Below are positions 1-64,000 of a stretch of DNA of 64,000 bases, piece after piece. A model generated the notes under the pieces. It saw only the letters and a program-made list of their open reading frames with translations. It was not told the DNA's origin and searched no databases. Positions within the stretch are counted from its first letter, which is position 1. The number at the start of each line of letters is the position of its first letter. The position numbers were made by a program, and so were the translations under genes. Source of the stretch: Methylococcaceae bacterium UBA2778 (GTDB lineage Bacteria > Pseudomonadota > Gammaproteobacteria > Methylococcales > UBA2778); NCBI GenBank assembly GCA_002352385.1, contig DEII01000052.1:5580-69579 (forward strand), read 5' to 3'.

Positions 1-597
1 TTCATCATTTTCTCTTAAACCTTTTTTACAAATACCGGAAAAATCAATATATCCGATGTGTTCAGCATCTTTTGGTATATACCCAGCATTTGATAACCCG
101 GAAACTACTGCATATCTGCTTCTGATACGGTGTTCGCGGTTTTCGGCATATGGGCCGCCTGACACCATTACAGCCAGTACGTGCAAATCAGCTATATGAC
201 TGTCGACTTCGATATCGCGCAGAATCTGACATCGTAATTCTTTAATTGAATGTGCAGAGGTACTTAACAAAATTTCGGTTTCATTTTCGTTACTAAAGCT
301 ACAGACTCGATGTAGTTGGTCCTGATATTTAGTGTACTCTGCGAGAGTAGATGTTTTTAATACTGCTGGTTTGCTAATTTTGCCAGAATGCATGTCCTTT
401 CGATGCCTTTCGATTGCCTCGAAGGGATCTTGCCAAAGTCGCGCCAGTACATCTTCGGCGGTTGATGTTATTTTTTGAGGTGCTTCAGGTCGCGTGGGGT
501 TGAATGGATTATCAGAAAATACCAGGACACCGAGCGCAAGTACCACTAGCGCTATCCCGGGAATTGGAAACTGGCCAGATGATTTATTGTCGTTCAT
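1..597 (-). CDS. hypothetical membrane-anchored protein; its 3' end runs off the window edge
   Basis: Own translation of the minus strand. ATG at 597..595 gives MNDNKSSGQFPIPGIALVVLALGVLVFSDNPF... and stays open to position 1. There is one N-terminal hydrophobic segment. It is absent from the ORF track because it has no in-window stop. No family recognised. Confidence 0.5.
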   Translation of the reverse strand, partial: MNDNKSSGQFPIPGIALVVLALGVLVFSDNPFNPTRPEAPQKITSTAEDVLARLWQDPFEAIERHRKDMHSGKISKPAVLKTSTLAEYTKYQDQLHRVCSFSNENETEILLSTSAHSIKELRCQILRDIEVDSHIADLHVLAVMVSGGPYAENREHRIRSRYAVVSGLSNAGYIPKDAEHIGYIDFSGICKKGLRENDE

Positions 598-893
598 ATT
601 AGAAATATCAGCGTGTTATGTTTTGTAAAAACGATTGAACACTGCAATAAGTATCTGTGCTTTGATTCTTAGGCATAGACACACCCTCTCCCTTAGTCAT
701 GTGCTTATAATCGAAACAAATTTTATATGTATATGTGTTTAGTTTTTTCAGGTAAAAGGTCAATACGACTCTATCAAACTTCATTATTATTCTTATTGTA
801 ACACACTAAGATTAGTCTGAAGTTCCTGGAGCCGATAGTTGAAACTCTCTTATCTATCATGAAGATAGAGGGATCAGTGGGTGTCCGTGCTGC

Positions 894-1196
894 CTACAAC
901 TGAATGGTTTTCAGTAAATCGAGGGCCTGCTGTTGGGTTTGATTGGGTGTCGTAATGATCTCAAAGGCACCGGTATCGTCATCGAACCCTGGGGCATAAA
1001 CGAGGTTGAGAACGATCCCGCTGAGCGATTCGATCAATGTTTGAAAGCTTTGGACTTGGGTGCCGTCTTCCAGTGTCTTGGTGCGCACTTTATGCTGCGC
1101 AGACTCCGAACGCTGTGCAGGAGCAACCGGATCCCGAAGCGCTTTTGCTTCCAGCTCCTCGTCACAAAACAGCAGCGGCCGCCACGCCTCCCGCAT
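894..1196 (-). CDS. 100-aa ORF of unknown function, possibly an IS-derived remnant
   Basis: ORF-track ORF (MREAWRPLLFCDEELEAKALRDPVAPAQRS...TPNQTQQQALDLL). It vaguely recalls C-terminal tails of some transposases, but I cannot name the family. It sits among IS fragments. Confidence 0.25.
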   Translation of the reverse strand: MREAWRPLLFCDEELEAKALRDPVAPAQRSESAQHKVRTKTLEDGTQVQSFQTLIESLSGIVLNLVYAPGFDDDTGAFEIITTPNQTQQQALDLLKTIQL

Positions 1197-1331
1197 ATAC
1201 CTATAACGCTCCCTATTGTCAAGACCAAAACCTATAATATTTAAGATAGTGCATTGTCTTCCTCTTTTATTAAAAAATAGTTATTGTTGCGCCGCAGGCG
1301 TCCTAATTTGTGGCACTCACCTGTCGCGGCG

Positions 1332-1449
1332 GAGTGTGGTCAAAGGGTGAATGAGTGTGGTCAAGTTGTGGGAAACGCCTAAGGCGTTTTCCATCAGCTT
1401 GTCCACACGTTCCGGAGCGCAGCGGAGGACATTCACGCTTTGTCCACAC
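1332..1449. repeat. imperfect palindromic element carrying four copies of GTGTGG(T/A)CAA
   Basis: GAGTGTGGTCAA occurs at 1332-1343 and 1353-1364. TTGTCCACAC, the reverse complement of GTGTGGACAA, occurs at 1399-1408 and 1440-1449. GTGTGGTCAAAGGGTGAAT (1335-1353) matches the reverse complement of 1431-1449 at 17 of 19 positions. A central hairpin GGGAAACGCC-TAA-GGCGTTTTCC lies at about 1370-1392. Confidence 0.6.
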
Positions 1450-1472
1450 GGAGTCCGCCTCTCGACCCTGCA

Positions 1473-1784
1473 TCATTGCATTGTACCAGCCAAATACACT
1501 TCAGCGGGCGTTTTGTCATCCAATGACTGATGAGGCCTCTCATGATTGTAAAACTCGAAATATTCCTTCAGTCCCTGGAAGGCGTCACTGACGGTCCTGA
1601 AACCTTGCAAATACACCTTTTCGTATTTGACTGAACGCCAGAGTCGTTCGACAAAAATATTGTCCAACGCCCGCCCTCTGCCATCCATGCTCACCTGGAT
1701 GCCTTTGTCCAACAGAGGCTTCGTAAACCGATTGGTGGTAAATTGGCTTCCTTGGTCTGTATTGAATATTTCGGCATCCTTCAT
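1473..1784 (-). pseudogene. IS3-family transposase OrfB, C-terminal fragment only (rve/DDE domain tail)
   Basis: The 103-aa ORF ...NTDQGSQFTTNRFTKPLLDKGIQVSMDGRGRALDNIFVERLWRSVKYEKVYL...YNHERPHQSL aligns by eye with the C-terminal third of the intact OrfB at 3897..4700. The N-terminal two thirds and orfA are absent. Confidence 0.85.
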
Positions 1785-1957
1785 TTCTCGGTTTACACTT
1801 TAATGTTTATAAAAAGGTAAATAGCTCATAATATAAATTTGAATCCAAAGTAGTTGATCTTATTGCAACCACATATTCGGTAAATCACCACAATACTAGA
1901 CAAACGATACATTTTCCTGTATAACGAACTGGGGGTGTTTTTTTAGTTCGTTTTACA

Positions 1958-3030
1958 TTGAGATTTGTATCTATGATATTACCAAATACAGCAAAGGTTA
2001 AATCTTCCTTTGAAGACCAATTTGACAGAAGACTATTTACTCGGCGTACCGATCTTTCAAACAGGATACGCGTAGCGATAGCCATTAATGCTCTTTATGC
2101 TATGTTGCACGGCGTATGGGGAACGATCAGCAATCTGGCGATTGAATACAGCATATCCAGAACTTTTGTATATTCCCTTGCCCATACGCTAAACGAAGCC
2201 GGGCAGTTTCTTTTTCAGAAACAGCTGAATTCGCCCATTCCTTATCTCTTCGAGGACTATCGATTTATATGATGCTGTCACTTCGACTGGAGGGGCGAAG
2301 CAGTATTGGTGCAATCTCGACGATCATGAATCGATTTGAGCTTGAGTTGTCCTCTACTGGCTCCATTAGTCAAATACTATCACGTATCGGGGGCTTGCTG
2401 CCAATGACGATATCCCCAGAAGACGGCGCCACTCAATATCTTGTATTTGCCAGTGATGAGATCTTTTCGAAAACCACTCCGATCCTGGTGACCGTGGATC
2501 CGTGCAGTAGCACGATTCTTCGAATCGAACTGGCCGATAGCCGGAAGGCCGAAGATTGGAAAAACCACTTTGAGTGTCTCTTTGATAACGGAGTGGAAGC
2601 GATTTATTTGGTTTCCGATGAAGGTATGGGAATACGCGCCGGCCATGCAGAGGCGATGAGTGATGTCGTGCGGCAGTCTGATACCTATCATGCCATTGCC
2701 CACCAGCTTGGGAATTGGATGGATCGCCTTGAGAAGGCGGCTTACAAGGCGATTGACATAGAGGATGCGTGCGAAAAAAAACTGGATTCGGCAAAGAGCG
2801 ACCAAGCGCAGGAGGAACGGCTGGCGGAATACGAGAACGTCGCTGAGGCCGCCGAGAAGGCGGTTACGCTTTACGATAATTTCAGCTATCTTTATCGTTG
2901 TCTTCTCGGTGAACTCAATGTATTCGACAATAACGGCAATCTGCGTAGTCGACAACAAGCCGAACGGGCGCATTCTCAAAATGTGGACATTCTTCACAAA
3001 CGAAGTAAGCTGAGCAACATCATGAGGTAG
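1958..3030 (+). CDS. putative DDE transposase split into two overlapping ORFs (1958..2272 and 2269..3030, ATGA overlap); IS family uncertain
   Basis: The first ORF looks like an HTH-type N-terminus. The second carries the pattern ...FASDEIFSKTTPILVTVDPCSSTILRIELADSRKAEDW...LVSDEGMGIRAG...QSDTYHAI, the D...D layout I associate with ISKra4/ISNCY-like transposases (recalled, not searched). It appears short at the C-terminus. Confidence 0.45.
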
Positions 3031-3567
3031 ACAAACGTGCACGATCAGAGGATCGTAGTGGTGACTTTAACCGCCTATAGGAAAGCACCACGATGACCCA
3101 GGAACTGTGCACGAGTACGGATATTGACTGCGTTGACTCAGAAATACAAGGCCTAATTGATAGCTTCATGTTTGCTGTGGCTGTGGCGCCGGATTTAGAA
3201 GATGCACAGTCTATTGAAAGGCGAGAGATTGATCTGCGTGCTTGGGTAGGCGCATTGTCAGCCAAGGTGCTTGAACGGGATATCCAGGCAGCAATCGATT
3301 CAGAAAAAATAAGGAAAGATGAGCGAGAACTGATTAAAGGTTGGCCGAAGAAGTTAAAGAATCGGGGCGTGAGAGAGGTTACACTGCAAACGTCATGGGG
3401 CATCGCAATTACCGTCCGAGCCCGTTATTATTCTGGCAATGGAAAAAAGGCTAAAGGCAAAGGAATGTACCCGGCATTACGGCTATTGGGAATCTATGAT
3501 CGTTGCACGCCGTATAGTGGACCCCAATATTTGAACCACCGAATAAGCTAAGCTTATCGGTCCGAAA

Positions 3568-3867
3568 ATGAGGGTAACCATGACAACAAAACGAAAAAGG
3601 CATAGCGCGGATTTCAAAGCAAAGATTGCGCTGGAAGCGGTTAAGGGCGTCAACACGCTCGCTGAATTGAGCAGCCGGCATGGTGTCCATGCGACCCAGA
3701 TCAGCGAATGGAAGCGACAGCTGCTGGCGGGCGTTCGAGACATTTTCGCCACGCGCCGGAGCAAGGAAGATCGTGACCAGCAGGCGCTCCAGGCGAGCCT
3801 GTATGAGGAGATTGGCAGGCTCAAGGTGGAACTTGGATTGGTTAAAAAAAAACACTTCCAGAATTAG
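3568..3867 (+). CDS. IS3-family transposase OrfA (HTH)
   Basis: The 99-aa sequence MRVTMTTKRKRHSADFKAKIALEAVKGVNTLAELSSRHGVHATQISEWKRQLL... is a typical IS3 OrfA with a leucine-zipper-like tail. Confidence 0.9.
   Translation: MRVTMTTKRKRHSADFKAKIALEAVKGVNTLAELSSRHGVHATQISEWKRQLLAGVRDIFATRRSKEDRDQQALQASLYEEIGRLKVELGLVKKKHFQN
3844..3852 (+). promoter_or_regulatory. programmed -1 ribosomal frameshift site (A9 run) joining orfA to orfB
   Basis: Nine consecutive A residues are read AAA AAA AAA in the orfA frame. The -1 frame opens exactly here and runs into orfB. This arrangement is classical for IS3-family elements. Confidence 0.75.
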
Positions 3868-3896
3868 TTGAGGTTAAACGGGAGTGGATTGATCCG

Positions 3897-4700
3897 ATGC
3901 ATCCGGAATTGAGCATTCGTCGCCAACGCGAATTGATTGGCCTTTGTCGGTCAAGCCTGTATTATCAGCCCGCGCAGGAAAGCGAGGACAACCTGATGCT
4001 GATGCGCCTGATCGACGAACAGTACCTGCGTACACCATTTTATGGTTCGCGCCGAATGACCGTGTATCTCAATGATCTTGACTATGGAGTCAACCGCAAG
4101 CGGATACAGCGATTGATGCGGAAAATGGGGTTGGAAGGACTGGCGCCGGGGCCGAATACGAGCCGAAAGCACCCCCGACACAAGATCTATCCATATCTGC
4201 TGAATAATCTCGAGGTAGCGTATCCAAATCATGTGTGGAGCGTCGATATTACCTATATCCCGATGCGGTTGGGGTTCATGTACCTGGTGGCAATCCTCGA
4301 CTGGTACAGCCGCTACGTCGTTGCTTGGGCGCTTTCCAATAGCTTGGAGACCCTGTTTTGTCTGGAGAGTTTGGACGAAGCGTTAAATCGAGCACGGCCG
4401 GAGATCTTCAATAGCGATCAAGGAGTGCAGTTTACATCCGATGCTTTTACCGGCAAGCTGAAAGCCCAGGACATACAGATCAGCATGGACGGTCGAGGCC
4501 GGGCCTTTGACAACATATTCGTGGAGCGCTTGTGGCGTACGGTCAAGTATGAGGACATTTATCTCAAGGACTATACAACGGTTATCGAATTGGAGCAGGG
4601 GCTGAAGCGCTATTTTCGTTTTTACAACGAGGAACGGCCGCATCAAGCCCTAAGCTATCGCACTCCAGCTGCGGTATATCTCGACCAGGGACGGAAATGA
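3897..4700 (+). CDS. IS3-family transposase OrfB (DDE/rve), probably expressed as an OrfAB fusion
   Basis: HVWSVDITYIP...LVAILDWYSRYVVAW...NSDQGVQFTS...FVERLWRTVKYE...ERPHQAL. The orfB frame is open from 3846, directly after a TAA at 3843-3845. Confidence 0.9.
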   Translation: MHPELSIRRQRELIGLCRSSLYYQPAQESEDNLMLMRLIDEQYLRTPFYGSRRMTVYLNDLDYGVNRKRIQRLMRKMGLEGLAPGPNTSRKHPRHKIYPYLLNNLEVAYPNHVWSVDITYIPMRLGFMYLVAILDWYSRYVVAWALSNSLETLFCLESLDEALNRARPEIFNSDQGVQFTSDAFTGKLKAQDIQISMDGRGRAFDNIFVERLWRTVKYEDIYLKDYTTVIELEQGLKRYFRFYNEERPHQALSYRTPAAVYLDQGRK

Positions 4701-6118
4701 GGAGTGGTGGATAAGCCATGGACGGCTCTGTGGACACACAGGCCGCCCACAGCTTACCCACCACGGGTTATTTTGATACAACAATAATTTGTTTATTTTT
4801 AGCTGGAAATGGTCTTGACAGTGGGGTCCACCATACCGAATGACAGGTTCTGAAGCCGCCAGAACGCTGGCAGCGCTGAGCTCTATGGAGGAAGCACGCA
4901 ACGAGTTGCAACAGCGTGGTATTCGTCTGAGTGTTAATGCCATCTGTCGGATCGCCTACCAATGGGCGGAACGGGTGCGCCAGCGATTGGGCCATGAAGC
5001 GGTTCAATTGGTCGATAAAGCTGGAAAGCGGCGGGTAGTCGTGTCGAGCGATGGTGGGCGGGTGCGAATACGCCGTAACAAAAAAGGACAGAAAACCAAG
5101 AAAGGGCGCTCTCGCTATCATACCGATTGGAAAGAGCCCAAATTATTGATCATCTATACCGTCGATGAGCAGGGCCGCCGAGAAAAGCAGTTTTCACCCT
5201 ACATTGATGGAACGATGAAAGGGCCGGATGTTTTGTACGGGTATATCCGTTTCTATCTCAGAAAATTGGAGATCACCAAAGCCGAGTCCGTTGTCTTCGT
5301 TTCCGACGGTGCGCCTTGGATTTGGGAGCGCATCCCCGGTTTGATGATGGACTTGGGTCTCAATCCAAAACAGGTTTTTCCTGTTTTGGACTTCTACCAT
5401 GCAGTTGAACACCTCGCCAAGGTCACTCAACTGCGCAAAAAATGGACTGCAAAAGAGCGTAAAGCCTGGCTGACGAAACATCGTCGCATGCTGAAACGAG
5501 GTGAAGTGGAAGCAGTGATCAAACAGATCCGCTCGCTATGCTGGGGTGGAAATAAGGCGATACGAACCGAACTGAACTATTTCATCAAGCACAAAGCCCA
5601 CATGGCCTATGATAAATTGAAGGTATTAGGCCTTCCAATCGGAAGCGGGGCTATAGAAAGTGCTATTCGGCGTGTTCTTAATTTGCGTATCAAAGGGCCT
5701 GCGATTTACTGGAAAGAAGAAAGTGCCGAGGCAATCATATTGCTCCGCTCCTATTTCAAGGCTGGCCGCTGGAACACATTGAAAAGTATAGCGTTAGCGC
5801 CAACAATAAAGGTCGTCGCATAGTCCACAAAACGAGAATGCGCCCTGCGCAATCGGGGATGAGAACGGCATTAACCGTCCGTTCTATCTGGTATTTAAAA
5901 TGTTTACCCCCCATCTTTGATATGCCAGTTCCGCTTAAGCACGGATTTTTGAATATCTATCCAGTTTTCATTACTTCACATATAAGCATAATCCTGGAAG
6001 ATAACTAGCCGAAATGAGCAATACTTACTCATTCACTCCATAAAGCCTGGCTCCAGACCGATTAACCATAACGGAATGCGATAGAAGGCCTGCCTTGATC
6101 AAATCATGAATTTATCTG

Positions 6119-9100
6119 CTAAATTTTCGTCAACTTGTTATAGTGCGTTCTCAAAGTTTGACCATTGGCAAAGTACTTGACAAGGACGAGTCCGATCTGG
6201 TCATCATCGTCGATAGTTGGTAGTGGGGTATCCACTTCTTCTCTGTCCTCTGACTCGAAAGCAAAGAGAGGTTTGCTTCCATTCGTTGGACGCAGGACGC
6301 CCTTGCCGGAACCGGCGTTGGCTGCATCACCAAAGATCAGATTCCGATGCATGACTTGACGGAACCCTTCGTCTTCCTTCGCGTCGACAACCAGCACAGC
6401 ACAGCACTTGGGGGTGGTCGAGGCGTAGGGAACCAGTCGCAGCTTTTTTTCCCCCGCGGAGCCGCCGTATACAACTTCGACAGGATGCTTTTTCCCATCG
6501 CCATCCGTGAACTCACCCTTCCAACTAATTCGAATCGTCTGGGCTTGATCCAATTTTAAATCGTGGTTCTTGTTTTTATCGTGGTTCTTGTTTTTGGAGT
6601 TGAATTGATAAAGCTTGTACTTATTGTCAAGATCCGAGACCATTTCGAACGACTCCTCATCCCCAACGACTATGGGTATTTCTGCCAATGGTGATTTTCC
6701 GGAAGCAGCATTCTGCGGCTCAAGCACCAACACCGGCTTCAGCGTCACGTCCACTGGGTCATCTAAATTTTTCAGTTTAACTTTTACTCTCACCCCTTTG
6801 TCAATCCCCTTCAACTCACTTACCAAAAAGATATTGGGTGGACGACGAGTAGAAAGGTAGGTCTCTACTAAGTGGATTTGATCATCTCCACCTAAGCAGA
6901 CCAGCACCGGACGATCACCAAACATAACGAGACGTCCTGCACGCGAAACAGATGTAACTTCCCGTAGTACACGTCCACTCTCTACATCAATAATCGCTAC
7001 ACGGCGAGTGTCCGGATCATCATCTTTCTTACCAGTGCTAATCGTAAGCAAGGGCCTGCTCGTTTCAACATTCAAACTCATGCTGTTGACCGGCTGGGGA
7101 ACTGGGATCTCGCGAGTGACATCTCCATTTTGATCGTATGATCGGACGTAGCCGTCATCCTCGGCAACGAACAGAACTGGCTCGTGGAAGTTGCCGCTAC
7201 GTACCGAGTGCAGTGCGACGGCCTGTGCGGTGTGTGATGATACGATCGTTGCGACACTTTCCGGTTTATCTTGGGGTTGATCTTTCTCGGGCAGAGTGAG
7301 TCTCCATATTTCCCACTTTTTCCCTTCACCCCAGCAGACGGCGAAGACAACATTAGATTCATCTCCTGCAAGCAACAGGCGATCATAGTCCCCACCCGGT
7401 TTGAACGAATCCGTAAATTGACGAACGTAACCAGGTCCGCCCACGTTTGGGCTCCAGAAGTGAATGATGCGATTGTCGCTATCCTTTTCCAAAGCGGAAA
7501 ACGTATCAAACACCATCGCACCACGCTTTGTCCTCGCGGTCGCCACGTCCAACGCGGCGATGTCGTTTTCCTGCAACGTTAGCGGACTCTTGTCGGACAA
7601 CTGAAATGCCTGGACCTTGCTGTCAGAAGCAGCCAGAATCACAGGAGCCCCCTTGACGTCCTGCGTCAGCGTAACGACGTCATCCGGGGCAATCCTTGGT
7701 TCTAATGTGATCCCCGCCGGGGCCTGTGGGTCGCGCACTGAGGACGCTTCCCACTTTGTCCCGGACTTGGCAAGAACAATGGTGTTTCGCTTGTAGGCGC
7801 GTAACTCGACGTCCGTTGCGCCTGGCAAAGGATCCAGCTCCGCCAACAGATTTGATTCGTTTTTCAAAACAATGGATTGCTTTGTGTTAGCCACCTGCCG
7901 CGCGTCGTAAACGGGAAACAACGGTTGCCGTTCGTCGAGATCAATGAGCTGGTCATTGATCTGAACGATCAGTTGCAAGCAATGTTGAGACTTGGGCTTG
8001 ATTTCAATACGCACGTCATCTGAGGCTACACCTTCCGCTTGCTGGCTTGGCAACTGCCTGATTTCCATTTCGGTTCCGGTCGCGATGATTGGAATCGTGC
8101 CCAGAGTCTCCTTCCATTCGAACAAAACACGGCTACCTAGTCCACCAGACAAGGAACTGTATTTTGTGTTTATCAATTCGATGGACGAGCCGAGTGGCGG
8201 ATTCAATTGCATCGGTTCCCTTAGTGAGAAATCGATGCTCGATCCTAAATGAAACCATGAATCAGTGGGACCTGCTGACTGAGACGATGGCTGCGGTCTA
8301 GTCGAAACAAATTGAAGACGATGGTGCATCATTGCGCCCGGCTTGTCCGGCGCAAGCCGCATGCGTAGCGCAGTTGGATGGAATGTGTGGGTAGGATCTA
8401 GCTCTGATGTAGCTAGTTCAATGATCTTATCTGTGTTATCGCCTCCGTTATTTAGCTCTATTAACAACTCCTTGTTGACGTCGTTATTTAGTACAGTAAT
8501 AAATTCTCCTGCATCATTAAATCCGGCAATAATCCAATTTTTAGAATCATTTGTCGCAACAGCTACAATTAAAACAGCGCATACATCCTTTTTTAAATTA
8601 AATTCAGTTTTGAACTGGTCAATCAAGTCCTCTTTATTACTACCATCACTTGCTAACATTATTCTGAGATCACACCATGTTTTCGGCAAAAACCACTGTC
8701 GAGGCATGCGATGAAATGCGGTTGCTTCTTGCAGCAATAGAGACCGCAGAGTTTTATCTTCCAAGCGCACCGGCTGCGTCGGCTCAGATCGACCAACCAC
8801 GATTTCCCGCCATGCGGTGCGATCCAAATCTCGCTCCACCGATGGCGTGTCCGGGCGCACGGTATATTGGTTGTCCAAAGAGCAGAGCCATTGTCGAGCT
8901 TCCATGTGGGTTAATCGGCGAAGATCCGAACGGATGATTCCAGACGCTTTCTCGGTGCTCGTGGTAGCCGACAGTTGAAAGGACTCACCGGCTGACATCT
9001 CCTGCCCTTCAAGAATCGACAATTGCGGGGTATTGGCGCCACGGACCGTGTGCCGGATAAGGATCCAGCGATTGATTGAATAGTGGGCAAAATCTTGCGA

Positions 9101-12100
9101 ATCGAATAACGCCGACCGACCGATTTCACCGGTCGTGCTAGCCAGGCACTTCATCAGAGAACGGTCAGTGCCACCCTCGGGCGGGCGAGTAACGGACAAG
9201 ATGTTCTCTGTTGAATGCTTGGCTTCTTGCCCTTCATTAATTTCCGCTACAACACCAAGATCCAATATACGAGTTCCGGAAGCATCCGACAGAACGGGTT
9301 GTATCAACCATCTCACGGTTTCATCTTCAGAATGCTTGTCCTTAGCCTTATCATCGGATAGCTTGTCTATTTCGGGTTTCACTACGATCGATTTCGCATC
9401 AACCGGAGCAAACCGTAACCGCGACCCCAGCCCTTGTAGATGAGTCAATCGTGCAATATGCGGCGATGCGATGCCGAATGGCACCAGAGCTTCACTATCG
9501 AGGCACCTATCGACCGGAACCAGTTCATTCGATAATTCCACGACTTTGATGGTACATGTCTCTTCGACTCCGACGAATTGTACGAACAGTTCGGACTTAG
9601 GATTGGACGTGTCCGAAGCTGCCAGGTTGATGGTATGCATTAAGTGCAGATGTGGATCGGCAAAGGCTGCGTCAAGATTAATCACATCGTCATCTGCCGA
9701 CGTCTTGGCAGGAACCGCACGATAGAGGCCGGGAAGTAATTCGAAGTCTGAAGTCTTGGTAAAATCATCTTTGAAGGTACACTGGCAGCGTAAAGGTCCT
9801 TGAAAGATGCCGGATTTTATGTCGAGCTCAAGGAACCCTGTCAGGTTGTAAGCAAGGATCCCTTTTTCAACAGTGATCAGCTGATCAGAGATAAAAAGTG
9901 TTGCTTTTTGACCCTCCCCCAGAGTGATTTTCAGAACACCACCAAGCACTATCTCCTGATGGTTCTCCTCACCACGACCGAACAGACGTGCTCGCAATTC
10001 AACCCGGTTAAAAGTCGCGTTGAAGTTCATGATGGAACCGTCTTGCGTAGCAATACGGACTTCTGTGTCGTCCTGGCGATGGATTACCTGTGTGACGGTA
10101 CCCGCCAATTTTCCTCCCTTTTCCCGCCATAGGGTGAGCATGCCCGCAGCGGCAGAACCACCCGCCAACGGATCGATCAGGAGCGCATACATTCCTTGTC
10201 GGTAAACACCGGCCAGCATCGGTGTGTGACTGTCGTTCCACGTGCGTCTGTTGGTGAGTGCCACACTGCCATCGTGACAGACTCGGGCGTGTACCTCGAA
10301 ACCCAGCGCATCAACGTCAGAAACTTCCAAAGAGACCTCTGAATCAGCCCTGACTCGTCCAGTTTCGTCCAATTGAATCAAACCATCAATGGACCAAACA
10401 CCGAGGTTGCCAGGCGAAGCGACCAGAACCTGAACGCTATCACCGGCTTTGGCAACTGCGGAATGAATCGAGAGAGCGCCGGTTTTGAATGCCCAACGAT
10501 GCAGTGGTTGGGTATGCTGGTCGGAAAAAGACCAAAGTGAAAGGGATGTTTCATCTTTACCTACTTTTGTTCTTGTCAGTAGATGTGGGCGCTGACCAAG
10601 AGTAACAACATCCTGCAGAATGGTAGAATCCGCAAGCGACACCTCGGTAATCTTGAGTGCTGTCTTGTTACTGATGTCGATAGTATACAAGTGACACGTA
10701 TTGCTGCCTTTTAACTTAAGCGCTGCGGTAATTTCAGTGTTAGATCGCAGATCGAAAGATGCGAAATCGAACTTTAACGATTCTCCCAACCTGATATGCG
10801 CGTCCTTTTCCAGTTCAGAACCGATCGGCCACAACATCGCTCCCTCGTCGTCGGCAACCAGTCCGAACCCTTGAGAAACCGCAACGGCTTCAATCGTCCC
10901 TTTTGTGTCAGGCAATTCTGCCTCTGTCCAATCAATCATTGTCCAGGTACGCACCGCTTCAGCCTCAAATCCAACAATAACAGAACCACTCCCAGCCTGT
11001 TCGGCAAACTCGACACGAGTGAGTTCGTTGGATGCTTTCAGAGTAGCCCGCGTTTTTTCTAAATTCAGATCGACTACACGAATCTCTTTACTTCCATCCA
11101 CGGTTGCAAGGTGTGGCGCCCAAACACCACCTGCGGCAAAGGGAACAGGTTTTTGGGCGATCGATCTGAGTGTAAATAGCTCGCTCTTTCCAGGGTCGAG
11201 CAAATCAAAAGCCCGCGATTCAGAAATACCCTTGTCGTTTACCACCGTGGTTGGACCTGGCCCCACAACGGCCTTTGAAGTTGCCGCGGTACGAACGATC
11301 TGGATAACAGCAGACGACCAGGATGGCAATGAATCGGTGTGTTCACGACGTTTCCAGCCACCGGGATCCGCACCGGAACTCGGTACAAACACGAACGAGT
11401 ACAATTTGGTTTCAAACACTGCCCCTTCTCGAACAGGCACTGCAGCTACAAGAAAATGTGTCTGTGCGTCGTGAGAGAAACATTTGAGCGAGATGCTTTT
11501 TTTTTCAGGATCAGCGACAGTTGAAAAATCAAACTCAGGAACAATTGAAGGATCAGGGTCAAACTGACCACTGGACTCCTTATAAGACTTTATCGACTTA
11601 TTGTCTTTGCCAACAGCGACAAAAACAGCAAGAGTACCATCACTGAGGCCAATCGCTACGGAGTCGATAGAACCCGAAGGATCAATCGACAGCGGTTCCT
11701 GAATAGAAAGTACATTATCAGACTGTACCTTCCATAATAGCGCCTCTGTTTCTGTTCCAGCACCGACCCAAAGCGTTGCGTTAAAGGAACGAATATCAAT
11801 TCCAGTCGAAAGCGATCTGTTATTGCCAGGCAGTTCAGACAAAGTCCCTTGAGCGACCTCAAGCACATAACCTCGACCATCAATAATCGCAGCAACATAC
11901 GCTTCTCCTTGGTGCTCGGTTCCAACAAGCATCGTCACCGCGCCTGCGGCGATGTTTAATTGACGCAGTTTCTTGCCGCTTAACGCGTCCCATATTCGCA
12001 CTTCGCCAGCTTCGTCACCAGTGACCAAATAGGTATTGCGTTGATCGGACACCAGACAGCATTTCGTTATGGAAAAATCATGGATAACATTATTGAGGTT

Positions 12101-15100
12101 TCCTTGTTTTGCCTGTGTGTCGAATGTCAGATCAGCGTTGCCGAGCTCAAAACTCTTGCTCGAGATCGGCGCGACCAACGTTGGAATGATCGCGCGACCC
12201 ACGGCAGCTTGTTGAATCGTATGATCAGCTTTAAACTCTTGCCGCAGACTCCCGGTCAGTGTATCCCACCAACACACATGGCTGTCCTTGTCCGTTTCAC
12301 CTATGGGCTGATGAATCGTAACAGCATCGGACATTCCCAAGTCCGCGCCATTTGTTACGCAAACGACCTCTTCCTGCGGGACATTTGAGAACTCATATCG
12401 TGGTTCTGATACCGACAACATTGGCAGTTGAACGGGATCGACTGCGGTATCTTTGTCACTCGTCTTAGACAACTCCCAGAGTGTCTCGAAACCATACAAT
12501 GCCTCTCCATCGGGCTCGACACCATATCCCCCAAGCACGATAGATTGATCCGAAACAGTTGTTAATGGATGACTTCCACCTAACAGACGTGCACGACTGT
12601 TGTTCGAAAGTTCCAATAATATTCGAGGTGATTCTTTGTCATACTTAACCTTGAATTCGATCGATTCCAGCAAGCCATCAAATCCGCTTTCTGAACTGTC
12701 AGATGTGGAATCCGCCACCAATATATTCCATTTAATGGACCGGTGATCACTCTCTCCATCGGGTAACCCTGTTACAGAACTAAGTTCAAGGTTACCATTG
12801 TCTTCGGAACTCAGTTGAATTTGAACGAGAGATTTTTCTGCGATGGCCTGCGCAATTGGAGCAGGAAGTTGGCCCTTCAAATCGTCACTGACAGCCGATG
12901 CTGTTCCATCAAGAAGAAGCGGGTTGATCAACGCCGCGTTCAACGTCATGCTCTTGATTTTTCCACTATTCACTGTATCTTCGAAAAATGTCATGGCGAC
13001 GATTTCGTGAATAAAAAGAGGAATACCCTTCACGCGTGGCAGGTACGAGGTCACGGCAGTTTTGCCGACTATAGTGGAGAAAAAACCAAACACCCCGAAG
13101 TAACCGCGGCTGGTAAGCAGCGCTCCGTTTTCATTGGAGTCTTTGGTCGGTTCCTCTTCAACCCATTCCGGTATCCAAAAGTCGCCAGACTTTTTCAGTC
13201 GCAATCCCTCACAAGAAAAACAGATCTCCGTAACAACTTCAGGACGCTTAACATCACTGACAATTCGGCACGCATCCGCAGCATTGGGAACATAGCTAAT
13301 CAAAATTGTCGCTCCCGCCTCTTCGTGCGAAGCACTGACAGAGCCGCGTGTCGCACCCGGATCTTTAGGCCGACTGACGGGAGTAATGATGACTCGTCCC
13401 GGATCTGCGGTTTTATTCGCACTACTCCGTAACGTGCCTAGATTGTCCATCATCCAGTGACTATCGCGGTGACTGCAAACCAGTCGGTTAGCATCAAGAT
13501 CCCACAACCGAGTTGTGCCATCAACACCACACGTAACAAGACCGCTGTGAAGATCACTACGCGATGTTGACGTTACAATTTGCAGCAAACAGGGATCAAC
13601 ACAGTTAATCGTGCCGAAATGCCCATCCAATCGGAAGTAGGGTTGGCGTTGAAAGTCTTCCAGGTCGACCGCCAGTCGAGTTTGAATGGATCGCAGCTGA
13701 GACTCTTTGGTCGAGAGCCAAACATCAATCGAACCGGTTTTATTGGCGACACAAATCCACAGCGATTGGCAGCCGACCGGCAATCCATCGTCACCGGTGG
13801 GGCGATCTTGCAAACAGATGCTGACAGCTTCTTCGGGCAAGATAACGGAGTCAAACTGGGCGACTTTGTCACCATCAATCTCACCCAGTGACCAATGTTT
13901 CTTCTTATCAGACAACGTGACAAGGGCGATGGAATTGCCGTAGCGCGCAAGCGACACTGCAGCAGCAGGCGAGTCAAGCGGCTGGACTGTATCGGCTCTG
14001 TTTTCCAACGTCAACGGCTTAAATGACCATGTACCACTTGATTTTAAGCCACGTAAGACGATGGCTGGTGCGTTGGAAACAGTTGCAGCCAGGCAGAGCG
14101 TGTCCGGAGCGATAAGCAACAGAGTCCAGTTTTTACTGTCCGAGGGATTGAATGCACCATCGGCCGCCGGATCAACCACAGCGGGATTGGTGCTACTTAT
14201 AGTTTCCGCCGGCGACCACGACCAGAACATCAAACGCACTTGCTCTTCGCTGGTACTCGCGACTAACACGCAAACAACGTTTTCGTGCGCCGAAACGTTT
14301 GCAGTCTCGGCTGCAATTCCAGCCGAACCGACGCTGACCGAATCAGTCGGCCAGTCGCTCTCCTTGTGCTTCAACCACGCTTCGACTTCACCATTCGAAG
14401 CAACCCGAACGATCCAATGGGTATCGACTGACTGGCCCGCCCCGATGGCAGCAGCTGATTGACCATCCTTTGGCTTCAACAGTGTCAATCGCTTACCCGT
14501 CAATCGGTCCACAACGGCCAAATCACCATTTGTCAATTCCGTTACAAACCATGGGAGAGGCGACACGTCGCCTGATCGTGAATCGCCGATACATGAGACA
14601 AAATCCGCACCGTCGAATAACAGCGGGACGCTTCCGTTTCTGGCTCGACTGCTTCCATCTTCAAATTCGGAATCTTCAGAATCTGCTACGGTGATTGCAA
14701 CCTGCGGAACTGGAAAATCCTTACATCCTTTCTTTTTGATATCGACGCTCTTTAATCGTACATCAAAAGTGAGCCAATCCTGCTGCTCTGTACCTGCTTT
14801 TTCGGAACTGATGCTAAGTTCCTGAGCCTGACCAAATCCAGGCATCATTAAATTAACAACCGGTGCTTTTGCATGTAGATCATCCGCAGAACCCTGGTAA
14901 TCAATCCACGCAGAGGGTGACTGTCCGTCTATCATTTCGGCTCCCGGAAGCCAATTTACGATCTCGCCAGCTTGCGCCTCAGAATCCTTCAGATCCGTTA
15001 CAGCGAGCGCATAATCATCGCGTACCGAAGCCAGGAACTCATTGACGGAGCCGACTAATGCCTTTGGAGTGCCGTCGATGGAACGGTCGGTGCTCGCAGT

Positions 15101-17077
15101 GGCTAACTCTCCGTGTTCCAGCACAAGATTACGATGAAACAGCTGGCGTCTCTTGTCCGCTCCTTGTGCACCTCGATCCGACATACCGACCCACGGCGCA
15201 AGCGCCATGGCAGCGGCGATACTGGGATCGGAGTCATATTTGACTGAGTGCAATACAGCTGCATCAGACCCTGTCATTTGTAACCGACAATCGGTGATCT
15301 CATATGGCATCAAGGTATGCGTCGTATCGCGCTCAACGATCATGCGTAACGTTTGAGGGTCCGGTGTTTGAACCAGGTTGGTCGATCCTGCCGAGATAAA
15401 ATCAATCCCCGCATCGCCAACAAACGGCGCGAACGTGACCACCGCTTGATTCGAGCACTCCATCTTGAATTCAAGCGCTTCACTGGATTGGATGTTTATC
15501 GAAGGCAAAGTGGTATGCGATGAATCACCATTCGAACGGCTCTGGTCACCAATCATGCGGGCAAATATCAGTCGCGCCTTTTTCAACGCACCGTGCAACC
15601 TCTTGGTGTTGGGCGGTGCTGAAGGATCTTGCAGTCGGCGCGAATAGCAGTCGAATTGTGGCGAATAAGCAATAATGTTGCCGCTAAGAATTTCCAGGTC
15701 AATCGAGTGACTCTTCTCCTTCTCGTCGATGGTTAACTTGAGATCCAGTGGTTTGGCGTCCGGATCGAGAATGTCGCTGCCAACATCAAAGCGCCAATCA
15801 CGATTGCCGTGACGGGTGGGCAAGCGCAGCACATTGCCCGATGGCAGCGATTCGGTATCGTTGGCATCCGGAATATGGAATCGAGTCCAACCTTGCATCT
15901 CTGCTGCCAGTGATGGCGGGCGTGGTGAAACGTTACCATATTGCCACAGGTACCCCGCCTGCAATGCATTTCCTGAAATGCCGACGCACTTGAATTGGCG
16001 TGGAGGAATATTTTCCACACCGGTAAGCGTGCCATTTTTCCAGTGAATAATCGGATGCTCTGGAGGGCCTGGTAGGGGGGCATCAACAAGAAGATCAGCC
16101 ACTTCATCGCGGTTGGCAAGCCGTAAGTCACGGTCGGTGAGAATCAATCGAGAACCAATTTCGCGTAACGACAGTGGCGTCCAACGGCCTTCGTCCTCCC
16201 CGTCTCTAAATAGCAGTGCGAAATTTGGCCGCATGAACGTTTCGATGCCAGATCCCGTGTGGCGGAGATAAAACACCGAAGCACTCTTCTCCTGCTGCAC
16301 AGCCGGACGTTTGATGACTTGAATCGAAGAGCCTTCCAGCAACTTTTGTAACTTATTACGATAGCTGGCAAGCTCTTGACCCGTACTGACAAACTCATCT
16401 CCACCGCACTCCGACAAACGCCATAATTGAAAAGAAACTTCGTCGATTTGAAGCGACACGCGCCGCCTTAGAGACAACTCCGGTCCCAGCAATTCCAACT
16501 CAAAGTCATTGGCGCCAAAAGAGATTCCAGCGACTTCCACACCCTTTTCGTGCCATAGTGCATTCAGCCATGCGGAGAGTTGCGTGTCGTTCATTCCAAT
16601 AAATAACTTGTTGGACGCTACCGGGTGGGAGCTGTTCGCTTTAAACAACCCCTCGGTGGTGATGAGTCGAACACCTCCAGAAACAATGGTTGCGTGATAA
16701 TCGGAGCCAGTGCTTTTGTCATCGAATTTCACCATTACCGAAGCACTCAGTTTAATCGCATCATTCAGATGATGTGGTCTGTCTTCATCCTCAGAAATAT
16801 GTAGAAACAAGCTGTTTGGGTCGATATCTACTGTGAAATCAAAACATCTGAGGATGAGAACCTCCCGAGGTTTCTCTCCAAGAAACCACTGAGCAATATC
16901 CATTCGCCGAATCGGCAGGCTAAACAGACGCTCGCTTTCAATAGATCCAAGTGTGGGATCAGCGACGACGGGCGCGGCATGTTTTGCCAGCCACTCCTTT
17001 GGAACGCGCAGACAAATGGATAGCGGAAAACGGGTCGAGGCTTTACTGTGAAGCGTGAGTGAGACGAACTGAGTCAT
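6119..17077 (-). CDS. giant protein (about 3,652 aa from ATG 17077; 3,667 aa from the ORF-track start 17122) with several WD40/beta-propeller-like regions; function unknown
   Basis: An uninterrupted 11-kb ORF. WD40-like blades include VTCGVDGTTRLWDLDANRL and LVTGDEAGEVRIWDALSGKKL. I found no signal peptide, no TM segment and no GxxxxGK[ST] P-loop. ATG 17077 follows GAGGGAAAG (Shine-Dalgarno-like) and overlaps the upstream stop as ATGA. Confidence 0.85.
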   Translation of the reverse strand: MTQFVSLTLHSKASTRFPLSICLRVPKEWLAKHAAPVVADPTLGSIESERLFSLPIRRMDIAQWFLGEKPREVLILRCFDFTVDIDPNSLFLHISEDEDRPHHLNDAIKLSASVMVKFDDKSTGSDYHATIVSGGVRLITTEGLFKANSSHPVASNKLFIGMNDTQLSAWLNALWHEKGVEVAGISFGANDFELELLGPELSLRRRVSLQIDEVSFQLWRLSECGGDEFVSTGQELASYRNKLQKLLEGSSIQVIKRPAVQQEKSASVFYLRHTGSGIETFMRPNFALLFRDGEDEGRWTPLSLREIGSRLILTDRDLRLANRDEVADLLVDAPLPGPPEHPIIHWKNGTLTGVENIPPRQFKCVGISGNALQAGYLWQYGNVSPRPPSLAAEMQGWTRFHIPDANDTESLPSGNVLRLPTRHGNRDWRFDVGSDILDPDAKPLDLKLTIDEKEKSHSIDLEILSGNIIAYSPQFDCYSRRLQDPSAPPNTKRLHGALKKARLIFARMIGDQSRSNGDSSHTTLPSINIQSSEALEFKMECSNQAVVTFAPFVGDAGIDFISAGSTNLVQTPDPQTLRMIVERDTTHTLMPYEITDCRLQMTGSDAAVLHSVKYDSDPSIAAAMALAPWVGMSDRGAQGADKRRQLFHRNLVLEHGELATASTDRSIDGTPKALVGSVNEFLASVRDDYALAVTDLKDSEAQAGEIVNWLPGAEMIDGQSPSAWIDYQGSADDLHAKAPVVNLMMPGFGQAQELSISSEKAGTEQQDWLTFDVRLKSVDIKKKGCKDFPVPQVAITVADSEDSEFEDGSSRARNGSVPLLFDGADFVSCIGDSRSGDVSPLPWFVTELTNGDLAVVDRLTGKRLTLLKPKDGQSAAAIGAGQSVDTHWIVRVASNGEVEAWLKHKESDWPTDSVSVGSAGIAAETANVSAHENVVCVLVASTSEEQVRLMFWSWSPAETISSTNPAVVDPAADGAFNPSDSKNWTLLLIAPDTLCLAATVSNAPAIVLRGLKSSGTWSFKPLTLENRADTVQPLDSPAAAVSLARYGNSIALVTLSDKKKHWSLGEIDGDKVAQFDSVILPEEAVSICLQDRPTGDDGLPVGCQSLWICVANKTGSIDVWLSTKESQLRSIQTRLAVDLEDFQRQPYFRLDGHFGTINCVDPCLLQIVTSTSRSDLHSGLVTCGVDGTTRLWDLDANRLVCSHRDSHWMMDNLGTLRSSANKTADPGRVIITPVSRPKDPGATRGSVSASHEEAGATILISYVPNAADACRIVSDVKRPEVVTEICFSCEGLRLKKSGDFWIPEWVEEEPTKDSNENGALLTSRGYFGVFGFFSTIVGKTAVTSYLPRVKGIPLFIHEIVAMTFFEDTVNSGKIKSMTLNAALINPLLLDGTASAVSDDLKGQLPAPIAQAIAEKSLVQIQLSSEDNGNLELSSVTGLPDGESDHRSIKWNILVADSTSDSSESGFDGLLESIEFKVKYDKESPRILLELSNNSRARLLGGSHPLTTVSDQSIVLGGYGVEPDGEALYGFETLWELSKTSDKDTAVDPVQLPMLSVSEPRYEFSNVPQEEVVCVTNGADLGMSDAVTIHQPIGETDKDSHVCWWDTLTGSLRQEFKADHTIQQAAVGRAIIPTLVAPISSKSFELGNADLTFDTQAKQGNLNNVIHDFSITKCCLVSDQRNTYLVTGDEAGEVRIWDALSGKKLRQLNIAAGAVTMLVGTEHQGEAYVAAIIDGRGYVLEVAQGTLSELPGNNRSLSTGIDIRSFNATLWVGAGTETEALLWKVQSDNVLSIQEPLSIDPSGSIDSVAIGLSDGTLAVFVAVGKDNKSIKSYKESSGQFDPDPSIVPEFDFSTVADPEKKSISLKCFSHDAQTHFLVAAVPVREGAVFETKLYSFVFVPSSGADPGGWKRREHTDSLPSWSSAVIQIVRTAATSKAVVGPGPTTVVNDKGISESRAFDLLDPGKSELFTLRSIAQKPVPFAAGGVWAPHLATVDGSKEIRVVDLNLEKTRATLKASNELTRVEFAEQAGSGSVIVGFEAEAVRTWTMIDWTEAELPDTKGTIEAVAVSQGFGLVADDEGAMLWPIGSELEKDAHIRLGESLKFDFASFDLRSNTEITAALKLKGSNTCHLYTIDISNKTALKITEVSLADSTILQDVVTLGQRPHLLTRTKVGKDETSLSLWSFSDQHTQPLHRWAFKTGALSIHSAVAKAGDSVQVLVASPGNLGVWSIDGLIQLDETGRVRADSEVSLEVSDVDALGFEVHARVCHDGSVALTNRRTWNDSHTPMLAGVYRQGMYALLIDPLAGGSAAAGMLTLWREKGGKLAGTVTQVIHRQDDTEVRIATQDGSIMNFNATFNRVELRARLFGRGEENHQEIVLGGVLKITLGEGQKATLFISDQLITVEKGILAYNLTGFLELDIKSGIFQGPLRCQCTFKDDFTKTSDFELLPGLYRAVPAKTSADDDVINLDAAFADPHLHLMHTINLAASDTSNPKSELFVQFVGVEETCTIKVVELSNELVPVDRCLDSEALVPFGIASPHIARLTHLQGLGSRLRFAPVDAKSIVVKPEIDKLSDDKAKDKHSEDETVRWLIQPVLSDASGTRILDLGVVAEINEGQEAKHSTENILSVTRPPEGGTDRSLMKCLASTTGEIGRSALFDSQDFAHYSINRWILIRHTVRGANTPQLSILEGQEMSAGESFQLSATTSTEKASGIIRSDLRRLTHMEARQWLCSLDNQYTVRPDTPSVERDLDRTAWREIVVGRSEPTQPVRLEDKTLRSLLLQEATAFHRMPRQWFLPKTWCDLRIMLASDGSNKEDLIDQFKTEFNLKKDVCAVLIVAVATNDSKNWIIAGFNDAGEFITVLNNDVNKELLIELNNGGDNTDKIIELATSELDPTHTFHPTALRMRLAPDKPGAMMHHRLQFVSTRPQPSSQSAGPTDSWFHLGSSIDFSLREPMQLNPPLGSSIELINTKYSSLSGGLGSRVLFEWKETLGTIPIIATGTEMEIRQLPSQQAEGVASDDVRIEIKPKSQHCLQLIVQINDQLIDLDERQPLFPVYDARQVANTKQSIVLKNESNLLAELDPLPGATDVELRAYKRNTIVLAKSGTKWEASSVRDPQAPAGITLEPRIAPDDVVTLTQDVKGAPVILAASDSKVQAFQLSDKSPLTLQENDIAALDVATARTKRGAMVFDTFSALEKDSDNRIIHFWSPNVGGPGYVRQFTDSFKPGGDYDRLLLAGDESNVVFAVCWGEGKKWEIWRLTLPEKDQPQDKPESVATIVSSHTAQAVALHSVRSGNFHEPVLFVAEDDGYVRSYDQNGDVTREIPVPQPVNSMSLNVETSRPLLTISTGKKDDDPDTRRVAIIDVESGRVLREVTSVSRAGRLVMFGDRPVLVCLGGDDQIHLVETYLSTRRPPNIFLVSELKGIDKGVRVKVKLKNLDDPVDVTLKPVLVLEPQNAASGKSPLAEIPIVVGDEESFEMVSDLDNKYKLYQFNSKNKNHDKNKNHDLKLDQAQTIRISWKGEFTDGDGKKHPVEVVYGGSAGEKKLRLVPYASTTPKCCAVLVVDAKEDEGFRQVMHRNLIFGDAANAGSGKGVLRPTNGSKPLFAFESEDREEVDTPLPTIDDDDQIGLVLVKYFANGQTLRTHYNKLTKI
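6561..6596. repeat. 18-bp tandem duplication inside the giant gene
   Basis: TCGTGGTTCTTGTTTTTA is followed by TCGTGGTTCTTGTTTTTG. It is in-frame and encodes the duplicated KNKNHD-KNKNHD near the protein C-terminus. Confidence 0.8.
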
Positions 17078-20000
17078 GAGCTTTCCCTCAATAGAGTGGC
17101 TGCCGTGAGCTTGCCGTAACACGACACTTGAATGTAACGTCGAGAGGCGTCGTCAAACAGTTTATCCTCTTTAGTCTTAAACGTGACAGTGACGACTGGA
17201 ACTAACTCTTCAGGATCAGTTCCGGTTACTGTGCGAAGCTCGATTTCGGGATAGGGGTCGATGATTTCAACAGCCGAATCGAATGATCGGACATAGGGCT
17301 TGGCGCCCTTGGCATCATCCGTCTGGTACCCTTCCTGCCAAGGCATGAGCAGGTCAACAACACTTCGATAGATGCTGTCAGAATTGGCCTCCGCATTGTC
17401 TGAATCATCTGCAACACGGTAATAGAAATGGTAACCGAGCGCTGGCATTGGCAGAACATCGTCCGGGAGGGGGCTCTTCGTTCCCCCCTTGAATGTTCGT
17501 GGAGAGAGCAAGGGCACTCCACCGGCCAGTTCCGCAGGGGATGCCATCTCACCGAGCCGCGTGAGCACAACTTCAATCGCATATTTTCCTTCTTCTGGCG
17601 TCCTCACAACCGGAGGTCGATAAGCGATCACGGCTGGCATGCGCCGAGCCGGTTCAGAATCGGTCATTGGATCGTGCTGCGGAGGCGCTCCCTCCAGGTC
17701 GCCTTCGAACTGCCCGTTGACAGACAGTTGGACAGCGTAAAAGTAAGGGATCTCTTCTAACGTAATCAATCGTTCGTGACGAAACAGCCGAACCTCCGCG
17801 GTACTGCTGCGCGGGGTCGGCACAATGACGGGGGAGGAATCAACAACGGTCTCAGTGGTTGCTTCCACCATTATCTTCTGCACGATCTTTTCCCACCGTT
17901 TGTCCGGCTCATCGTGATCCACGAGCGAGTATTGGAAGGTGAGCTGGCAGCCTCGATAACCGGTGCGAATGGCTGAAATCCGGTTAAGTAATGATCGAAT
18001 GCCAGCCGGTGGCAACGTATAACTAAAACGCAACAGCTCAGGATGCGGGAAGTTGGAGATCGGTAATGGAATGGGCAGATCGACTCCGTCATCGCGGGTG
18101 ATGATACGCCTGGCATCCAGTTCCGCCCCGGCGTGAGTGACCTCCGGACGAGGCAGGTCGCGCGCCCAGCGAATCAGCGGTTCATAGCGGGACATCGACC
18201 GGGCGGACACTTCAAACCGATGTCCTCGCCGATCCGGCGTTTCCCAGTCGATGTGAGCAAACCCGTTAACGTGTGGAACGGTGCGGTAATGCAGTTCGAG
18301 CGGCATCATGCGAAGCTGTAACAGCTGACCGACTGCAACTGGCTTGGTCTTATCTTCAGCTCTTTGCCATGAAGCGAAATAGGCTACTCTGGCAAACAGC
18401 TCCACTTGCCTTTTAGCATTGGCCTCATTGCTCTCCAGGATCACACCACGAATTTCAAACCAATCCTTAAGTTTGTCGTAGACACTCTCCTGTTCTGGAT
18501 TCAATAGGGGGTGATGCGAGATCAGTAGATCATGAAATAACTTGGGAACGATAATAAGCTTAACGAAGGAGAACCCGGCATAGAAGTAAGCGTTATCTTG
18601 GTTTGAGTCAGGACTAGGGTCAGGAAACTGCCCCCGATACTCGGAATCGGGTTCTCGCGGCGTTACCAGATAAACATAGTGCGGGTCGATGGTGTTCTGC
18701 TTCTGCTCGAACAACACCTCAAGATTCGCCCTGCGAATGGCATCCACCAGATCGGCTTGTGGCAAAGGTTCACCCGTTTCATCCGTACCGCCAAGATCCA
18801 GCGCGAACCCCATGCGTTCCAACAGATTAAAGTAAGCGACCAGATGCGGTTCGGAAGAGCTTCCTGTCGGCGTGCTACCACCCACGTCATCCAACGACCG
18901 GTGCGAATCGGGCAGCAACACCTTCATCTCAATCAATTCGGGCGCCTTTGCGCCAATGTTGTTCTCGGCAACCGTCACGCGGTGATGAGGCCGACGCTCC
19001 AATCGCCAGCCATCCGTTTCAAATTGCCGCTCCAGACGTTGCAGACCGATTGTCAGTCCGGCGGCTTTGGCGACAACGGATGCGGCTGCTTTACGGCGAC
19101 CGTTATCCTCCGATTCGTATGTGATGAGTGATTGTAGCTCATCGACCGCTTCCTTTAATCGATCACTGGCCCACTTCGGTTTCTCCGTTGTTTCAGGAAA
19201 CCATTTCAACAATTTGGTGACGTTCGGAAGGCTGCCACCAACACCAAACTCCTTGTCAGCTTCTGCCTGTTTATTTCGAATGAATTCAAATACCGCACCA
19301 CGTGGTAACCAGTTGCGGTCCTGATCTCTTTCTACTGCGGACAGAGGTAACCCTTCGCCAACGGTCGCCAACACATCCTCTCCGATGATCCATCGCCGAC
19401 GAATAATCGATGTGAGTTTGCGGGCATAGTCCGCATCCAAAAAAGCTTTCCGCGCGTTGATTGCCCCATCTTCTGAATCCTCAAAATCAGCGGATTCCGG
19501 GTTCAGATCATCGATATCCAGCAATGTGTTGCGCAGCGCCGAATTGATGGACTCAATTCGTTCAGTAGTCAACTCGTCCAGATCCTTGACACCCTCAGCC
19601 TCAAGGCCGAGGAACAGATAACAAACCAATGCCTCAATCTGTGAGATAACCGTTTGCAACGGTTTGTCATTAAGGTTGAGCGGCGATTTTTCAAATTCCC
19701 CGATCGCCGCCATCATCCCAGACGCGGCGATCGCCGCCGAATCCCAATCCGCACCACTCTCAATCGCACTGGTCAACTCAACCTTGTGCAGAGTGAATAA
19801 CTGAATCAATGGGTTGCCGTTATCCAGAAACAGCGTCTGGTTAACCAGACACTTCTCAAAATCAGAGTCAGAAACCGCATCCCGAACCGGCACACCAGGA
19901 GGGGTCGACTCAGGAGGGGTCAGTCGCTGCACATTTTCTCGTCGCGTCAAGCGCCAGGCCGAATCGTTGGAGAAGTCGCGAATGGAATGTTGGTATGCCG

Positions 20001-23000
20001 TATATTCCCGCATCTGACAAACAAATCGCGCCGCCACCGCCGCATCGTCGCGGTCACGAATTTGGATCTCAACACCGCCGTGAGTGCGCCCTGAGTGGTT
20101 CCAGCTGATACCAACCCGGCGACGCCGTTTAGCGGCTGGATAGTCCCGTTCCAAAGAGCGCGCGCTAACGCTGACCGGAACGATGGAGTCTATTGGGGTC
20201 TCGTTGCTATCAGAGAAGCACAGGTCGTTCAGCAGATCGACTTCCGCCTGATCGATCCACTCAATTTGTCGTACTGTTCGCAGCCCTGGAGCGGCAGGGT
20301 TCAATCCCTTCCGATTTTCATACCAGAAATGTGTCTCTGGCGCAGAGACGAATGCGTCAAGCTGAGCATCCGACATATCTTTGAATTTTGGTTCCGTTTT
20401 GTTTGCCACGGAAGGAATGTTCTTGGAAATTGCCAGCGTCAACGAACGCAGCGTCCCTTCCGCTTCATCACCTTCATCACCCGACTCGCCCTGGTAGATT
20501 GGACGGATATAAAAGCGATAGGCATAGCCATCACGCTTAAATGGTTGGGTGTTGGAAAACACCCAAGTCCCCGGTTCGCCGGCTACCGGCTCGACTTCAA
20601 TCTGGAACTTGTCACTCAACGAGAGCACGGGTTGGTCGGCGGAGAGCGCGCCCAGATTCGGCTCAGCGCCGCCAACCAGAGAGCGCCTTGCTTCATCCGC
20701 CGAACCCGCATAAAAGCCCGAGTCAACAATCAGCCGCTCCTCTACCCAAATCTGAAAATCACGAGGTTGATGAGCCTCAGTTTTATTTTTTCGCTCCCAT
20801 TCATCCGTGAGTGCCAGCGTGACCCGTTCATCACCCATGGATGCCAACTGAAAATGGGTCCAGGTATTGTCGGAAGTCGCTGGATCGTTCGGTTGCAACA
20901 GCGAACCAACATCAAAGACCATCGATAGATCGATCGGGAAGGTGTCTGGTGCAGGCACATGCAGCTTGACCGGCTGCCAGGGAGAGAGGCCCGCCATTTC
21001 ATCATTGGACTGATCATCGATAGGAACGAACCTGATGGCGTAATCGATCAGAGTCCTGTCGGCAATCACGCCAAGATCAAACAGTCGCTCGCCCAATTTT
21101 CCACGCACGCGGAACTCATCCGCAAAGATGTACGGATCGACCACCACCACCGGTTTTTCACCTGGATTATTGTTTAAATAGGTCAGCGACGGCAATTGAT
21201 AGCTGCCGACCCGTACCGGTTTACCTTGCCCGCGAATCCTCCGCCACACCTCGAAGTGTGAAAAGAGGGGCAGGTAGTCATGAAAGAAGGTATCGTCGTA
21301 GCCGATGGGAAGTCGTACCACCACACGCCCCTCTTCACCAGATTTGTCACTCGCTTCAACGTCGACAACGTACTCCTGGCGGGGTGAGTACAAGCGTACC
21401 GATTGGTGAGCCTTTGAGAGAAGTGTGTTGACATCCAGTACCGTTACCGTAACAGGCTCTTCCGAACTGCCGGTTTCCCCTGCTTGAGCGCCACGCACCA
21501 CGGTCATGGTGCTCCTCCCCTGGCCGTCATTATCGAACGTCAGGCCGTCCTGTTTGAAAATCAGACCTCGACGCCCGTTCTGTTCGGTTGCAACCCAGGC
21601 TGACGGCTCAGACGCGTTCTCATCTGTTTTTGCTGCAGTGTGGAATGCACGTACTATTTCAAAAAGAACGGCGGCGCGCCGCTGTTCCAAATCTTCTTCC
21701 GGCAACAGGTCATTACCGCTGTGCCGACGCTCGATAATCGCTCGCTGAGACCAGAAAAGGAAGTTGACCAAACGGCCGTAGGTTGAGTTAAAGTCTTGTG
21801 GCGCTTCGCCGGAGTGCAAAATTTGATCGGCTGATTTCATTCGCACTGGCAGGGCATGATCGGGCAGCAAGGCTTGATCGATCTCCAGCCAGAACTCACG
21901 ATTTGGGGACTCGATGCGCGGATCAGTGATAATCACGTATTCACTCAAAGACCGAGAGATTGGCTCCTTGCCCGCCACAGTCGTCTCAGCCATCGTGGCC
22001 TCGATCTCTTCCAACGCATCCTTGATTGCCCGCGAAACGGGTTGAGAGCCAGTACCGTCGCTGTTAGGGTCACTCCATGAATCTTGGTCCCACGGCATTC
22101 TCAATGTGATGGAATCGTTTACCTTAATTGAGACGACGTGCCCACTGAACGGAATCGGCTTCTCCGGCTCCGGCTCAGTGGCATGCGGGGTAAACCACGT
22201 GGCATCCGCTTGCGGAACCAGCAGATGCCACTCACCTATCTGGTAATGTAGCCAGGTCTCGGGTGGCTCCGAATCCGCCATACTGACAAGCGCTGTAGCG
22301 TCACCCTCTCCGGTGAGCAATTTCTGCCGATAAGTTTCAATCTTGTGTTCGAACAGGGCGACGCGACGCCGCACGCCAACAATCACCTCTTCGCGGATCT
22401 TCAACGATGGTGAGACTGACAGACGGTAGCCGCACACCGAAATGCTGATAGACAACTCCCCGGCAAAGCCAAACTCTCCGCGTTCATTAAACGCCACCGC
22501 GCCACACAATCCAATTTCCAGCCTGGTTGAGTCAAGTCGGAATGTTTTCTTGAACGACAACCGCTTCTTCCAACGCCCCCAACCGATGGTAATACTGAAT
22601 CCAATCGTAATCCACGCATCAACGTCCAACAGGACCTGGATAGCAATCATTCCGTAAGCGGCAAGACCGTCGCGGCTGAGCAAGCCGCCAAATTCAACAC
22701 CAACCGCAATGTCACCACGGCAACTAAACCCACCCGGCCCCGCTTCCAATCTTTCCGAGAATGTGCCGGTAATCAATTGGCTGGCACGAACCAGAACCGT
22801 GCCGCTGAAGACCGCCAAGCGGAAGCTGCCCCGATAAAGCATATCGACGCCGAGGAACGATTCGCTGTATGAAACATCCTGCAAAAAAAAGTCGACCAAG
22901 TCGGGAGAGAGCAGAAAAGAGAGCTTGGTATGCCCTTTGTTCAATATTTTCGACAACTGCTCGCTCGACTCAATTGCCGGATTCTGGCGTGATTCGATCG

Positions 23001-26000
23001 CTGCGGTGAACAGTTGCTCACGCGGTAAAATCGCGATCGCACCCACCAGCGCCGGTCGCGACCAGTTCTCACGCTTGCGCACATAGTCCACGCTAGAGGC
23101 CAGCCATACCTTACCGGCCGCAACAATATTCAGATCGACATCAATACTTAGCAACAGCGAAGCGACATAGGCGTTAGTTCCACTGTTACCACCTGGATTG
23201 GAAGCAATGATGGTCGTGCCCACGATTGACAGGTAAAAACCGTTGCGTTCGACAAACTGCCAACCGCTGATGCGAGACGGGTCGATACTGTCGATGTTGG
23301 CCAACAGCTTCTCGGCATTCGGCCGCTCGTCGATCCCAGTCAGACGGTTATTGATGCCAATGCCCGCACCAAAGTTCTTGGCGACCACGCCCGAAAAGAG
23401 CGTCACCTCATAGTCCATTGATCCGTAAAACGTGATGTTTGGCACAATCTGTCCATTCAGCTTCCTGCCCGTGCCGATCTTGAGTACGGTCTTCGCTTCC
23501 GGCATCCCCTCAATGGCGAGAGTCCCGGCTGCTGCAAAATAGGTTTCACGATCATTGTCGACCCAGGCGACCGCACCACGGAACCGGACGCTATCGTCAA
23601 TGGTCACATCGATGCCGATTCGGTCAGGATTGCGCATCTTGATCTGACCACCACCCGAAAATTCCAGGTAGACGCCACCCACTTCAATCGCCACCTGAAG
23701 CGTTCCGGGGTCGAGGTAAGCAAACTCGGCTTCGTCACATTCAAGGTAAAACGTTTTGCCCCAGCCAAAGCGCAGTTTTTTCAGACTAACGGCAAACATC
23801 CCGTCCAGACAGCTGAAATTGACTGCATCGGGCAGTGGCAAAGTAATCTCGCCAAATCCTTCGTGAATCCGAATCAAATCAAGATCACGAACTTTAATGA
23901 CATCAGGATCGCGCAGATCATCAAGTCCGCCGGTTTTACTGATTTCGTTGGCGAGCATAAACGAAGCATCGACGGGAACCGATAGATCCCATTCATCGTT
24001 GTCCAGATTCCATTCCAGCCGTGCACGCATATCATCGATCTGAATTTGCAGATACCCGGCCGAGAAATTCGCCAACGGCTTGCCATTAGTGGTATCAAGA
24101 TCCACCTCCGCATGAACCACAGGCGGCTGCCCCCGCTTATCCTGGCGCATGCCGATTTCAACCTTAGCCAGCAGATCATCGACACCCGGCACCTCAAACT
24201 CTCCATACAAAACCGCTTTGCGGATGATATTATCGATGATAACAATTTCACTGGCTTTGCCGTTGCGTTCCGCCAGTGGAGTGATACCCAGTGCGCGACG
24301 ATTTTCTCCCTGCTTTAACACGTTTGGGCTGTGTGCGGTCATTACTTTGGCGTAAAGACTGAGACCTTCGGAGCCGATGCGAAGAAAGACGGATCGCTGA
24401 ACCTTTGATGTCTTTGGCCAAACGTCTGGGAAGAATTCGTGAAACTCAAACAACAGTCGCTGCGAAAGGTCTTTGTTTCCAAGATTGCCTGGGATAACTA
24501 CGAGTGGCTTCTCTACCGCTTCATCGACTGGCGCAAAGACCACGAATTCTCGATCAGCGAAGTCGATGTAGCCGTCTACGCTCCGTGAGGAAAAGTATTC
24601 CGCAGCCGGACGTACGGGAAAGATAATTGCGAAAGCAAATAAATCCAGAATGGGTGTGGATTCACAGTTTAGCGCAGCCGGTAGTCGCCAGTACAATCTG
24701 TTCGTTGATAATCGGAACGTCTTGGGATCGATTGATAAATCTAAACAAAATTCAAGACTCATGTCACCTGCATTCAAATCGAGCAGAACCGGGAGTACAA
24801 TCGCCCCACTTTCAAGCCGGCATGGAATCTTTGACCTATCGTCCTCGACCAATGAGCCCGTCATGGAACTTACAGCAAAACTGACACCTAGCGCCTCGCC
24901 AACAAGGTCTGCCAAACTCCATTCAAGACCGCCTAATTTCAAACTATTCTGTTGGATTGCCTTTGCGGAAATTGGCCAATAGAATATTTCTACTGCCTCC
25001 CAAAGATCGTTTGAAAGCCGCCATCCTTCCTCCTTATCTAATGATAATATGGATTTTTTCTGACGGTTGAATTCAGGCCCAACAGTAACCGCAAATTCAA
25101 AGCCAAACCTCAACCGCTCGGCACCTTTCAACAATGGAACAATCAGAGATAACGAAACAGGGGAGGTAGAAGTTGGAGCCATGACCAACTCAAATGTGGC
25201 GTTGAGCTTAATTTCCTCAACTTCCGCCACATCTTCTTCCTTGAGGCAGCCAGCTACTGATGTTTTGCTGTGTCTGATGACCAATACGTCAGAAATGACT
25301 TCAATATCGGCAACGGAACCTAGTGAAAGGTTGACCTTTGGTTTTGATATTTCCAGAACCACTTCACCTGATGTTCCATCAATTGCATACACAGAATTGC
25401 TTAAACGACCATCTTCGGAACCCTGAATAATGATGTCGTCAAGCTTCACTTGGCAACCGGACCACGGATCGGTTGCAGGAAGGTTTTGATCCAGGGATTC
25501 AAGTGAAAGAACCAGTCCCGCCGCGTTACCCTCGGGGTGGAACTTCGCCTGTAAAGGAATAGTAAAGAAAACCTCAGGGCTTTTGTTCTCCTCTCCCCAA
25601 TTGAAAATCCAGCCGTCAGACACACCGTTGTCCTTAGCTAAGTCGATTTCGAAGAAGTTTACTTCAGCACCGTCATTAAGCCGTGTGACATCCAAATCGC
25701 TCTTAACAACCGTGCCTATTGTTGTATCGCCGGTTACCGGATCATTTTCGAACTTCAGATACGTGGACCGTTTGTGCGTATCGGGATCCGAGGATCGATC
25801 TGTCAACTCAGCAAAAGGGCTGTTTGATTCAGCAGTAAAAAAAGACCATGAAGCTAACGGAGTAGCTTCATTCGACTTGACAAAACCAATCCGTGATAAA
25901 AGGTCGACGAGCATTCCATTATCGTCAGACACCAACAACGCAAATCGATAGATTGTCGTTCCACTTGAATCTATCTCCATTTGAAGGAATGGAAAAACTC

Positions 26001-26055
26001 TCGACTTGTCCGGTGCAACTGGGATCGTTCTGATATTTAGCCTGATGAATTCCAC
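17074..26055 (-). CDS. giant protein (2,993 aa), no recognisable domain; function unknown
   Basis: An uninterrupted 9-kb ORF with a GTG start at 26055, 15 nt after the upstream stop. The composition looks beta-rich. I saw no signal peptide, TM segment, P-loop, RHS/YD repeats or adhesin-type tandem repeats. Confidence 0.85.
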   Translation of the reverse strand: MEFIRLNIRTIPVAPDKSRVFPFLQMEIDSSGTTIYRFALLVSDDNGMLVDLLSRIGFVKSNEATPLASWSFFTAESNSPFAELTDRSSDPDTHKRSTYLKFENDPVTGDTTIGTVVKSDLDVTRLNDGAEVNFFEIDLAKDNGVSDGWIFNWGEENKSPEVFFTIPLQAKFHPEGNAAGLVLSLESLDQNLPATDPWSGCQVKLDDIIIQGSEDGRLSNSVYAIDGTSGEVVLEISKPKVNLSLGSVADIEVISDVLVIRHSKTSVAGCLKEEDVAEVEEIKLNATFELVMAPTSTSPVSLSLIVPLLKGAERLRFGFEFAVTVGPEFNRQKKSILSLDKEEGWRLSNDLWEAVEIFYWPISAKAIQQNSLKLGGLEWSLADLVGEALGVSFAVSSMTGSLVEDDRSKIPCRLESGAIVLPVLLDLNAGDMSLEFCLDLSIDPKTFRLSTNRLYWRLPAALNCESTPILDLFAFAIIFPVRPAAEYFSSRSVDGYIDFADREFVVFAPVDEAVEKPLVVIPGNLGNKDLSQRLLFEFHEFFPDVWPKTSKVQRSVFLRIGSEGLSLYAKVMTAHSPNVLKQGENRRALGITPLAERNGKASEIVIIDNIIRKAVLYGEFEVPGVDDLLAKVEIGMRQDKRGQPPVVHAEVDLDTTNGKPLANFSAGYLQIQIDDMRARLEWNLDNDEWDLSVPVDASFMLANEISKTGGLDDLRDPDVIKVRDLDLIRIHEGFGEITLPLPDAVNFSCLDGMFAVSLKKLRFGWGKTFYLECDEAEFAYLDPGTLQVAIEVGGVYLEFSGGGQIKMRNPDRIGIDVTIDDSVRFRGAVAWVDNDRETYFAAAGTLAIEGMPEAKTVLKIGTGRKLNGQIVPNITFYGSMDYEVTLFSGVVAKNFGAGIGINNRLTGIDERPNAEKLLANIDSIDPSRISGWQFVERNGFYLSIVGTTIIASNPGGNSGTNAYVASLLLSIDVDLNIVAAGKVWLASSVDYVRKRENWSRPALVGAIAILPREQLFTAAIESRQNPAIESSEQLSKILNKGHTKLSFLLSPDLVDFFLQDVSYSESFLGVDMLYRGSFRLAVFSGTVLVRASQLITGTFSERLEAGPGGFSCRGDIAVGVEFGGLLSRDGLAAYGMIAIQVLLDVDAWITIGFSITIGWGRWKKRLSFKKTFRLDSTRLEIGLCGAVAFNERGEFGFAGELSISISVCGYRLSVSPSLKIREEVIVGVRRRVALFEHKIETYRQKLLTGEGDATALVSMADSEPPETWLHYQIGEWHLLVPQADATWFTPHATEPEPEKPIPFSGHVVSIKVNDSITLRMPWDQDSWSDPNSDGTGSQPVSRAIKDALEEIEATMAETTVAGKEPISRSLSEYVIITDPRIESPNREFWLEIDQALLPDHALPVRMKSADQILHSGEAPQDFNSTYGRLVNFLFWSQRAIIERRHSGNDLLPEEDLEQRRAAVLFEIVRAFHTAAKTDENASEPSAWVATEQNGRRGLIFKQDGLTFDNDGQGRSTMTVVRGAQAGETGSSEEPVTVTVLDVNTLLSKAHQSVRLYSPRQEYVVDVEASDKSGEEGRVVVRLPIGYDDTFFHDYLPLFSHFEVWRRIRGQGKPVRVGSYQLPSLTYLNNNPGEKPVVVVDPYIFADEFRVRGKLGERLFDLGVIADRTLIDYAIRFVPIDDQSNDEMAGLSPWQPVKLHVPAPDTFPIDLSMVFDVGSLLQPNDPATSDNTWTHFQLASMGDERVTLALTDEWERKNKTEAHQPRDFQIWVEERLIVDSGFYAGSADEARRSLVGGAEPNLGALSADQPVLSLSDKFQIEVEPVAGEPGTWVFSNTQPFKRDGYAYRFYIRPIYQGESGDEGDEAEGTLRSLTLAISKNIPSVANKTEPKFKDMSDAQLDAFVSAPETHFWYENRKGLNPAAPGLRTVRQIEWIDQAEVDLLNDLCFSDSNETPIDSIVPVSVSARSLERDYPAAKRRRRVGISWNHSGRTHGGVEIQIRDRDDAAVAARFVCQMREYTAYQHSIRDFSNDSAWRLTRRENVQRLTPPESTPPGVPVRDAVSDSDFEKCLVNQTLFLDNGNPLIQLFTLHKVELTSAIESGADWDSAAIAASGMMAAIGEFEKSPLNLNDKPLQTVISQIEALVCYLFLGLEAEGVKDLDELTTERIESINSALRNTLLDIDDLNPESADFEDSEDGAINARKAFLDADYARKLTSIIRRRWIIGEDVLATVGEGLPLSAVERDQDRNWLPRGAVFEFIRNKQAEADKEFGVGGSLPNVTKLLKWFPETTEKPKWASDRLKEAVDELQSLITYESEDNGRRKAAASVVAKAAGLTIGLQRLERQFETDGWRLERRPHHRVTVAENNIGAKAPELIEMKVLLPDSHRSLDDVGGSTPTGSSSEPHLVAYFNLLERMGFALDLGGTDETGEPLPQADLVDAIRRANLEVLFEQKQNTIDPHYVYLVTPREPDSEYRGQFPDPSPDSNQDNAYFYAGFSFVKLIIVPKLFHDLLISHHPLLNPEQESVYDKLKDWFEIRGVILESNEANAKRQVELFARVAYFASWQRAEDKTKPVAVGQLLQLRMMPLELHYRTVPHVNGFAHIDWETPDRRGHRFEVSARSMSRYEPLIRWARDLPRPEVTHAGAELDARRIITRDDGVDLPIPLPISNFPHPELLRFSYTLPPAGIRSLLNRISAIRTGYRGCQLTFQYSLVDHDEPDKRWEKIVQKIMVEATTETVVDSSPVIVPTPRSSTAEVRLFRHERLITLEEIPYFYAVQLSVNGQFEGDLEGAPPQHDPMTDSEPARRMPAVIAYRPPVVRTPEEGKYAIEVVLTRLGEMASPAELAGGVPLLSPRTFKGGTKSPLPDDVLPMPALGYHFYYRVADDSDNAEANSDSIYRSVVDLLMPWQEGYQTDDAKGAKPYVRSFDSAVEIIDPYPEIELRTVTGTDPEELVPVVTVTFKTKEDKLFDDASRRYIQVSCYGKLTAATLLRESS

Positions 26056-26070
26056 AGTAATCTCGCTTAG

Positions 26071-27555
26071 TTAAATTACTAATTTTTTCAAATCGGATAC
26101 AAAGTCCTTAAGGTTTTCACCTGGACATTTCTTTTTGGTCTCGTGCTTCTTGTGTGTGTCAACGGTAGTAATACTCGGAAATGCTTCTTTTAGCCCCCCT
26201 ACCAACTTCTTAAGGGATTTTTCTTGATGATCAGTCAAACTATCTCCACCAAAACCAAAAAAAACATTCTCAAAGTCACCAATCACACAAATGCCTACTT
26301 TTTCTTTTTCTAGTGCCTTATCGCTGAACTGCTTCCCTCGAAAATTCAAATTCTTCCCTTCATACACATCTCCTTTTTTATTAACGATAAAGTGCCAAAA
26401 AATGTCTTCTTTATTATTTTTGATCATTTGATACTCTTCAATATCTCTCGGCGTTGCTCCGTCATACCCTTTCGATTGGTGAATCACAATCCCCTTGTAG
26501 TCTGTTTCTATTTCAATCGTTGAGCGGAGTATCCGACCAGGCAACTTACCCCAAAGACTGCGAAATATCAACGGTACGTGACCACCGATCTTTGTATAAT
26601 TATCTATATTCCTCGTGGAAAAATGTGAGTCGACAGCTTGATATGTTTCTTCAACCGTACCCGTGGGCGTGGTGCCAAAAATCTGTTTAAAAAGCTTCTT
26701 TGCGTTCTCGGGCGACCCGTATGTTGCGAGTAACTCTCGTGGTAACGACGGAATAAAGGGGGCTTCTAATGTAACCCCTGTTGGTGTATGCCCTAACTGA
26801 AGAGTCGTATCCGGCTCCCCGCTCATATCTGGAAAATTTGATGAATTTATGGTCGTGAAATCAGCCTTACCTCGGCGACCGGACACATGAACCTGAAAAA
26901 CGTCGCGCCAAATTTCAGCGATACTTCTTTCTCCCGCAGGATTTGAGCGAGAATTGCACGTAATTATCCGATGAGCGGTATCATTAAAACGCGTAGTTGG
27001 AACAATCGTATTGATGAACTTGTCAGCAAGATCAAAATTGTCCTCTATGTCTTTTGCTTCGATTATTTCGGACTTCTCGGGAGGACCAATTACTCGGTTG
27101 GGTGGGCGTCCGAGTCTCAGCCAAAGTTGCCCAGGCACACCGTGTCCGTACATCCAAAATCTCGATATTTTTCCTGGAATCGCGCGGAGTTGATCCCATA
27201 ATTCTACTTTATCATCAAACCATTCGAGCTCCCATCCTCTTGCCTTATGCCGTCTCTCAAGGTGATCAACATATGACGATGCTCCTTTGCTACGTACAAA
27301 TTGAACGTCTTCTTCTTGCCCAGTTCCGGGAGCCGCCTTAAGGTCATCTTCCCAGCGTAAGATATACGCTGGCCTGTATATCAACGCCCAAATCTTTTCG
27401 TCCCCTCCTAATGGTGGTGGAGAAGGAGTCCCAGTGCTATCCATACGAAATACCGGGGCACTTACAAAAGCACCCCACCCCACGTCATGCTTAAGGTCTG
27501 CCGCATGGAATAACCCAGGGCCACCAGAACAAATCACAAAGTATTTTGTAGCCAT
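26071..27555 (-). CDS. 494-aa protein: unknown N-terminal region of about 330 aa plus a C-terminal PGRP/amidase_2 (N-acetylmuramoyl-L-alanine amidase) domain
   Basis: The C-terminus reads GIVIHQS...IFWHFIVNKKGDVYEG...VGICVIGDF...LTDHQEKSLKKLV...THKKHETKKKCPG. This matches the amidase_2 layout, with the His, His and Cys zinc ligands and the Lys before CPG retained (T7-lysozyme numbering recalled). AAGGAG lies 13 nt upstream of the ATG. No signal peptide. Confidence 0.7.
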   Translation of the reverse strand: MATKYFVICSGGPGLFHAADLKHDVGWGAFVSAPVFRMDSTGTPSPPPLGGDEKIWALIYRPAYILRWEDDLKAAPGTGQEEDVQFVRSKGASSYVDHLERRHKARGWELEWFDDKVELWDQLRAIPGKISRFWMYGHGVPGQLWLRLGRPPNRVIGPPEKSEIIEAKDIEDNFDLADKFINTIVPTTRFNDTAHRIITCNSRSNPAGERSIAEIWRDVFQVHVSGRRGKADFTTINSSNFPDMSGEPDTTLQLGHTPTGVTLEAPFIPSLPRELLATYGSPENAKKLFKQIFGTTPTGTVEETYQAVDSHFSTRNIDNYTKIGGHVPLIFRSLWGKLPGRILRSTIEIETDYKGIVIHQSKGYDGATPRDIEEYQMIKNNKEDIFWHFIVNKKGDVYEGKNLNFRGKQFSDKALEKEKVGICVIGDFENVFFGFGGDSLTDHQEKSLKKLVGGLKEAFPSITTVDTHKKHETKKKCPGENLKDFVSDLKKLVI

Positions 27556-27612
27556 GGTTCATTTCATCTCCTTTCGATTGTAACAATCACTTCTGAATTA
27601 ATGATATATGAA

Positions 27613-28788
27613 TTACCTTTTTGTCTTTTGTAGGGGATCATTTTCATTACCCCGCCCCAATACATCGCCACCAAAAACTACCGACGAGTGACTGCCATGT
27701 CGCAAATGAACAAGTTCTTCGTAATCAAATCGAAAATCAAATTCACACCAAAAGCTTCCTTGCCCATTTCGCTCATCGTAGTTTGCTGCCGTATTCATCC
27801 AAGAAAGTGCATTAGGCCGATCCTTCTCCCATGAATGTTGGAGATTGAAAGCATGACCGATCTCGTGAATGAACGTATGCAGATATTTTCGGGACGCTTC
27901 AGTTTGTTGCATTCCGGGCTCGTCTGGCTTTAATCCATCAAACGAGTCATGCTCTCGAAACACCGCAAACCCACGGCGCTCCGGAAGGTTACTGCCTAAT
28001 TCGGCGCGGTTAAACATGATTCCGGCAACATTCGGTTTTTGAAAGCGACCGGCGATGAGTCCCCAAAGCTTCCATTGCGGTGATCCCGATAACTCGGAGA
28101 AATGATCTTCCATGGTTTGATGCAACTCGCCAGGCGTCCACGCACGAGCTTCGTCTTCGATTAGCTTCTGCTGCGTATTGATGGTGACATTGATCCCCGC
28201 ATCAGCGTAGACACTTTCGATGGTCAATGTCCTTTGCGGTGTGTCGTATCTCGGCAGCACCGGCTCAAGGTTGACGGGTGCACAAACATCGATCTGCAAC
28301 GCCACATCACGAAAATAGTGGGACTGCCACTCGCACTGATAGGTGCTGACCGTTGCTCCATCATCCAGTGTCACTTGGGCTAGTGACAGCCTTGGTTCAT
28401 TTCGCGGAATGCGAATCCACACCTGCGTCTCAGAATGAGCAGTGTTCCATTTGATCGCGGCACCCTGGATCTCTACGCCCAATTCATTCGTTTTTACATC
28501 GGGCGATTGCAATATCCACGAGCCACGGTCGACACGCCAGCGACAAGAGCGGTTGGCAATGACATCCTCAAAGAGCTGCGTCAGATCCCAACTGATGCAA
28601 TGGCAGACGATTGAATTTTCGTGCAGCGGGTCGACGTCGATGCGCAGATCCATCTCGAAACAGCCATGAATGGGTGAAGTTATCCGTCCAGCGTAACGAC
28701 CGCTGATCGGCAACACGGGAGCCAAAGAGGGTAATGAAAACGATTCGCATTCATGCGGTACGTGGTCCTTAATATCACTGTTTTGCAC
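27613..28788 (-). CDS. 391-aa metzincin-like zinc metallopeptidase homologue
   Basis: The motif HEIGHAFNLQH fits HExxHxxxxxH, with the third His at the metzincin position and Asn in place of the usual Gly. GTG start. No signal peptide. The first roughly 300 aa are unassigned. Confidence 0.65.
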   Translation of the reverse strand: MQNSDIKDHVPHECESFSLPSLAPVLPISGRYAGRITSPIHGCFEMDLRIDVDPLHENSIVCHCISWDLTQLFEDVIANRSCRWRVDRGSWILQSPDVKTNELGVEIQGAAIKWNTAHSETQVWIRIPRNEPRLSLAQVTLDDGATVSTYQCEWQSHYFRDVALQIDVCAPVNLEPVLPRYDTPQRTLTIESVYADAGINVTINTQQKLIEDEARAWTPGELHQTMEDHFSELSGSPQWKLWGLIAGRFQKPNVAGIMFNRAELGSNLPERRGFAVFREHDSFDGLKPDEPGMQQTEASRKYLHTFIHEIGHAFNLQHSWEKDRPNALSWMNTAANYDERNGQGSFWCEFDFRFDYEELVHLRHGSHSSVVFGGDVLGRGNENDPLQKTKR

Positions 28789-28862
28789 AGTCCCACACCT
28801 TCTTTATCGCGGATCAGACTAGACTGCCTTTCCGCCCTTTGTTCCAATAATCGGAGAGAAAG

Positions 28863-29097
28863 CAAAATACTTCGTGATTACCAAGGAACCTCCGCCAAAA
28901 GTTGAGGCATTCTGACCGTTAACACCTTGTTTTTCCGTAACAGCGAGCTGAGGATGCGTAAATTTGGGCTGTTATACGTCCATTTAGCGCGAGCCATCTA
29001 GGGTGATGCTCCATTTGCCGGAAAAAACGCTAGATTACTCAAGATGTTGCAAAATGACGGATTGGCGGAGTTTCCTTGGTAATCACGAAATACTTTG
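28863..29097. mobile_element. MITE-like non-autonomous element (about 235 bp) with 34-bp terminal inverted repeats
   Basis: CAAAATACTTCGTGATTACCAAGGAACCTCCGCC (28863-28896) matches the reverse complement of 29064-29097 (CAAAGTATTTCGTGATTACCAAGGAAACTCCGCC) at 31 of 34 positions. There is no coding capacity between the repeats. Confidence 0.65.
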
Positions 29098-29590
29098 GTC
29101 AGATTAGATCACACCGTCTGGAAAGAGTCAATTCCCTGCATTCATTTGCAGCGATTCGAAATGTGGCCTATTTTCCTCAATATATTGATCAAATTGAATT
29201 TGAAACCACAGTATATTGTGGTTGGACCGCTCACATTTAGAATTACTGATTCATTTGTGTTACAAGCTTATTTATTGTCGGGTTTTGTAGAAAATAACCT
29301 GTCTGGTTTGAAATGGGGCTACTATCTGATAAGCTTATCGATGAGTGAAGCTGCACCGAGGATAGATTGACAGCAGAATAGCTGCACCCTAAATGCCTTA
29401 GTAAAATACGGGTATTGTGGAAAATCCTAGAATCAATCACTATGGACTGAACATCCATAGTATGGGTTGCGACTCAAAGCCGCTCCCAAAAAAATGCGGT
29501 GTCGCTACGCGACGTTTATTGATTCGGAAAAAAATACTAAAGCCCTTCCACTGAAAGTGCATAGCTTTTACTAGCGGCCAGAAATAAAAA

Positions 29591-30823
29591 TTAGCGTTCA
29601 TTAACGTCTATTGTCCGCATCACTTTATGATAATGGTTCTTATTTTTGGAAAACCGCATATCGCCGCCAATATATCCATCTTTTTCGAATAAAAGCTTCT
29701 CTCCATGTTGCAAAGGACCATTCAGACCTACACTCTTATTGAAAGGCGTCGTCCCCAAGAATTTTCTGGAAATTTCCACGTGAGTACTTAATCCATTTGA
29801 GGTTTTTATGTCCTCTTTCTTTTGTCGTTCGACATAAACATCCACGCCCGCCGGTTCGCTGGAAAAACTGATCTTCGTTATTAATGGTTTTAATTTTTTA
29901 TTAAAGGAGCGCTCTTCGCCAACAGGAATGCGCACCCCTTTTAGAAAAGTGACTTTATAACCTGGCTTAGTAATCTTTAAATCTAAAACGATCGATCGCT
30001 CTCCATCCGATTCGAGCCTCTCGTTTTTGTGTTTTTGCAACCACTGCTGGACATCGTTCCAATTGAAGTGTCTGATCACTGGCGTCTTACCAATATTTTC
30101 AAATCCACCGCTACTGATATCTTCAACCACTGCGCCGGGGGGGCTGGACTTCACGCGCAAGGTTGTGACGACCGGCTTTAAAACAATGTTGATTTCATTG
30201 GTGGCGCCCATTATTAGATTTAAATCCAAGCCACCCTTGATCAATCTTAAATAATCGCCAGTTGGCAGGAAACCAGTATCATCAGGCATCATCAATTTGA
30301 CGCTCCTCATCACCTGTTGCGCTTCGTCCTGCGTAGATTCCAGGTGGATAGGCGTGACAAATTGTTTCGGCCAGCCATTCGGCAAGGTATACTGGTTGTT
30401 ATTTTCTAATTTATTGTGATCTTTATCTGTCCTATTCGATCTGTACTCAACAACATTCTTGCCGTTATTACCGACAAACTCCAAATGCGTCAGCACTGGC
30501 ATCGATTTAATATCGACAAACGTGTCCAGCTTGTCTAATGCGACGCCAATAATATGGTCTTCTCCTTTTTTCAGTTCCTTTGATATCTCCCGCGTTCTAA
30601 AACCTTCTTTTTCGAAAACGATATGCTCATTTAAGACTTCCTCCCCCGACTTAAAAAAGCTCGATTCCACGGTGACTTTTTCATCGGTGATCGCGGTAAT
30701 GCCGGTTCGGTCAAATATTGCTCTGGCGCCGGGCGGATCTGATTTAACGGTGACGGTGGTTTTTGCACAGGCCGTGATAAACACGATGAAACACAGCAGA
30801 ACTAATGATTTTAAGTTATTCAT
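29591..30823 (-). CDS. lipoprotein with multiple PEGA domains
   Basis: Signal peptide plus lipobox: MNNLKSLVLLCFIVFITAC. PEGA-like units: VTVKSDPPGARAIFD, LRVKSSPPGAVVEDISSGGFENIGKTPV and ISFSSEPAGVDVYVE...LGTTPF. The gene is visibly AT-rich. Confidence 0.75.
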   Translation of the reverse strand: MNNLKSLVLLCFIVFITACAKTTVTVKSDPPGARAIFDRTGITAITDEKVTVESSFFKSGEEVLNEHIVFEKEGFRTREISKELKKGEDHIIGVALDKLDTFVDIKSMPVLTHLEFVGNNGKNVVEYRSNRTDKDHNKLENNNQYTLPNGWPKQFVTPIHLESTQDEAQQVMRSVKLMMPDDTGFLPTGDYLRLIKGGLDLNLIMGATNEINIVLKPVVTTLRVKSSPPGAVVEDISSGGFENIGKTPVIRHFNWNDVQQWLQKHKNERLESDGERSIVLDLKITKPGYKVTFLKGVRIPVGEERSFNKKLKPLITKISFSSEPAGVDVYVERQKKEDIKTSNGLSTHVEISRKFLGTTPFNKSVGLNGPLQHGEKLLFEKDGYIGGDMRFSKNKNHYHKVMRTIDVNER

Positions 30824-31165
30824 GGTTATTTCCTGGACTTGAAGCTTATAAGTTAGCGGAAATGCAAAAATACAGTCATTGTTTACATCCTACAAAAAAA
30901 AGAAACCAAATCAATCTGGTAATAAAACAATAGCGCCTCAACAAAGGCAACCATTTAGGCGTTGAAGCTCATAGGGCAATTAGCGGGAAAGTGCTTAGAG
31001 CCCTGCCGTTGCCAGCAACGCACGCCCGTTTGGGAACAGATAACACCACTCATGATTGAACACAGCCATCCTGTTGCTGTTCAGTAATAAAACATCCGAC
31101 TTCGTGTCGCAGTAACGTTGTAAATAACCGAGCTATATTGAGCGTCAGCGAAATACGCGCCCGAT

Positions 31166-31672
31166 TTATTTTTCCTTGTTATCCCTCTTCTTCATATAGT
31201 ATCTATAAGCGCTCTTTATGGTTCCGGGTCTTTCAGAAGATGAGGTTGCTTTTATTATTTCAGCTTTAATAACTCTGTTAAAACCAGCATCTTTATCAGC
31301 TGCATTTCGAAACCATGCTATCCATCCAAACCATCTAACAGCATGGTAAATTAACGTTTTCTTCCATTTGCTAACACCAAGAACACCCATAGCTTCTAGT
31401 AGAATTAAATCCGCTTCTTTTCTATCTCTTTTAACTTGTTCCCAATATAACCAATCATGTATTACTGCAGCGTTTCCATATTTTCCCCACCTTGGAATTA
31501 TCCACCAAAATACCCTTGGCACTGATGCAAAGTCGGTAGCAAAACCTTTAGAAGCAATAACACAATCACCGCTATTTTCAGTACCTACATGATACTTAAA
31601 GTCGTCAAGCACCACCCACGACTTACCGTCTGACAGCGGTGAAACAACTAAGGCTGTCGTAAATTCACTCAT
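31166..31672 (-). CDS. DUF1353-family protein
   Basis: KGFATDFASVPRVFWWIIPRWGKYGNAAVIHDWLYW matches the DUF1353 core (F.TD..S.P....G.....A..HD.LY) as I recall it. AT-rich. Confidence 0.7.
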   Translation of the reverse strand: MSEFTTALVVSPLSDGKSWVVLDDFKYHVGTENSGDCVIASKGFATDFASVPRVFWWIIPRWGKYGNAAVIHDWLYWEQVKRDRKEADLILLEAMGVLGVSKWKKTLIYHAVRWFGWIAWFRNAADKDAGFNRVIKAEIIKATSSSERPGTIKSAYRYYMKKRDNKEK

Positions 31673-31866
31673 AATGTTCTCCTTGTTGCACTACTCCAAA
31701 GGTAACATGCCCACAAAAGCGTAGTGTCGATAGGAACGTAGCTTTTGTGGGTCAGGTTGACCCGTTGGTTGAACGAGGCCGCTATCGCTGCGGAAAAGAA
31801 AACGGCATTTTTGCTAAACCTCAACCACGTGCTCAATTCGGAGCACAATGACATTTGGAGTTTATC

Positions 31867-31968
31867 ATGAATGCGACAGAACAAACCCGTTTCGATACGT
31901 TGTATAAGCGCCATCTTAGAGCCTTGACGCGCCAGGGTATGAGCGACAAGACGATAGATGGCTATGCG
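31867..31968 (+). pseudogene. N-terminal stub of a tyrosine recombinase of the kind often paired with IS91-family transposases
   Basis: Own translation: MNATEQTRFDTLYKRHLRALTRQGMSDKTIDGYA..., then unrelated sequence and a stop at 32023-32025. Only about 34 aa of the recalled N-terminal pattern (RF..LY..HL..L...G...KTI..Y) are present. Confidence 0.35.
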
Positions 31969-32255
31969 CTTATCGTTACCGTCTTCATCACGATCCCAAG
32001 AATTTGTGCTGCACACGGGCGCTGACATGATTCAATACTCTCCAAATCGGTCAGGAGAGCACCATATCCACAATCGGGCTACCCAAACAGATTTGCATCT
32101 AACCCCCTGCGGTCCTTGTATGCTGAATCCGGTGTGCCGTCCTCCTTTAACCGAGCTTAATCAAGCTCAAAAATCCCACACTTCATTAGGCCGCATTGTA
32201 AAAGGGTCCCGGAGATAGTCCGGGATAAGACACGTCTAAGCAAGGCCGATCCCCC

Positions 32256-32918
32256 TTGGGGTATAGTGACACAATGCCCAATGGACGCAACCGCCAGGTG
32301 CGACCCGTAACGCAAACCCTGCGCGCAATATCCGTTCCCCTTTTCCCCACGGAGAACGGACAGCCTGTGGTGACGGTAACCGCCATCCTTGCCCAGGAAG
32401 AGCATCCTCCCCAAGGGAAAAAGCCGATCCAGTGGAGCCTGCTGACAAACAGCACGGTCCAGACCATTGAAGAGGCACAACAGATGTTGGATTGGCATCT
32501 GTGCCGCTGGCAAATTGAGGTCTTCTTCAATATCTTGAAATCAGGCTGTAAGGTCGAAGAGTTGCAACTGGAGCACGTTGACCGCATCGAAAACGCTTTG
32601 GCCTTCTACCAAATTATCGCCTGGCGTATTCTCTATCTCACTATGCTCGGTCGAGCGTGCCCAGAACTCCCGTGTAATTTGGTCTTCGAAGAACAGGAGT
32701 GGAACGCCGTCTACATGGTTACAAGAAAAGAGTAACCGCCCGAAACACCGCCTTCGATTGATGAGATCATCCGCATGATCGCAAGCTATGGCGACTTTCT
32801 CAACCGAAAGCACGATAGCTTTCCTGACCTTCAAACCATCTGGATCGGTCTGCAGCGATGTCAGGATTTCGTTTTAGGCGTCGAAGCTCAGAAAGTCGTT
32901 AGCGCGAGAAGACGGTAA
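32256..32918 (+). pseudogene. IS4-family (Tn5/IS50-like) transposase, 5'-truncated with an in-frame TAA at 32733-32735
   Basis: ...WSLLTNSTVQTIEEAQQMLDWHLCRWQIEVFFNILKSGCKVEELQLEH.... After the TAA the same frame continues as PPETPPSIDEIIRMIASYGDFLNRKHDSFPDLQTIWIGLQRCQDF, the typical C-terminal tail. The N-terminal half is missing. Confidence 0.8.
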
Positions 32919-33578
32919 CGATATGGGTGTTACGTCCCACGGACAAAAGTACTTCCCGACAACCTAAGGCAAGGGATCCCGGTGAAGCAAAACAGCACGA
33001 AGAGCCATTCGCGGCTGTCGTTATTCGTTAACCGCCGGGCCCGCGTTTTTGCTCACCGCCCTGGTCTGGTTCGCCCGGATCTCCGGGCCACTACAACGAT
33101 TCTGGGTTGCTTGGCACGAACATCCTGATTCGTCCAGCGTTAAACAAAGTTAATCAAGCTGCAATGCTTCGTTAATGTTTCAGATCCAATAACCTGTTAT
33201 TATTTCGAACAATATTTGAAAACAGCGATGCAAACCGATGACAGGTAACTTCACATCCAGAAATCAATAAAAATCTCTTAGAACTGTACGAACCGTCGAT
33301 GACGATAATTTCTTGTGGCAGAATTGACGCGCTTAGTCCCCGATATTGTGCGGAAAGCGATCAATGGTAACCAATCCTCCCTTTTGAACGTAACGAGCCC
33401 TTACTACAAAGCAGAATCTTTTTCGAACCAAGGCGCAAGGCAGAAGCGACCGATCAAAATTGTTATGCCAATCCGCGACTGAATATGGAAAAACTCGAAA
33501 TAAGGAGGATACCCACCAACATCTGAATCGTGATGCTCAGATGGCATTTCTGATCGGCGGACAAGGAGCCATAGACCG

Positions 33579-33896
33579 ATGAAATGCAATTTTTCGAACA
33601 TCAATCTTCAATATTTGATTCAAGCCCGCGATATCGCGAAAGAGGATGTTGAACATGGATCCATCATCCTCGGCATGGATATACAACTTTCCAAGGAACT
33701 GGCCGAAATCTCGCCGCAAGGCCTTTCCATGGTTGCCCGAGTCAAGGTTCCGTTGATTGGCCCTCATCAGCACACGGTATGGTGGAAACGCTTTTTTCGA
33801 GCACTCGATGAAGGTCGTGCCGAGGAAGCCCAGGCCATAATGGAGCATGCAAATTTGATCGCACTCGACAGGCACTATGGCTCCCGAAAAGATTGA
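33579..33896 (+). CDS. FlhD-family transcriptional activator subunit (ICE BisD/SetC-like)
   Basis: The 105-aa sequence INLQYLIQARDIAKED...ILGMDIQLSKELAEISPQGLSMVARVKVPLI parallels the E. coli FlhD N-terminal and central pattern (recalled). It overlaps the next gene by 20 nt. Confidence 0.7.
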   Translation: MKCNFSNINLQYLIQARDIAKEDVEHGSIILGMDIQLSKELAEISPQGLSMVARVKVPLIGPHQHTVWWKRFFRALDEGRAEEAQAIMEHANLIALDRHYGSRKD

Positions 33897-34497
33897 ATCA
33901 AGCAGGCACTCACCCGCACGCGCAAGTCTGCTCGCGCGGGCATTGAGCATCCTCGATGCAGTCGACTTGATCCGTTTGGGCGCCCGCATTCCATTGATTT
34001 GTAAATTGACCGGCTTGGAGCATTCGACAGCGAAGCGTCTGTACCGACAAATCCGAGGGTTTCATGCGCCCGCGGGCCAAGCGCCCTTCACCGACACATG
34101 GTATCTGAAAAGCCATCAAAGAATGCTGCATACAACCATCATCTGGCGGTTGTTTCAGGCATTCGAAGCCACGAGCAAAGCAGCTGCGAGAGCTTTGATC
34201 GACATCTATGGCAGCTATTCCCAAATGGTGCAAAACGTACTTCTTGACGTTACCCGCGCAGCATTCGTCCCACAACTGCTAGCACAGGGCCTATGGCTCG
34301 AATATCGATGTGAGTATTGTTCGCTCAGTTTCATCGGGCCGGAAAACAACGTCAACAAGTCATGTCCTGCCTGCCATCTTTACCACCGGTTTCGTTGCCG
34401 GTTATGCTGCGCCGCGATCGAACAGCGCTCCACCGGACGCAATCGCGACATTTGCGCGTCGTGTTCCGCCCGTCGGAAACGGCGAAACCCCAATTAA
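33877..34497 (+). CDS. FlhC-family transcriptional activator subunit (ICE BisC/SetD-like)
   Basis: ILDAVDLIRLGARIPLICKLTGLEHSTAKRLYRQIRG...PFTDTWY is FlhC-like. The zinc site CEYCSLSF...CPAC (CxxC...CxxC) is present. Confidence 0.75.
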   Translation: MAPEKIESSRHSPARASLLARALSILDAVDLIRLGARIPLICKLTGLEHSTAKRLYRQIRGFHAPAGQAPFTDTWYLKSHQRMLHTTIIWRLFQAFEATSKAAARALIDIYGSYSQMVQNVLLDVTRAAFVPQLLAQGLWLEYRCEYCSLSFIGPENNVNKSCPACHLYHRFRCRLCCAAIEQRSTGRNRDICASCSARRKRRNPN

Positions 34498-34754
34498 CAT
34501 CGATGCGCCCCCCTCTTACCGATTAGAGAAAAGTTCGAAGTAAGAAAACAGGTTCATAAGAGACAGCTCGCCGCCACCTTTTGCCGAAAGGTCATTTGGG
34601 TCTTTACACGGTCTATTCCTGCCGGGTAACGACATGACGGAAAACACAACTGAACCTCCAAATTTAGGCGAATTAATATCCTGAAGCGGCTCGGCTATCA
34701 CCATAAACCAGAACGTACACCAAAGGGGACAAATCATTCACTGGACAACTATCC

Positions 34755-36185
34755 TTACACAGGGCTCTCATCATTGGCTTGGGTTTTCGTGAGATCGATA
34801 TTTGGGTTCGGGATATCACCCAAACCGAATACATTTGAAGCATCCTTTAGCAGGATGCCATTAATCGTTGATGCTTTATTATTGTTTTTCAAAGAGTACT
34901 TATGCACGTTCATCCCGCTGGATTCTTTTTCGTGTAATCCGTGCTTTAGAAATCTCTTTTGTATTTTCAGCCAATCTGTATCATCGCCTTTGGCTTCGGC
35001 ATAGTCCTTAAAGATCCCGGGCGTGGCGAGTAAAACGCCCTCTTCTACGACGTGGATGCGGGCTTTCGCTTCATTCACTTTGATTGATTTGTCGCTAATG
35101 CCGTCCCTCAGCCAGGTCAGGAATTGACCGGCGAAATCGACACCATCTTTCTTCGGAATCTCCTGGTGCGTTGAAAGGGCACATTGCATATCAGGTATGT
35201 TGTGGCTATCGTGAACGCTCCGATCGGCATTGGCATCGCGATGGCCGCCGCCACCGCTATCTTCCGCCGCGATTGAAATGCGGTGGCCGCTGCTTGACCG
35301 ATCATGCGCCTTGGTCGGTTTGTCAAAATCCGACGGTTCTTTCACGGTCATCGCGGATCCAGCTCGACCCGGAGGAATGTTGTTTTTTTCCGGTACGGAT
35401 TGTTTATTGGGCAGAATAAATCGGGCCGCTGATTCTTCCTGCCCGGCAGGCACGTTTGAACATCTAAAAGCCGATGGCTCTCGGGCCTTGGTGATAATCT
35501 CTCCTATACCTCCAGCATCTTCCAAATCACCTGATAAGCACGCGAGCCATTGTGACCGTGCTGCATCGTCACTGGTCAGCCATTTCATCCCCGTCCCGGG
35601 CAGTATGCGGTGAACCAGCAATAGGGACACTTTTTCATCAAGAACATGGCTATTGCGGACAAAATCGATTTTGTACCAGCCTCCCTGCTCATCGATGTAT
35701 CGTGTACACGGCTCCCACTCAGCGCCAATCCCGCCGCCGTCATATACGGTGATGATCTGGTCGGTCACCGGTTTGGCCAAATCACGGCACAAGGCTGCGA
35801 CAAATACCGCATACGTCCAAAGATCTTTTTTTACGGCAATAGTCTCGGTGCTTGCGCCAGCGGGCAACAGATAAGACCGTCTGATTTTTAGAGCCGCACG
35901 AACAACATCCAGGGTTTGCTCCAACATGCTTCGGGGGTTTGATTGATGCTCAGCTACGAAAGCGGGCAGTTGTTGGACGAATCGCGCATAAGCGTGTATC
36001 GCAGGGCGATAATAAGTGTCGAAATGTATTCGCGACACGCCGACCAGTTCATCAATCTGATTCAAGCTGTGGGAATGTTTTTCCAGCAACTTGTCAGGCG
36101 AAAGAACGAGCAAGGCGCCCGGAATCAGCGGCGCAGGTGGTAGGTTAGATGATCGCTGCTTTCGCGAAAAGATTGTTCGAAACAT
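34755..36185 (-). CDS. MobH/TraI-like relaxase homologue of PFGI-1/ICEclc type; short, with a degenerate HD-type motif
   Basis: The N-terminus ...RIHFDTYYRPAIHAYARFVQQLPAFVAEHQSNPRSMLEQTLDVVRAALKIRR aligns by memory to the LPASE.HHH...GGL..H.LEV region. The C-terminus ...FLTWLRDGI...KVNEAKARIHVVEEGVLLATPGIFKDY resembles the TraI_2_C region. It is 476 aa, against the roughly 600 aa or more that I expect. Confidence 0.55.
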   Translation of the reverse strand: MFRTIFSRKQRSSNLPPAPLIPGALLVLSPDKLLEKHSHSLNQIDELVGVSRIHFDTYYRPAIHAYARFVQQLPAFVAEHQSNPRSMLEQTLDVVRAALKIRRSYLLPAGASTETIAVKKDLWTYAVFVAALCRDLAKPVTDQIITVYDGGGIGAEWEPCTRYIDEQGGWYKIDFVRNSHVLDEKVSLLLVHRILPGTGMKWLTSDDAARSQWLACLSGDLEDAGGIGEIITKAREPSAFRCSNVPAGQEESAARFILPNKQSVPEKNNIPPGRAGSAMTVKEPSDFDKPTKAHDRSSSGHRISIAAEDSGGGGHRDANADRSVHDSHNIPDMQCALSTHQEIPKKDGVDFAGQFLTWLRDGISDKSIKVNEAKARIHVVEEGVLLATPGIFKDYAEAKGDDTDWLKIQKRFLKHGLHEKESSGMNVHKYSLKNNNKASTINGILLKDASNVFGLGDIPNPNIDLTKTQANDESPV

Positions 36186-36512
36186 AGTCCATGAACTCTT
36201 TTTCGTCGATCCGCCGATCCTTACATTCGGCGAATTGACATGTCATGATCGTCAGTAACACTTATCCACAATTTCCGTGGATACCTCAGTGCAAATTCGC
36301 GCTAACGAACTATTCGGAATGAAAGTTTTCCGGTTGGACAAAAACGATACAGTTCGTTCCTCACATCAAGTGTTTCGGCCGCCTGGCAGGCTTTGTATTT
36401 ATGATCTCCCGCTTTGCGTTTCACCGGACCCAGGCGCACGCTTTTCAATTGGACTGATCGGGTCGAAGGCGCTATGATCAGATGATCGTTCAATAAAGGA
36501 GCTGGAAGCAAA

Positions 36513-37040
36513 ATGGTTACGCTCACAACGGCTGAAGTCATGACAGGTTTTTTTGTTCTCGGTGGACTCTCATTGTCTGGCCGGTTAGGTCGTACCGCTT
36601 CTGAAACGAACTTTTCTGAAATGCCGGGCCGGCGCATTTACTCCCTGATCGATAAAACCGGAACCTGGATATTTTGGTGCGGTATCGGTCTGTTCCTGAT
36701 TGGTTTCACGATTGGTAGCGCCATTCTTCCTGCCTTGTTTATGCGGGTCGCAGCAATCGGCTATCTGCTTGCGCTTGCGGCGTCCCTTCCGGTGGTTGTT
36801 TCCTTCGTTTGGCGTACCGCACACCTCAAGCACGTGCCGTTTTTCCTTGGTACGATCACAGGATTCGTTATAGCGGTTTTGTCCACCGGGCTCGATTTCT
36901 TGGCCAGCGATGACGTGACCGACGACAGCGAGATTGAGGATGAATACGCGATGTTTCGTAAACGAGGGGGTGCCTTTTTCAACCACAGGACCTGTGAAAT
37001 GGACGACGGCTACGACCTATGCGGAATCTATGACGAGTAA
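36513..37040 (+). CDS. hypothetical multi-pass membrane protein with an acidic C-terminal tail
   Basis: A 175-aa ORF with about four hydrophobic segments (e.g. WIFWCGIGLFLIGFTIGSAILPALF) and the tail DDVTDDSEIEDEY. No family recognised. Confidence 0.45.
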   Translation: MVTLTTAEVMTGFFVLGGLSLSGRLGRTASETNFSEMPGRRIYSLIDKTGTWIFWCGIGLFLIGFTIGSAILPALFMRVAAIGYLLALAASLPVVVSFVWRTAHLKHVPFFLGTITGFVIAVLSTGLDFLASDDVTDDSEIEDEYAMFRKRGGAFFNHRTCEMDDGYDLCGIYDE

Positions 37041-37044
37041 GGCG

Positions 37045-38553
37045 TTATACCAATTTGCCTTTCCCCGCCGTTTTCTTGAGTTGATTGCCTCCGCGTGCGC
37101 CGGCCTCAATACTTGGTGTGCGCATCTGTGAAACGGCGTTGGTGACCTCGCCCCCCACCCTCGTCCCCGCCCACCCCAGCAAGCCGAACCAGAAAACCGG
37201 CAACGCAACGAACATGATCCCGGTTGTGAAGTTGATGACATCGGGGGTCACGGAGCCGGTGTAAAAGCGATACCAGCTGTCGGGCTGCAGGGCAGTCAAA
37301 AGATGATCGTCGAGCCAGTGGGCGATGGCCCAGAGCACGGTCCAGAATTTGATCGCGAACAGGATGATGCTCAGCTGTACGATCGTGCCGATGGAATAGG
37401 AAGAGAACAGCAGCGCGAACGGCAACAGCGCGTAGAACATCATCAGGATCATCGCCTGGATGACCGGTGCTGCGACCTGGATCATGTGCAGTTTGGGATA
37501 GAAGGTGAAGGACTCCAGCAGTGCGCCGACCTTCGCGATGTCGCGGCTGATGATGCCGCCGGCCGTCTCCGAGGTGTAGGCTTCGAGCTCATCAAGGCCG
37601 GTCAGCGCGGCTTCCTCCTGCTCGAGCATGGCCCGGATCGCGAGATCTTCCGCCTGCACCTGGGTGATGCCGCCGACCGAGGCGGGCAGCAGGGTACGGA
37701 AGTTGTCAAGCGCATTGGGTTCCACATGGTCTTGCAATGCCTTTCGGAGCCCGTTGTTCGCATCGTTCCACCAGGCTTTGCAGGTCGGACTGCCGTTTAC
37801 GGGAGTGTAGATGTCCGGATCGTATTCGATATCGCGGTTGGGATCATACGGAAATCCGGGAACCTCGATTCCGGATCGGAACGTATCGTAATAGCCGGCC
37901 GTGTTCACAAAGAACTCCGACCCGATCCATTGAATATCCTCTTCGTCCATGCCGGCGGGCAACGAAGGCCGCTCTTGCTCGAATTTCACCATGGCAGGCA
38001 CGAAACAGTTCTGATAAAACCACTCGGACTGGTAGCGTGTTTCCGGATCGGTGACGCGGCTGTTCTCGATGCCGTATTTCATGGCGCGCAGTTCCGTGGT
38101 GCATGGGATCGCCAGGATGATCGCATCGTCGATGCCGCCGGTGAGCGCCAGGACGCCGTACCACCAGACCGGCACCTGTGCCGTGTTGCTTCCAAGCGCG
38201 ACCGGCGTGAACTCGCCATCATAGGTCGTGCCGGTATTTCCGCCCGATACAGGACCATTGGCGCCGCAGGCTTTGGTGTAACTCAGGTGATCGAGCGAGA
38301 CATCGATGAACGGTTGCGCCGCCAGGACGACCACGGTCAGCATCACCGCTGTGTCGATTTCGGTGCGCCGCAGCGAGGTCGTGGCGGCATCCTTGGCCTC
38401 CTGACTGCGGTAGGGCTCCGCAAAGTTGCGCACCAGCATGCCGATGAAGGGAAGATAGACCAGGCCGGTTTCGGACAGAACATCCCTGATGTTGTCGTAC
38501 AACAGCCAGCCGAATACGGTCGTGTAGAGTTCCAGGTAACTGCCAACGTTCAT
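37045..38553 (-). CDS. TraG_N-type conjugal transfer membrane protein (MPF_G / ICE type)
   Basis: A 502-aa protein starting MNVGSYLELYTTVFGWLLYDNIRDVLSETGLVYLPFIGMLV..., with hydrophobic clusters at both ends. It resembles TraG N-terminal-domain proteins of PFGI-1-type ICEs (recalled). Confidence 0.7.
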   Translation of the reverse strand: MNVGSYLELYTTVFGWLLYDNIRDVLSETGLVYLPFIGMLVRNFAEPYRSQEAKDAATTSLRRTEIDTAVMLTVVVLAAQPFIDVSLDHLSYTKACGANGPVSGGNTGTTYDGEFTPVALGSNTAQVPVWWYGVLALTGGIDDAIILAIPCTTELRAMKYGIENSRVTDPETRYQSEWFYQNCFVPAMVKFEQERPSLPAGMDEEDIQWIGSEFFVNTAGYYDTFRSGIEVPGFPYDPNRDIEYDPDIYTPVNGSPTCKAWWNDANNGLRKALQDHVEPNALDNFRTLLPASVGGITQVQAEDLAIRAMLEQEEAALTGLDELEAYTSETAGGIISRDIAKVGALLESFTFYPKLHMIQVAAPVIQAMILMMFYALLPFALLFSSYSIGTIVQLSIILFAIKFWTVLWAIAHWLDDHLLTALQPDSWYRFYTGSVTPDVINFTTGIMFVALPVFWFGLLGWAGTRVGGEVTNAVSQMRTPSIEAGARGGNQLKKTAGKGKLV

Positions 38554-38569
38554 GTGCTGTCTGTGTTTC

Positions 38570-38953
38570 TCAGTGGATCAAGGAGTCGAAGAACGCCCTG
38601 GGCAGCCCTTGAATCAGAATCCCTTCGATGAGAATCAGCCAGGCAGCGACCCGCCATCGCTGCGATCGAGCGTATTGAATCCGATCGTCGTTCATTCCGG
38701 TCCAGCCGGCCATCAGCTCGATCCAGTGGCACCATCCCCCGATCAGAACGAGAAACAAAAAAACTCTCCAGAGCGTCAGATAAGGCTGCGCCGCCTCGAT
38801 GCTTCGTTCGACGCTCGAATGGCCGGTCTGCACCGTCCACAGAACGACACCGGCGGCAACGAACGCCGACAGGACGACAAAGGCACGGACGATGGATCGG
38901 AAGGCCTTCCCTTCCCGGGACAGGCATTTACCTCGGGCAGCAGATGGTGTCAA
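38570..38953 (-). CDS. small inner-membrane protein of the ICE transfer region
   Basis: A 127-aa ORF with three hydrophobic segments. I prefer it to the overlapping Arg-rich 38550..38927 frame. Confidence 0.5.
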   Translation of the reverse strand: MTPSAARGKCLSREGKAFRSIVRAFVVLSAFVAAGVVLWTVQTGHSSVERSIEAAQPYLTLWRVFLFLVLIGGWCHWIELMAGWTGMNDDRIQYARSQRWRVAAWLILIEGILIQGLPRAFFDSLIH

Positions 38954-38973
38954 GATTCAGGCCGGTTCTCGGG

Positions 38974-40407
38974 TTATTGAACGGCGCCATCGAGCATCAA
39001 CGTACGATCCCGCTCTTTGGGCTTTTTACCGGCTTTCGCGCGGCCGCGAACCATCGACTCGACATCGAGTATGGCTCTGGATGTCGCGGCGAACAGTTCC
39101 TGATGGATCCGCTTCTCGAACAGAATGTCATCGATGTAACGGTCGACCTCGGCCACCGCCTCGTCGATGTAGCCGGGGGCCGGGGACATATAGACGTTGG
39201 GTTCCTTCCTGCCGGTCAGCAGCAGCCGCCGCACCAGAACCGCCTTCTCCATGATACGCGCCATGGCGATCTCCGAAGAGAGCTTTTCGATCGCGACCGC
39301 CTGGTTGGTCGGGTCGAGCCGTTGGATCGATTGAACGAGCTCGGCAGTGATCAAGGTATCGCCACTCGACACCTCCCGGAGGTTATCGAGGGTCGGTGGT
39401 ATGGCACCGGATACCAGGTCGGTCAGCAGCGGTTGAATGGTTTCTTTTTCAGCGTGGATTTTCACCAATAGTCCGTGGCCGGGCGTCGATTCGGTCGATC
39501 GGTTGTCATGGGTGCGGATCAGGATTTCACCGACGACGTCGACCGCCCATTCCGCGGCGCTTTGCGGTCTGTTCCAGTGTTGCACCAGCAGCGGTGCGCT
39601 GGGTCCGGGAGAAACCGCGCCCGCATTCTGCACCGGCCGGTTCATGGTGAGGTTGTAGCCGGCAAAGACCACATCATATACGACACGGATCGGCGGTTGT
39701 CCCTTGCCACCGGCATTGATGCTGCCCAGCCACGGCAGTCCATTGGCGCCGTTGGTCGCCTCGACCGTATCCTGCGCAGTTTTCACATCGACCGCCGCGG
39801 TGCCGCTGCCGCCGGTCGACCCACCGCCGCCCGATCCCATCAGCACTTCCCAGTCCAGCTTTTTCGACAAGGTGATCCAGTCCTGGTACGGGTTCTTCCC
39901 CTCGGCGATCTCGCGTTCCATCTGCTCGCAGGACTTGTGCGCCAGCGATATGATGGCCTCGGCCCGGATCAAGGCGTTCTGGAACAGGTCGTAGAGGCCG
40001 GGGTCGACCCGTTGCATGATCAGCGCAGGAAGTGATCCGATCGCAGCACTGACCGCACTCATGGCGCCATTGATCAGGTTGTTTCCGGTGTTCTTCAGAT
40101 CGTTCAGAATGTTCGAAACACCCAAGGTCGGATCGAACTTGCCGCAGCTGTAGCCGAGCCCCAGCGAGACCGATCCGCCGATGGTTTGAGTAACGACACC
40201 GGCATTGGCAGGGGCGGTGATCGATCCGGCCCCGCCGATCTTGTAATAGAGCTTGCTCAGTTTTGGGCCTGCGATCGGTTCGGCCTGTGATATCAATGGA
40301 TGCATCAGGACGCCGATCAATAGAGCAGCTGAGAACTTTTTTCCAATTGTCATAGTTGAAGCCGGGTCATGGTCATCGCCTGGGTGTGCATTCTCGTCGT
40401 GCAGCAC
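38974..40407 (-). CDS. ICE conjugation protein (PFL_4711-like family), secreted
   Basis: The internal start at 40353 gives a signal peptide, MTIGKKFSAALLIGVLMHPLISQA. Its position and size match the conserved PFGI-1/ICEclc transfer cluster (recalled). Confidence 0.65.
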   Translation of the reverse strand: MLHDENAHPGDDHDPASTMTIGKKFSAALLIGVLMHPLISQAEPIAGPKLSKLYYKIGGAGSITAPANAGVVTQTIGGSVSLGLGYSCGKFDPTLGVSNILNDLKNTGNNLINGAMSAVSAAIGSLPALIMQRVDPGLYDLFQNALIRAEAIISLAHKSCEQMEREIAEGKNPYQDWITLSKKLDWEVLMGSGGGGSTGGSGTAAVDVKTAQDTVEATNGANGLPWLGSINAGGKGQPPIRVVYDVVFAGYNLTMNRPVQNAGAVSPGPSAPLLVQHWNRPQSAAEWAVDVVGEILIRTHDNRSTESTPGHGLLVKIHAEKETIQPLLTDLVSGAIPPTLDNLREVSSGDTLITAELVQSIQRLDPTNQAVAIEKLSSEIAMARIMEKAVLVRRLLLTGRKEPNVYMSPAPGYIDEAVAEVDRYIDDILFEKRIHQELFAATSRAILDVESMVRGRAKAGKKPKERDRTLMLDGAVQ

Positions 40408-40410
40408 AGA

Positions 40411-41382
40411 TCAAGGCCCGGCATTGTTTCCAACCTGTGGTGGATAAGGGATATAATCGAAATGAAAGATCAGAAACATCCCCTCGATCGTGCAGCAGGT
40501 GTACGGCCGCCACAAGGTGAATGCGTAGCTTCCGGTCGGCGATACTTTTCCGCCGCCCCAGCCGGTGAGCGACAGCGTGTCGTTCTTGCCGAATACCTCG
40601 CAGATCTGACCTCCCGAGTCCGCCGGCGGCGGATACAGCATCTGCCACCAGCCTTCCTCGTTGGTGTTCTCTATCAACCCTTCCGGCTCCCAGGTGAACT
40701 TGTCGCCGTCATCCGCCTGACCGGTCATCGGGTTGTAAACATGGGGCTGTGCGCTGCGCGTGATGATGTCCCCTGAGCGCTGAGCGAACAGGGCCGCGGC
40801 TTTAGGTTCCGAGTACTGCACGGTCCACCCCGAGCGTGGGTACACATTGCCCCATCGATTCAGCGGCCAGTTGCCGATCTCGCGCAGTCCTGGAATCAAG
40901 GACTGCGGATAGATCATTTCCGGGATTCCCCACTGCCATCCCAGCGGATCCAACGGGGACAGAAAATACGGAGTCAATGCGTCCGCTTGTGACGGGCAAT
41001 AGAGTTGGCCCGCCAATGGATGCCCAAGAATATTGACTTCCCGATGGATCAAATTGTTGTGGTTTCGGTTGTAACTGTCGATGCGCTTTGGGTCTTCCAC
41101 CCGATTGATACCGTCGGGATTGGTGACCTCGATCAGCGCATCCGGGTTGAAATGGCCGTACTTGACCGAGGTATCCACATCGCAGCCGAAGGTCGTGCAG
41201 GTCAGCCAGACACAGATGCCGACCGTCATCGGCAGAATGCAGGCAAAAGGAATATTGTAGGAGAGCGGGACCGACCAGCCGACCGCACCGACGCCCGCGG
41301 CGGCTGTTGCTCTGTGAGAGGTCGCAGTCAGCAGCAATAAGGCCAACAAACAGGCCCGAGCTTTGAGATGGCGGCCAGTCAC
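40411..41382 (-). CDS. ICE conjugation protein (PFL_4710-like family), secreted
   Basis: A 323-aa protein with signal peptide MTGRHLKARACLLALLLLTATSHRATA. It is Cys- and Trp-rich. The stop is 3 nt from the next gene. Confidence 0.65.
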   Translation of the reverse strand: MTGRHLKARACLLALLLLTATSHRATAAAGVGAVGWSVPLSYNIPFACILPMTVGICVWLTCTTFGCDVDTSVKYGHFNPDALIEVTNPDGINRVEDPKRIDSYNRNHNNLIHREVNILGHPLAGQLYCPSQADALTPYFLSPLDPLGWQWGIPEMIYPQSLIPGLREIGNWPLNRWGNVYPRSGWTVQYSEPKAAALFAQRSGDIITRSAQPHVYNPMTGQADDGDKFTWEPEGLIENTNEEGWWQMLYPPPADSGGQICEVFGKNDTLSLTGWGGGKVSPTGSYAFTLWRPYTCCTIEGMFLIFHFDYIPYPPQVGNNAGP

Positions 41383-41846
41383 CGCTGTGCACTCCAGTCC
41401 CGATAACGGTTCAGCGCCTCCTGAAGATCCACGACGCCATAGACGACCGATGCTCCATCGTCGAAGACGATGGCAGGATAGAGGTCGATGCCGTATTCTT
41501 GAGCCTTGATCACACCCTGGTAGGCGGCTACGAAGCGTTGTTTCAACTGTTCGATCCCGATCGTCTGCATGCGCTTCATGAGGATGCGCTTGGATTTTTC
41601 CGGATCGGGTGGCAGTCCATGGCCCAATTCGTGCTCGATGCGCTCCGGAGCATTCATGTTATAGAGATTGATTGTTGCCTTACCAGCCAGTACGCTCTTC
41701 ACTTCCTCGAGACCGGTCAACGACACGCTGTCGTCATAGAAGACATCGATCCGTTCGGGCAGATTGGCGGGCACAGCGTGAAGCTGCGGGGTTCCCAACA
41801 CCGATGCTACTATCAGAGCCAGAATGCCGACTGCTCCGCACCTCAC
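41379..41846 (-). CDS. ICE conjugation protein (PFL_4709-like family), secreted
   Basis: The probable GTG start at 41846 overlaps the ATPase stop as GTGA and gives a signal-like N-terminus, VRCGAVGILALIVASVLG. The ORF-track start at 41912 would overlap the ATPase gene by 70 nt. Confidence 0.6.
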   Translation of the reverse strand: MRCGAVGILALIVASVLGTPQLHAVPANLPERIDVFYDDSVSLTGLEEVKSVLAGKATINLYNMNAPERIEHELGHGLPPDPEKSKRILMKRMQTIGIEQLKQRFVAAYQGVIKAQEYGIDLYPAIVFDDGASVVYGVVDLQEALNRYRDWSAQR

Positions 41847-44668
41847 TCCACAGTCCCCCGTTTCTTGGCAATTTGCTCGGCAACTCTGTGGACCGCTTCC
41901 AGCTCCGAGCACCCGTGTTCACGCATCAGTGCATGGCGCTTGGCCTTTTCGTCTTTCTCCGTCATCGCCAGGGCCAACGCCAGAGGCGGCGGCACATTGC
42001 GAAAAAGAGCCGCCAGCTCGTCGGTCAGGACCACCCCTTCGGTGTAGTGGCCCGACGATTTCCGGGCGGCGAGCAGCAGGGAGCGCTGTTCGTCGCTGAG
42101 CTCCTTGAAGCGGGCGATCTGGTCGATCTCGTCTTTCGGCATGACCAGACAGAGCCACCACTCCAGCATATTGAGCATCTTGCGGCTGGCGTCGGGGAAG
42201 TCCTCCAGATTCTGGGTGGCGATCCAGAACCAGGCGCCGAGCTTGCGCCACATCTTAACGATCTTGATGACATAGGGAGCCAACAGCGGGTTGGTGGTGA
42301 TGATGTGGCCTTCGTCGGTGATCACCAGCGTCGGCCGGTGATCGTTCTGGTGGCGTTCCACCAGGTCGTGGATGTGGTTCATGAGCCCGATGTAGGCGAC
42401 GGTCAACTGATCCTCATAGCCTTCCCTGGCAAGAATGCCGGTATCGGTGATGGTGACATCGACATCCGGCCAGGGGATGCCGGGCCGGTTGAAGAAGCGG
42501 CCGGCCAGGCCGTCGCAGAAGAGCGCCATGCCGTCGGCCATGTCCTGCACCCGTTCCATACGGCGGTCGGTCAGCTTCTCGATGGTGCGCAGGGCCTGCA
42601 CCACGTCTTCGGTGAGCACTTGCTCGCGCCCGTCGGCCCGGACATCCTTTGCCGCCCGCAGAATCGCCTTGCGGATCAGCAGCCGGTCCGAGCGGGTCAT
42701 GCGGTTGTCCTCGCGGATGTCGCCACCGGTGATCATGATCCGGGCGGCGATCTCCATTTCGCCAAGCAGATCGCGGTCGCTCTCCTCGAGATCCTCATCG
42801 GATTTCTCCTCTTTCTCCAGTTCCTGCTCCAGTACCGCTTCGTCGTCCTCCAGATGCAGAGTGCGCCGCTTGTTGCGGTATTGATCGAGCAGTTTGAGCC
42901 CTTCGGCGAAGGGCGGCAGGCTGACATCGGCGCTGGGCGTTAATGAGAGCTGGTTGACACTGACACCTTTCGATTTGAAATACTGGCCCAGCAGGCCGAA
43001 GGAGTTGCCGGCCTCGATAATGAACACCCGCGGGCGGTAGATCGCCATGATCTGCATGATGAGATAAACCAGCATCGCCGATTTGCCCGCCCCGGTCGGG
43101 CCGATGATCAGGGCATGGGCATTTTTCTTCCGGTCGTTGATGTTCAATGGGTCGAAGGTCAAAGGTTCGGCGCCCCGGTTGAAGAACAGCACACCCGGAT
43201 GGCCGGTGCCGGTGGATCGTCCATACAGTGGGATCAGATTGGCGGTATGTTTGGAGAACATCAGACGCGAGCGCCTGGCCGTGCGTCGGTCGTGTTCGGG
43301 GTTGTAATTCATCGGCAGGTTGCGGATGTAACTGTCCTGCGCGATGAGATCGTCCCGCTCCATGATCGGCTGGACGCTGTTGGAGAGAAGGAGCGAGTTG
43401 AGTGCGTTGATCTTCTGGTGCAGGTCCTGTTCATTTTTTCCGCGCACGAAAAAGACCGTCTGCACTGGAAACAGCTTGTTGCCCTTGGCCATCTCCATCA
43501 GCGCTTTTTCTGCATCCATCCCGGCCAGCTTGGCTTCCGCATAGTCGCCGACCGAAGCGCGTTGTATCTGCCCCAGGTGGTGGCGCACTTCGTCCTGCGC
43601 CTTGATCGTGATGGTGATGGTCATCACCGTGTTTTCCGGCATTCGGTCGAACACCGCAAAGATGTGATCGCCCATCCGGCGTTCGGCGCCGAACAGTCCG
43701 ATCTCGGGGATGCGGCGAAGCGCCTGCACGGTGACTGTTTTATGCGGCAGCCCGTCGAACCACCAGATGCCGCTCTCCCGATCCGAATGCGGCATGCCCA
43801 GCATCAGGGTTTCGGCATAGTCATGACCGAACGGCATGTCGTCTCCCGGATAGGGCGCGTTCCTGAGCAATGCCTCAACGTCGCCCTCCGTTGCGGGTGG
43901 ATTTGGGTTGAACCAACGGAACATCCACTCATAGAGATCCTCCCCGCCGCACCGTCTGGCGCGAACGCCGGCCGAATTGAGGGCGGTAATGAATTTGGAG
44001 GCCACATCGTTGAGTTCTTCCTCGGGCGTCGAGTCCAGATAGCTACGCAGGCTTTGCTTCGGCTTCCCGCGCCGATACAGCGTGGCTCGGATCTTTCGCA
44101 TCTGTCCCCGCCACGGGCCTCCGGTCACCATCTGGTCGTTAAACAAACCGCCCGAGCGGGAGATGTCCTTGAGATGGTTGCGCAGATCACTAAGATAAGC
44201 CTCGGTCAGTTGCGTCCCTTTCGCCCGTTCATGCGCATAGGCTTCGATCTCATCCGCCACATGCTCAAGATGCGCTTCGTCCTGAAGATAGAACTGCAGG
44301 ATCCATGGGGATGTCAGCTCCTCCGGTATCGATTCGGTGATCACGGTCTGCAGTTTGTCCCTCAGATCGATCATATATTGATCCGGTCGTGCTTCGGCGC
44401 CGATCGGATACAGTTCGAACAGGGCAGCGACGCTGGTGCCGTCATCGAGCAGGAAGGCTTCTGTTTCCGGATCGTACTCCAGCCATGGCAAAAGACTCGT
44501 GAACGAATCCGGCCGGTCATACATCTGCCGCACCCGCGCCTCGGTGGGCGGTTTGTCGGTCGAGCGGCGGCGATAGCGGGTATGATCGAGTTTTTTCTGC
44601 TTTCTTTTGTGCTTCTCGCCGGGTTGTGGAAGAAAGCGTCGGAAAAACGGTTTGGATGCTCTTTTCAT
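41843..44668 (-). CDS. conjugative transfer ATPase (TraC/VirB4 class, PFL_4706-like)
   Basis: Walker A is IIGPTGAGKS and a Walker B-like motif is LVITDEGH. The likely start is ATG 44668 (MKRASKPFFRRF...), 7 nt after the upstream stop. The ORF-track start at 44779 would overlap the lipoprotein gene. Confidence 0.85.
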   Translation of the reverse strand: MKRASKPFFRRFLPQPGEKHKRKQKKLDHTRYRRRSTDKPPTEARVRQMYDRPDSFTSLLPWLEYDPETEAFLLDDGTSVAALFELYPIGAEARPDQYMIDLRDKLQTVITESIPEELTSPWILQFYLQDEAHLEHVADEIEAYAHERAKGTQLTEAYLSDLRNHLKDISRSGGLFNDQMVTGGPWRGQMRKIRATLYRRGKPKQSLRSYLDSTPEEELNDVASKFITALNSAGVRARRCGGEDLYEWMFRWFNPNPPATEGDVEALLRNAPYPGDDMPFGHDYAETLMLGMPHSDRESGIWWFDGLPHKTVTVQALRRIPEIGLFGAERRMGDHIFAVFDRMPENTVMTITITIKAQDEVRHHLGQIQRASVGDYAEAKLAGMDAEKALMEMAKGNKLFPVQTVFFVRGKNEQDLHQKINALNSLLLSNSVQPIMERDDLIAQDSYIRNLPMNYNPEHDRRTARRSRLMFSKHTANLIPLYGRSTGTGHPGVLFFNRGAEPLTFDPLNINDRKKNAHALIIGPTGAGKSAMLVYLIMQIMAIYRPRVFIIEAGNSFGLLGQYFKSKGVSVNQLSLTPSADVSLPPFAEGLKLLDQYRNKRRTLHLEDDEAVLEQELEKEEKSDEDLEESDRDLLGEMEIAARIMITGGDIREDNRMTRSDRLLIRKAILRAAKDVRADGREQVLTEDVVQALRTIEKLTDRRMERVQDMADGMALFCDGLAGRFFNRPGIPWPDVDVTITDTGILAREGYEDQLTVAYIGLMNHIHDLVERHQNDHRPTLVITDEGHIITTNPLLAPYVIKIVKMWRKLGAWFWIATQNLEDFPDASRKMLNMLEWWLCLVMPKDEIDQIARFKELSDEQRSLLLAARKSSGHYTEGVVLTDELAALFRNVPPPLALALAMTEKDEKAKRHALMREHGCSELEAVHRVAEQIAKKRGTVE

Positions 44669-44675
44669 AAACTTG

Positions 44676-45119
44676 TCACCGATCACCGTGAATGGATCGC
44701 TTGGCCAACCCGCGATAGCCCGACACTTCGCCGGGCAGTGCGTACTCCACGGTCTCGTACATCGGGAAGCTCGTGGCATACCCCGGCACCGGGTTGCCGG
44801 CAGGGCCGGTCAGGTGGGGAAAGACGTACAGAACCAGTGTCGGGTTTGGCAGCCGCGGAAACAGCGCATCGATCTCGTCGCTCATGTCGCGGGTGTAGCC
44901 ATAAAGATCCGCTGGTCCATCGTCGATCTTCCGGCTGCCCATGGCATCCCGTGCTGTGTTCTCGGGAAGCCGGGATCTGCCAAAATGCACATCGTAGACT
45001 TCCTTCATGGTCGGCCCGTCCTGCGGCAGCATCGCATTCTTGCCGTCGGTGGCGCATCCAGCTAAGCCCAAGCTAATCGAGATGGCGACGACTGTAATAA
45101 TTGTTCGCTGAGCCTGCAT
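44676..45119 (-). CDS. conjugative transfer region lipoprotein
   Basis: The internal ATG at 45119 gives MQAQRTIITVVAISISLGLAGCATDG, a signal peptide with a lipobox (LAGC). Confidence 0.7.
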   Translation of the reverse strand: MQAQRTIITVVAISISLGLAGCATDGKNAMLPQDGPTMKEVYDVHFGRSRLPENTARDAMGSRKIDDGPADLYGYTRDMSDEIDALFPRLPNPTLVLYVFPHLTGPAGNPVPGYATSFPMYETVEYALPGEVSGYRGLAKRSIHGDR

Positions 45120-46458
45120 AGGCGGTTTTTCTCCCGTTCGGTTGGTAATCGATAGGCAGTTCACGATCGATGTGCACCGCGATTTCGGCGCCAGTATCCA
45201 CATAAATGACATCGAACGACTGTGCCATCCGTTCTTGGATATAGTCGCTGATTTCGCTTCCCGCCCCTGCCAGTGCGTTGTAGCCGGCATACTTTGGCGC
45301 ATCGCCGGTCACCGTGGAGGTGGTCGTACCGGCAAATGGCGAGACGACATTGGTCGTTTCGTTGAAAGCGAACGCCTGCGCCCCGGCCTCCACCCCCTTG
45401 GCGAAGATCCGGGCCGTGAGATAGGAGGCGGTGTTGCTGATGCGTTCGCCGGCGATACACGGAATCCCCCGGCGGTCGGAGATCCAGCCCAGCGGTTTGT
45501 TGCGGTTGTTCGAACCGGTCGAGTCATTGTTCAGACTTCTATCATCGGAGGACAGTGTGCGTATGGTCCCGTCCTGGAACACATAGGTCACGGAGATCAC
45601 TTCGCCGCGCACACAGGACAGCGTCCAGTCGCCGGTCGCCATGCCGCTGAAGATCATGCCGTCGAGACCGGGAATGTCGATCCCGTTGGCCGCGAGGTTG
45701 TCGTTGCCGACGATGACCTTGAACGGAAAAGGATCCTCGATCTTGTTTTCGAACGGAATCCGCCCAAGCAATGCGGTCATGCCGGTCGATCCGATCAATG
45801 TGGCGTTGCGCGGGACGGTGTAAACCGGTTCGGGTTCGTCTTCTTGTTCGGATAGGGTTTGTACGGCATCCTCACGCAGCCCTTCGCCGTCATGCAGAAG
45901 ACTGCCGGTTGTTTGTTTCGCAGCAGCATAAATTGGGTTTCCTTTCTGGTCAGTCCGAGAATCAAGCGGCTCTACCCAGGCCACGGTTGGCATTGCTTTG
46001 CCATCGCCTTGAGGTCCGATGCCCAGTCCCGGAGGAATGTCGCCACTGCCTATTTGGGGTGCTGCCTGCTTGATGCCTATGTCATCGATCCTGTTTTGCA
46101 GGATGGACAGCTTGTCGGTCAGCTGAGTGAATGCCGAATCGTTGCGGGCGACTTCCTCCCGGCGGATTTCATCGCGCACTGTCGCAACGACCTGACCGGC
46201 GATCTCGTTGCGCTGTTTCAGCAGCTGCTTGTTCTGCGCGTCCAGCACTTTGCTCTGCGCCTGGATGGTGGCGACTTCGGCGGTCAGGGTGCGGATGGTG
46301 TCCGCCGGCGAGTCGACATCGGGCGCCGGGGCCTGCGGTACCGATTTGAGCGTGACGTCGAAATCATCATCGTGCCTGGAACAGGATTTGATTCCGACGA
46401 ACAGCGCCATCAGGAGTACGATGCCGCCAACGATGGGCAATATCCTGTTCGCTACCAT
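45073..46458 (-). CDS. ICE conjugation protein (PFL_4705-like), bitopic with a coiled-coil
   Basis: A 461-aa protein with an N-terminal TM segment (ILPIVGGIVLLMALFVGI), then a coiled-coil-like region and a beta-rich C-terminus. Confidence 0.65.
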   Translation of the reverse strand: MVANRILPIVGGIVLLMALFVGIKSCSRHDDDFDVTLKSVPQAPAPDVDSPADTIRTLTAEVATIQAQSKVLDAQNKQLLKQRNEIAGQVVATVRDEIRREEVARNDSAFTQLTDKLSILQNRIDDIGIKQAAPQIGSGDIPPGLGIGPQGDGKAMPTVAWVEPLDSRTDQKGNPIYAAAKQTTGSLLHDGEGLREDAVQTLSEQEDEPEPVYTVPRNATLIGSTGMTALLGRIPFENKIEDPFPFKVIVGNDNLAANGIDIPGLDGMIFSGMATGDWTLSCVRGEVISVTYVFQDGTIRTLSSDDRSLNNDSTGSNNRNKPLGWISDRRGIPCIAGERISNTASYLTARIFAKGVEAGAQAFAFNETTNVVSPFAGTTTSTVTGDAPKYAGYNALAGAGSEISDYIQERMAQSFDVIYVDTGAEIAVHIDRELPIDYQPNGRKTAYAGSANNYYSRRHLD

Positions 46459-47273
46459 GACAGCGAGTCCTCGAATGGCCGCTCGGAGATCAGATAAACC
46501 GCCGTCGTATCGGCTTCCTCTCCCGCCTTGAACAGCCTAGCATGCTGGAACGTCGCCGTCAGCCATTTGCCTCGCAACGCTCTCGGGTCCAACGTGACCG
46601 GGTGGTTGCTCAGGTTTCTAAGCCGCACCGCCGTCACATGAAGGCGGCCGCTGCGCCAAGCCACCAGTGGTATGGCTTCGATATGACTGCCGCGCAGCAG
46701 GGCAACCGGTTTGCGTCTGACGCCGGCCCGAAACACCCCGGTCGGGGTTCGCAGAAGCCGTTTCGGCGCATAGAGCTGCTGTGAAGAAAAACGGGTCAGG
46801 GTGACATAATCCTGTTCCGTGTTTTTTCCGCTGTTGCGTCGTTGCTTGTAAGATTCGGCCGTGGAACCACTACGCCGGGTTGCACCGGAATCGCTGATGA
46901 TCTCAATCGGTGCCGCACTCGCCTGTTTTTGATCGACCGCTTTCAGGTCGATCAGATAGTAATCGCCGGTTTCGGCGTTTTGAACCTGCACCCGGGCGGT
47001 ATCGAAGGGACTCACGGCCAGCCAGTAAACGACTCCTTTGACGCTCTGGGTGCGCAGCAGTGCAGTTATTTCAGAAGGGATGCCGACGCGCACGCTGCCA
47101 GGGAAGGTGATCATTCTTTCCCGGCCTACCGGCAGTGTGATGTTGATCGGCACTTTTTTCCAGATGATGCGTTCGACAGGGTCCGGATTGGGACTGACGT
47201 CCGCATAGGCGGCTGCGGCGATCGACGCGATCAACCACAGGGCGAGGACCGGAAGGATGACGATCTGTTTCAC
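46452..47273 (-). CDS. ICE conjugation protein, periplasmic
   Basis: A 273-aa protein with signal peptide MKQIVILPVLALWLIASIAAAAYA. It overlaps both neighbouring genes. Confidence 0.65.
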   Translation of the reverse strand: MKQIVILPVLALWLIASIAAAAYADVSPNPDPVERIIWKKVPINITLPVGRERMITFPGSVRVGIPSEITALLRTQSVKGVVYWLAVSPFDTARVQVQNAETGDYYLIDLKAVDQKQASAAPIEIISDSGATRRSGSTAESYKQRRNSGKNTEQDYVTLTRFSSQQLYAPKRLLRTPTGVFRAGVRRKPVALLRGSHIEAIPLVAWRSGRLHVTAVRLRNLSNHPVTLDPRALRGKWLTATFQHARLFKAGEEADTTAVYLISERPFEDSLSW

Positions 47274-47938
47274 GGGGCGTTCTCCTGATCGGGTTCATCC
47301 GTTTCTTCTCCAGCGAGTTCTGCTTCAGTCAGGTGCCTTGGCCCCTCGCCTGCAAATGCATCCACCGCCAGCCCCCATGGGTTGCTTTCAGGATCGATGT
47401 CGTGTCGAACCACCCGGACCGGATAGCGGATACTGACCTGCTTGACCGGCATGCCTCGCACGTATTCCCTGATGTCGTAGTCCAGCCAGACGATCCATGT
47501 GCTGTTGTCCAGTATCTCGACCCGTCGCTCTTCGTAGCCGTGGCCGGGGATGATCTGGATGAGGCGGGTGCGCCCGGAGAGCTCGCCGCGTTTGCCCCGC
47601 ATCGCCATGTCGGCGGTGAGAAAGGCTCGGAAGCGTGGGGTGAGATAAGGCGACAGACGGAAGATCTGCATGCCGTAGTCTTTCGAGCCATCGTCCGGCC
47701 AATGGTTGGCCTGCTGGACGATGTACTGCGCGAAGGCATACACATTGGCCGGGCCGATGTCGTTGGCCTTGATCACCGCACCGGATCGAAGGTCCGGTGG
47801 GATATGGATCCGCACGTCGCCTCTCGCCCGTTCCCAGCCGTGCCACAGCGCCGCGATCACCACAAGCTGCAGGCCGATCACCCAGCGCAAGGTGCGGATG
47901 TGGGATTCCATGTTGATGGTCTTGTCGCGGTATCTCAT
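47270..47938 (-). CDS. ICE conjugation protein, bitopic membrane protein
   Basis: One TM segment (LRWVIGLQLVVIAALW). The start could be 47938 (MRYRDK...) or 47965. It shares an ATGA-type overlap with the downstream gene. Confidence 0.6.
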   Translation of the reverse strand: MRYRDKTINMESHIRTLRWVIGLQLVVIAALWHGWERARGDVRIHIPPDLRSGAVIKANDIGPANVYAFAQYIVQQANHWPDDGSKDYGMQIFRLSPYLTPRFRAFLTADMAMRGKRGELSGRTRLIQIIPGHGYEERRVEILDNSTWIVWLDYDIREYVRGMPVKQVSIRYPVRVVRHDIDPESNPWGLAVDAFAGEGPRHLTEAELAGEETDEPDQENAP

Positions 47939-48291
47939 GCTTGTTCCCGGCCCAGGTCCCACCACCCACTGCGTCGGATCAGGCCGGCTTTGCGAAGCCC
48001 CAGGTCATCGAGCGTGACGATCATCCGATGTTGATAGTAGTTGTCCGGCCGGCCCCGCTTGATCTTTTGGAACAAGGTGGAGCCGAAGAAGACCGTCGCC
48101 AGGACGCCGGTGACGGCGATGCCGAGACCCATGGCGATCACGCCCATCAGGGCGGCGATGATCAGGCCTGCCGGCACCCAGAACACCACCGCGAGCATCA
48201 GAATCATGGCCAGCTCGGAAGAACCGCTGCCCCGAAAGATGACCGGCTCGCTGTTGAGCCGGTCAGCCAGTGTTTCGGTCGAATCCTCCAT
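47935..48291 (-). CDS. conjugative transfer region membrane protein
   Basis: A 118-aa protein with two adjacent TM segments (LAMILMLAVVFWVPAGLIIAALMGVIAMGLGIAVTGVLATVFF). Confidence 0.6.
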   Translation of the reverse strand: MEDSTETLADRLNSEPVIFRGSGSSELAMILMLAVVFWVPAGLIIAALMGVIAMGLGIAVTGVLATVFFGSTLFQKIKRGRPDNYYQHRMIVTLDDLGLRKAGLIRRSGWWDLGREQA

Positions 48292-48298
48292 GGTTTGG

Positions 48299-48664
48299 TT
48301 AGATGGTGGTGGATGCCTCGGTGAGCAGGTAGCTGATGAAGACCATCACGCCTGCCGCCACCACACCGGTCAGGCCGACCTCTCCCCATTCCGCTTTGCC
48401 CATTCGTGCTTCGTTGAATTTGGAGATCGTGATGTACGAGATCCATAGAAACGCGATGACCGCAATGGCAAGACCCAGCACGAGGCCGCCGTCCTTGATG
48501 TAGCCCTTGATCAACTCCAGCCAGTTGCCCGCGGCCGGGGCGGTACTGGGTGCGATCGGCGTCGGCAGGGCCGCCTGAGCGATGTGAATGCTTCCTGCCG
48601 CAAGCAACACCGCCGTGGTCATACTGGCAGTAATATGGTTCCTCAGTTTTGAAAATGCCTTCAT
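48299..48664 (-). CDS. ICE membrane protein, possibly pilin-like
   Basis: A 121-aa protein with a signal-like N-terminus ending AQA, followed by two hydrophobic helices. The size and topology resemble VirB2/TrbC-type pilins (inference). Confidence 0.55.
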   Translation of the reverse strand: MKAFSKLRNHITASMTTAVLLAAGSIHIAQAALPTPIAPSTAPAAGNWLELIKGYIKDGGLVLGLAIAVIAFLWISYITISKFNEARMGKAEWGEVGLTGVVAAGVMVFISYLLTEASTTI

Positions 48665-48689
48665 TAAAAGTTTCCTTTGTGAATATTGA

Positions 48690-48920
48690 TTAACGGATCA
48701 GATAACCCAGCAACAGCATGATGATCGCCGCGCGGATGATACTCCAGGCCAGGTCGTACATCGTGGCCTGTCCCGCCCGCCACAGTTTCAGTTGCGATAG
48801 CCCGATCCATGCGCCCCAGATGAGAAAGATCAGTGCGACGATGCTCGCAATCGTCAGTGTCAAATCGGCGATGGTGACGCCTGTGGACGCATTGAAAGCA
48901 CTCGTTTGCGCCGCTGTCAT
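48690..48920 (-). CDS. small ICE membrane protein
   Basis: A 76-aa protein with two TM segments, in the conserved position within the cluster. Confidence 0.5.
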   Translation of the reverse strand: MTAAQTSAFNASTGVTIADLTLTIASIVALIFLIWGAWIGLSQLKLWRAGQATMYDLAWSIIRAAIIMLLLGYLIR

Positions 48921-48932
48921 GGTCGTAGCCAG

Positions 48933-49226
48933 CTATCTTCTGTAGTCGCCTTTGAGTGCTGGAAAGGTTCTCGGCTCGTTCCGGGGTGCATCGATATGCT
49001 CCCGGATGCCGAGGATGATACGGTCGAGGTCCTGTTTAAGCCATCCGTATCGGAAGCGAATCCGGGCATCGGGGTTGGCCCGGGCTTCCGCTTCGTTCAT
49101 CAGGGGATCGAGCGCCTCTAGTTCACGAACGAACTGCGCGAGCTTCGCCCGCTCGCCGCCGGCATCCGCGAATACCGGCCGCACCAGCACGACGGTCATG
49201 AACATCAGAACAAGGGTTTTCCGCAT
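48933..49226 (-). CDS. small secreted ICE protein (RAQPRD-family-like); first gene of this transfer block
   Basis: The start at 49226 gives MRKTLVLMFMTVVLVRPVFA. The C-terminal ...HIDAPRNEPRTFP resembles the family's name-giving motif region (recalled). Confidence 0.5.
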   Translation of the reverse strand: MRKTLVLMFMTVVLVRPVFADAGGERAKLAQFVRELEALDPLMNEAEARANPDARIRFRYGWLKQDLDRIILGIREHIDAPRNEPRTFPALKGDYRR

Positions 49227-49377
49227 CGAACACTCCACACAAATTACTCGAAGCGCATCATCGCCAATTTGGAAAACGGATGCCAGAAAAAACCGTATTT
49301 TGGTTTTGGACGGTTTTTACTGCTTCTTTAGGTGGGAGAAATGTTGGGCTTTGATCGGAGAGCATAGATTATGAAAT

Positions 49378-49403
49378 CGACCAAGAGAAGCCTCTTGGTC
49401 GAA
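49378..49403. promoter_or_regulatory. perfect 11-bp inverted repeat in the divergent, AT-rich intergenic region
   Basis: TCGACCAAGAG-AAGC-CTCTTGGTCGA lies between the leftward T4SS operon start (49226/49238) and the rightward AbiEi gene (49530). Whether it acts as an operator or a terminator is not determinable from sequence. Confidence 0.35.
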
Positions 49404-49529
49404 TCTTCGTTTCGTTTTACAGATACGTCTTGAAGATTGTAGCCATCACCGCACAAAAGGTAGTACCACCCGGTTAGGATGGCCACGAGTGGCATTGACA
49501 AATAAATATTTCTGTCGATACTGTTACAC

Positions 49530-50126
49530 ATGTTTGAGGGGGCAACGAAGACCGAGCTGGTCCTGGGACTCGCAAAGCAACTGGGATTACTTCGGGTCCG
49601 TGACCTTCCTTCACGGGGGATTCATCCGAAATACACGCCCCCGTTGTGCAAAAAAGTCCTGCTTACGCGCACTGGCCGCGGCCTTTCCATCGCGGCCGAT
49701 GGAGAGAGCTCGATCCATCACGGCTTGGCGCAAGCGTCCGAACGGGTGCCGCTCGGGGTAATCTGCCTGCTCTCTGCACTCCAGTTTCACAAGCTGGGCA
49801 CCCAGAGTCCCTTCAAAGCCTGGCTGGCTCTGGATCGCAGGGCGGCGCGGCGGCGTACTGGCTACTTGCCGCTACGCATCATGCACTTCTCCGGTGACGC
49901 GCTGACCGAAGGTATTGAGAAACATTTCATCGAAACTGTTCTAGCCAGGCTCTACTGCTCGGAAAAGACCATTGCGGATTGTTTCAAGTACCGCAACAAG
50001 ATTGGCCTTGATGTCGCACTGGAGGCACTGCGGGATTGTCGCGAAAAGAAGAAATGTAGAAATGATGATCTCTGGCGTTACGCTAAGGTCTGCCACGTGG
50101 CGAACGTTATTTGGCCCCCATGTTGA
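49530..50126 (+). CDS. AbiEi-family antitoxin/transcriptional regulator (type IV TA) with no cognate AbiEii gene
   Basis: ...PLGVICLLSALQFHKLGTQSPFKAWLAL...EKTIADCFKYRNKIGLDVALEALRDC... is the hallmark AbiEi_3-type pattern (recalled). The last residues, VIWPPC*, diverge at a C5 run (50115-50119). Confidence 0.75.
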   Translation: MFEGATKTELVLGLAKQLGLLRVRDLPSRGIHPKYTPPLCKKVLLTRTGRGLSIAADGESSIHHGLAQASERVPLGVICLLSALQFHKLGTQSPFKAWLALDRRAARRRTGYLPLRIMHFSGDALTEGIEKHFIETVLARLYCSEKTIADCFKYRNKIGLDVALEALRDCREKKKCRNDDLWRYAKVCHVANVIWPPC

Positions 50127-50176
50127 GGCAATGGCGTGAGTAACCAGCAGTCGGCCAGCGCTGTAGCAGATGTGAG

Positions 50177-53100
50177 TTGAGCACAATGAGAGCCGACATA
50201 TTCAAATTACATTCCCTGATCGTGGGCGACTATCAGTCGTACATTCAGAGCTTTATCAACATCAATGACTCTGAAATACGCGAAATAGTCGAAAAAGAGC
50301 TGGACAAGGGGAAACTGTGGCCGAAACCGCTTATCCAGTTCAATCCAGCTTTTGCAGCCTATGGGGAGGTTACGGAACTCGTAGCTCAGGGGCTTCTAAA
50401 TGAACAATTGGTCAACGTTTTTCGCGACGACAAATCCGGTTCACCCTACAAGCTGTACAAGCATCAGGTGGATGCAATCCAACTGGGTAATAATGGAAAG
50501 GATTTTATCGTTACCTCTGGAACTGGCTCAGGCAAGACGCTCACATTTATAGGAACAGTCCTCAATCACCTGTTTGAGACAAAGAGCTTCAATTCCGGCA
50601 TTCAGGCTGTGCTTGTGTATCCAATGAACGCCTTGATCAACTCGCAAGTAGAAGAACTCGACAAATACGCACGGATATTTGAGGATCGCACGGGAAACCC
50701 ACTGCCGTTCCGCTACGCCGCCTACACTGGTCAGCTAAAGGAAGAGAAACGTGTACCATGGCGCGATAATCCGCCTGACCTGCTTCTGACCAACTACATG
50801 ATGCTTGAGTTGATCCTTACGCGGCATCGTGAGCATGCCCTGCGGGACTCAATTTATTCCAATTTGAAGTACCTTGTGTTCGATGAACTGCATACCTATC
50901 GAGGCCGCCAGGGGGCAGACGTTGGGGTCTTGATTCGCAGGATAAGATCTCGATGTGACCATAATCCAGTCTGTATTGGTACGTCTGCAACCATGGTTGC
51001 AGGTGGTGGCACCATCCAGGAGCAGAAAGCCGAGGTAGCGAAAGTAGCCAAAATAATATTCGGCAAGCCTTTCGAGTTAGATCAAATCGTTCAGGAAAAG
51101 CTGGAGCGATCTTTCTCTTCTAAACCCACTGTTCCTGAGAAAGACCTTCTTGCGGATGCCGTGAACTCAGGAATCAACTCTGATGCGAACGTTGAAACAC
51201 TGAAATCTCACCCGACGGCAATCTGGCTGGAGAACAAGATAGCGCTCCGTGAGAGCGACGGTGAACTCGTTCGTAATGTTCCACGCACATTTTTCGAGAT
51301 ATCCAGCCTGTTAAATAAGGAGAGCGGGCGTGAAGCGGAAATGTGCGCTCAGCATCTGACGGAACTGATGGAGTGGATAAACAAAGTCAACGAACGAAGT
51401 ACCGATCCGCGCTATACCTACCTCCCTTTCAAACTCCACCAGTTTTTTGCCCAGACCGGGTCCGTCTACACCTCGTTAGCGCTCGACGGGAAGCGGCATA
51501 TAACGCTGGAGCCTGGAGTCTATAAGGCAGACAGTGAAGGCAAAAATCAGCCGATTTTCCCTAACGTTTTTAGCAGAGAATCAGGTCATGCATTCCTTTG
51601 TGTGTATAAAAATGAAGAAAAAAAGCAACTGATACCAAGGGAGTTCCATGATCGCGACAGGGAAGGGAAAACATGCATCCCAGGATATCTCATCACGAAT
51701 GAGGATGTATGGGATCCTGAACGCGATTTGGAGTCTTTGCCGGATACCTGGTTGAAAAAAGGAAACATTGACAAGAAATATGCAAACCGTGTCCCGCAAT
51801 TGATCTCATTCAATGAATGGGGCTGCTATTCACACAACCGCTCTCTCGAATATAGAGGGTGGTTTATCCGTTTTCCGCTGCTGTTCGATCCTACCAGTGG
51901 CCGGTTTTTCGATCCGCAAACCAATGAGTCAACGAAGCTGACAAAGCTCGGCAGCGAGGGCAGAAGCACTTCCACAACCATCACAACCTTCTCAATCCTG
52001 ACGCGGCTGGCGGAAAAGGGGTTCGACCTCCAGGACCAGAAGCTTCTCAGCTTTACCGATAACCGCCAGGATGCCGCACTGCAAGCGGGACATTTCAATG
52101 ATTTCATCCAGGTCATCCAGTTGCGGTCGGCGATTCGCAAGGCGGTGGATGGCGCCACGGATGGTCAACTGACCTATAAGAACTTGGGTGACCAGATCTT
52201 TGAGGCGCTTTCGCTGGAGTTTCGGGAATATGCCAACTACAGAAGCGATATTAATGCGCCGCCTCCACCACCAGTACAACAAGCCTACAAGGAGGCATTG
52301 AAGAAATATCTTGTCTATCTGGCACTCTATGATCTCCGCCGGAGCTGGAGAGTTGTATTGCCCAATCTTGAACAGTGCGCTCTGCTCAAAATCGACTATG
52401 CGTACCTGGATGATATCGCCGACTGGAAGGAAGGATGGGCGTCGGTTCCATTGCTCGGTCAAATAGATGTCCGATCGCGGCGCGAATTGCTGTTTCAGAT
52501 GCTGGAATTCTTTCGCCTCGAATATGCTATCTACAGCGAGAATTATCTTACCGAAGAGCGTGTCAGGGGAAACAGAAAAGAGATCGAAGAAAAACTCATC
52601 GCACCCTGGAGATTCGAGTCACAGGACAAGATTGATCCCTATCACCTCCGCTACGATACCCTGGCGCCAAGAACCCGTTTGTATACCAGAAGTCTTGGCA
52701 TCACCAGCGCCTTCGGAAAATTCATTAAACAGCAAGGCAAGCAACGTAAAATCCAATTCAGCCGAGACAGTTATCGTGAGTTCCTGATTGCGCTTCTCAA
52801 TACCCTGGAGGCCGCTGACTACCTCAAATCAAGACAGGTCAGAAACAATAAGAACGAGGAAGTTAGAGTCTATCAATTAAAGCTGGACAAGATAATCTGG
52901 CTTCCAGGGAACCGAGAGACGGTCATCCCGGACGTCATAAAACAACGGGCATACAAGACGCTTAACCCCCAACCGAACGGGTATTTCCAGCAAGTCTACC
53001 TGCGAGACTTATCAAAATTGAAGAGGTTGATCGGTGGCGACCATACCGGCCAGCTTACCCATGACCAACGTATCGAAAGAGAAGAGAAATTTCGGGCCAA

Positions 53101-55354
53101 TTTCCGTAAGCCCGACGGTTCTTTGGACCGGGAAAAAGTCAAGCACGACTCCATCAGTGCACTGTTCTGTTCCCCGACCATGGAGCTGGGTATCGATATC
53201 CGCGAGCTCAGCGTGGTGCACATGCGCAACGCTCCTCCGAACCCGGCGAACTATGCGCAACGCAGTGGGCGTGCCGGCCGTAGCGGCCAAGCGGCGCTGG
53301 TATTCACCTACTGTTCGAGCTTTTCCAATCATGATCGCCACTATTTCCGCAAACAGCAGGATATGGTGTCGGGGACAGTGTTGCCGCCGAGAATAGACGT
53401 TTGCAATAAGGAGCTTCTGACCAGCCATCTTCACGCCGTTTTCCTTTCGGAAGTGGGTCTGAGTGGGCTTGATTTCTCCCTGCTCGACCTGGTCAGCGAG
53501 AATGAAGACGGTATGCCGTTGACCCAAGGCATTAATGATCAGTTGACCATTGATGCGGCGATCTTTGCCAGGATTCGTCACATATTTCAGAAGGTGGTGT
53601 CCGATTTCGAGACTGACCTACAGACTCAATCGAACGCATGGTTCAGCGATGAATGGATTGCCCAGTCGCTTAAGGGTATTGCCAAGCGACTCGATACCGC
53701 AATGGGCCGGTGGCGCACCCTCTACTGGCAAGCAAGGGCAACCCTCAAGCGGGCAACCCAAGAAATAGAAGCCGGGACTTATAGTCTGGGCAGCAAGGAA
53801 TACAAACAGGCCAAGCGTAGCCAGGATCAGGCCACTCGGCAACTGGATCTTTTGAAGAACAGTATCCAGGGCCGTGCCAACGAGCTCTCAGAGTTCTACC
53901 CCTACCGCTATCTCGCTTCCGAGGCCTTCCTGCCAGGCTATAACTTCACCCGGCTGCCGCTACGGACGTTCATTCCCGTCGGGGATGCCGGTGAATACAT
54001 ATCACGGCCAAGGTTCATTGCACTGCGCGAGTTCGGTCCCGGCAATGTCGTCTATTACAACGGCCAGAAATATGAGATCAAGCAGCTGATTGTGCAGGAC
54101 GCCGAGAACCAGCTCAAGGACGCCAAGATCAGTCTCAACGCGGGATACTTCCTGCAGGATGACCAGAAACAGCTCAGCCGGTGCCCGTTTACCCAAGTCG
54201 ATCTTTCAGAGAACAATCAGGTGGAGTACCTGCACGACCTCCTGGAAATGCCGGAGACCAAGGCCGTGCCACGGTCAAGGATTTCCTGCGAGGAGGAGGA
54301 ACGAATCAGCCGCGGGTTTCAGATAGAAACCTACTTCTCCGCACCGGACGGTGACATGCGGCGTGTCCGCAAGGCGACCCTGAAGAGCGATGCCGATGAA
54401 TTTCTGCATTTACATTTTATCCCCGCAGCCAATCTGGTCCAGGTCAACCGCAAATGGCGTAATTCGGAGAGGGAAGGGTTCACCTTGGGGTTGATGTCCG
54501 GATTCTGGAAGACTGGCAACCAGGAAGACCGGCCCGCCGACGCCGAAGAGATCCGCGACGTCAAACTATTTACCACCGACACCGCTGATGCCCTCTACAT
54601 CGAGCCGATTGAGCCACTGGGTCTGGAGCAGAATGGGGTCACCACCCTGCAGTATGCCCTGAAGCGTGCCATCGAGAATGTATTCCTGATAGAGCCCTCG
54701 GAGCTTGGTGTAGTCACCATGGGCAGGCAAGACCATCCCAATATCTTTCTCTACGAGGCCGCCGAGGGCAGCCTCGGGATTCTGTCCCAGTTCGCGGATA
54801 ACGTCGATGTTTTCCACAGGGTCATCGAGGAGGCGATCCGCCTGCTACGTTTTGACGACCTCGAATACAAAGAACCCGCTTCCTATGATGACCTGCTGAG
54901 TTACTACAACCAGCGCGACCATACGGTCATAGATCGATTCTTGATCCAGGATGCCCTTGAAAAGCTCCGCATCTGTAAGCTGGAGCGTCACACCGGTACG
55001 AGTTTCACGGGGTACGATGCGCAATATGGAACATTGCGAAGGCAGATCGATCCCAACTCCAGCACCGAATTGAAGTTCCTGGAATACCTGTACCAGAACA
55101 ATCTCAGGCTGCCCGATGCCGCGCAGAAAACGGTGGATGGCATCTATGTGCAACCCGACTTTTTCTATGAAACCGATATCTGGGTCTTTTGCGATGGAAC
55201 ACCTCACGACAAACCTGACGTCAGAGCCGACGATGAGGTTAAACGAGATGCGATCCGCAACAAACGGGGTGACCAAGTGTTCGTGTATTACTACAAGGAC
55301 GATCTCGCCGAGATTATCCAGAAGCGTTCGGACATCTTCACCAAGGTGCGCTGA
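50177..55354 (+). CDS. 1,725-aa DEAD/DEAH helicase + DUF1998 + C-terminal Vsr/DUF559-like nuclease-fold domain (DISARM DrmA/DrmB-like fusion)
   Basis: Motif I is SGTGSGKT (aa 114-121) and motif II is VFDELH. The helicase-C region is SPTMELGIDIRELSVVHMRNAPPNPANYAQRSGRAGRSG. The DUF1998-like region is RFIALREFGPGNVVYYNGQKYEI...FLYEAAEGSLGIL. The C-terminus reads YVQPDFFYETDIWVFCDGTPHDKP. The start is TTG 50177 or ATG 50186. Confidence 0.8.
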   Translation: MSTMRADIFKLHSLIVGDYQSYIQSFININDSEIREIVEKELDKGKLWPKPLIQFNPAFAAYGEVTELVAQGLLNEQLVNVFRDDKSGSPYKLYKHQVDAIQLGNNGKDFIVTSGTGSGKTLTFIGTVLNHLFETKSFNSGIQAVLVYPMNALINSQVEELDKYARIFEDRTGNPLPFRYAAYTGQLKEEKRVPWRDNPPDLLLTNYMMLELILTRHREHALRDSIYSNLKYLVFDELHTYRGRQGADVGVLIRRIRSRCDHNPVCIGTSATMVAGGGTIQEQKAEVAKVAKIIFGKPFELDQIVQEKLERSFSSKPTVPEKDLLADAVNSGINSDANVETLKSHPTAIWLENKIALRESDGELVRNVPRTFFEISSLLNKESGREAEMCAQHLTELMEWINKVNERSTDPRYTYLPFKLHQFFAQTGSVYTSLALDGKRHITLEPGVYKADSEGKNQPIFPNVFSRESGHAFLCVYKNEEKKQLIPREFHDRDREGKTCIPGYLITNEDVWDPERDLESLPDTWLKKGNIDKKYANRVPQLISFNEWGCYSHNRSLEYRGWFIRFPLLFDPTSGRFFDPQTNESTKLTKLGSEGRSTSTTITTFSILTRLAEKGFDLQDQKLLSFTDNRQDAALQAGHFNDFIQVIQLRSAIRKAVDGATDGQLTYKNLGDQIFEALSLEFREYANYRSDINAPPPPPVQQAYKEALKKYLVYLALYDLRRSWRVVLPNLEQCALLKIDYAYLDDIADWKEGWASVPLLGQIDVRSRRELLFQMLEFFRLEYAIYSENYLTEERVRGNRKEIEEKLIAPWRFESQDKIDPYHLRYDTLAPRTRLYTRSLGITSAFGKFIKQQGKQRKIQFSRDSYREFLIALLNTLEAADYLKSRQVRNNKNEEVRVYQLKLDKIIWLPGNRETVIPDVIKQRAYKTLNPQPNGYFQQVYLRDLSKLKRLIGGDHTGQLTHDQRIEREEKFRANFRKPDGSLDREKVKHDSISALFCSPTMELGIDIRELSVVHMRNAPPNPANYAQRSGRAGRSGQAALVFTYCSSFSNHDRHYFRKQQDMVSGTVLPPRIDVCNKELLTSHLHAVFLSEVGLSGLDFSLLDLVSENEDGMPLTQGINDQLTIDAAIFARIRHIFQKVVSDFETDLQTQSNAWFSDEWIAQSLKGIAKRLDTAMGRWRTLYWQARATLKRATQEIEAGTYSLGSKEYKQAKRSQDQATRQLDLLKNSIQGRANELSEFYPYRYLASEAFLPGYNFTRLPLRTFIPVGDAGEYISRPRFIALREFGPGNVVYYNGQKYEIKQLIVQDAENQLKDAKISLNAGYFLQDDQKQLSRCPFTQVDLSENNQVEYLHDLLEMPETKAVPRSRISCEEEERISRGFQIETYFSAPDGDMRRVRKATLKSDADEFLHLHFIPAANLVQVNRKWRNSEREGFTLGLMSGFWKTGNQEDRPADAEEIRDVKLFTTDTADALYIEPIEPLGLEQNGVTTLQYALKRAIENVFLIEPSELGVVTMGRQDHPNIFLYEAAEGSLGILSQFADNVDVFHRVIEEAIRLLRFDDLEYKEPASYDDLLSYYNQRDHTVIDRFLIQDALEKLRICKLERHTGTSFTGYDAQYGTLRRQIDPNSSTELKFLEYLYQNNLRLPDAAQKTVDGIYVQPDFFYETDIWVFCDGTPHDKPDVRADDEVKRDAIRNKRGDQVFVYYYKDDLAEIIQKRSDIFTKVR

Positions 55355-55356
55355 CC

Positions 55357-58206
55357 ATGGCCTATAGCCCCGGAACATTGGTGACCTTACGGGAACGTGA
55401 CTGGGTGGTTATGCCATCCGGCGATCCAGAGCTGTTGCTTCTGAAGCCATTGGGAGGCTCAGAAGAGGAAACCACGGGTATTTTCCTCCCGTTTGGCTTC
55501 GGTGACGATCACCCCCGGCTTGCCAATTTTCCATTACCTACAGCCGACGACATTGGGGACATAACCACCGCACGCTTGCTCCATGAAGCCACTCGGCTGG
55601 CGTTCCGAAATGGCGCCGGCCCCTTCCGGAGTCTCGCCAAGCTCTCTTTTCGTCCACGATCCTATCAGATGGTGCCCCTCATCATGGCTCTGCGCCAGGA
55701 AGTGGTCCGGCTGTTGATTGCTGATGACGTCGGCGTCGGAAAAACGATTGAAGCACTCCTCATCATCAAGGAAATGCTGGAACGTCGGCAGATCGAGCGG
55801 TTCGCGGTTGTCTGCCTGCCGCATCTATGCGATCAGTGGCAAGAGGAGATCAAGGACAAGCTGGGAATCGAAGCGGTGGTCATCCGCTCGAACACCCAAG
55901 CGCGTCTGGACCGTGAGATCCAAGGCGATATCAGCGTCTATCAGTATTATCCCTACCAGATCATCTCGATAGACTTCATCAAGTCAGAGACCCGACGCGA
56001 GGTTTTCATCAATGAGTGTCCGAGGATGGTAGTGGTTGATGAGGCGCATGCCTGCGCCCGACCAGCGGGCGCATCCAGGGCACAACAGCAGCGCTATGCC
56101 TTGATTCATGATATCGCGTCCAAACCCGACCAGCATTTGGTCATGTTGACGGCCACCCCGCACAGCGGCAAGCCGGAGGAATTCCACTCCCTTCTGGGAC
56201 TTCTGCGACCGGAGTTTGAAACCCTGGACCTTCCTAACTCCAGCCAGCAGGAGCGGCGTGTCCTCGCCCGACACTTTGTCCAGCGCCGCCGTGCCGATGT
56301 TGAGAAATGGATGGGTGAAGACACGCCATTTCCCAACCGGGATCCGGGTGAATTCGACTACCCTCTCTCACCGAAGTACGCGGCATTTTTTGATCGCATC
56401 TTCGAATTCACGCGCAAGCTGGTTGCAGGGGGAGGGCCGGAAAATGATGGCGGGCAACACTTTCGTTACTGGACAGCGCTGGGCTTGCTCCGCGGCGTGA
56501 TGTCGAGTCCGGCGGCCGGTGTCGAGATGTTGGAGAACCGCATTCGCAATCTGCCGGGTGATGGACAGTCACTGATCGAACTGGCGGCCGACAATCCGGT
56601 ACATGACGTCGATTACGGTTATGACAGTGATCTGCCGCCGGCGGAGCTGGTAGAACTTGGCGCCTGGACTGAATACCAGCGCAGGCAATTGCGGACCTTC
56701 GCCGGGGACTTGGGACAACTGGGCAATACCGAGGATGACCTCAAGCTTGCCACCGCGGAGCTTATCCTGGACGACTGGCTCGGGGACGGTTTTAATGCCG
56801 TGGTGTTCTGCAAATACATTCCAACGGCCAAATATGTGGGCGAACAGCTTGGCCCACACCTGAAGGAGAAATATCCAAAACTCAATCTACAGGTGATAAC
56901 CAGCGAGGATCCCGATGACATGCGCCGCCAGCGCATCGAGGCGATGGAATCGTCCAGACACCGCGTACTCATCGCTACGGATTGCCTGAGCGAAGGCATC
57001 AATCTGCAGGACTACTTTACGGCAGTGCTCCACTACGACCTGCCCTGGAATCCCAACCGGCTGGAACAGCGAGAGGGCCGGGTCGATCGCTTCGGACAGA
57101 CCGCGAAGGAGGTCAAAGCCTATCTGCTCTATGGCACGGACAATCCCATCGACGGTGTGGTGTTGGATGTCATCCTGCGCAAGGTGCGTGAAATCCGCCG
57201 GGCGACGGGCATCAATATTCCCTTTCCGGAAGACAGTAAGAGCATTATCGATACCATCACCCAGGCACTGCTTCTCAAGCCGAACCGGAAAATCACGCCC
57301 CATCGTCTGGAAAACCGACAGATTGAAATGGATTTCGGGGAATTCGATGAGGCCCGGGAAATCAAGCTGGAGGCGAGTGACAAGCTGGACCGCGCCGCCG
57401 AGCGTGAAAAGGTCTCTCGCAGCATCTTCGCCCAGAACGCTATCAAGGCCCACGAGATCGAGGCGGATCTGAAAGAGACAGATGAGGCCATTGGCAATCC
57501 CCGGGCCGTGGAAGACTTCGTGACCAGTGCGCTGCCCATCCTGCTGGGCGTACAGATAGAAGAAACGAATAAAGGCTATAAGCTCTACACCAACAACCTG
57601 CCGCGCCTGCTGGCCGACCTTCTGCCGCAGAAGCCGGAACTGCTGATCAGCTTCGAATCGCCGACCCCGCAGGAACACCTATACATGGGCCGTAACCATC
57701 CGTTTGTCGAAAATCTCTGCCAGCAGATCATGGCCAATACCATCAACCGAACCGGAAAGCGTGCGTCCCGTGCAGCCGTCATCCGCACGGATGCGGTTGA
57801 GATCAAGACAACCATCCTGCTGTTCCGGGTACGCAACGTCATTGAGGAGAAAAGAAAGTCCCATCAACTTGTGGCCGAGGAAATGCTCCTGTGGGGTTAC
57901 CAGGCTGCGGCCGCGGATCAGGACTTTTTCGGCCCCGATGAGGCCAAGATACTGTTGTTAAATTCCCGGCCGACGGCCAACCGCTCACCCGAGGCCAATG
58001 CCGCTACGCTGGAATATGAGCTTATGCAACTCGATGCCTTGAAAGCAGATTTCGATCAGGTCGCCGAACAGCGTGCCAGGCACCTGGTCGAGGCTCACGA
58101 GAGGTTTGGCCAATTTGTCGAGAAAAAGCGTTACCAGGTTGTCTATCCAGTACTGCCGATGGACGTGCTCGGGGTCTATGTCCTGTTGCCTGGCGGTCAG
58201 GCATGA
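55357..58206 (+). CDS. drmD: SNF2-family helicase (DISARM DrmD-like)
   Basis: LIADDVGVGKTIEA (motif I), VVVDEAHACA (motif II), MLTATPHSGK, and the helicase-C region LIATDCLSEGINLQDYFTAVLHYDLPWNPNRLEQREGRVDRFGQ. It starts 2 nt after the upstream stop. Confidence 0.75.
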   Translation: MAYSPGTLVTLRERDWVVMPSGDPELLLLKPLGGSEEETTGIFLPFGFGDDHPRLANFPLPTADDIGDITTARLLHEATRLAFRNGAGPFRSLAKLSFRPRSYQMVPLIMALRQEVVRLLIADDVGVGKTIEALLIIKEMLERRQIERFAVVCLPHLCDQWQEEIKDKLGIEAVVIRSNTQARLDREIQGDISVYQYYPYQIISIDFIKSETRREVFINECPRMVVVDEAHACARPAGASRAQQQRYALIHDIASKPDQHLVMLTATPHSGKPEEFHSLLGLLRPEFETLDLPNSSQQERRVLARHFVQRRRADVEKWMGEDTPFPNRDPGEFDYPLSPKYAAFFDRIFEFTRKLVAGGGPENDGGQHFRYWTALGLLRGVMSSPAAGVEMLENRIRNLPGDGQSLIELAADNPVHDVDYGYDSDLPPAELVELGAWTEYQRRQLRTFAGDLGQLGNTEDDLKLATAELILDDWLGDGFNAVVFCKYIPTAKYVGEQLGPHLKEKYPKLNLQVITSEDPDDMRRQRIEAMESSRHRVLIATDCLSEGINLQDYFTAVLHYDLPWNPNRLEQREGRVDRFGQTAKEVKAYLLYGTDNPIDGVVLDVILRKVREIRRATGINIPFPEDSKSIIDTITQALLLKPNRKITPHRLENRQIEMDFGEFDEAREIKLEASDKLDRAAEREKVSRSIFAQNAIKAHEIEADLKETDEAIGNPRAVEDFVTSALPILLGVQIEETNKGYKLYTNNLPRLLADLLPQKPELLISFESPTPQEHLYMGRNHPFVENLCQQIMANTINRTGKRASRAAVIRTDAVEIKTTILLFRVRNVIEEKRKSHQLVAEEMLLWGYQAAAADQDFFGPDEAKILLLNSRPTANRSPEANAATLEYELMQLDALKADFDQVAEQRARHLVEAHERFGQFVEKKRYQVVYPVLPMDVLGVYVLLPGGQA

Positions 58207-61200
58207 TCTTTCCCTCCATCCGTATCGAAGGCGCCATTCTCTCCGGAGACATCCTCGACGCCATTGAGCGCGGGGGAAAATCTTTCCAGACGGCGAAAGA
58301 CTTCGGCCTCGATCCCACGGGCAAGGTCAAGGACGAGATCGCCGAAGCGTGGGCCGCGGCGCGCGCCTACTGGGCGGCCTATCAGACCCGGCTCGAACGT
58401 CTGCGCGAAGGCGCCACCGGCACCACCGAAACCCGCAACCTGTGGATGACCCCACTGCTTGGCCTGCTCGGATACCAGTCGGAACTGGCTGGGCGCGGCG
58501 AGGTGGTGCAGCGCAAGAACTTCGCCATCTCCCACCGCGACCTGTCAAGGAACGGTTTCCCCATCCACATCATGGGCTGGAACGACAGCCTGGATAAGAA
58601 GCGTACCGACTCCGGCCCGCGCATGTCGCCTCATGCCCTGGTGCAGGAATACCTGAATCTCACCGAGCACCTTTATGCGCTGGTGACCAATGGCCGGCTG
58701 TTGCGCCTGCTGCGCGACAGCTCGCGCCTGATCAAGCTCAGTTTCATCGAGTTCGATCTGGAACGCATGTTAACCGAGGAACTCTACGCCGATTTCGCCA
58801 TCCTCTACCGCCTGCTGCACGCCTCGCGGATGCCGGTGAAGCAGGAGGCCGCCAACGAGAGCATCATCGAGACCTACCACCAGGACGCCCTCGATTCCGG
58901 CTCGCGTATCCGTGATGGCCTGAGCAACGCCGTGGAGCAATCCATCCTGCAGCTCGCCAATGGGTTTCTTGCCAACAGCGCCAACGAGGCCCTGCGTGAA
59001 GCCATCGCCGGGGGAGAGTCCAATGCCAGGGACTTTTATCAGTCGCTGCTGCGGCTAATCTATCGCCTGCTGTTCCTGATGGTCATCGAGGAACGGGACC
59101 TGGTCTATCCGCGCAAGGCCGACCGGCGCCTGCGCGACATCTATTACAAGCATTACAGCATTCAGCGTCTGCGCAAGCTTTCGGAAAAGCGCCACTTCGC
59201 CGATCGCAACTACCAGGACGCCTGGACCGGCCTCAAGGCCACCTTCCGTCTGTTTGAGGATGCCAGATACGGCGGGAAGCTCGGCATCGCGCCGCTGGCC
59301 GGTGATCTGTTCGATACCGGCGCCATTGGCATGCTGAGCGACTGTCGTCTGGACAATGCCGTGCTGCTTACCTGCCTGCGCAACCTGAGCCTGTTCCATA
59401 ACCCGGTCACCAAACAACTCATGCGGGTCAACTACGCGGCGCTCAATGTCGAGGAGTTCGGCTCCGTTTACGAGGGCCTATTGGAATACGACCCGCAAAT
59501 CCTGGAAATCGATGACCGGTTCGAGTTTCGGTTCGTCAAGGGCGAGGGACGTTCCACTTCCGGTTCCCATTACACGCCGGATGAACTGGTGCAGCCGCTG
59601 ATCAAACATTCACTGGACTACATCATCGCCGACAGGCTGAAGCAGGCCGAGCCGGAAAAAGCGCTGCTCGGTATCACCGTCTGCGATGTCGCCTGCGGCT
59701 CCGGCCATATTCTGCTCAACGCCGCCCGACGCATCGCCACTGAACTGACCGTCCTGCGTACCGGCGAGGACCAGCCCTCTCCCGCCGCTTTCCGTGAGAC
59801 CGTACGGGATGTTATCCGGCACTGCGTCTATGGAGTGGACATCAATCCACTGGCGGTGGAACTGTGCAAGGTCGCTCTGTGGCTGGAGGCCCACAACCCC
59901 GGCGAGCCGCTCAACTTTCTAGATCACCACATCAAGTGTGGCAACGCCATCGTCGGGCTTGCGCGCGAGGACGAGTTGGAGCGGGGTATTGCGGACGAGG
60001 CCTTCAAGACCTTGCCGGATGACGATAAGGAAATCGCCGCAGGACTGCGCAGAAAGAACAAGGAAGAGCGCAAGGGTGCGCAGCAATTGAACTGGGAGGA
60101 TGTGTGCGTCGCGGAAATGCCGGCGCTCCATCGGCAGCTGGCCGAAATCCAACGACTGCCGGAATCGACTCCGGAGGAGGTCCAGAGCAAACAGCGGCGC
60201 TATCGGAACTACCTACACAGCTATCACCGGGAGCATCTGAAAACGCTGGCCAACCTCAAGGTGGCGCAGTTTTTTATTCCGAAGCGGGAGGAGACCCTGA
60301 AAGGGATCACCACGCACGATCAGTATCGCGGTTATCTGAGCGGAGGCGTGGTGTTGTCAGAGGCTGCGGCGATGGCGCGGGAAATGGCGGATGAGAAACG
60401 GTTTTTTCACTGGTTTTTGGAGTTTCCGGAGGTATTTGAGAAAGGCGGGTTTGATTGTATTCTCGGGAACCCACCTTACTTAGGGGACAAAAAATTACGT
60501 TCGGCATTTGGTGCCAGCTTTGTCAACTATGTGAACACCGCGTACATACCTGGCAGCGCTTGTGACCTAATTACTTATTTCCTTCGTCGTGACTTCGACA
60601 TCCTAAAAGGCGACGGTTTCTTTTCCTTAATCACGACCAACTCAGTGTCAGAGGGCGCAACTCGAAAATGTGGGTTGCACCATATTATGGATAAGGGTGG
60701 CGAAATCAACTTTGCGGTTGATTCTGCGCCGTGGCCGGGAGCGGCCGCAGTCATTATCTCTCTGATCGCGCTTTACAAAGGACAATGGTACGGAGAACGG
60801 CTTATTGCAAACCACAAAGTTCCGTTTATCAGCTCATTCATTGACGACAGTGTTATTAAGGGCGATCCAAAGATTCTTCAATCGAATGAGGGCCTCAGTT
60901 TCATTGGTAATTACGTTCTTGGTAATGGATTTCTCCTAGACCAGACTGAAGCACAAGGGTTGCGAAATATGGATTCTCGTCATGCTGAAGTCGTCGTCAA
61001 GTATCTTATCGGAGATGACTTAAATACCGATCACCTTCAGCGGGCGTCGCGATACGTAATTAACTTGGGGACGGCTCCGATACAGCGTATTGACAGGAGC
61101 GTGTGGGAGAGCGCCACTCGTAAAGAACAGCGCCAATTTTTGAGTTCTGGGCTTTGTGATCCAGATTACGAGGGACTGCTTGCACCGGACTTCGGGCGGC

Positions 61201-62084
61201 CGTTTCAGATACTAGAGGAACGCGTTAAGCTGGTGCGTGAGAAGTGCGCGGACCGAGCGGCACGTCAGAAATGGTGGCAGCACGCTCGAACTCGTCCAGA
61301 TCTTTATGCAGCCATAAACGGACAGAGTCGTGTCCTCGTGCATACGCGGCATACCAAAACGCACGCATTTACATTTGTTGAGAATGATCAAGTTTTTTCC
61401 GACGCGCTCGTTGTAATCGCCCGCGACGACTGGCATTCTTTCGGCGTTTTGCAATCTTCAATGCACGAGTTTTGGGCTTGGCAATATGCTTCGACCCTTA
61501 AAACAGACCGTCGCTACTCGCCAACGCAGTGTTTTGAAACTTTCCCGTTTCCTTTACCTGGGAGGTCATCAGACGATGTAATGGTCAAGGGCAAGACCTA
61601 CCACAAACGCCGCCGCCACCTCATGCTCAAGATGCAGTTGGGCCTCACCAAGACCTACAACCTGTTCCACGACCCGAACCTTTCGCCCGAAACCGTAGAA
61701 AAGGCTAGCAAGCAAAGCGCCGACATCGCCGCCGAGGCGTACCGGGACATTCTCAAACTCCGCGACCTGCACCGCCAGATGGACGAGGCCGTACTCGCCG
61801 CCTATGACTGGCACGAAAACAATGAAAAATGGGGTCCCGCCATCGAACTGCGCCACGACTTCTACGAAGTCGACTACCTGCCGGAAAACGACCGCATCCG
61901 CTACACCATTCACCCCGACGCTCGCAAGGAAGTCCTCAAGCGCCTTCTACTCCTCAACCACGAACGCTACCAAGAAGAAGTCAAACAGGGCCTGCACGAC
62001 AAGAAAAACAAAAAGAAGCGCAGCGGAAAACCGGTGCTCGTGTCTGTTCAAGCGGATCTATTCGCAGGGCAAGCGCAAAAATGA
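58203..62084 (+). CDS. drmMI: 1,293-aa Eco57I-type gamma-class N6-adenine DNA methyltransferase (DISARM DrmMI-like)
   Basis: Motif I is VCDVACGSGHILLNAARRI and motif IV is CILGNPPYLGDKK. There are large N- and C-terminal extensions. The start shares an ATGA overlap with the upstream gene. Confidence 0.8.
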   Translation: MIFPSIRIEGAILSGDILDAIERGGKSFQTAKDFGLDPTGKVKDEIAEAWAAARAYWAAYQTRLERLREGATGTTETRNLWMTPLLGLLGYQSELAGRGEVVQRKNFAISHRDLSRNGFPIHIMGWNDSLDKKRTDSGPRMSPHALVQEYLNLTEHLYALVTNGRLLRLLRDSSRLIKLSFIEFDLERMLTEELYADFAILYRLLHASRMPVKQEAANESIIETYHQDALDSGSRIRDGLSNAVEQSILQLANGFLANSANEALREAIAGGESNARDFYQSLLRLIYRLLFLMVIEERDLVYPRKADRRLRDIYYKHYSIQRLRKLSEKRHFADRNYQDAWTGLKATFRLFEDARYGGKLGIAPLAGDLFDTGAIGMLSDCRLDNAVLLTCLRNLSLFHNPVTKQLMRVNYAALNVEEFGSVYEGLLEYDPQILEIDDRFEFRFVKGEGRSTSGSHYTPDELVQPLIKHSLDYIIADRLKQAEPEKALLGITVCDVACGSGHILLNAARRIATELTVLRTGEDQPSPAAFRETVRDVIRHCVYGVDINPLAVELCKVALWLEAHNPGEPLNFLDHHIKCGNAIVGLAREDELERGIADEAFKTLPDDDKEIAAGLRRKNKEERKGAQQLNWEDVCVAEMPALHRQLAEIQRLPESTPEEVQSKQRRYRNYLHSYHREHLKTLANLKVAQFFIPKREETLKGITTHDQYRGYLSGGVVLSEAAAMAREMADEKRFFHWFLEFPEVFEKGGFDCILGNPPYLGDKKLRSAFGASFVNYVNTAYIPGSACDLITYFLRRDFDILKGDGFFSLITTNSVSEGATRKCGLHHIMDKGGEINFAVDSAPWPGAAAVIISLIALYKGQWYGERLIANHKVPFISSFIDDSVIKGDPKILQSNEGLSFIGNYVLGNGFLLDQTEAQGLRNMDSRHAEVVVKYLIGDDLNTDHLQRASRYVINLGTAPIQRIDRSVWESATRKEQRQFLSSGLCDPDYEGLLAPDFGRPFQILEERVKLVREKCADRAARQKWWQHARTRPDLYAAINGQSRVLVHTRHTKTHAFTFVENDQVFSDALVVIARDDWHSFGVLQSSMHEFWAWQYASTLKTDRRYSPTQCFETFPFPLPGRSSDDVMVKGKTYHKRRRHLMLKMQLGLTKTYNLFHDPNLSPETVEKASKQSADIAAEAYRDILKLRDLHRQMDEAVLAAYDWHENNEKWGPAIELRHDFYEVDYLPENDRIRYTIHPDARKEVLKRLLLLNHERYQEEVKQGLHDKKNKKKRSGKPVLVSVQADLFAGQAQK

Positions 62085-62413
62085 GGCGCTGGGCGCGGCA
62101 ATGCTTCAAGGCGGAGCCGATGAATGTGGACGCCGCAATCGCGATAATGAGGCGGCCCAACCGGGCGGGTTGGGACCCATGCAGCCAAACAGATTGCATT
62201 TTTGGTCATGACTGCCCGGAACTCGAAGCCCTCTCCGGGAACGACGGCGTGTTCGACGTGCTCGACCCCGCAGTCCGCAAGAAATCCATCCAGGCGCTGC
62301 CCTTCGTGACGCATTGCTGCACAATGGAGGCGTGTGTCGGATACCTGTGTAAAAGTAGAGCGGGTCAATTCAGGCAAAAGGGCACTGGCGTCTGTCCGAG
62401 GCTGTTTGCATGA
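62081..62413 (+). CDS. possible 110-aa Cys-rich protein (uncertain; the region could instead be non-coding)
   Basis: ATG 62081 overlaps the methylase stop as ATGA, and its own stop overlaps the next ATG as ATGA. The product, MRRWARQCFKAEPMNVDAAIAIM...CSQTDCIFGHDC...THCCTMEACVGYLC..., has 9 Cys. The frame is also open far upstream inside the methylase gene, which is a warning sign for chance ORFs in GC-rich DNA. Confidence 0.35.
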   Translation: MRRWARQCFKAEPMNVDAAIAIMRRPNRAGWDPCSQTDCIFGHDCPELEALSGNDGVFDVLDPAVRKKSIQALPFVTHCCTMEACVGYLCKSRAGQFRQKGTGVCPRLFA

Positions 62414-63375
62414 GAAGCGGCGACGAAAGACTTCTGAACCCGGCAGATTTACCGTCCAGCCTGTGGGATGCCGGATCAAAGATACTTAGTTTGCCGCCTG
62501 CTTTGGCGCGGGCATACGAGACGCTCATCGACCGGCATGGACCGCGGGCTCTTGCCAATAGCCGAGATCGAGACGATTCGCCCGTGGGTGGCCTTACTCA
62601 GGAAAAAACCGACGAACATTTCGCCCAAGCCTTCGATGGTTCTGCAGCGCGAGCACAACTTGCCATGCTCGACCCTAAAAAGGACGCGACTGCAGCGTCA
62701 AATGCCTATATTAAAAGCCTTGCTGGAAATCGGTTGAGCCTGACCGACGCGCCTTGCGGGGCGGGAGCGGCAGCGCTCGCGTTTTTGGCGAATGCGGCCG
62801 CATTACGTGCGAGCGGTGTTTTACCTCGGGAACCATTGGATGTTTATCTGATCGGTGCAGAACTTTCGGAACCGGCCAGAGTTTATGCGGAAGAGCTTCT
62901 GGCAGAACTTACGCCATCATTGGAGGCGCAAGGAATCTTTGTGGCAGCAGAATTTGTCTTTTGGGATGTCACGGATGACCTCAGAAATACCGATCTTATT
63001 CGAAAAATGACGCTTGCGGCAGCAAGCAATCCAAATCGCTTGCTTGTTGTTGCTAACTTCAACGCATTCCTTGAGAAAGAGGCGAAAAAAAAGGATGCAG
63101 AACCTCAGCTTGCAGAGTTATTTCGTCACGCATCGGGTAAGCAGAGTGTTGTAGTGTGGATTGAACCAGATATGAATCGGGCTGTCTGTAGCTTGTTTCC
63201 CTGGCTTTGTAAAATGATAAAGGGCGCTTGGAGGCGTTTTGCTACTGTGACGATGAACATCGACGACCCTATTGCAACATCCCACGCACGATTCCATCTG
63301 CCGCTAAACCCTGACCAGACTGCGAGGGTGGGATTCGCAGTGATGCCGATCGAGCTCGTGCGCAGCAGCAAATGA
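62410..63375 (+). CDS. 321-aa methyltransferase-like protein with intact motif I and a degenerate motif IV
   Basis: LSLTDAPCGAGAAALAFL resembles the D.PCG.G..L SAM-binding motif I of N6-MTases. About 100 aa downstream, where (N/D)PP(Y/F) is expected, the sequence is LLVVANFNAF. ATGA overlaps at both ends. Confidence 0.5.
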   Translation: MRSGDERLLNPADLPSSLWDAGSKILSLPPALARAYETLIDRHGPRALANSRDRDDSPVGGLTQEKTDEHFAQAFDGSAARAQLAMLDPKKDATAASNAYIKSLAGNRLSLTDAPCGAGAAALAFLANAAALRASGVLPREPLDVYLIGAELSEPARVYAEELLAELTPSLEAQGIFVAAEFVFWDVTDDLRNTDLIRKMTLAAASNPNRLLVVANFNAFLEKEAKKKDAEPQLAELFRHASGKQSVVVWIEPDMNRAVCSLFPWLCKMIKGAWRRFATVTMNIDDPIATSHARFHLPLNPDQTARVGFAVMPIELVRSSK

Positions 63376-64000
63376 AACGCTCGCGTCCCGGCATCCTCTC
63401 TGTGCGCACGGTCAATCAATACCGCCGTCGCGACGTCCTGACTTACCTCGGACTGCGTTACTACCTGGAGAATACTGCCGCCCGCACCGACCAATGGGCG
63501 AGAGAGGTGGCAACGCATCTGGTGATGACGCGGAGTGATCCACCGTACTTCCGTGCGCTGCATTTCAAGGAGAGCACCCAAGAGGGCCAAATTGAGTATC
63601 GTCCTATCTTTCTTCCGGGTGCCAACGAGGCATTGGCGGAAGCGGCTCTGCTCGACGAGTGCGCCAAGCATCGTGCATTTGTAAATCCAGACTGCGTGTT
63701 CAGTTATCACCTGTGTTGTGGACAGGATCGGAACGGTGTTTATCAGCCCTATTTCGGAGGTCTTCAACGCCGACATCAAGCCATAGCAGAGGCTTGCGAT
63801 CGCTATCCTGGCGGGCAGGTTCTGTATATCGACATAAAGCGGTTCTACCCATCGATCCCTGTGAAACTTGCGATTGACGCCTGGAGGAAGCACGCCGAGT
63901 CTGCTGATTTCAGCGCGAAATGGCGCGACCTCGGCGAACATCTCATTCAGCAACATGCCAAAGTTGCCGAGCGTGACGGCAAAGGCATCCTTACCGGTCC
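63372..64000 (+). CDS. reverse transcriptase (Abi/UG/DRT-like), N-terminal 209 aa only; continues beyond the window
   Basis: Own translation: MKRSRPGILSVRTVNQYRRRD.... RT motif 1-like is EYRPIFLPGANEALAEAALL, motif A is VLYIDIKRFYPSI, and motif B-like is GKGILTGP at the window edge. The order and spacing fit the RT palm/fingers. The YxDD box would lie beyond 64000. Confidence 0.7.
   Translation, partial: MKRSRPGILSVRTVNQYRRRDVLTYLGLRYYLENTAARTDQWAREVATHLVMTRSDPPYFRALHFKESTQEGQIEYRPIFLPGANEALAEAALLDECAKHRAFVNPDCVFSYHLCCGQDRNGVYQPYFGGLQRRHQAIAEACDRYPGGQVLYIDIKRFYPSIPVKLAIDAWRKHAESADFSAKWRDLGEHLIQQHAKVAERDGKGILTG

Follow-up and report, generated by a model that had tools for sequence, protein, structure and literature searches.

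In the window (the whole stretch of 64,000 nucleotides of Methylococcaceae bacterium UBA2778 that was analyzed), a set of restriction-like genes is followed on the same strand by genes for a methyltransferase-like protein and a reverse transcriptase (RT). This arrangement raises the question of whether these genes form a composite defence system or are two systems stacked in one transcription unit, both of which had been proposed in the original prediction. The features of the array are as follows, all on the + strand, which carries every ORF of the array.

49495..49522, +, promoter-like site TTGACA-16-GATACT, 10 of 12, a consensus match only
49530..50126, +, AbiEi-like gene, 198 aa (PADLOC AbiEi, E 1.9e-64, full length)
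50186..55354, +, armC, YprA/DruE-like DEAD/DExH helicase, 1722 aa
55357..58206, +, armA, SNF2/BrxHII/DrmD-like helicase, 949 aa
58203..62084, +, armB, PglX/MmeI/DrmMI-like N6-adenine DNA methyltransferase with a target-recognition domain, 1293 aa
62085..62409, +, spacer with an orphan ORF (62081 or 62120 to 62413), interpreted as a degenerate armB 3'-end relic
62410..63375, +, UG36-associated methyltransferase-fold gene (MT), 321 aa
63372..64000, +, UG36 RT gene, truncated by the window end after 209 of 580 aa and expected to end at ~65114

The AbiEi-like gene, for which no AbiEii partner was found, may be the first gene of the array or regulate it. The distance from its end to armC is 50–59 nt, according to which start codon is chosen for armC; the likeliest is ATG 50186, as called on the identical contig L123, rather than TTG 50177. 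When re-read, the gene order and junctions agreed with those claimed originally: armC and armA are separated by 2 nt (TGAccATG at 55352-55359), and ATGA overlaps are found at 58203-58206, 62081-62084, 62410-62413, and 63372-63375. Given that ATGA occurs 264 times in the 64-kb window, an isolated overlap carries little weight, unlike a series of overlaps that coincide with ORF ends. The junctions of the proposed translational chain thus exist; two of the four overlaps, however, depend on the non-conserved ORF at 62081-62413. Because armB is linked to MT by a 325-nt relic spacer, a translational chain at this point is not proven.

Contig L123 was 100% identical to the window over 11,591 nt and supplied the sequence beyond position 64000, which completes the RT as a protein of 580 aa with a YVDD motif. 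The armB-relic-MT-RT junction and the flanking genes on both sides were found with 100% identity in an independent assembly, and the relic-MT-RT part was found in a third sample with 1 mismatch in 3407 nt. Thus, the junction is not an assembly artefact. All catalytic motifs of the array were intact, as read from the translations and, for the RT motif, from L123. A DNA similarity search with positions 50177-64000 yielded no match in E. coli and one plasmid match, which was to ARMADA without RT.

Just upstream of the array and divergently oriented are PFL_47xx-type T4SS genes and a RAQPRD-family gene (48933-49238, minus strand). The latter was recognized by its family HMM, the literal RAQPRD string being absent from the window. 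These matches bear out the proposed position of the island beside the RAQPRD/T4SS block of an integrative and conjugative element (ICE), and the array is in the cargo region of an element of the ICEclc/PFL type.

The three large genes, originally described as DISARM-like, match ARMADA type I as defined in a preprint (Bell et al., 2025; bioRxiv 10.1101/2025.09.15.676423), with a YprA/DruE-like helicase, an SNF2 helicase, and a PglX/MmeI-like methyltransferase, as judged by profile scores and gene order. ArmC matched the Pfam families DEAD (83.7 bits), Helicase_C (40.1 bits), and MZB (DUF1998; 27.8 bits), all above the cut-offs, and among PADLOC profiles it scored 272 bits with DruE3 and 256 bits with DruE1 versus 35.7 bits with DrmA, which are profile scores rather than a phylogeny. 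The C-terminal Vsr-like motif of ArmC, E..PDF..FCDGxxHD, was invariant in 25 homologs. For a Vsr-type PD-(D/E)xK nuclease in this region, there was no Pfam match, nothing informative came from a PDB profile search, and AF2 modelling of the C-terminus from its single sequence gave a poor model (pLDDT 46). ArmA contained SNF2-rel_dom and Helicase_C domains and matched DpdE (570 bits), DrmD (278 bits), and BrxHII among PADLOC profiles, while its NCBIfam scores were 302 bits for DISARM_DrmD, which is under the cut-off of 610, and 109 bits for RapA. ArmB matched Eco57I, MmeI_Mtase, and MmeI_TRD in Pfam as well as DrmMI (748 bits) and PglX in PADLOC, and its translation contained NPPY and CGSG motifs. 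The order of YprA, SNF2, and methyltransferase genes in the window was the same in 81 related loci (80 from metagenomes and one from a plasmid). No UvrD/GajB-like gene that could represent ArmD follows the trio, as judged by PADLOC profiles and contig L123. The DISARM-like label was therefore imprecise: DrmD- and DrmMI-like genes are present, but ARMADA type I fits and DISARM class 1 does not. DISARM class 1 was rejected, as separate DrmB and DrmC and a PLD domain are lacking, the helicase and MZB are fused in one gene, and the DrmD match is under the NCBIfam cut-off.

The last two genes correspond, by profile match and arrangement, to the known UG36 pair, which consists of an RT and a separate upstream methylase-like gene and whose defence role was predicted from individual loci (Mestre et al., 2022; PMC9226505). 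The part of the RT in the window matched PADLOC RT_UG36 with 266.6 bits (E 1.3e-79) over profile positions 3–199 of 557, and the completed RT scored 24.5 bits with RVT_1, which is under the cut-off. A retron reading of the RT was rejected, as its profile match is to UG36 and not to retrons; Rfam retron families were also absent from the window and from L123 9500-13375, and no Rfam family reached the gathering level in the window. On L123, a near-threshold Rfam match to group II intron domain V/VI lies just 3' of the RT gene and is absent from the other loci. Similarly, no conserved ncRNA or flanking element was found at UG36, since up- and downstream DNA was shared only among close relatives. 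A tblastn search of plasmids with the RT gave no match.

The methyltransferase-like label of the 321-aa product is supported by its predicted fold but not by Pfam or NCBIfam, neither of which gave a match. Its AF2 model (pLDDT 95.6) matched class I SAM-methyltransferase Rossmann folds, and the SAM-binding motif D113-x-P-x-G-x-G and E151 were conserved; on this model the protein would be methyltransferase-like. It also matched weakly the N-terminal region of the PADLOC profile RT_UG35. Homologs of this protein numbered 296. The MT-RT pair was kept in about 39 of 41 UG36 loci, with a −4 overlap in 23 of 34, and in locus L013 both are within one ORF.

In contrast to these genes, the orphan ORF at 62081-62413, which the gene caller started at 62120 on L123, had only itself as a match in 5.8 billion protein clusters and no homolog in about 125 related loci. 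Its codon score was 0.02–0.04, versus 0.32 ± 0.13 for real genes here. The translation, however, resembled the C-terminal region of ArmB, with a blastp score of 34.7 bits versus at most 28.9 bits in 1000 shuffles and with 44 subjects at 27 bits or more versus at most 2 in shuffles. At the DNA level, the nhmmer score to the same region was 21.5 bits versus at most 16.2 bits in 100 codon shuffles. Moreover, the tail of the ORF, ...RLFA*, resembles ArmB tails, ...[DGS]LF(x)*. A full-length ArmB profile HMM ranked the relic best of 2005 controls (2000 shuffles and five other frames) but with 1.1 bits, and a C-terminal profile HMM ranked it fourth only; these profile HMM tests are weak, and it is the blastp and nhmmer shuffle tests on which the assignment is based. 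Given this resemblance, the ORF is interpreted as what decay has left of an older armB 3' end, with a stop that formerly overlapped the MT start. If the 325 nt are indeed the remains of such an earlier armB tail, a stop-to-start fusion of UG36 with an armB would have preceded the arrival of the present armCAB allele. Relics of armB upstream of other UG36 modules were found by blastx in the lineage of the window only. The ...DLFA* tail that recurs before the MT start may merely be a ribosome-binding site and spacer in another frame, and the similarity of L127 to the relic is marginal.

How often ARMADA and UG36 are found together was assessed from both sides. Neither MT nor RT of UG36 was found in any of the 66 related ARMADA I loci with at least 1.5 kb of downstream sequence; the genes 3' of armB in ARMADA I loci are highly variable and mostly co-directional, such as DUF2326 in 19 loci. 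Among 41 other UG36 loci, ARMADA was upstream in 3 (L003, L004, and L013), and 37 were without ARMADA. The pairing is thus not confined to the window, contrary to the complete absence elsewhere that the original prediction had associated with simple stacking, but conserved co-occurrence of the RT clade with ArmA and ArmB homologs was not found. Between armB and MT, L004 carries a VapBC-like pair made up of a PIN-domain gene and a small ORF, and in L003 a DUF2326 gene separates the two halves. The UG36 modules of the window, L003, and L013 belong to three different clades (bootstrap 86–100) and were monophyletic in 0 of 200 replicates, which means that the join with ARMADA arose at least three times. 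Moreover, ArmB of the window was 68, 64, and 60% identical to those of UG36-free loci versus 47, 48, and 33% identical to those of UG36-linked loci. Many UG36 loci have divergent or unrelated upstream genes (chemoreceptor, integrase, and opposite-strand genes), and UG36 also adjoins Gabija/Shedu, Mza, and HicAB genes. Taken together, the pairing of ARMADA with UG36 is rare and is probably simple stacking. Our literature search found no paper describing linkage of an RT with genes of ARMADA or DISARM, in agreement with the original statement, and both parts are known separately.

Our best explanation, which we hold with moderate confidence, is therefore that two separate, already described anti-phage modules are arranged head to tail within the cargo region of the conjugative element, are probably co-transcribed, and most likely defend independently. 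Two systems stacked in one transcription unit, as first suggested, fit the 0 of 66 ARMADA I loci with UG36 and the varied neighbors of UG36 elsewhere, with co-transcription being probable. In the first module, ArmB would methylate host DNA at its recognition sites, and ArmC, with its putative C-terminal Vsr-like nuclease, and ArmA would act on incoming DNA that is unmethylated. Such a mechanism is drawn from the relationship of ARMADA to DISARM and BREX and from published experiments with type II ARMADA; phage assays were found in the literature for ARMADA type II only and none for ARMADA type I or UG36. In the second module, a protein with a SAM-methyltransferase fold would be translationally coupled to a UG/Abi-type RT, and, by analogy with other UG/Abi RTs, infection might trigger DNA synthesis and, through it, growth arrest. 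UG36 would fill the variable slot just 3' of armB, which is used by co-directional accessory genes in other ARMADA I loci, and would probably be transcribed by read-through from the ARMADA promoter, the present armCAB allele having arrived after its fusion to the earlier armB. The two modules most likely defend independently, with an additive and possibly synergistic effect. Several observations count against this explanation: random stacking would predict a looser and less one-sided linkage than is seen, ARMADA I acquired UG36 in at least three separate joins though it is not a common system, and the relic shows that the linkage outlived the replacement of the ARMADA genes.

The one-sidedness, an unexpected pattern, became apparent when all UG36 neighborhoods were compared. 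In about 13 of 41 informative loci, a restriction-like operon with a methyltransferase immediately preceded UG36 on the same strand, and no restriction-like operon with a DNA methyltransferase was found downstream of UG36 in the informative loci. The co-directional upstream operons were ARMADA (the window, L003, L004, and L013), type I (L015, L036, L037, and L126), BREX (L028 and L032), IIG with SNF2-HKD (L017), SNF2 with N6_N4 methyltransferase and Res (L125), and type III-like with type III Mod, UvrD, and DinG (L001), and the junctions with them were often 0 to −4 nt. In the 23 loci with at least 5 kb on each side, N6_Mtase/Eco57I was found in 5 upstream genes, in addition to the N6_N4 methyltransferase of L125, and no DNA methyltransferase was found downstream among the families listed or in searches with methyltransferase seeds. 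The difference of 6 against 0 in this small sample gave about 0.03 in a two-sided sign test. The UG36 clade of the window itself (60–65% identity) is found with ARMADA, type I, and type III-like partners.

These results could also mean that UG36 is a dedicated and functionally dependent rider on the 3' end of methylation-based restriction operons, hopping between ARMADA, type I, type III-like, IIG, and BREX operons while always keeping to their downstream side and their orientation. Its activity, that of a guard or second line, would be tied to the state of the partner system: it would fire when the partner is inhibited or overwhelmed, e.g., by anti-restriction proteins of phages, or its MT-like subunit would read or mimic the methylation state. 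We consider this rather unlikely, but several observations favor it: apart from the upstream operons of the 13 loci and the partner range of a single clade, the relic suggests a link that persisted across an ARMADA swap and would be a fossil of partner exchange, and ARMADA II synergizes with a co-directional neighbor in E. coli. The PrrC anticodon nuclease, which is held by the EcoprrI type Ic restriction-modification enzyme, is a model for such a guard; similar to UG36, it is an abortive-type module inside a restriction-modification operon, but the two have no sequence relationship. However, no single protein is common to all partner systems, roughly two thirds of the UG36 loci have no restriction-like neighbor, and none of the 66 ARMADA I loci contains UG36. 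Since restriction-modification genes are the commonest defence genes, some adjacency with UG36 is expected, the sample of 6 against 0 is small, and one-sidedness could simply arise from a promoter-less cassette that needs read-through.

It is improbable that the adjacency is meaningless, i.e., that the halves are not co-transcribed and UG36, with its own promoter in the relic spacer, landed in an ICE cargo hotspot. The region beside the RAQPRD block is indeed cargo, and UG36 is found beside Gabija/Shedu, Mza, and HicAB genes elsewhere. In addition, the UG36 clade of L003 and L017 carries about 54 nt of common upstream DNA into different contexts, which may be a 5' region of UG36 itself. In positions 62085-62409, however, neither a promoter-like site nor a + strand terminator-like site was found, which makes co-transcription plausible although the test is weak, promoter-like sites in the region being fewer than in shuffled sequence. 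The site at 49495..49522 was the sole + strand sigma-70-like match ahead of the array. Moreover, a promoter would not fit into the 0 to −4 nt junctions to upstream restriction genes in L001, L013, L036, L037, L126, and L129. Finally, an obligate composite, in which ARMADA and UG36 are one machine and either restriction needs the RT or MT-like protein or RT action needs ARMADA proteins, gains from the shared strand, the close spacing, the formal ATGA overlaps, and the three other genomes with the combination, but is hardly credible given its absence from the 66 close ARMADA I loci, the 37 of 41 other UG36 loci without ARMADA, the polyphyly of the ARMADA-linked RTs, the genes that split the halves in L003 and L004, and a window junction that is a decayed gene fragment.

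ARMADA type I and UG36 were both described only recently, and the locus carries both of them intact on a conjugative element, which makes it suitable for experiments. The more useful result is the pattern over 40-odd genomes, in which UG36 repeatedly follows the last gene of very different restriction-like operons and always has their orientation. If this pattern is functional, an RT-based back-up would be wired to restriction-modification, providing a starting point for the mechanism of UG36, for which a guard or back-up role is possible. If read-through dependence is its sole cause, the pattern still illustrates the spread of promoter-less defence cassettes via the accessory slots of larger operons.

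Compared with known systems, the window shares with UG36 of Mestre et al. (2022; PMC9226505) a UG36-profile RT and a separate upstream methylase-like gene. No link to ARMADA, DISARM, or restriction-modification was reported there, whereas the pair in the window is appended to such an operon. The methylase-RT fusions of UG25 and UG35 (Mestre et al., 2022) are similar in that a methylase-like domain is N-terminal to or upstream of a UG/Abi RT; in the window, however, the genes are separate, and the UvrD (UG35) and DUF1848 (UG25) partners are absent. Similar to Druantia, the window has a large helicase that best matches DruE profiles (272 bits), but it is without the DruA-D, DruH, and DruM partners, and the putative nuclease motif at the C-terminus of ArmC resembles Vsr and not PLD, in line with Bell et al. 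(2025). DISARM class 1 (DrmD, DrmMI, DrmA, DrmB, and DrmC) resembles the array in its DrmD-like SNF2 helicase, DrmMI-like adenine methyltransferase, and DUF1998 helicase, but the large helicase of the window scores as DruE and not as DrmA. With ARMADA type I, finally, the window shares the three genes, their order, the absence of ArmD, and the location on a mobile element, to which it adds the UG36 pair and the armB relic at the 3' side and the AbiEi-like gene at the 5' side.

Re-reading of the sequence bore out the plus-strand ORFs and junction coordinates of the original prediction, in which DISARM-like genes, a methyltransferase-like (MT-like) gene and a reverse transcriptase (RT) gene formed a single coupled operon. 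The array and the two features preceding it are listed below.

49495–49522, + strand, promoter-like site preceding the AbiEi-like gene, the only one ahead of the array
49530–50126, + strand, AbiEi-like gene, intact, without an AbiEii partner, 50–59 nt upstream of armC
50177 or 50186–55354, + strand, gene 1 (armC), ORF; 2-nt gap to gene 2 (TGAccATG)
55357–58206, + strand, gene 2 (armA), ORF; ATGA overlap with gene 3 at 58203
58203–62084, + strand, gene 3 (armB), ORF; ATGA overlap with the small ORF at 62081
62081 or 62120–62413, + strand, small ORF; ATGA overlap with gene 5 at 62410
62410–63375, + strand, gene 5 (MT-like), ORF, 321 aa; ATGA overlap with the RT gene at 63372
63372 to past the window end, + strand, gene 6 (RT), ORF

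On an identical contig, the gene caller placed the starts of gene 1 at ATG 50186 (1722 aa) and of the small ORF at 62120.

Gene 1 contained DEAD, Helicase_C and MZB/DUF1998 domains and scored 272 bits with the Druantia DruE profile versus 36 bits with that of DrmA. Gene 2 encoded a SNF2 helicase that matched the DrmD, BrxHII and DpdE profiles, with an NCBIfam DrmD score of 302 bits, under the 610-bit cut-off. Gene 3 encoded an Eco57I/MmeI-type N6-adenine methyltransferase with a target-recognition domain and an NPPY motif (DrmMI, 748 bits). Because a separate DrmB and the PLD protein DrmC were both absent, the trio does not belong to DISARM class 1, and the label "DISARM-like" is better replaced by ARMADA type I. 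The latter is defined by a YprA homolog with a C-terminal Vsr-type nuclease followed by a BrxHII-like helicase and a PglX-like methyltransferase, without ArmD (Bell et al., 2025, 10.1101/2025.09.15.676423). In gene content and order the trio agrees with this definition. The sole support for the Vsr nuclease was a conserved C-terminal motif of gene 1 (E..PDF..FCDGxxHD); a sequence-to-PDB search and a single-sequence model gave nothing informative.

Gene 6 matched the UG36 RT profile of PADLOC (E 1.3e-79). Gene 5 had no match in Pfam or NCBIfam. Its predicted fold was a class I SAM-methyltransferase Rossmann domain (pLDDT 95.6) with generic structural neighbors (rRNA/tRNA methyltransferases and DOT1; TM at most 0.5), and a D-x-P-x-G-x-G motif was conserved; on this model, its assignment to that fold is made with high confidence. 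The identical 321-aa protein was present on public contigs. One of these, L123, showed 100% identity with the window across 11,591 nt and completed the RT past position 64000, a check that the original prediction had proposed. The full protein has 580 aa and the YVDD motif, and a 460-nt intergenic region comes after its gene. Scanning a single genome per species gave 41 UG36 loci, about 39 of which kept the MT–RT pair, usually with a 4-nt overlap. No conserved UG36 ncRNA was found with Rfam or in flanking DNA across the UG36 loci.

Several UG36 loci had further features. In the Methylococcales locus L013 (6696–9404), the MT-like and RT parts form a single 902-aa ORF, which is either a genuine fusion of the UG25/UG35 kind or the result of a sequencing error in the MAG. 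An RNase_T/DEDD exonuclease gene lay 11–26 nt past the RT in four cyanobacterial loci (L018, 11770–12480; L020, 11752–12432; L027, 11742–12422; L029, about 11755–12459) and may be a lineage-specific third component. A DinG-like helicase gene overlapped the MT-like start by 4 nt in L001 (7015–9045) and L129 (5482–7659), whose UG36 modules grouped as sisters with bootstrap 100. Possibly these loci hold a UG36 variant of three genes, which recalls UG35 with its UvrD partner. Finally, on L123 an RF00029 match (group II intron domain V/VI; 38.8 bits versus a gathering threshold of 40, E 2.6e-5) was found 157 nt past the RT stop (12862–12937, + strand; about 65271–65346 in window numbering), 5' of a gene starting at 13168 with a GHKL-ATPase-like motif (ELIQNAHDA). 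Neither an intron 5' part nor an intron-type ORF was evident at this site, and no other UG36 locus contained similar DNA.

ArmA and ArmB homologs were upstream of UG36 in only three of the 41 scanned loci: L003 of Acidithiobacillus ferriphilus, L004 of Competibacteraceae and L013. From the ARMADA side, the armC-armA-armB order was kept in the 80 closest metagenome ArmB relatives and one plasmid, some with inserts between armA and armB, and no MT or RT gene was found downstream in the 66 loci with at least 1.5 kb of downstream sequence. In the concatenated MT+RT tree, the modules of the window, L003 and L013 fell in three separate clades (bootstrap 86–100%), with nearest relatives adjoining type I, type III-like, IIG or no defense systems; none of 200 replicates united the ARMADA-linked modules in a monophyletic group. 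Window ArmB was 60–68% identical to homologs of UG36-free loci versus only 33–48% to UG36-linked ones. Moreover, a VapBC-like pair (a PIN-domain gene and a small ORF) in L004 and a DUF2326 gene in L003 separate ARMADA from UG36. Together, these findings show that the two modules were joined independently at least three times. Co-occurrence recurs but is rare, and an obligate composite system, one of the two readings originally offered, is ruled out. The other reading, two separate systems stacked and co-transcribed, is our best estimate and is somewhat favored: the modules are conserved separately and joined independently.

Genes 3' of armB were variable, mostly co-directional and of many kinds. 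A DUF2326 (LmuB/SMC-like) gene was directly 3', often overlapping, in 19 of the 81 ARMADA I loci (L042, plasmid NZ_LR699555.1, 15973–17943; L003, 6980–8956; and 17 others), and is possibly a fourth gene, common but so far unreported, in one subtype of type I.

The 110-aa small ORF had no homolog but itself among 5.8 billion clusters and none in any related locus, and its codon score was at the bottom of the range of real genes in the window. Its DNA and frame-0 translation aligned colinearly with ArmB residues about 1180–1250 of some 44 loci (...HDFYEV..LPENDR.RYTI.P.ARKEVLKRLL.LNH...), and it ended in ...RLFA*, as ArmB tails do. The best blastp score was 34.7 bits, whereas 1000 shuffles reached no more than 28.9; 44 subjects scored 27 bits or more, and no shuffle had over 2 such subjects. 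With nhmmer the score was 21.5 bits, and 100 codon shuffles did not exceed 16.2. Because profile HMM tests were weak, we regard it as very probably, not certainly, a relic of armB. Most simply, an earlier armB would have ended with a stop overlapping the MT start, as armB of L013 does today, and the present armCAB allele would have been placed upstream of UG36 later. All four ATGA overlaps are present; two belong to this decayed fragment, and translational chaining from ARMADA to UG36 is not established. Since the spacer had no promoter-like or + strand terminator-like site (a weak test), co-transcription is plausible.

Some 300 nt separate the array from a divergent T4SS block belonging to a PFL_47xx/ICEclc-type element. 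The first gene of this block is of the RAQPRD family (48933–49238, − strand; TIGR01690, 78.8 bits), and genes of the families TIGR03745, 03750, 03746, 03749 and 03752 come next, along with TraC; the literal RAQPRD peptide did not occur in any of the six reading frames of the window. This context, as originally proposed, is consistent with a cargo position in a conjugative element. The AbiEi-like gene could represent an orphan antitoxin that now serves as a regulator, or what is left of an AbiE system that was displaced. GC content of 0.43–0.47 at 24000–32000, versus 0.50–0.60 in the flanks, hints at a further foreign insert in the element.

A methyltransferase-containing restriction-like operon was directly upstream of UG36, on the same strand, in about 13 of 41 informative loci.

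ARMADA: window, L003, L004, L013
Type I restriction-modification: L015, L036, L037, L126 (junctions of 0 to −4 nt in the last three)
BREX-1: L028, L032
IIG methyltransferase and SNF2-HKD helicase: L017
SNF2, N6_N4 methyltransferase and Res: L125
Type III Mod, UvrD, then DinG: L001

The remaining loci adjoined Gabija/Shedu, Mza, GmrSD/HNH/DinG, HicAB or non-defense genes. Among the 23 UG36 loci flanked by 5 kb or more on each side, N6_Mtase/Eco57I was found in five upstream genes, to which L125 adds its N6_N4 methyltransferase; no DNA methyltransferase was found downstream among the families listed (top 25 Pfam families of the flanks) or with methyltransferase seeds. Restriction-modification systems are the commonest defense genes. 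Given this commonness and a small sample of UG36 loci only, the apparent one-sided association is suggestive, not proven. It could mean that UG36 is functionally coupled to such operons, as guard or back-up; a coupled rider of this kind is the main rival to stacking and the less likely of the two. It could also mean that UG36 has no promoter of its own and is kept only where transcription reading through from a constitutive operon provides its expression.

A gene with AlbA_2 (Schlafen), HATPase_c_4 and a Fic-like C-terminus (470–560 aa; L003, 1142–2755; L036, 5405–6097) was also found in L001, L017, L033 and about 10 ARMADA loci, among them L049, L055, L063 and L066. Many ARMADA I loci carry it as an insert separating armA from armB, one type I locus has it between hsdR and hsdM, and in three loci it adjoined UG36. 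It appears to be a further mobile accessory of restriction-like operons.

Domain content, intact catalytic motifs, gene order and the separate conservation of each module are established at this locus. ArmB would mark self DNA, and ArmC and ArmA would translocate on and cut unmarked DNA. Type II ARMADA is reported to provide direct, non-abortive defense and to synergize with a co-directional Druantia III neighbor (Bell et al., 2025, 10.1101/2025.09.15.676423). The UG36 response would be RT-driven and probably abortive.

The literature searched contained no report of the ARMADA and UG36 combination, the one-sided UG36/restriction-like operon association or the armB relic. The interest of the locus, which is moderate, lies in the pattern of association between UG36 and restriction operons. 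Both modules belong to families already described: similar to the UG36 systems of Mestre et al. (2022, PMC9226505), which are predicted to be defensive, the window pair consists of an RT and a separate methylase-domain gene.
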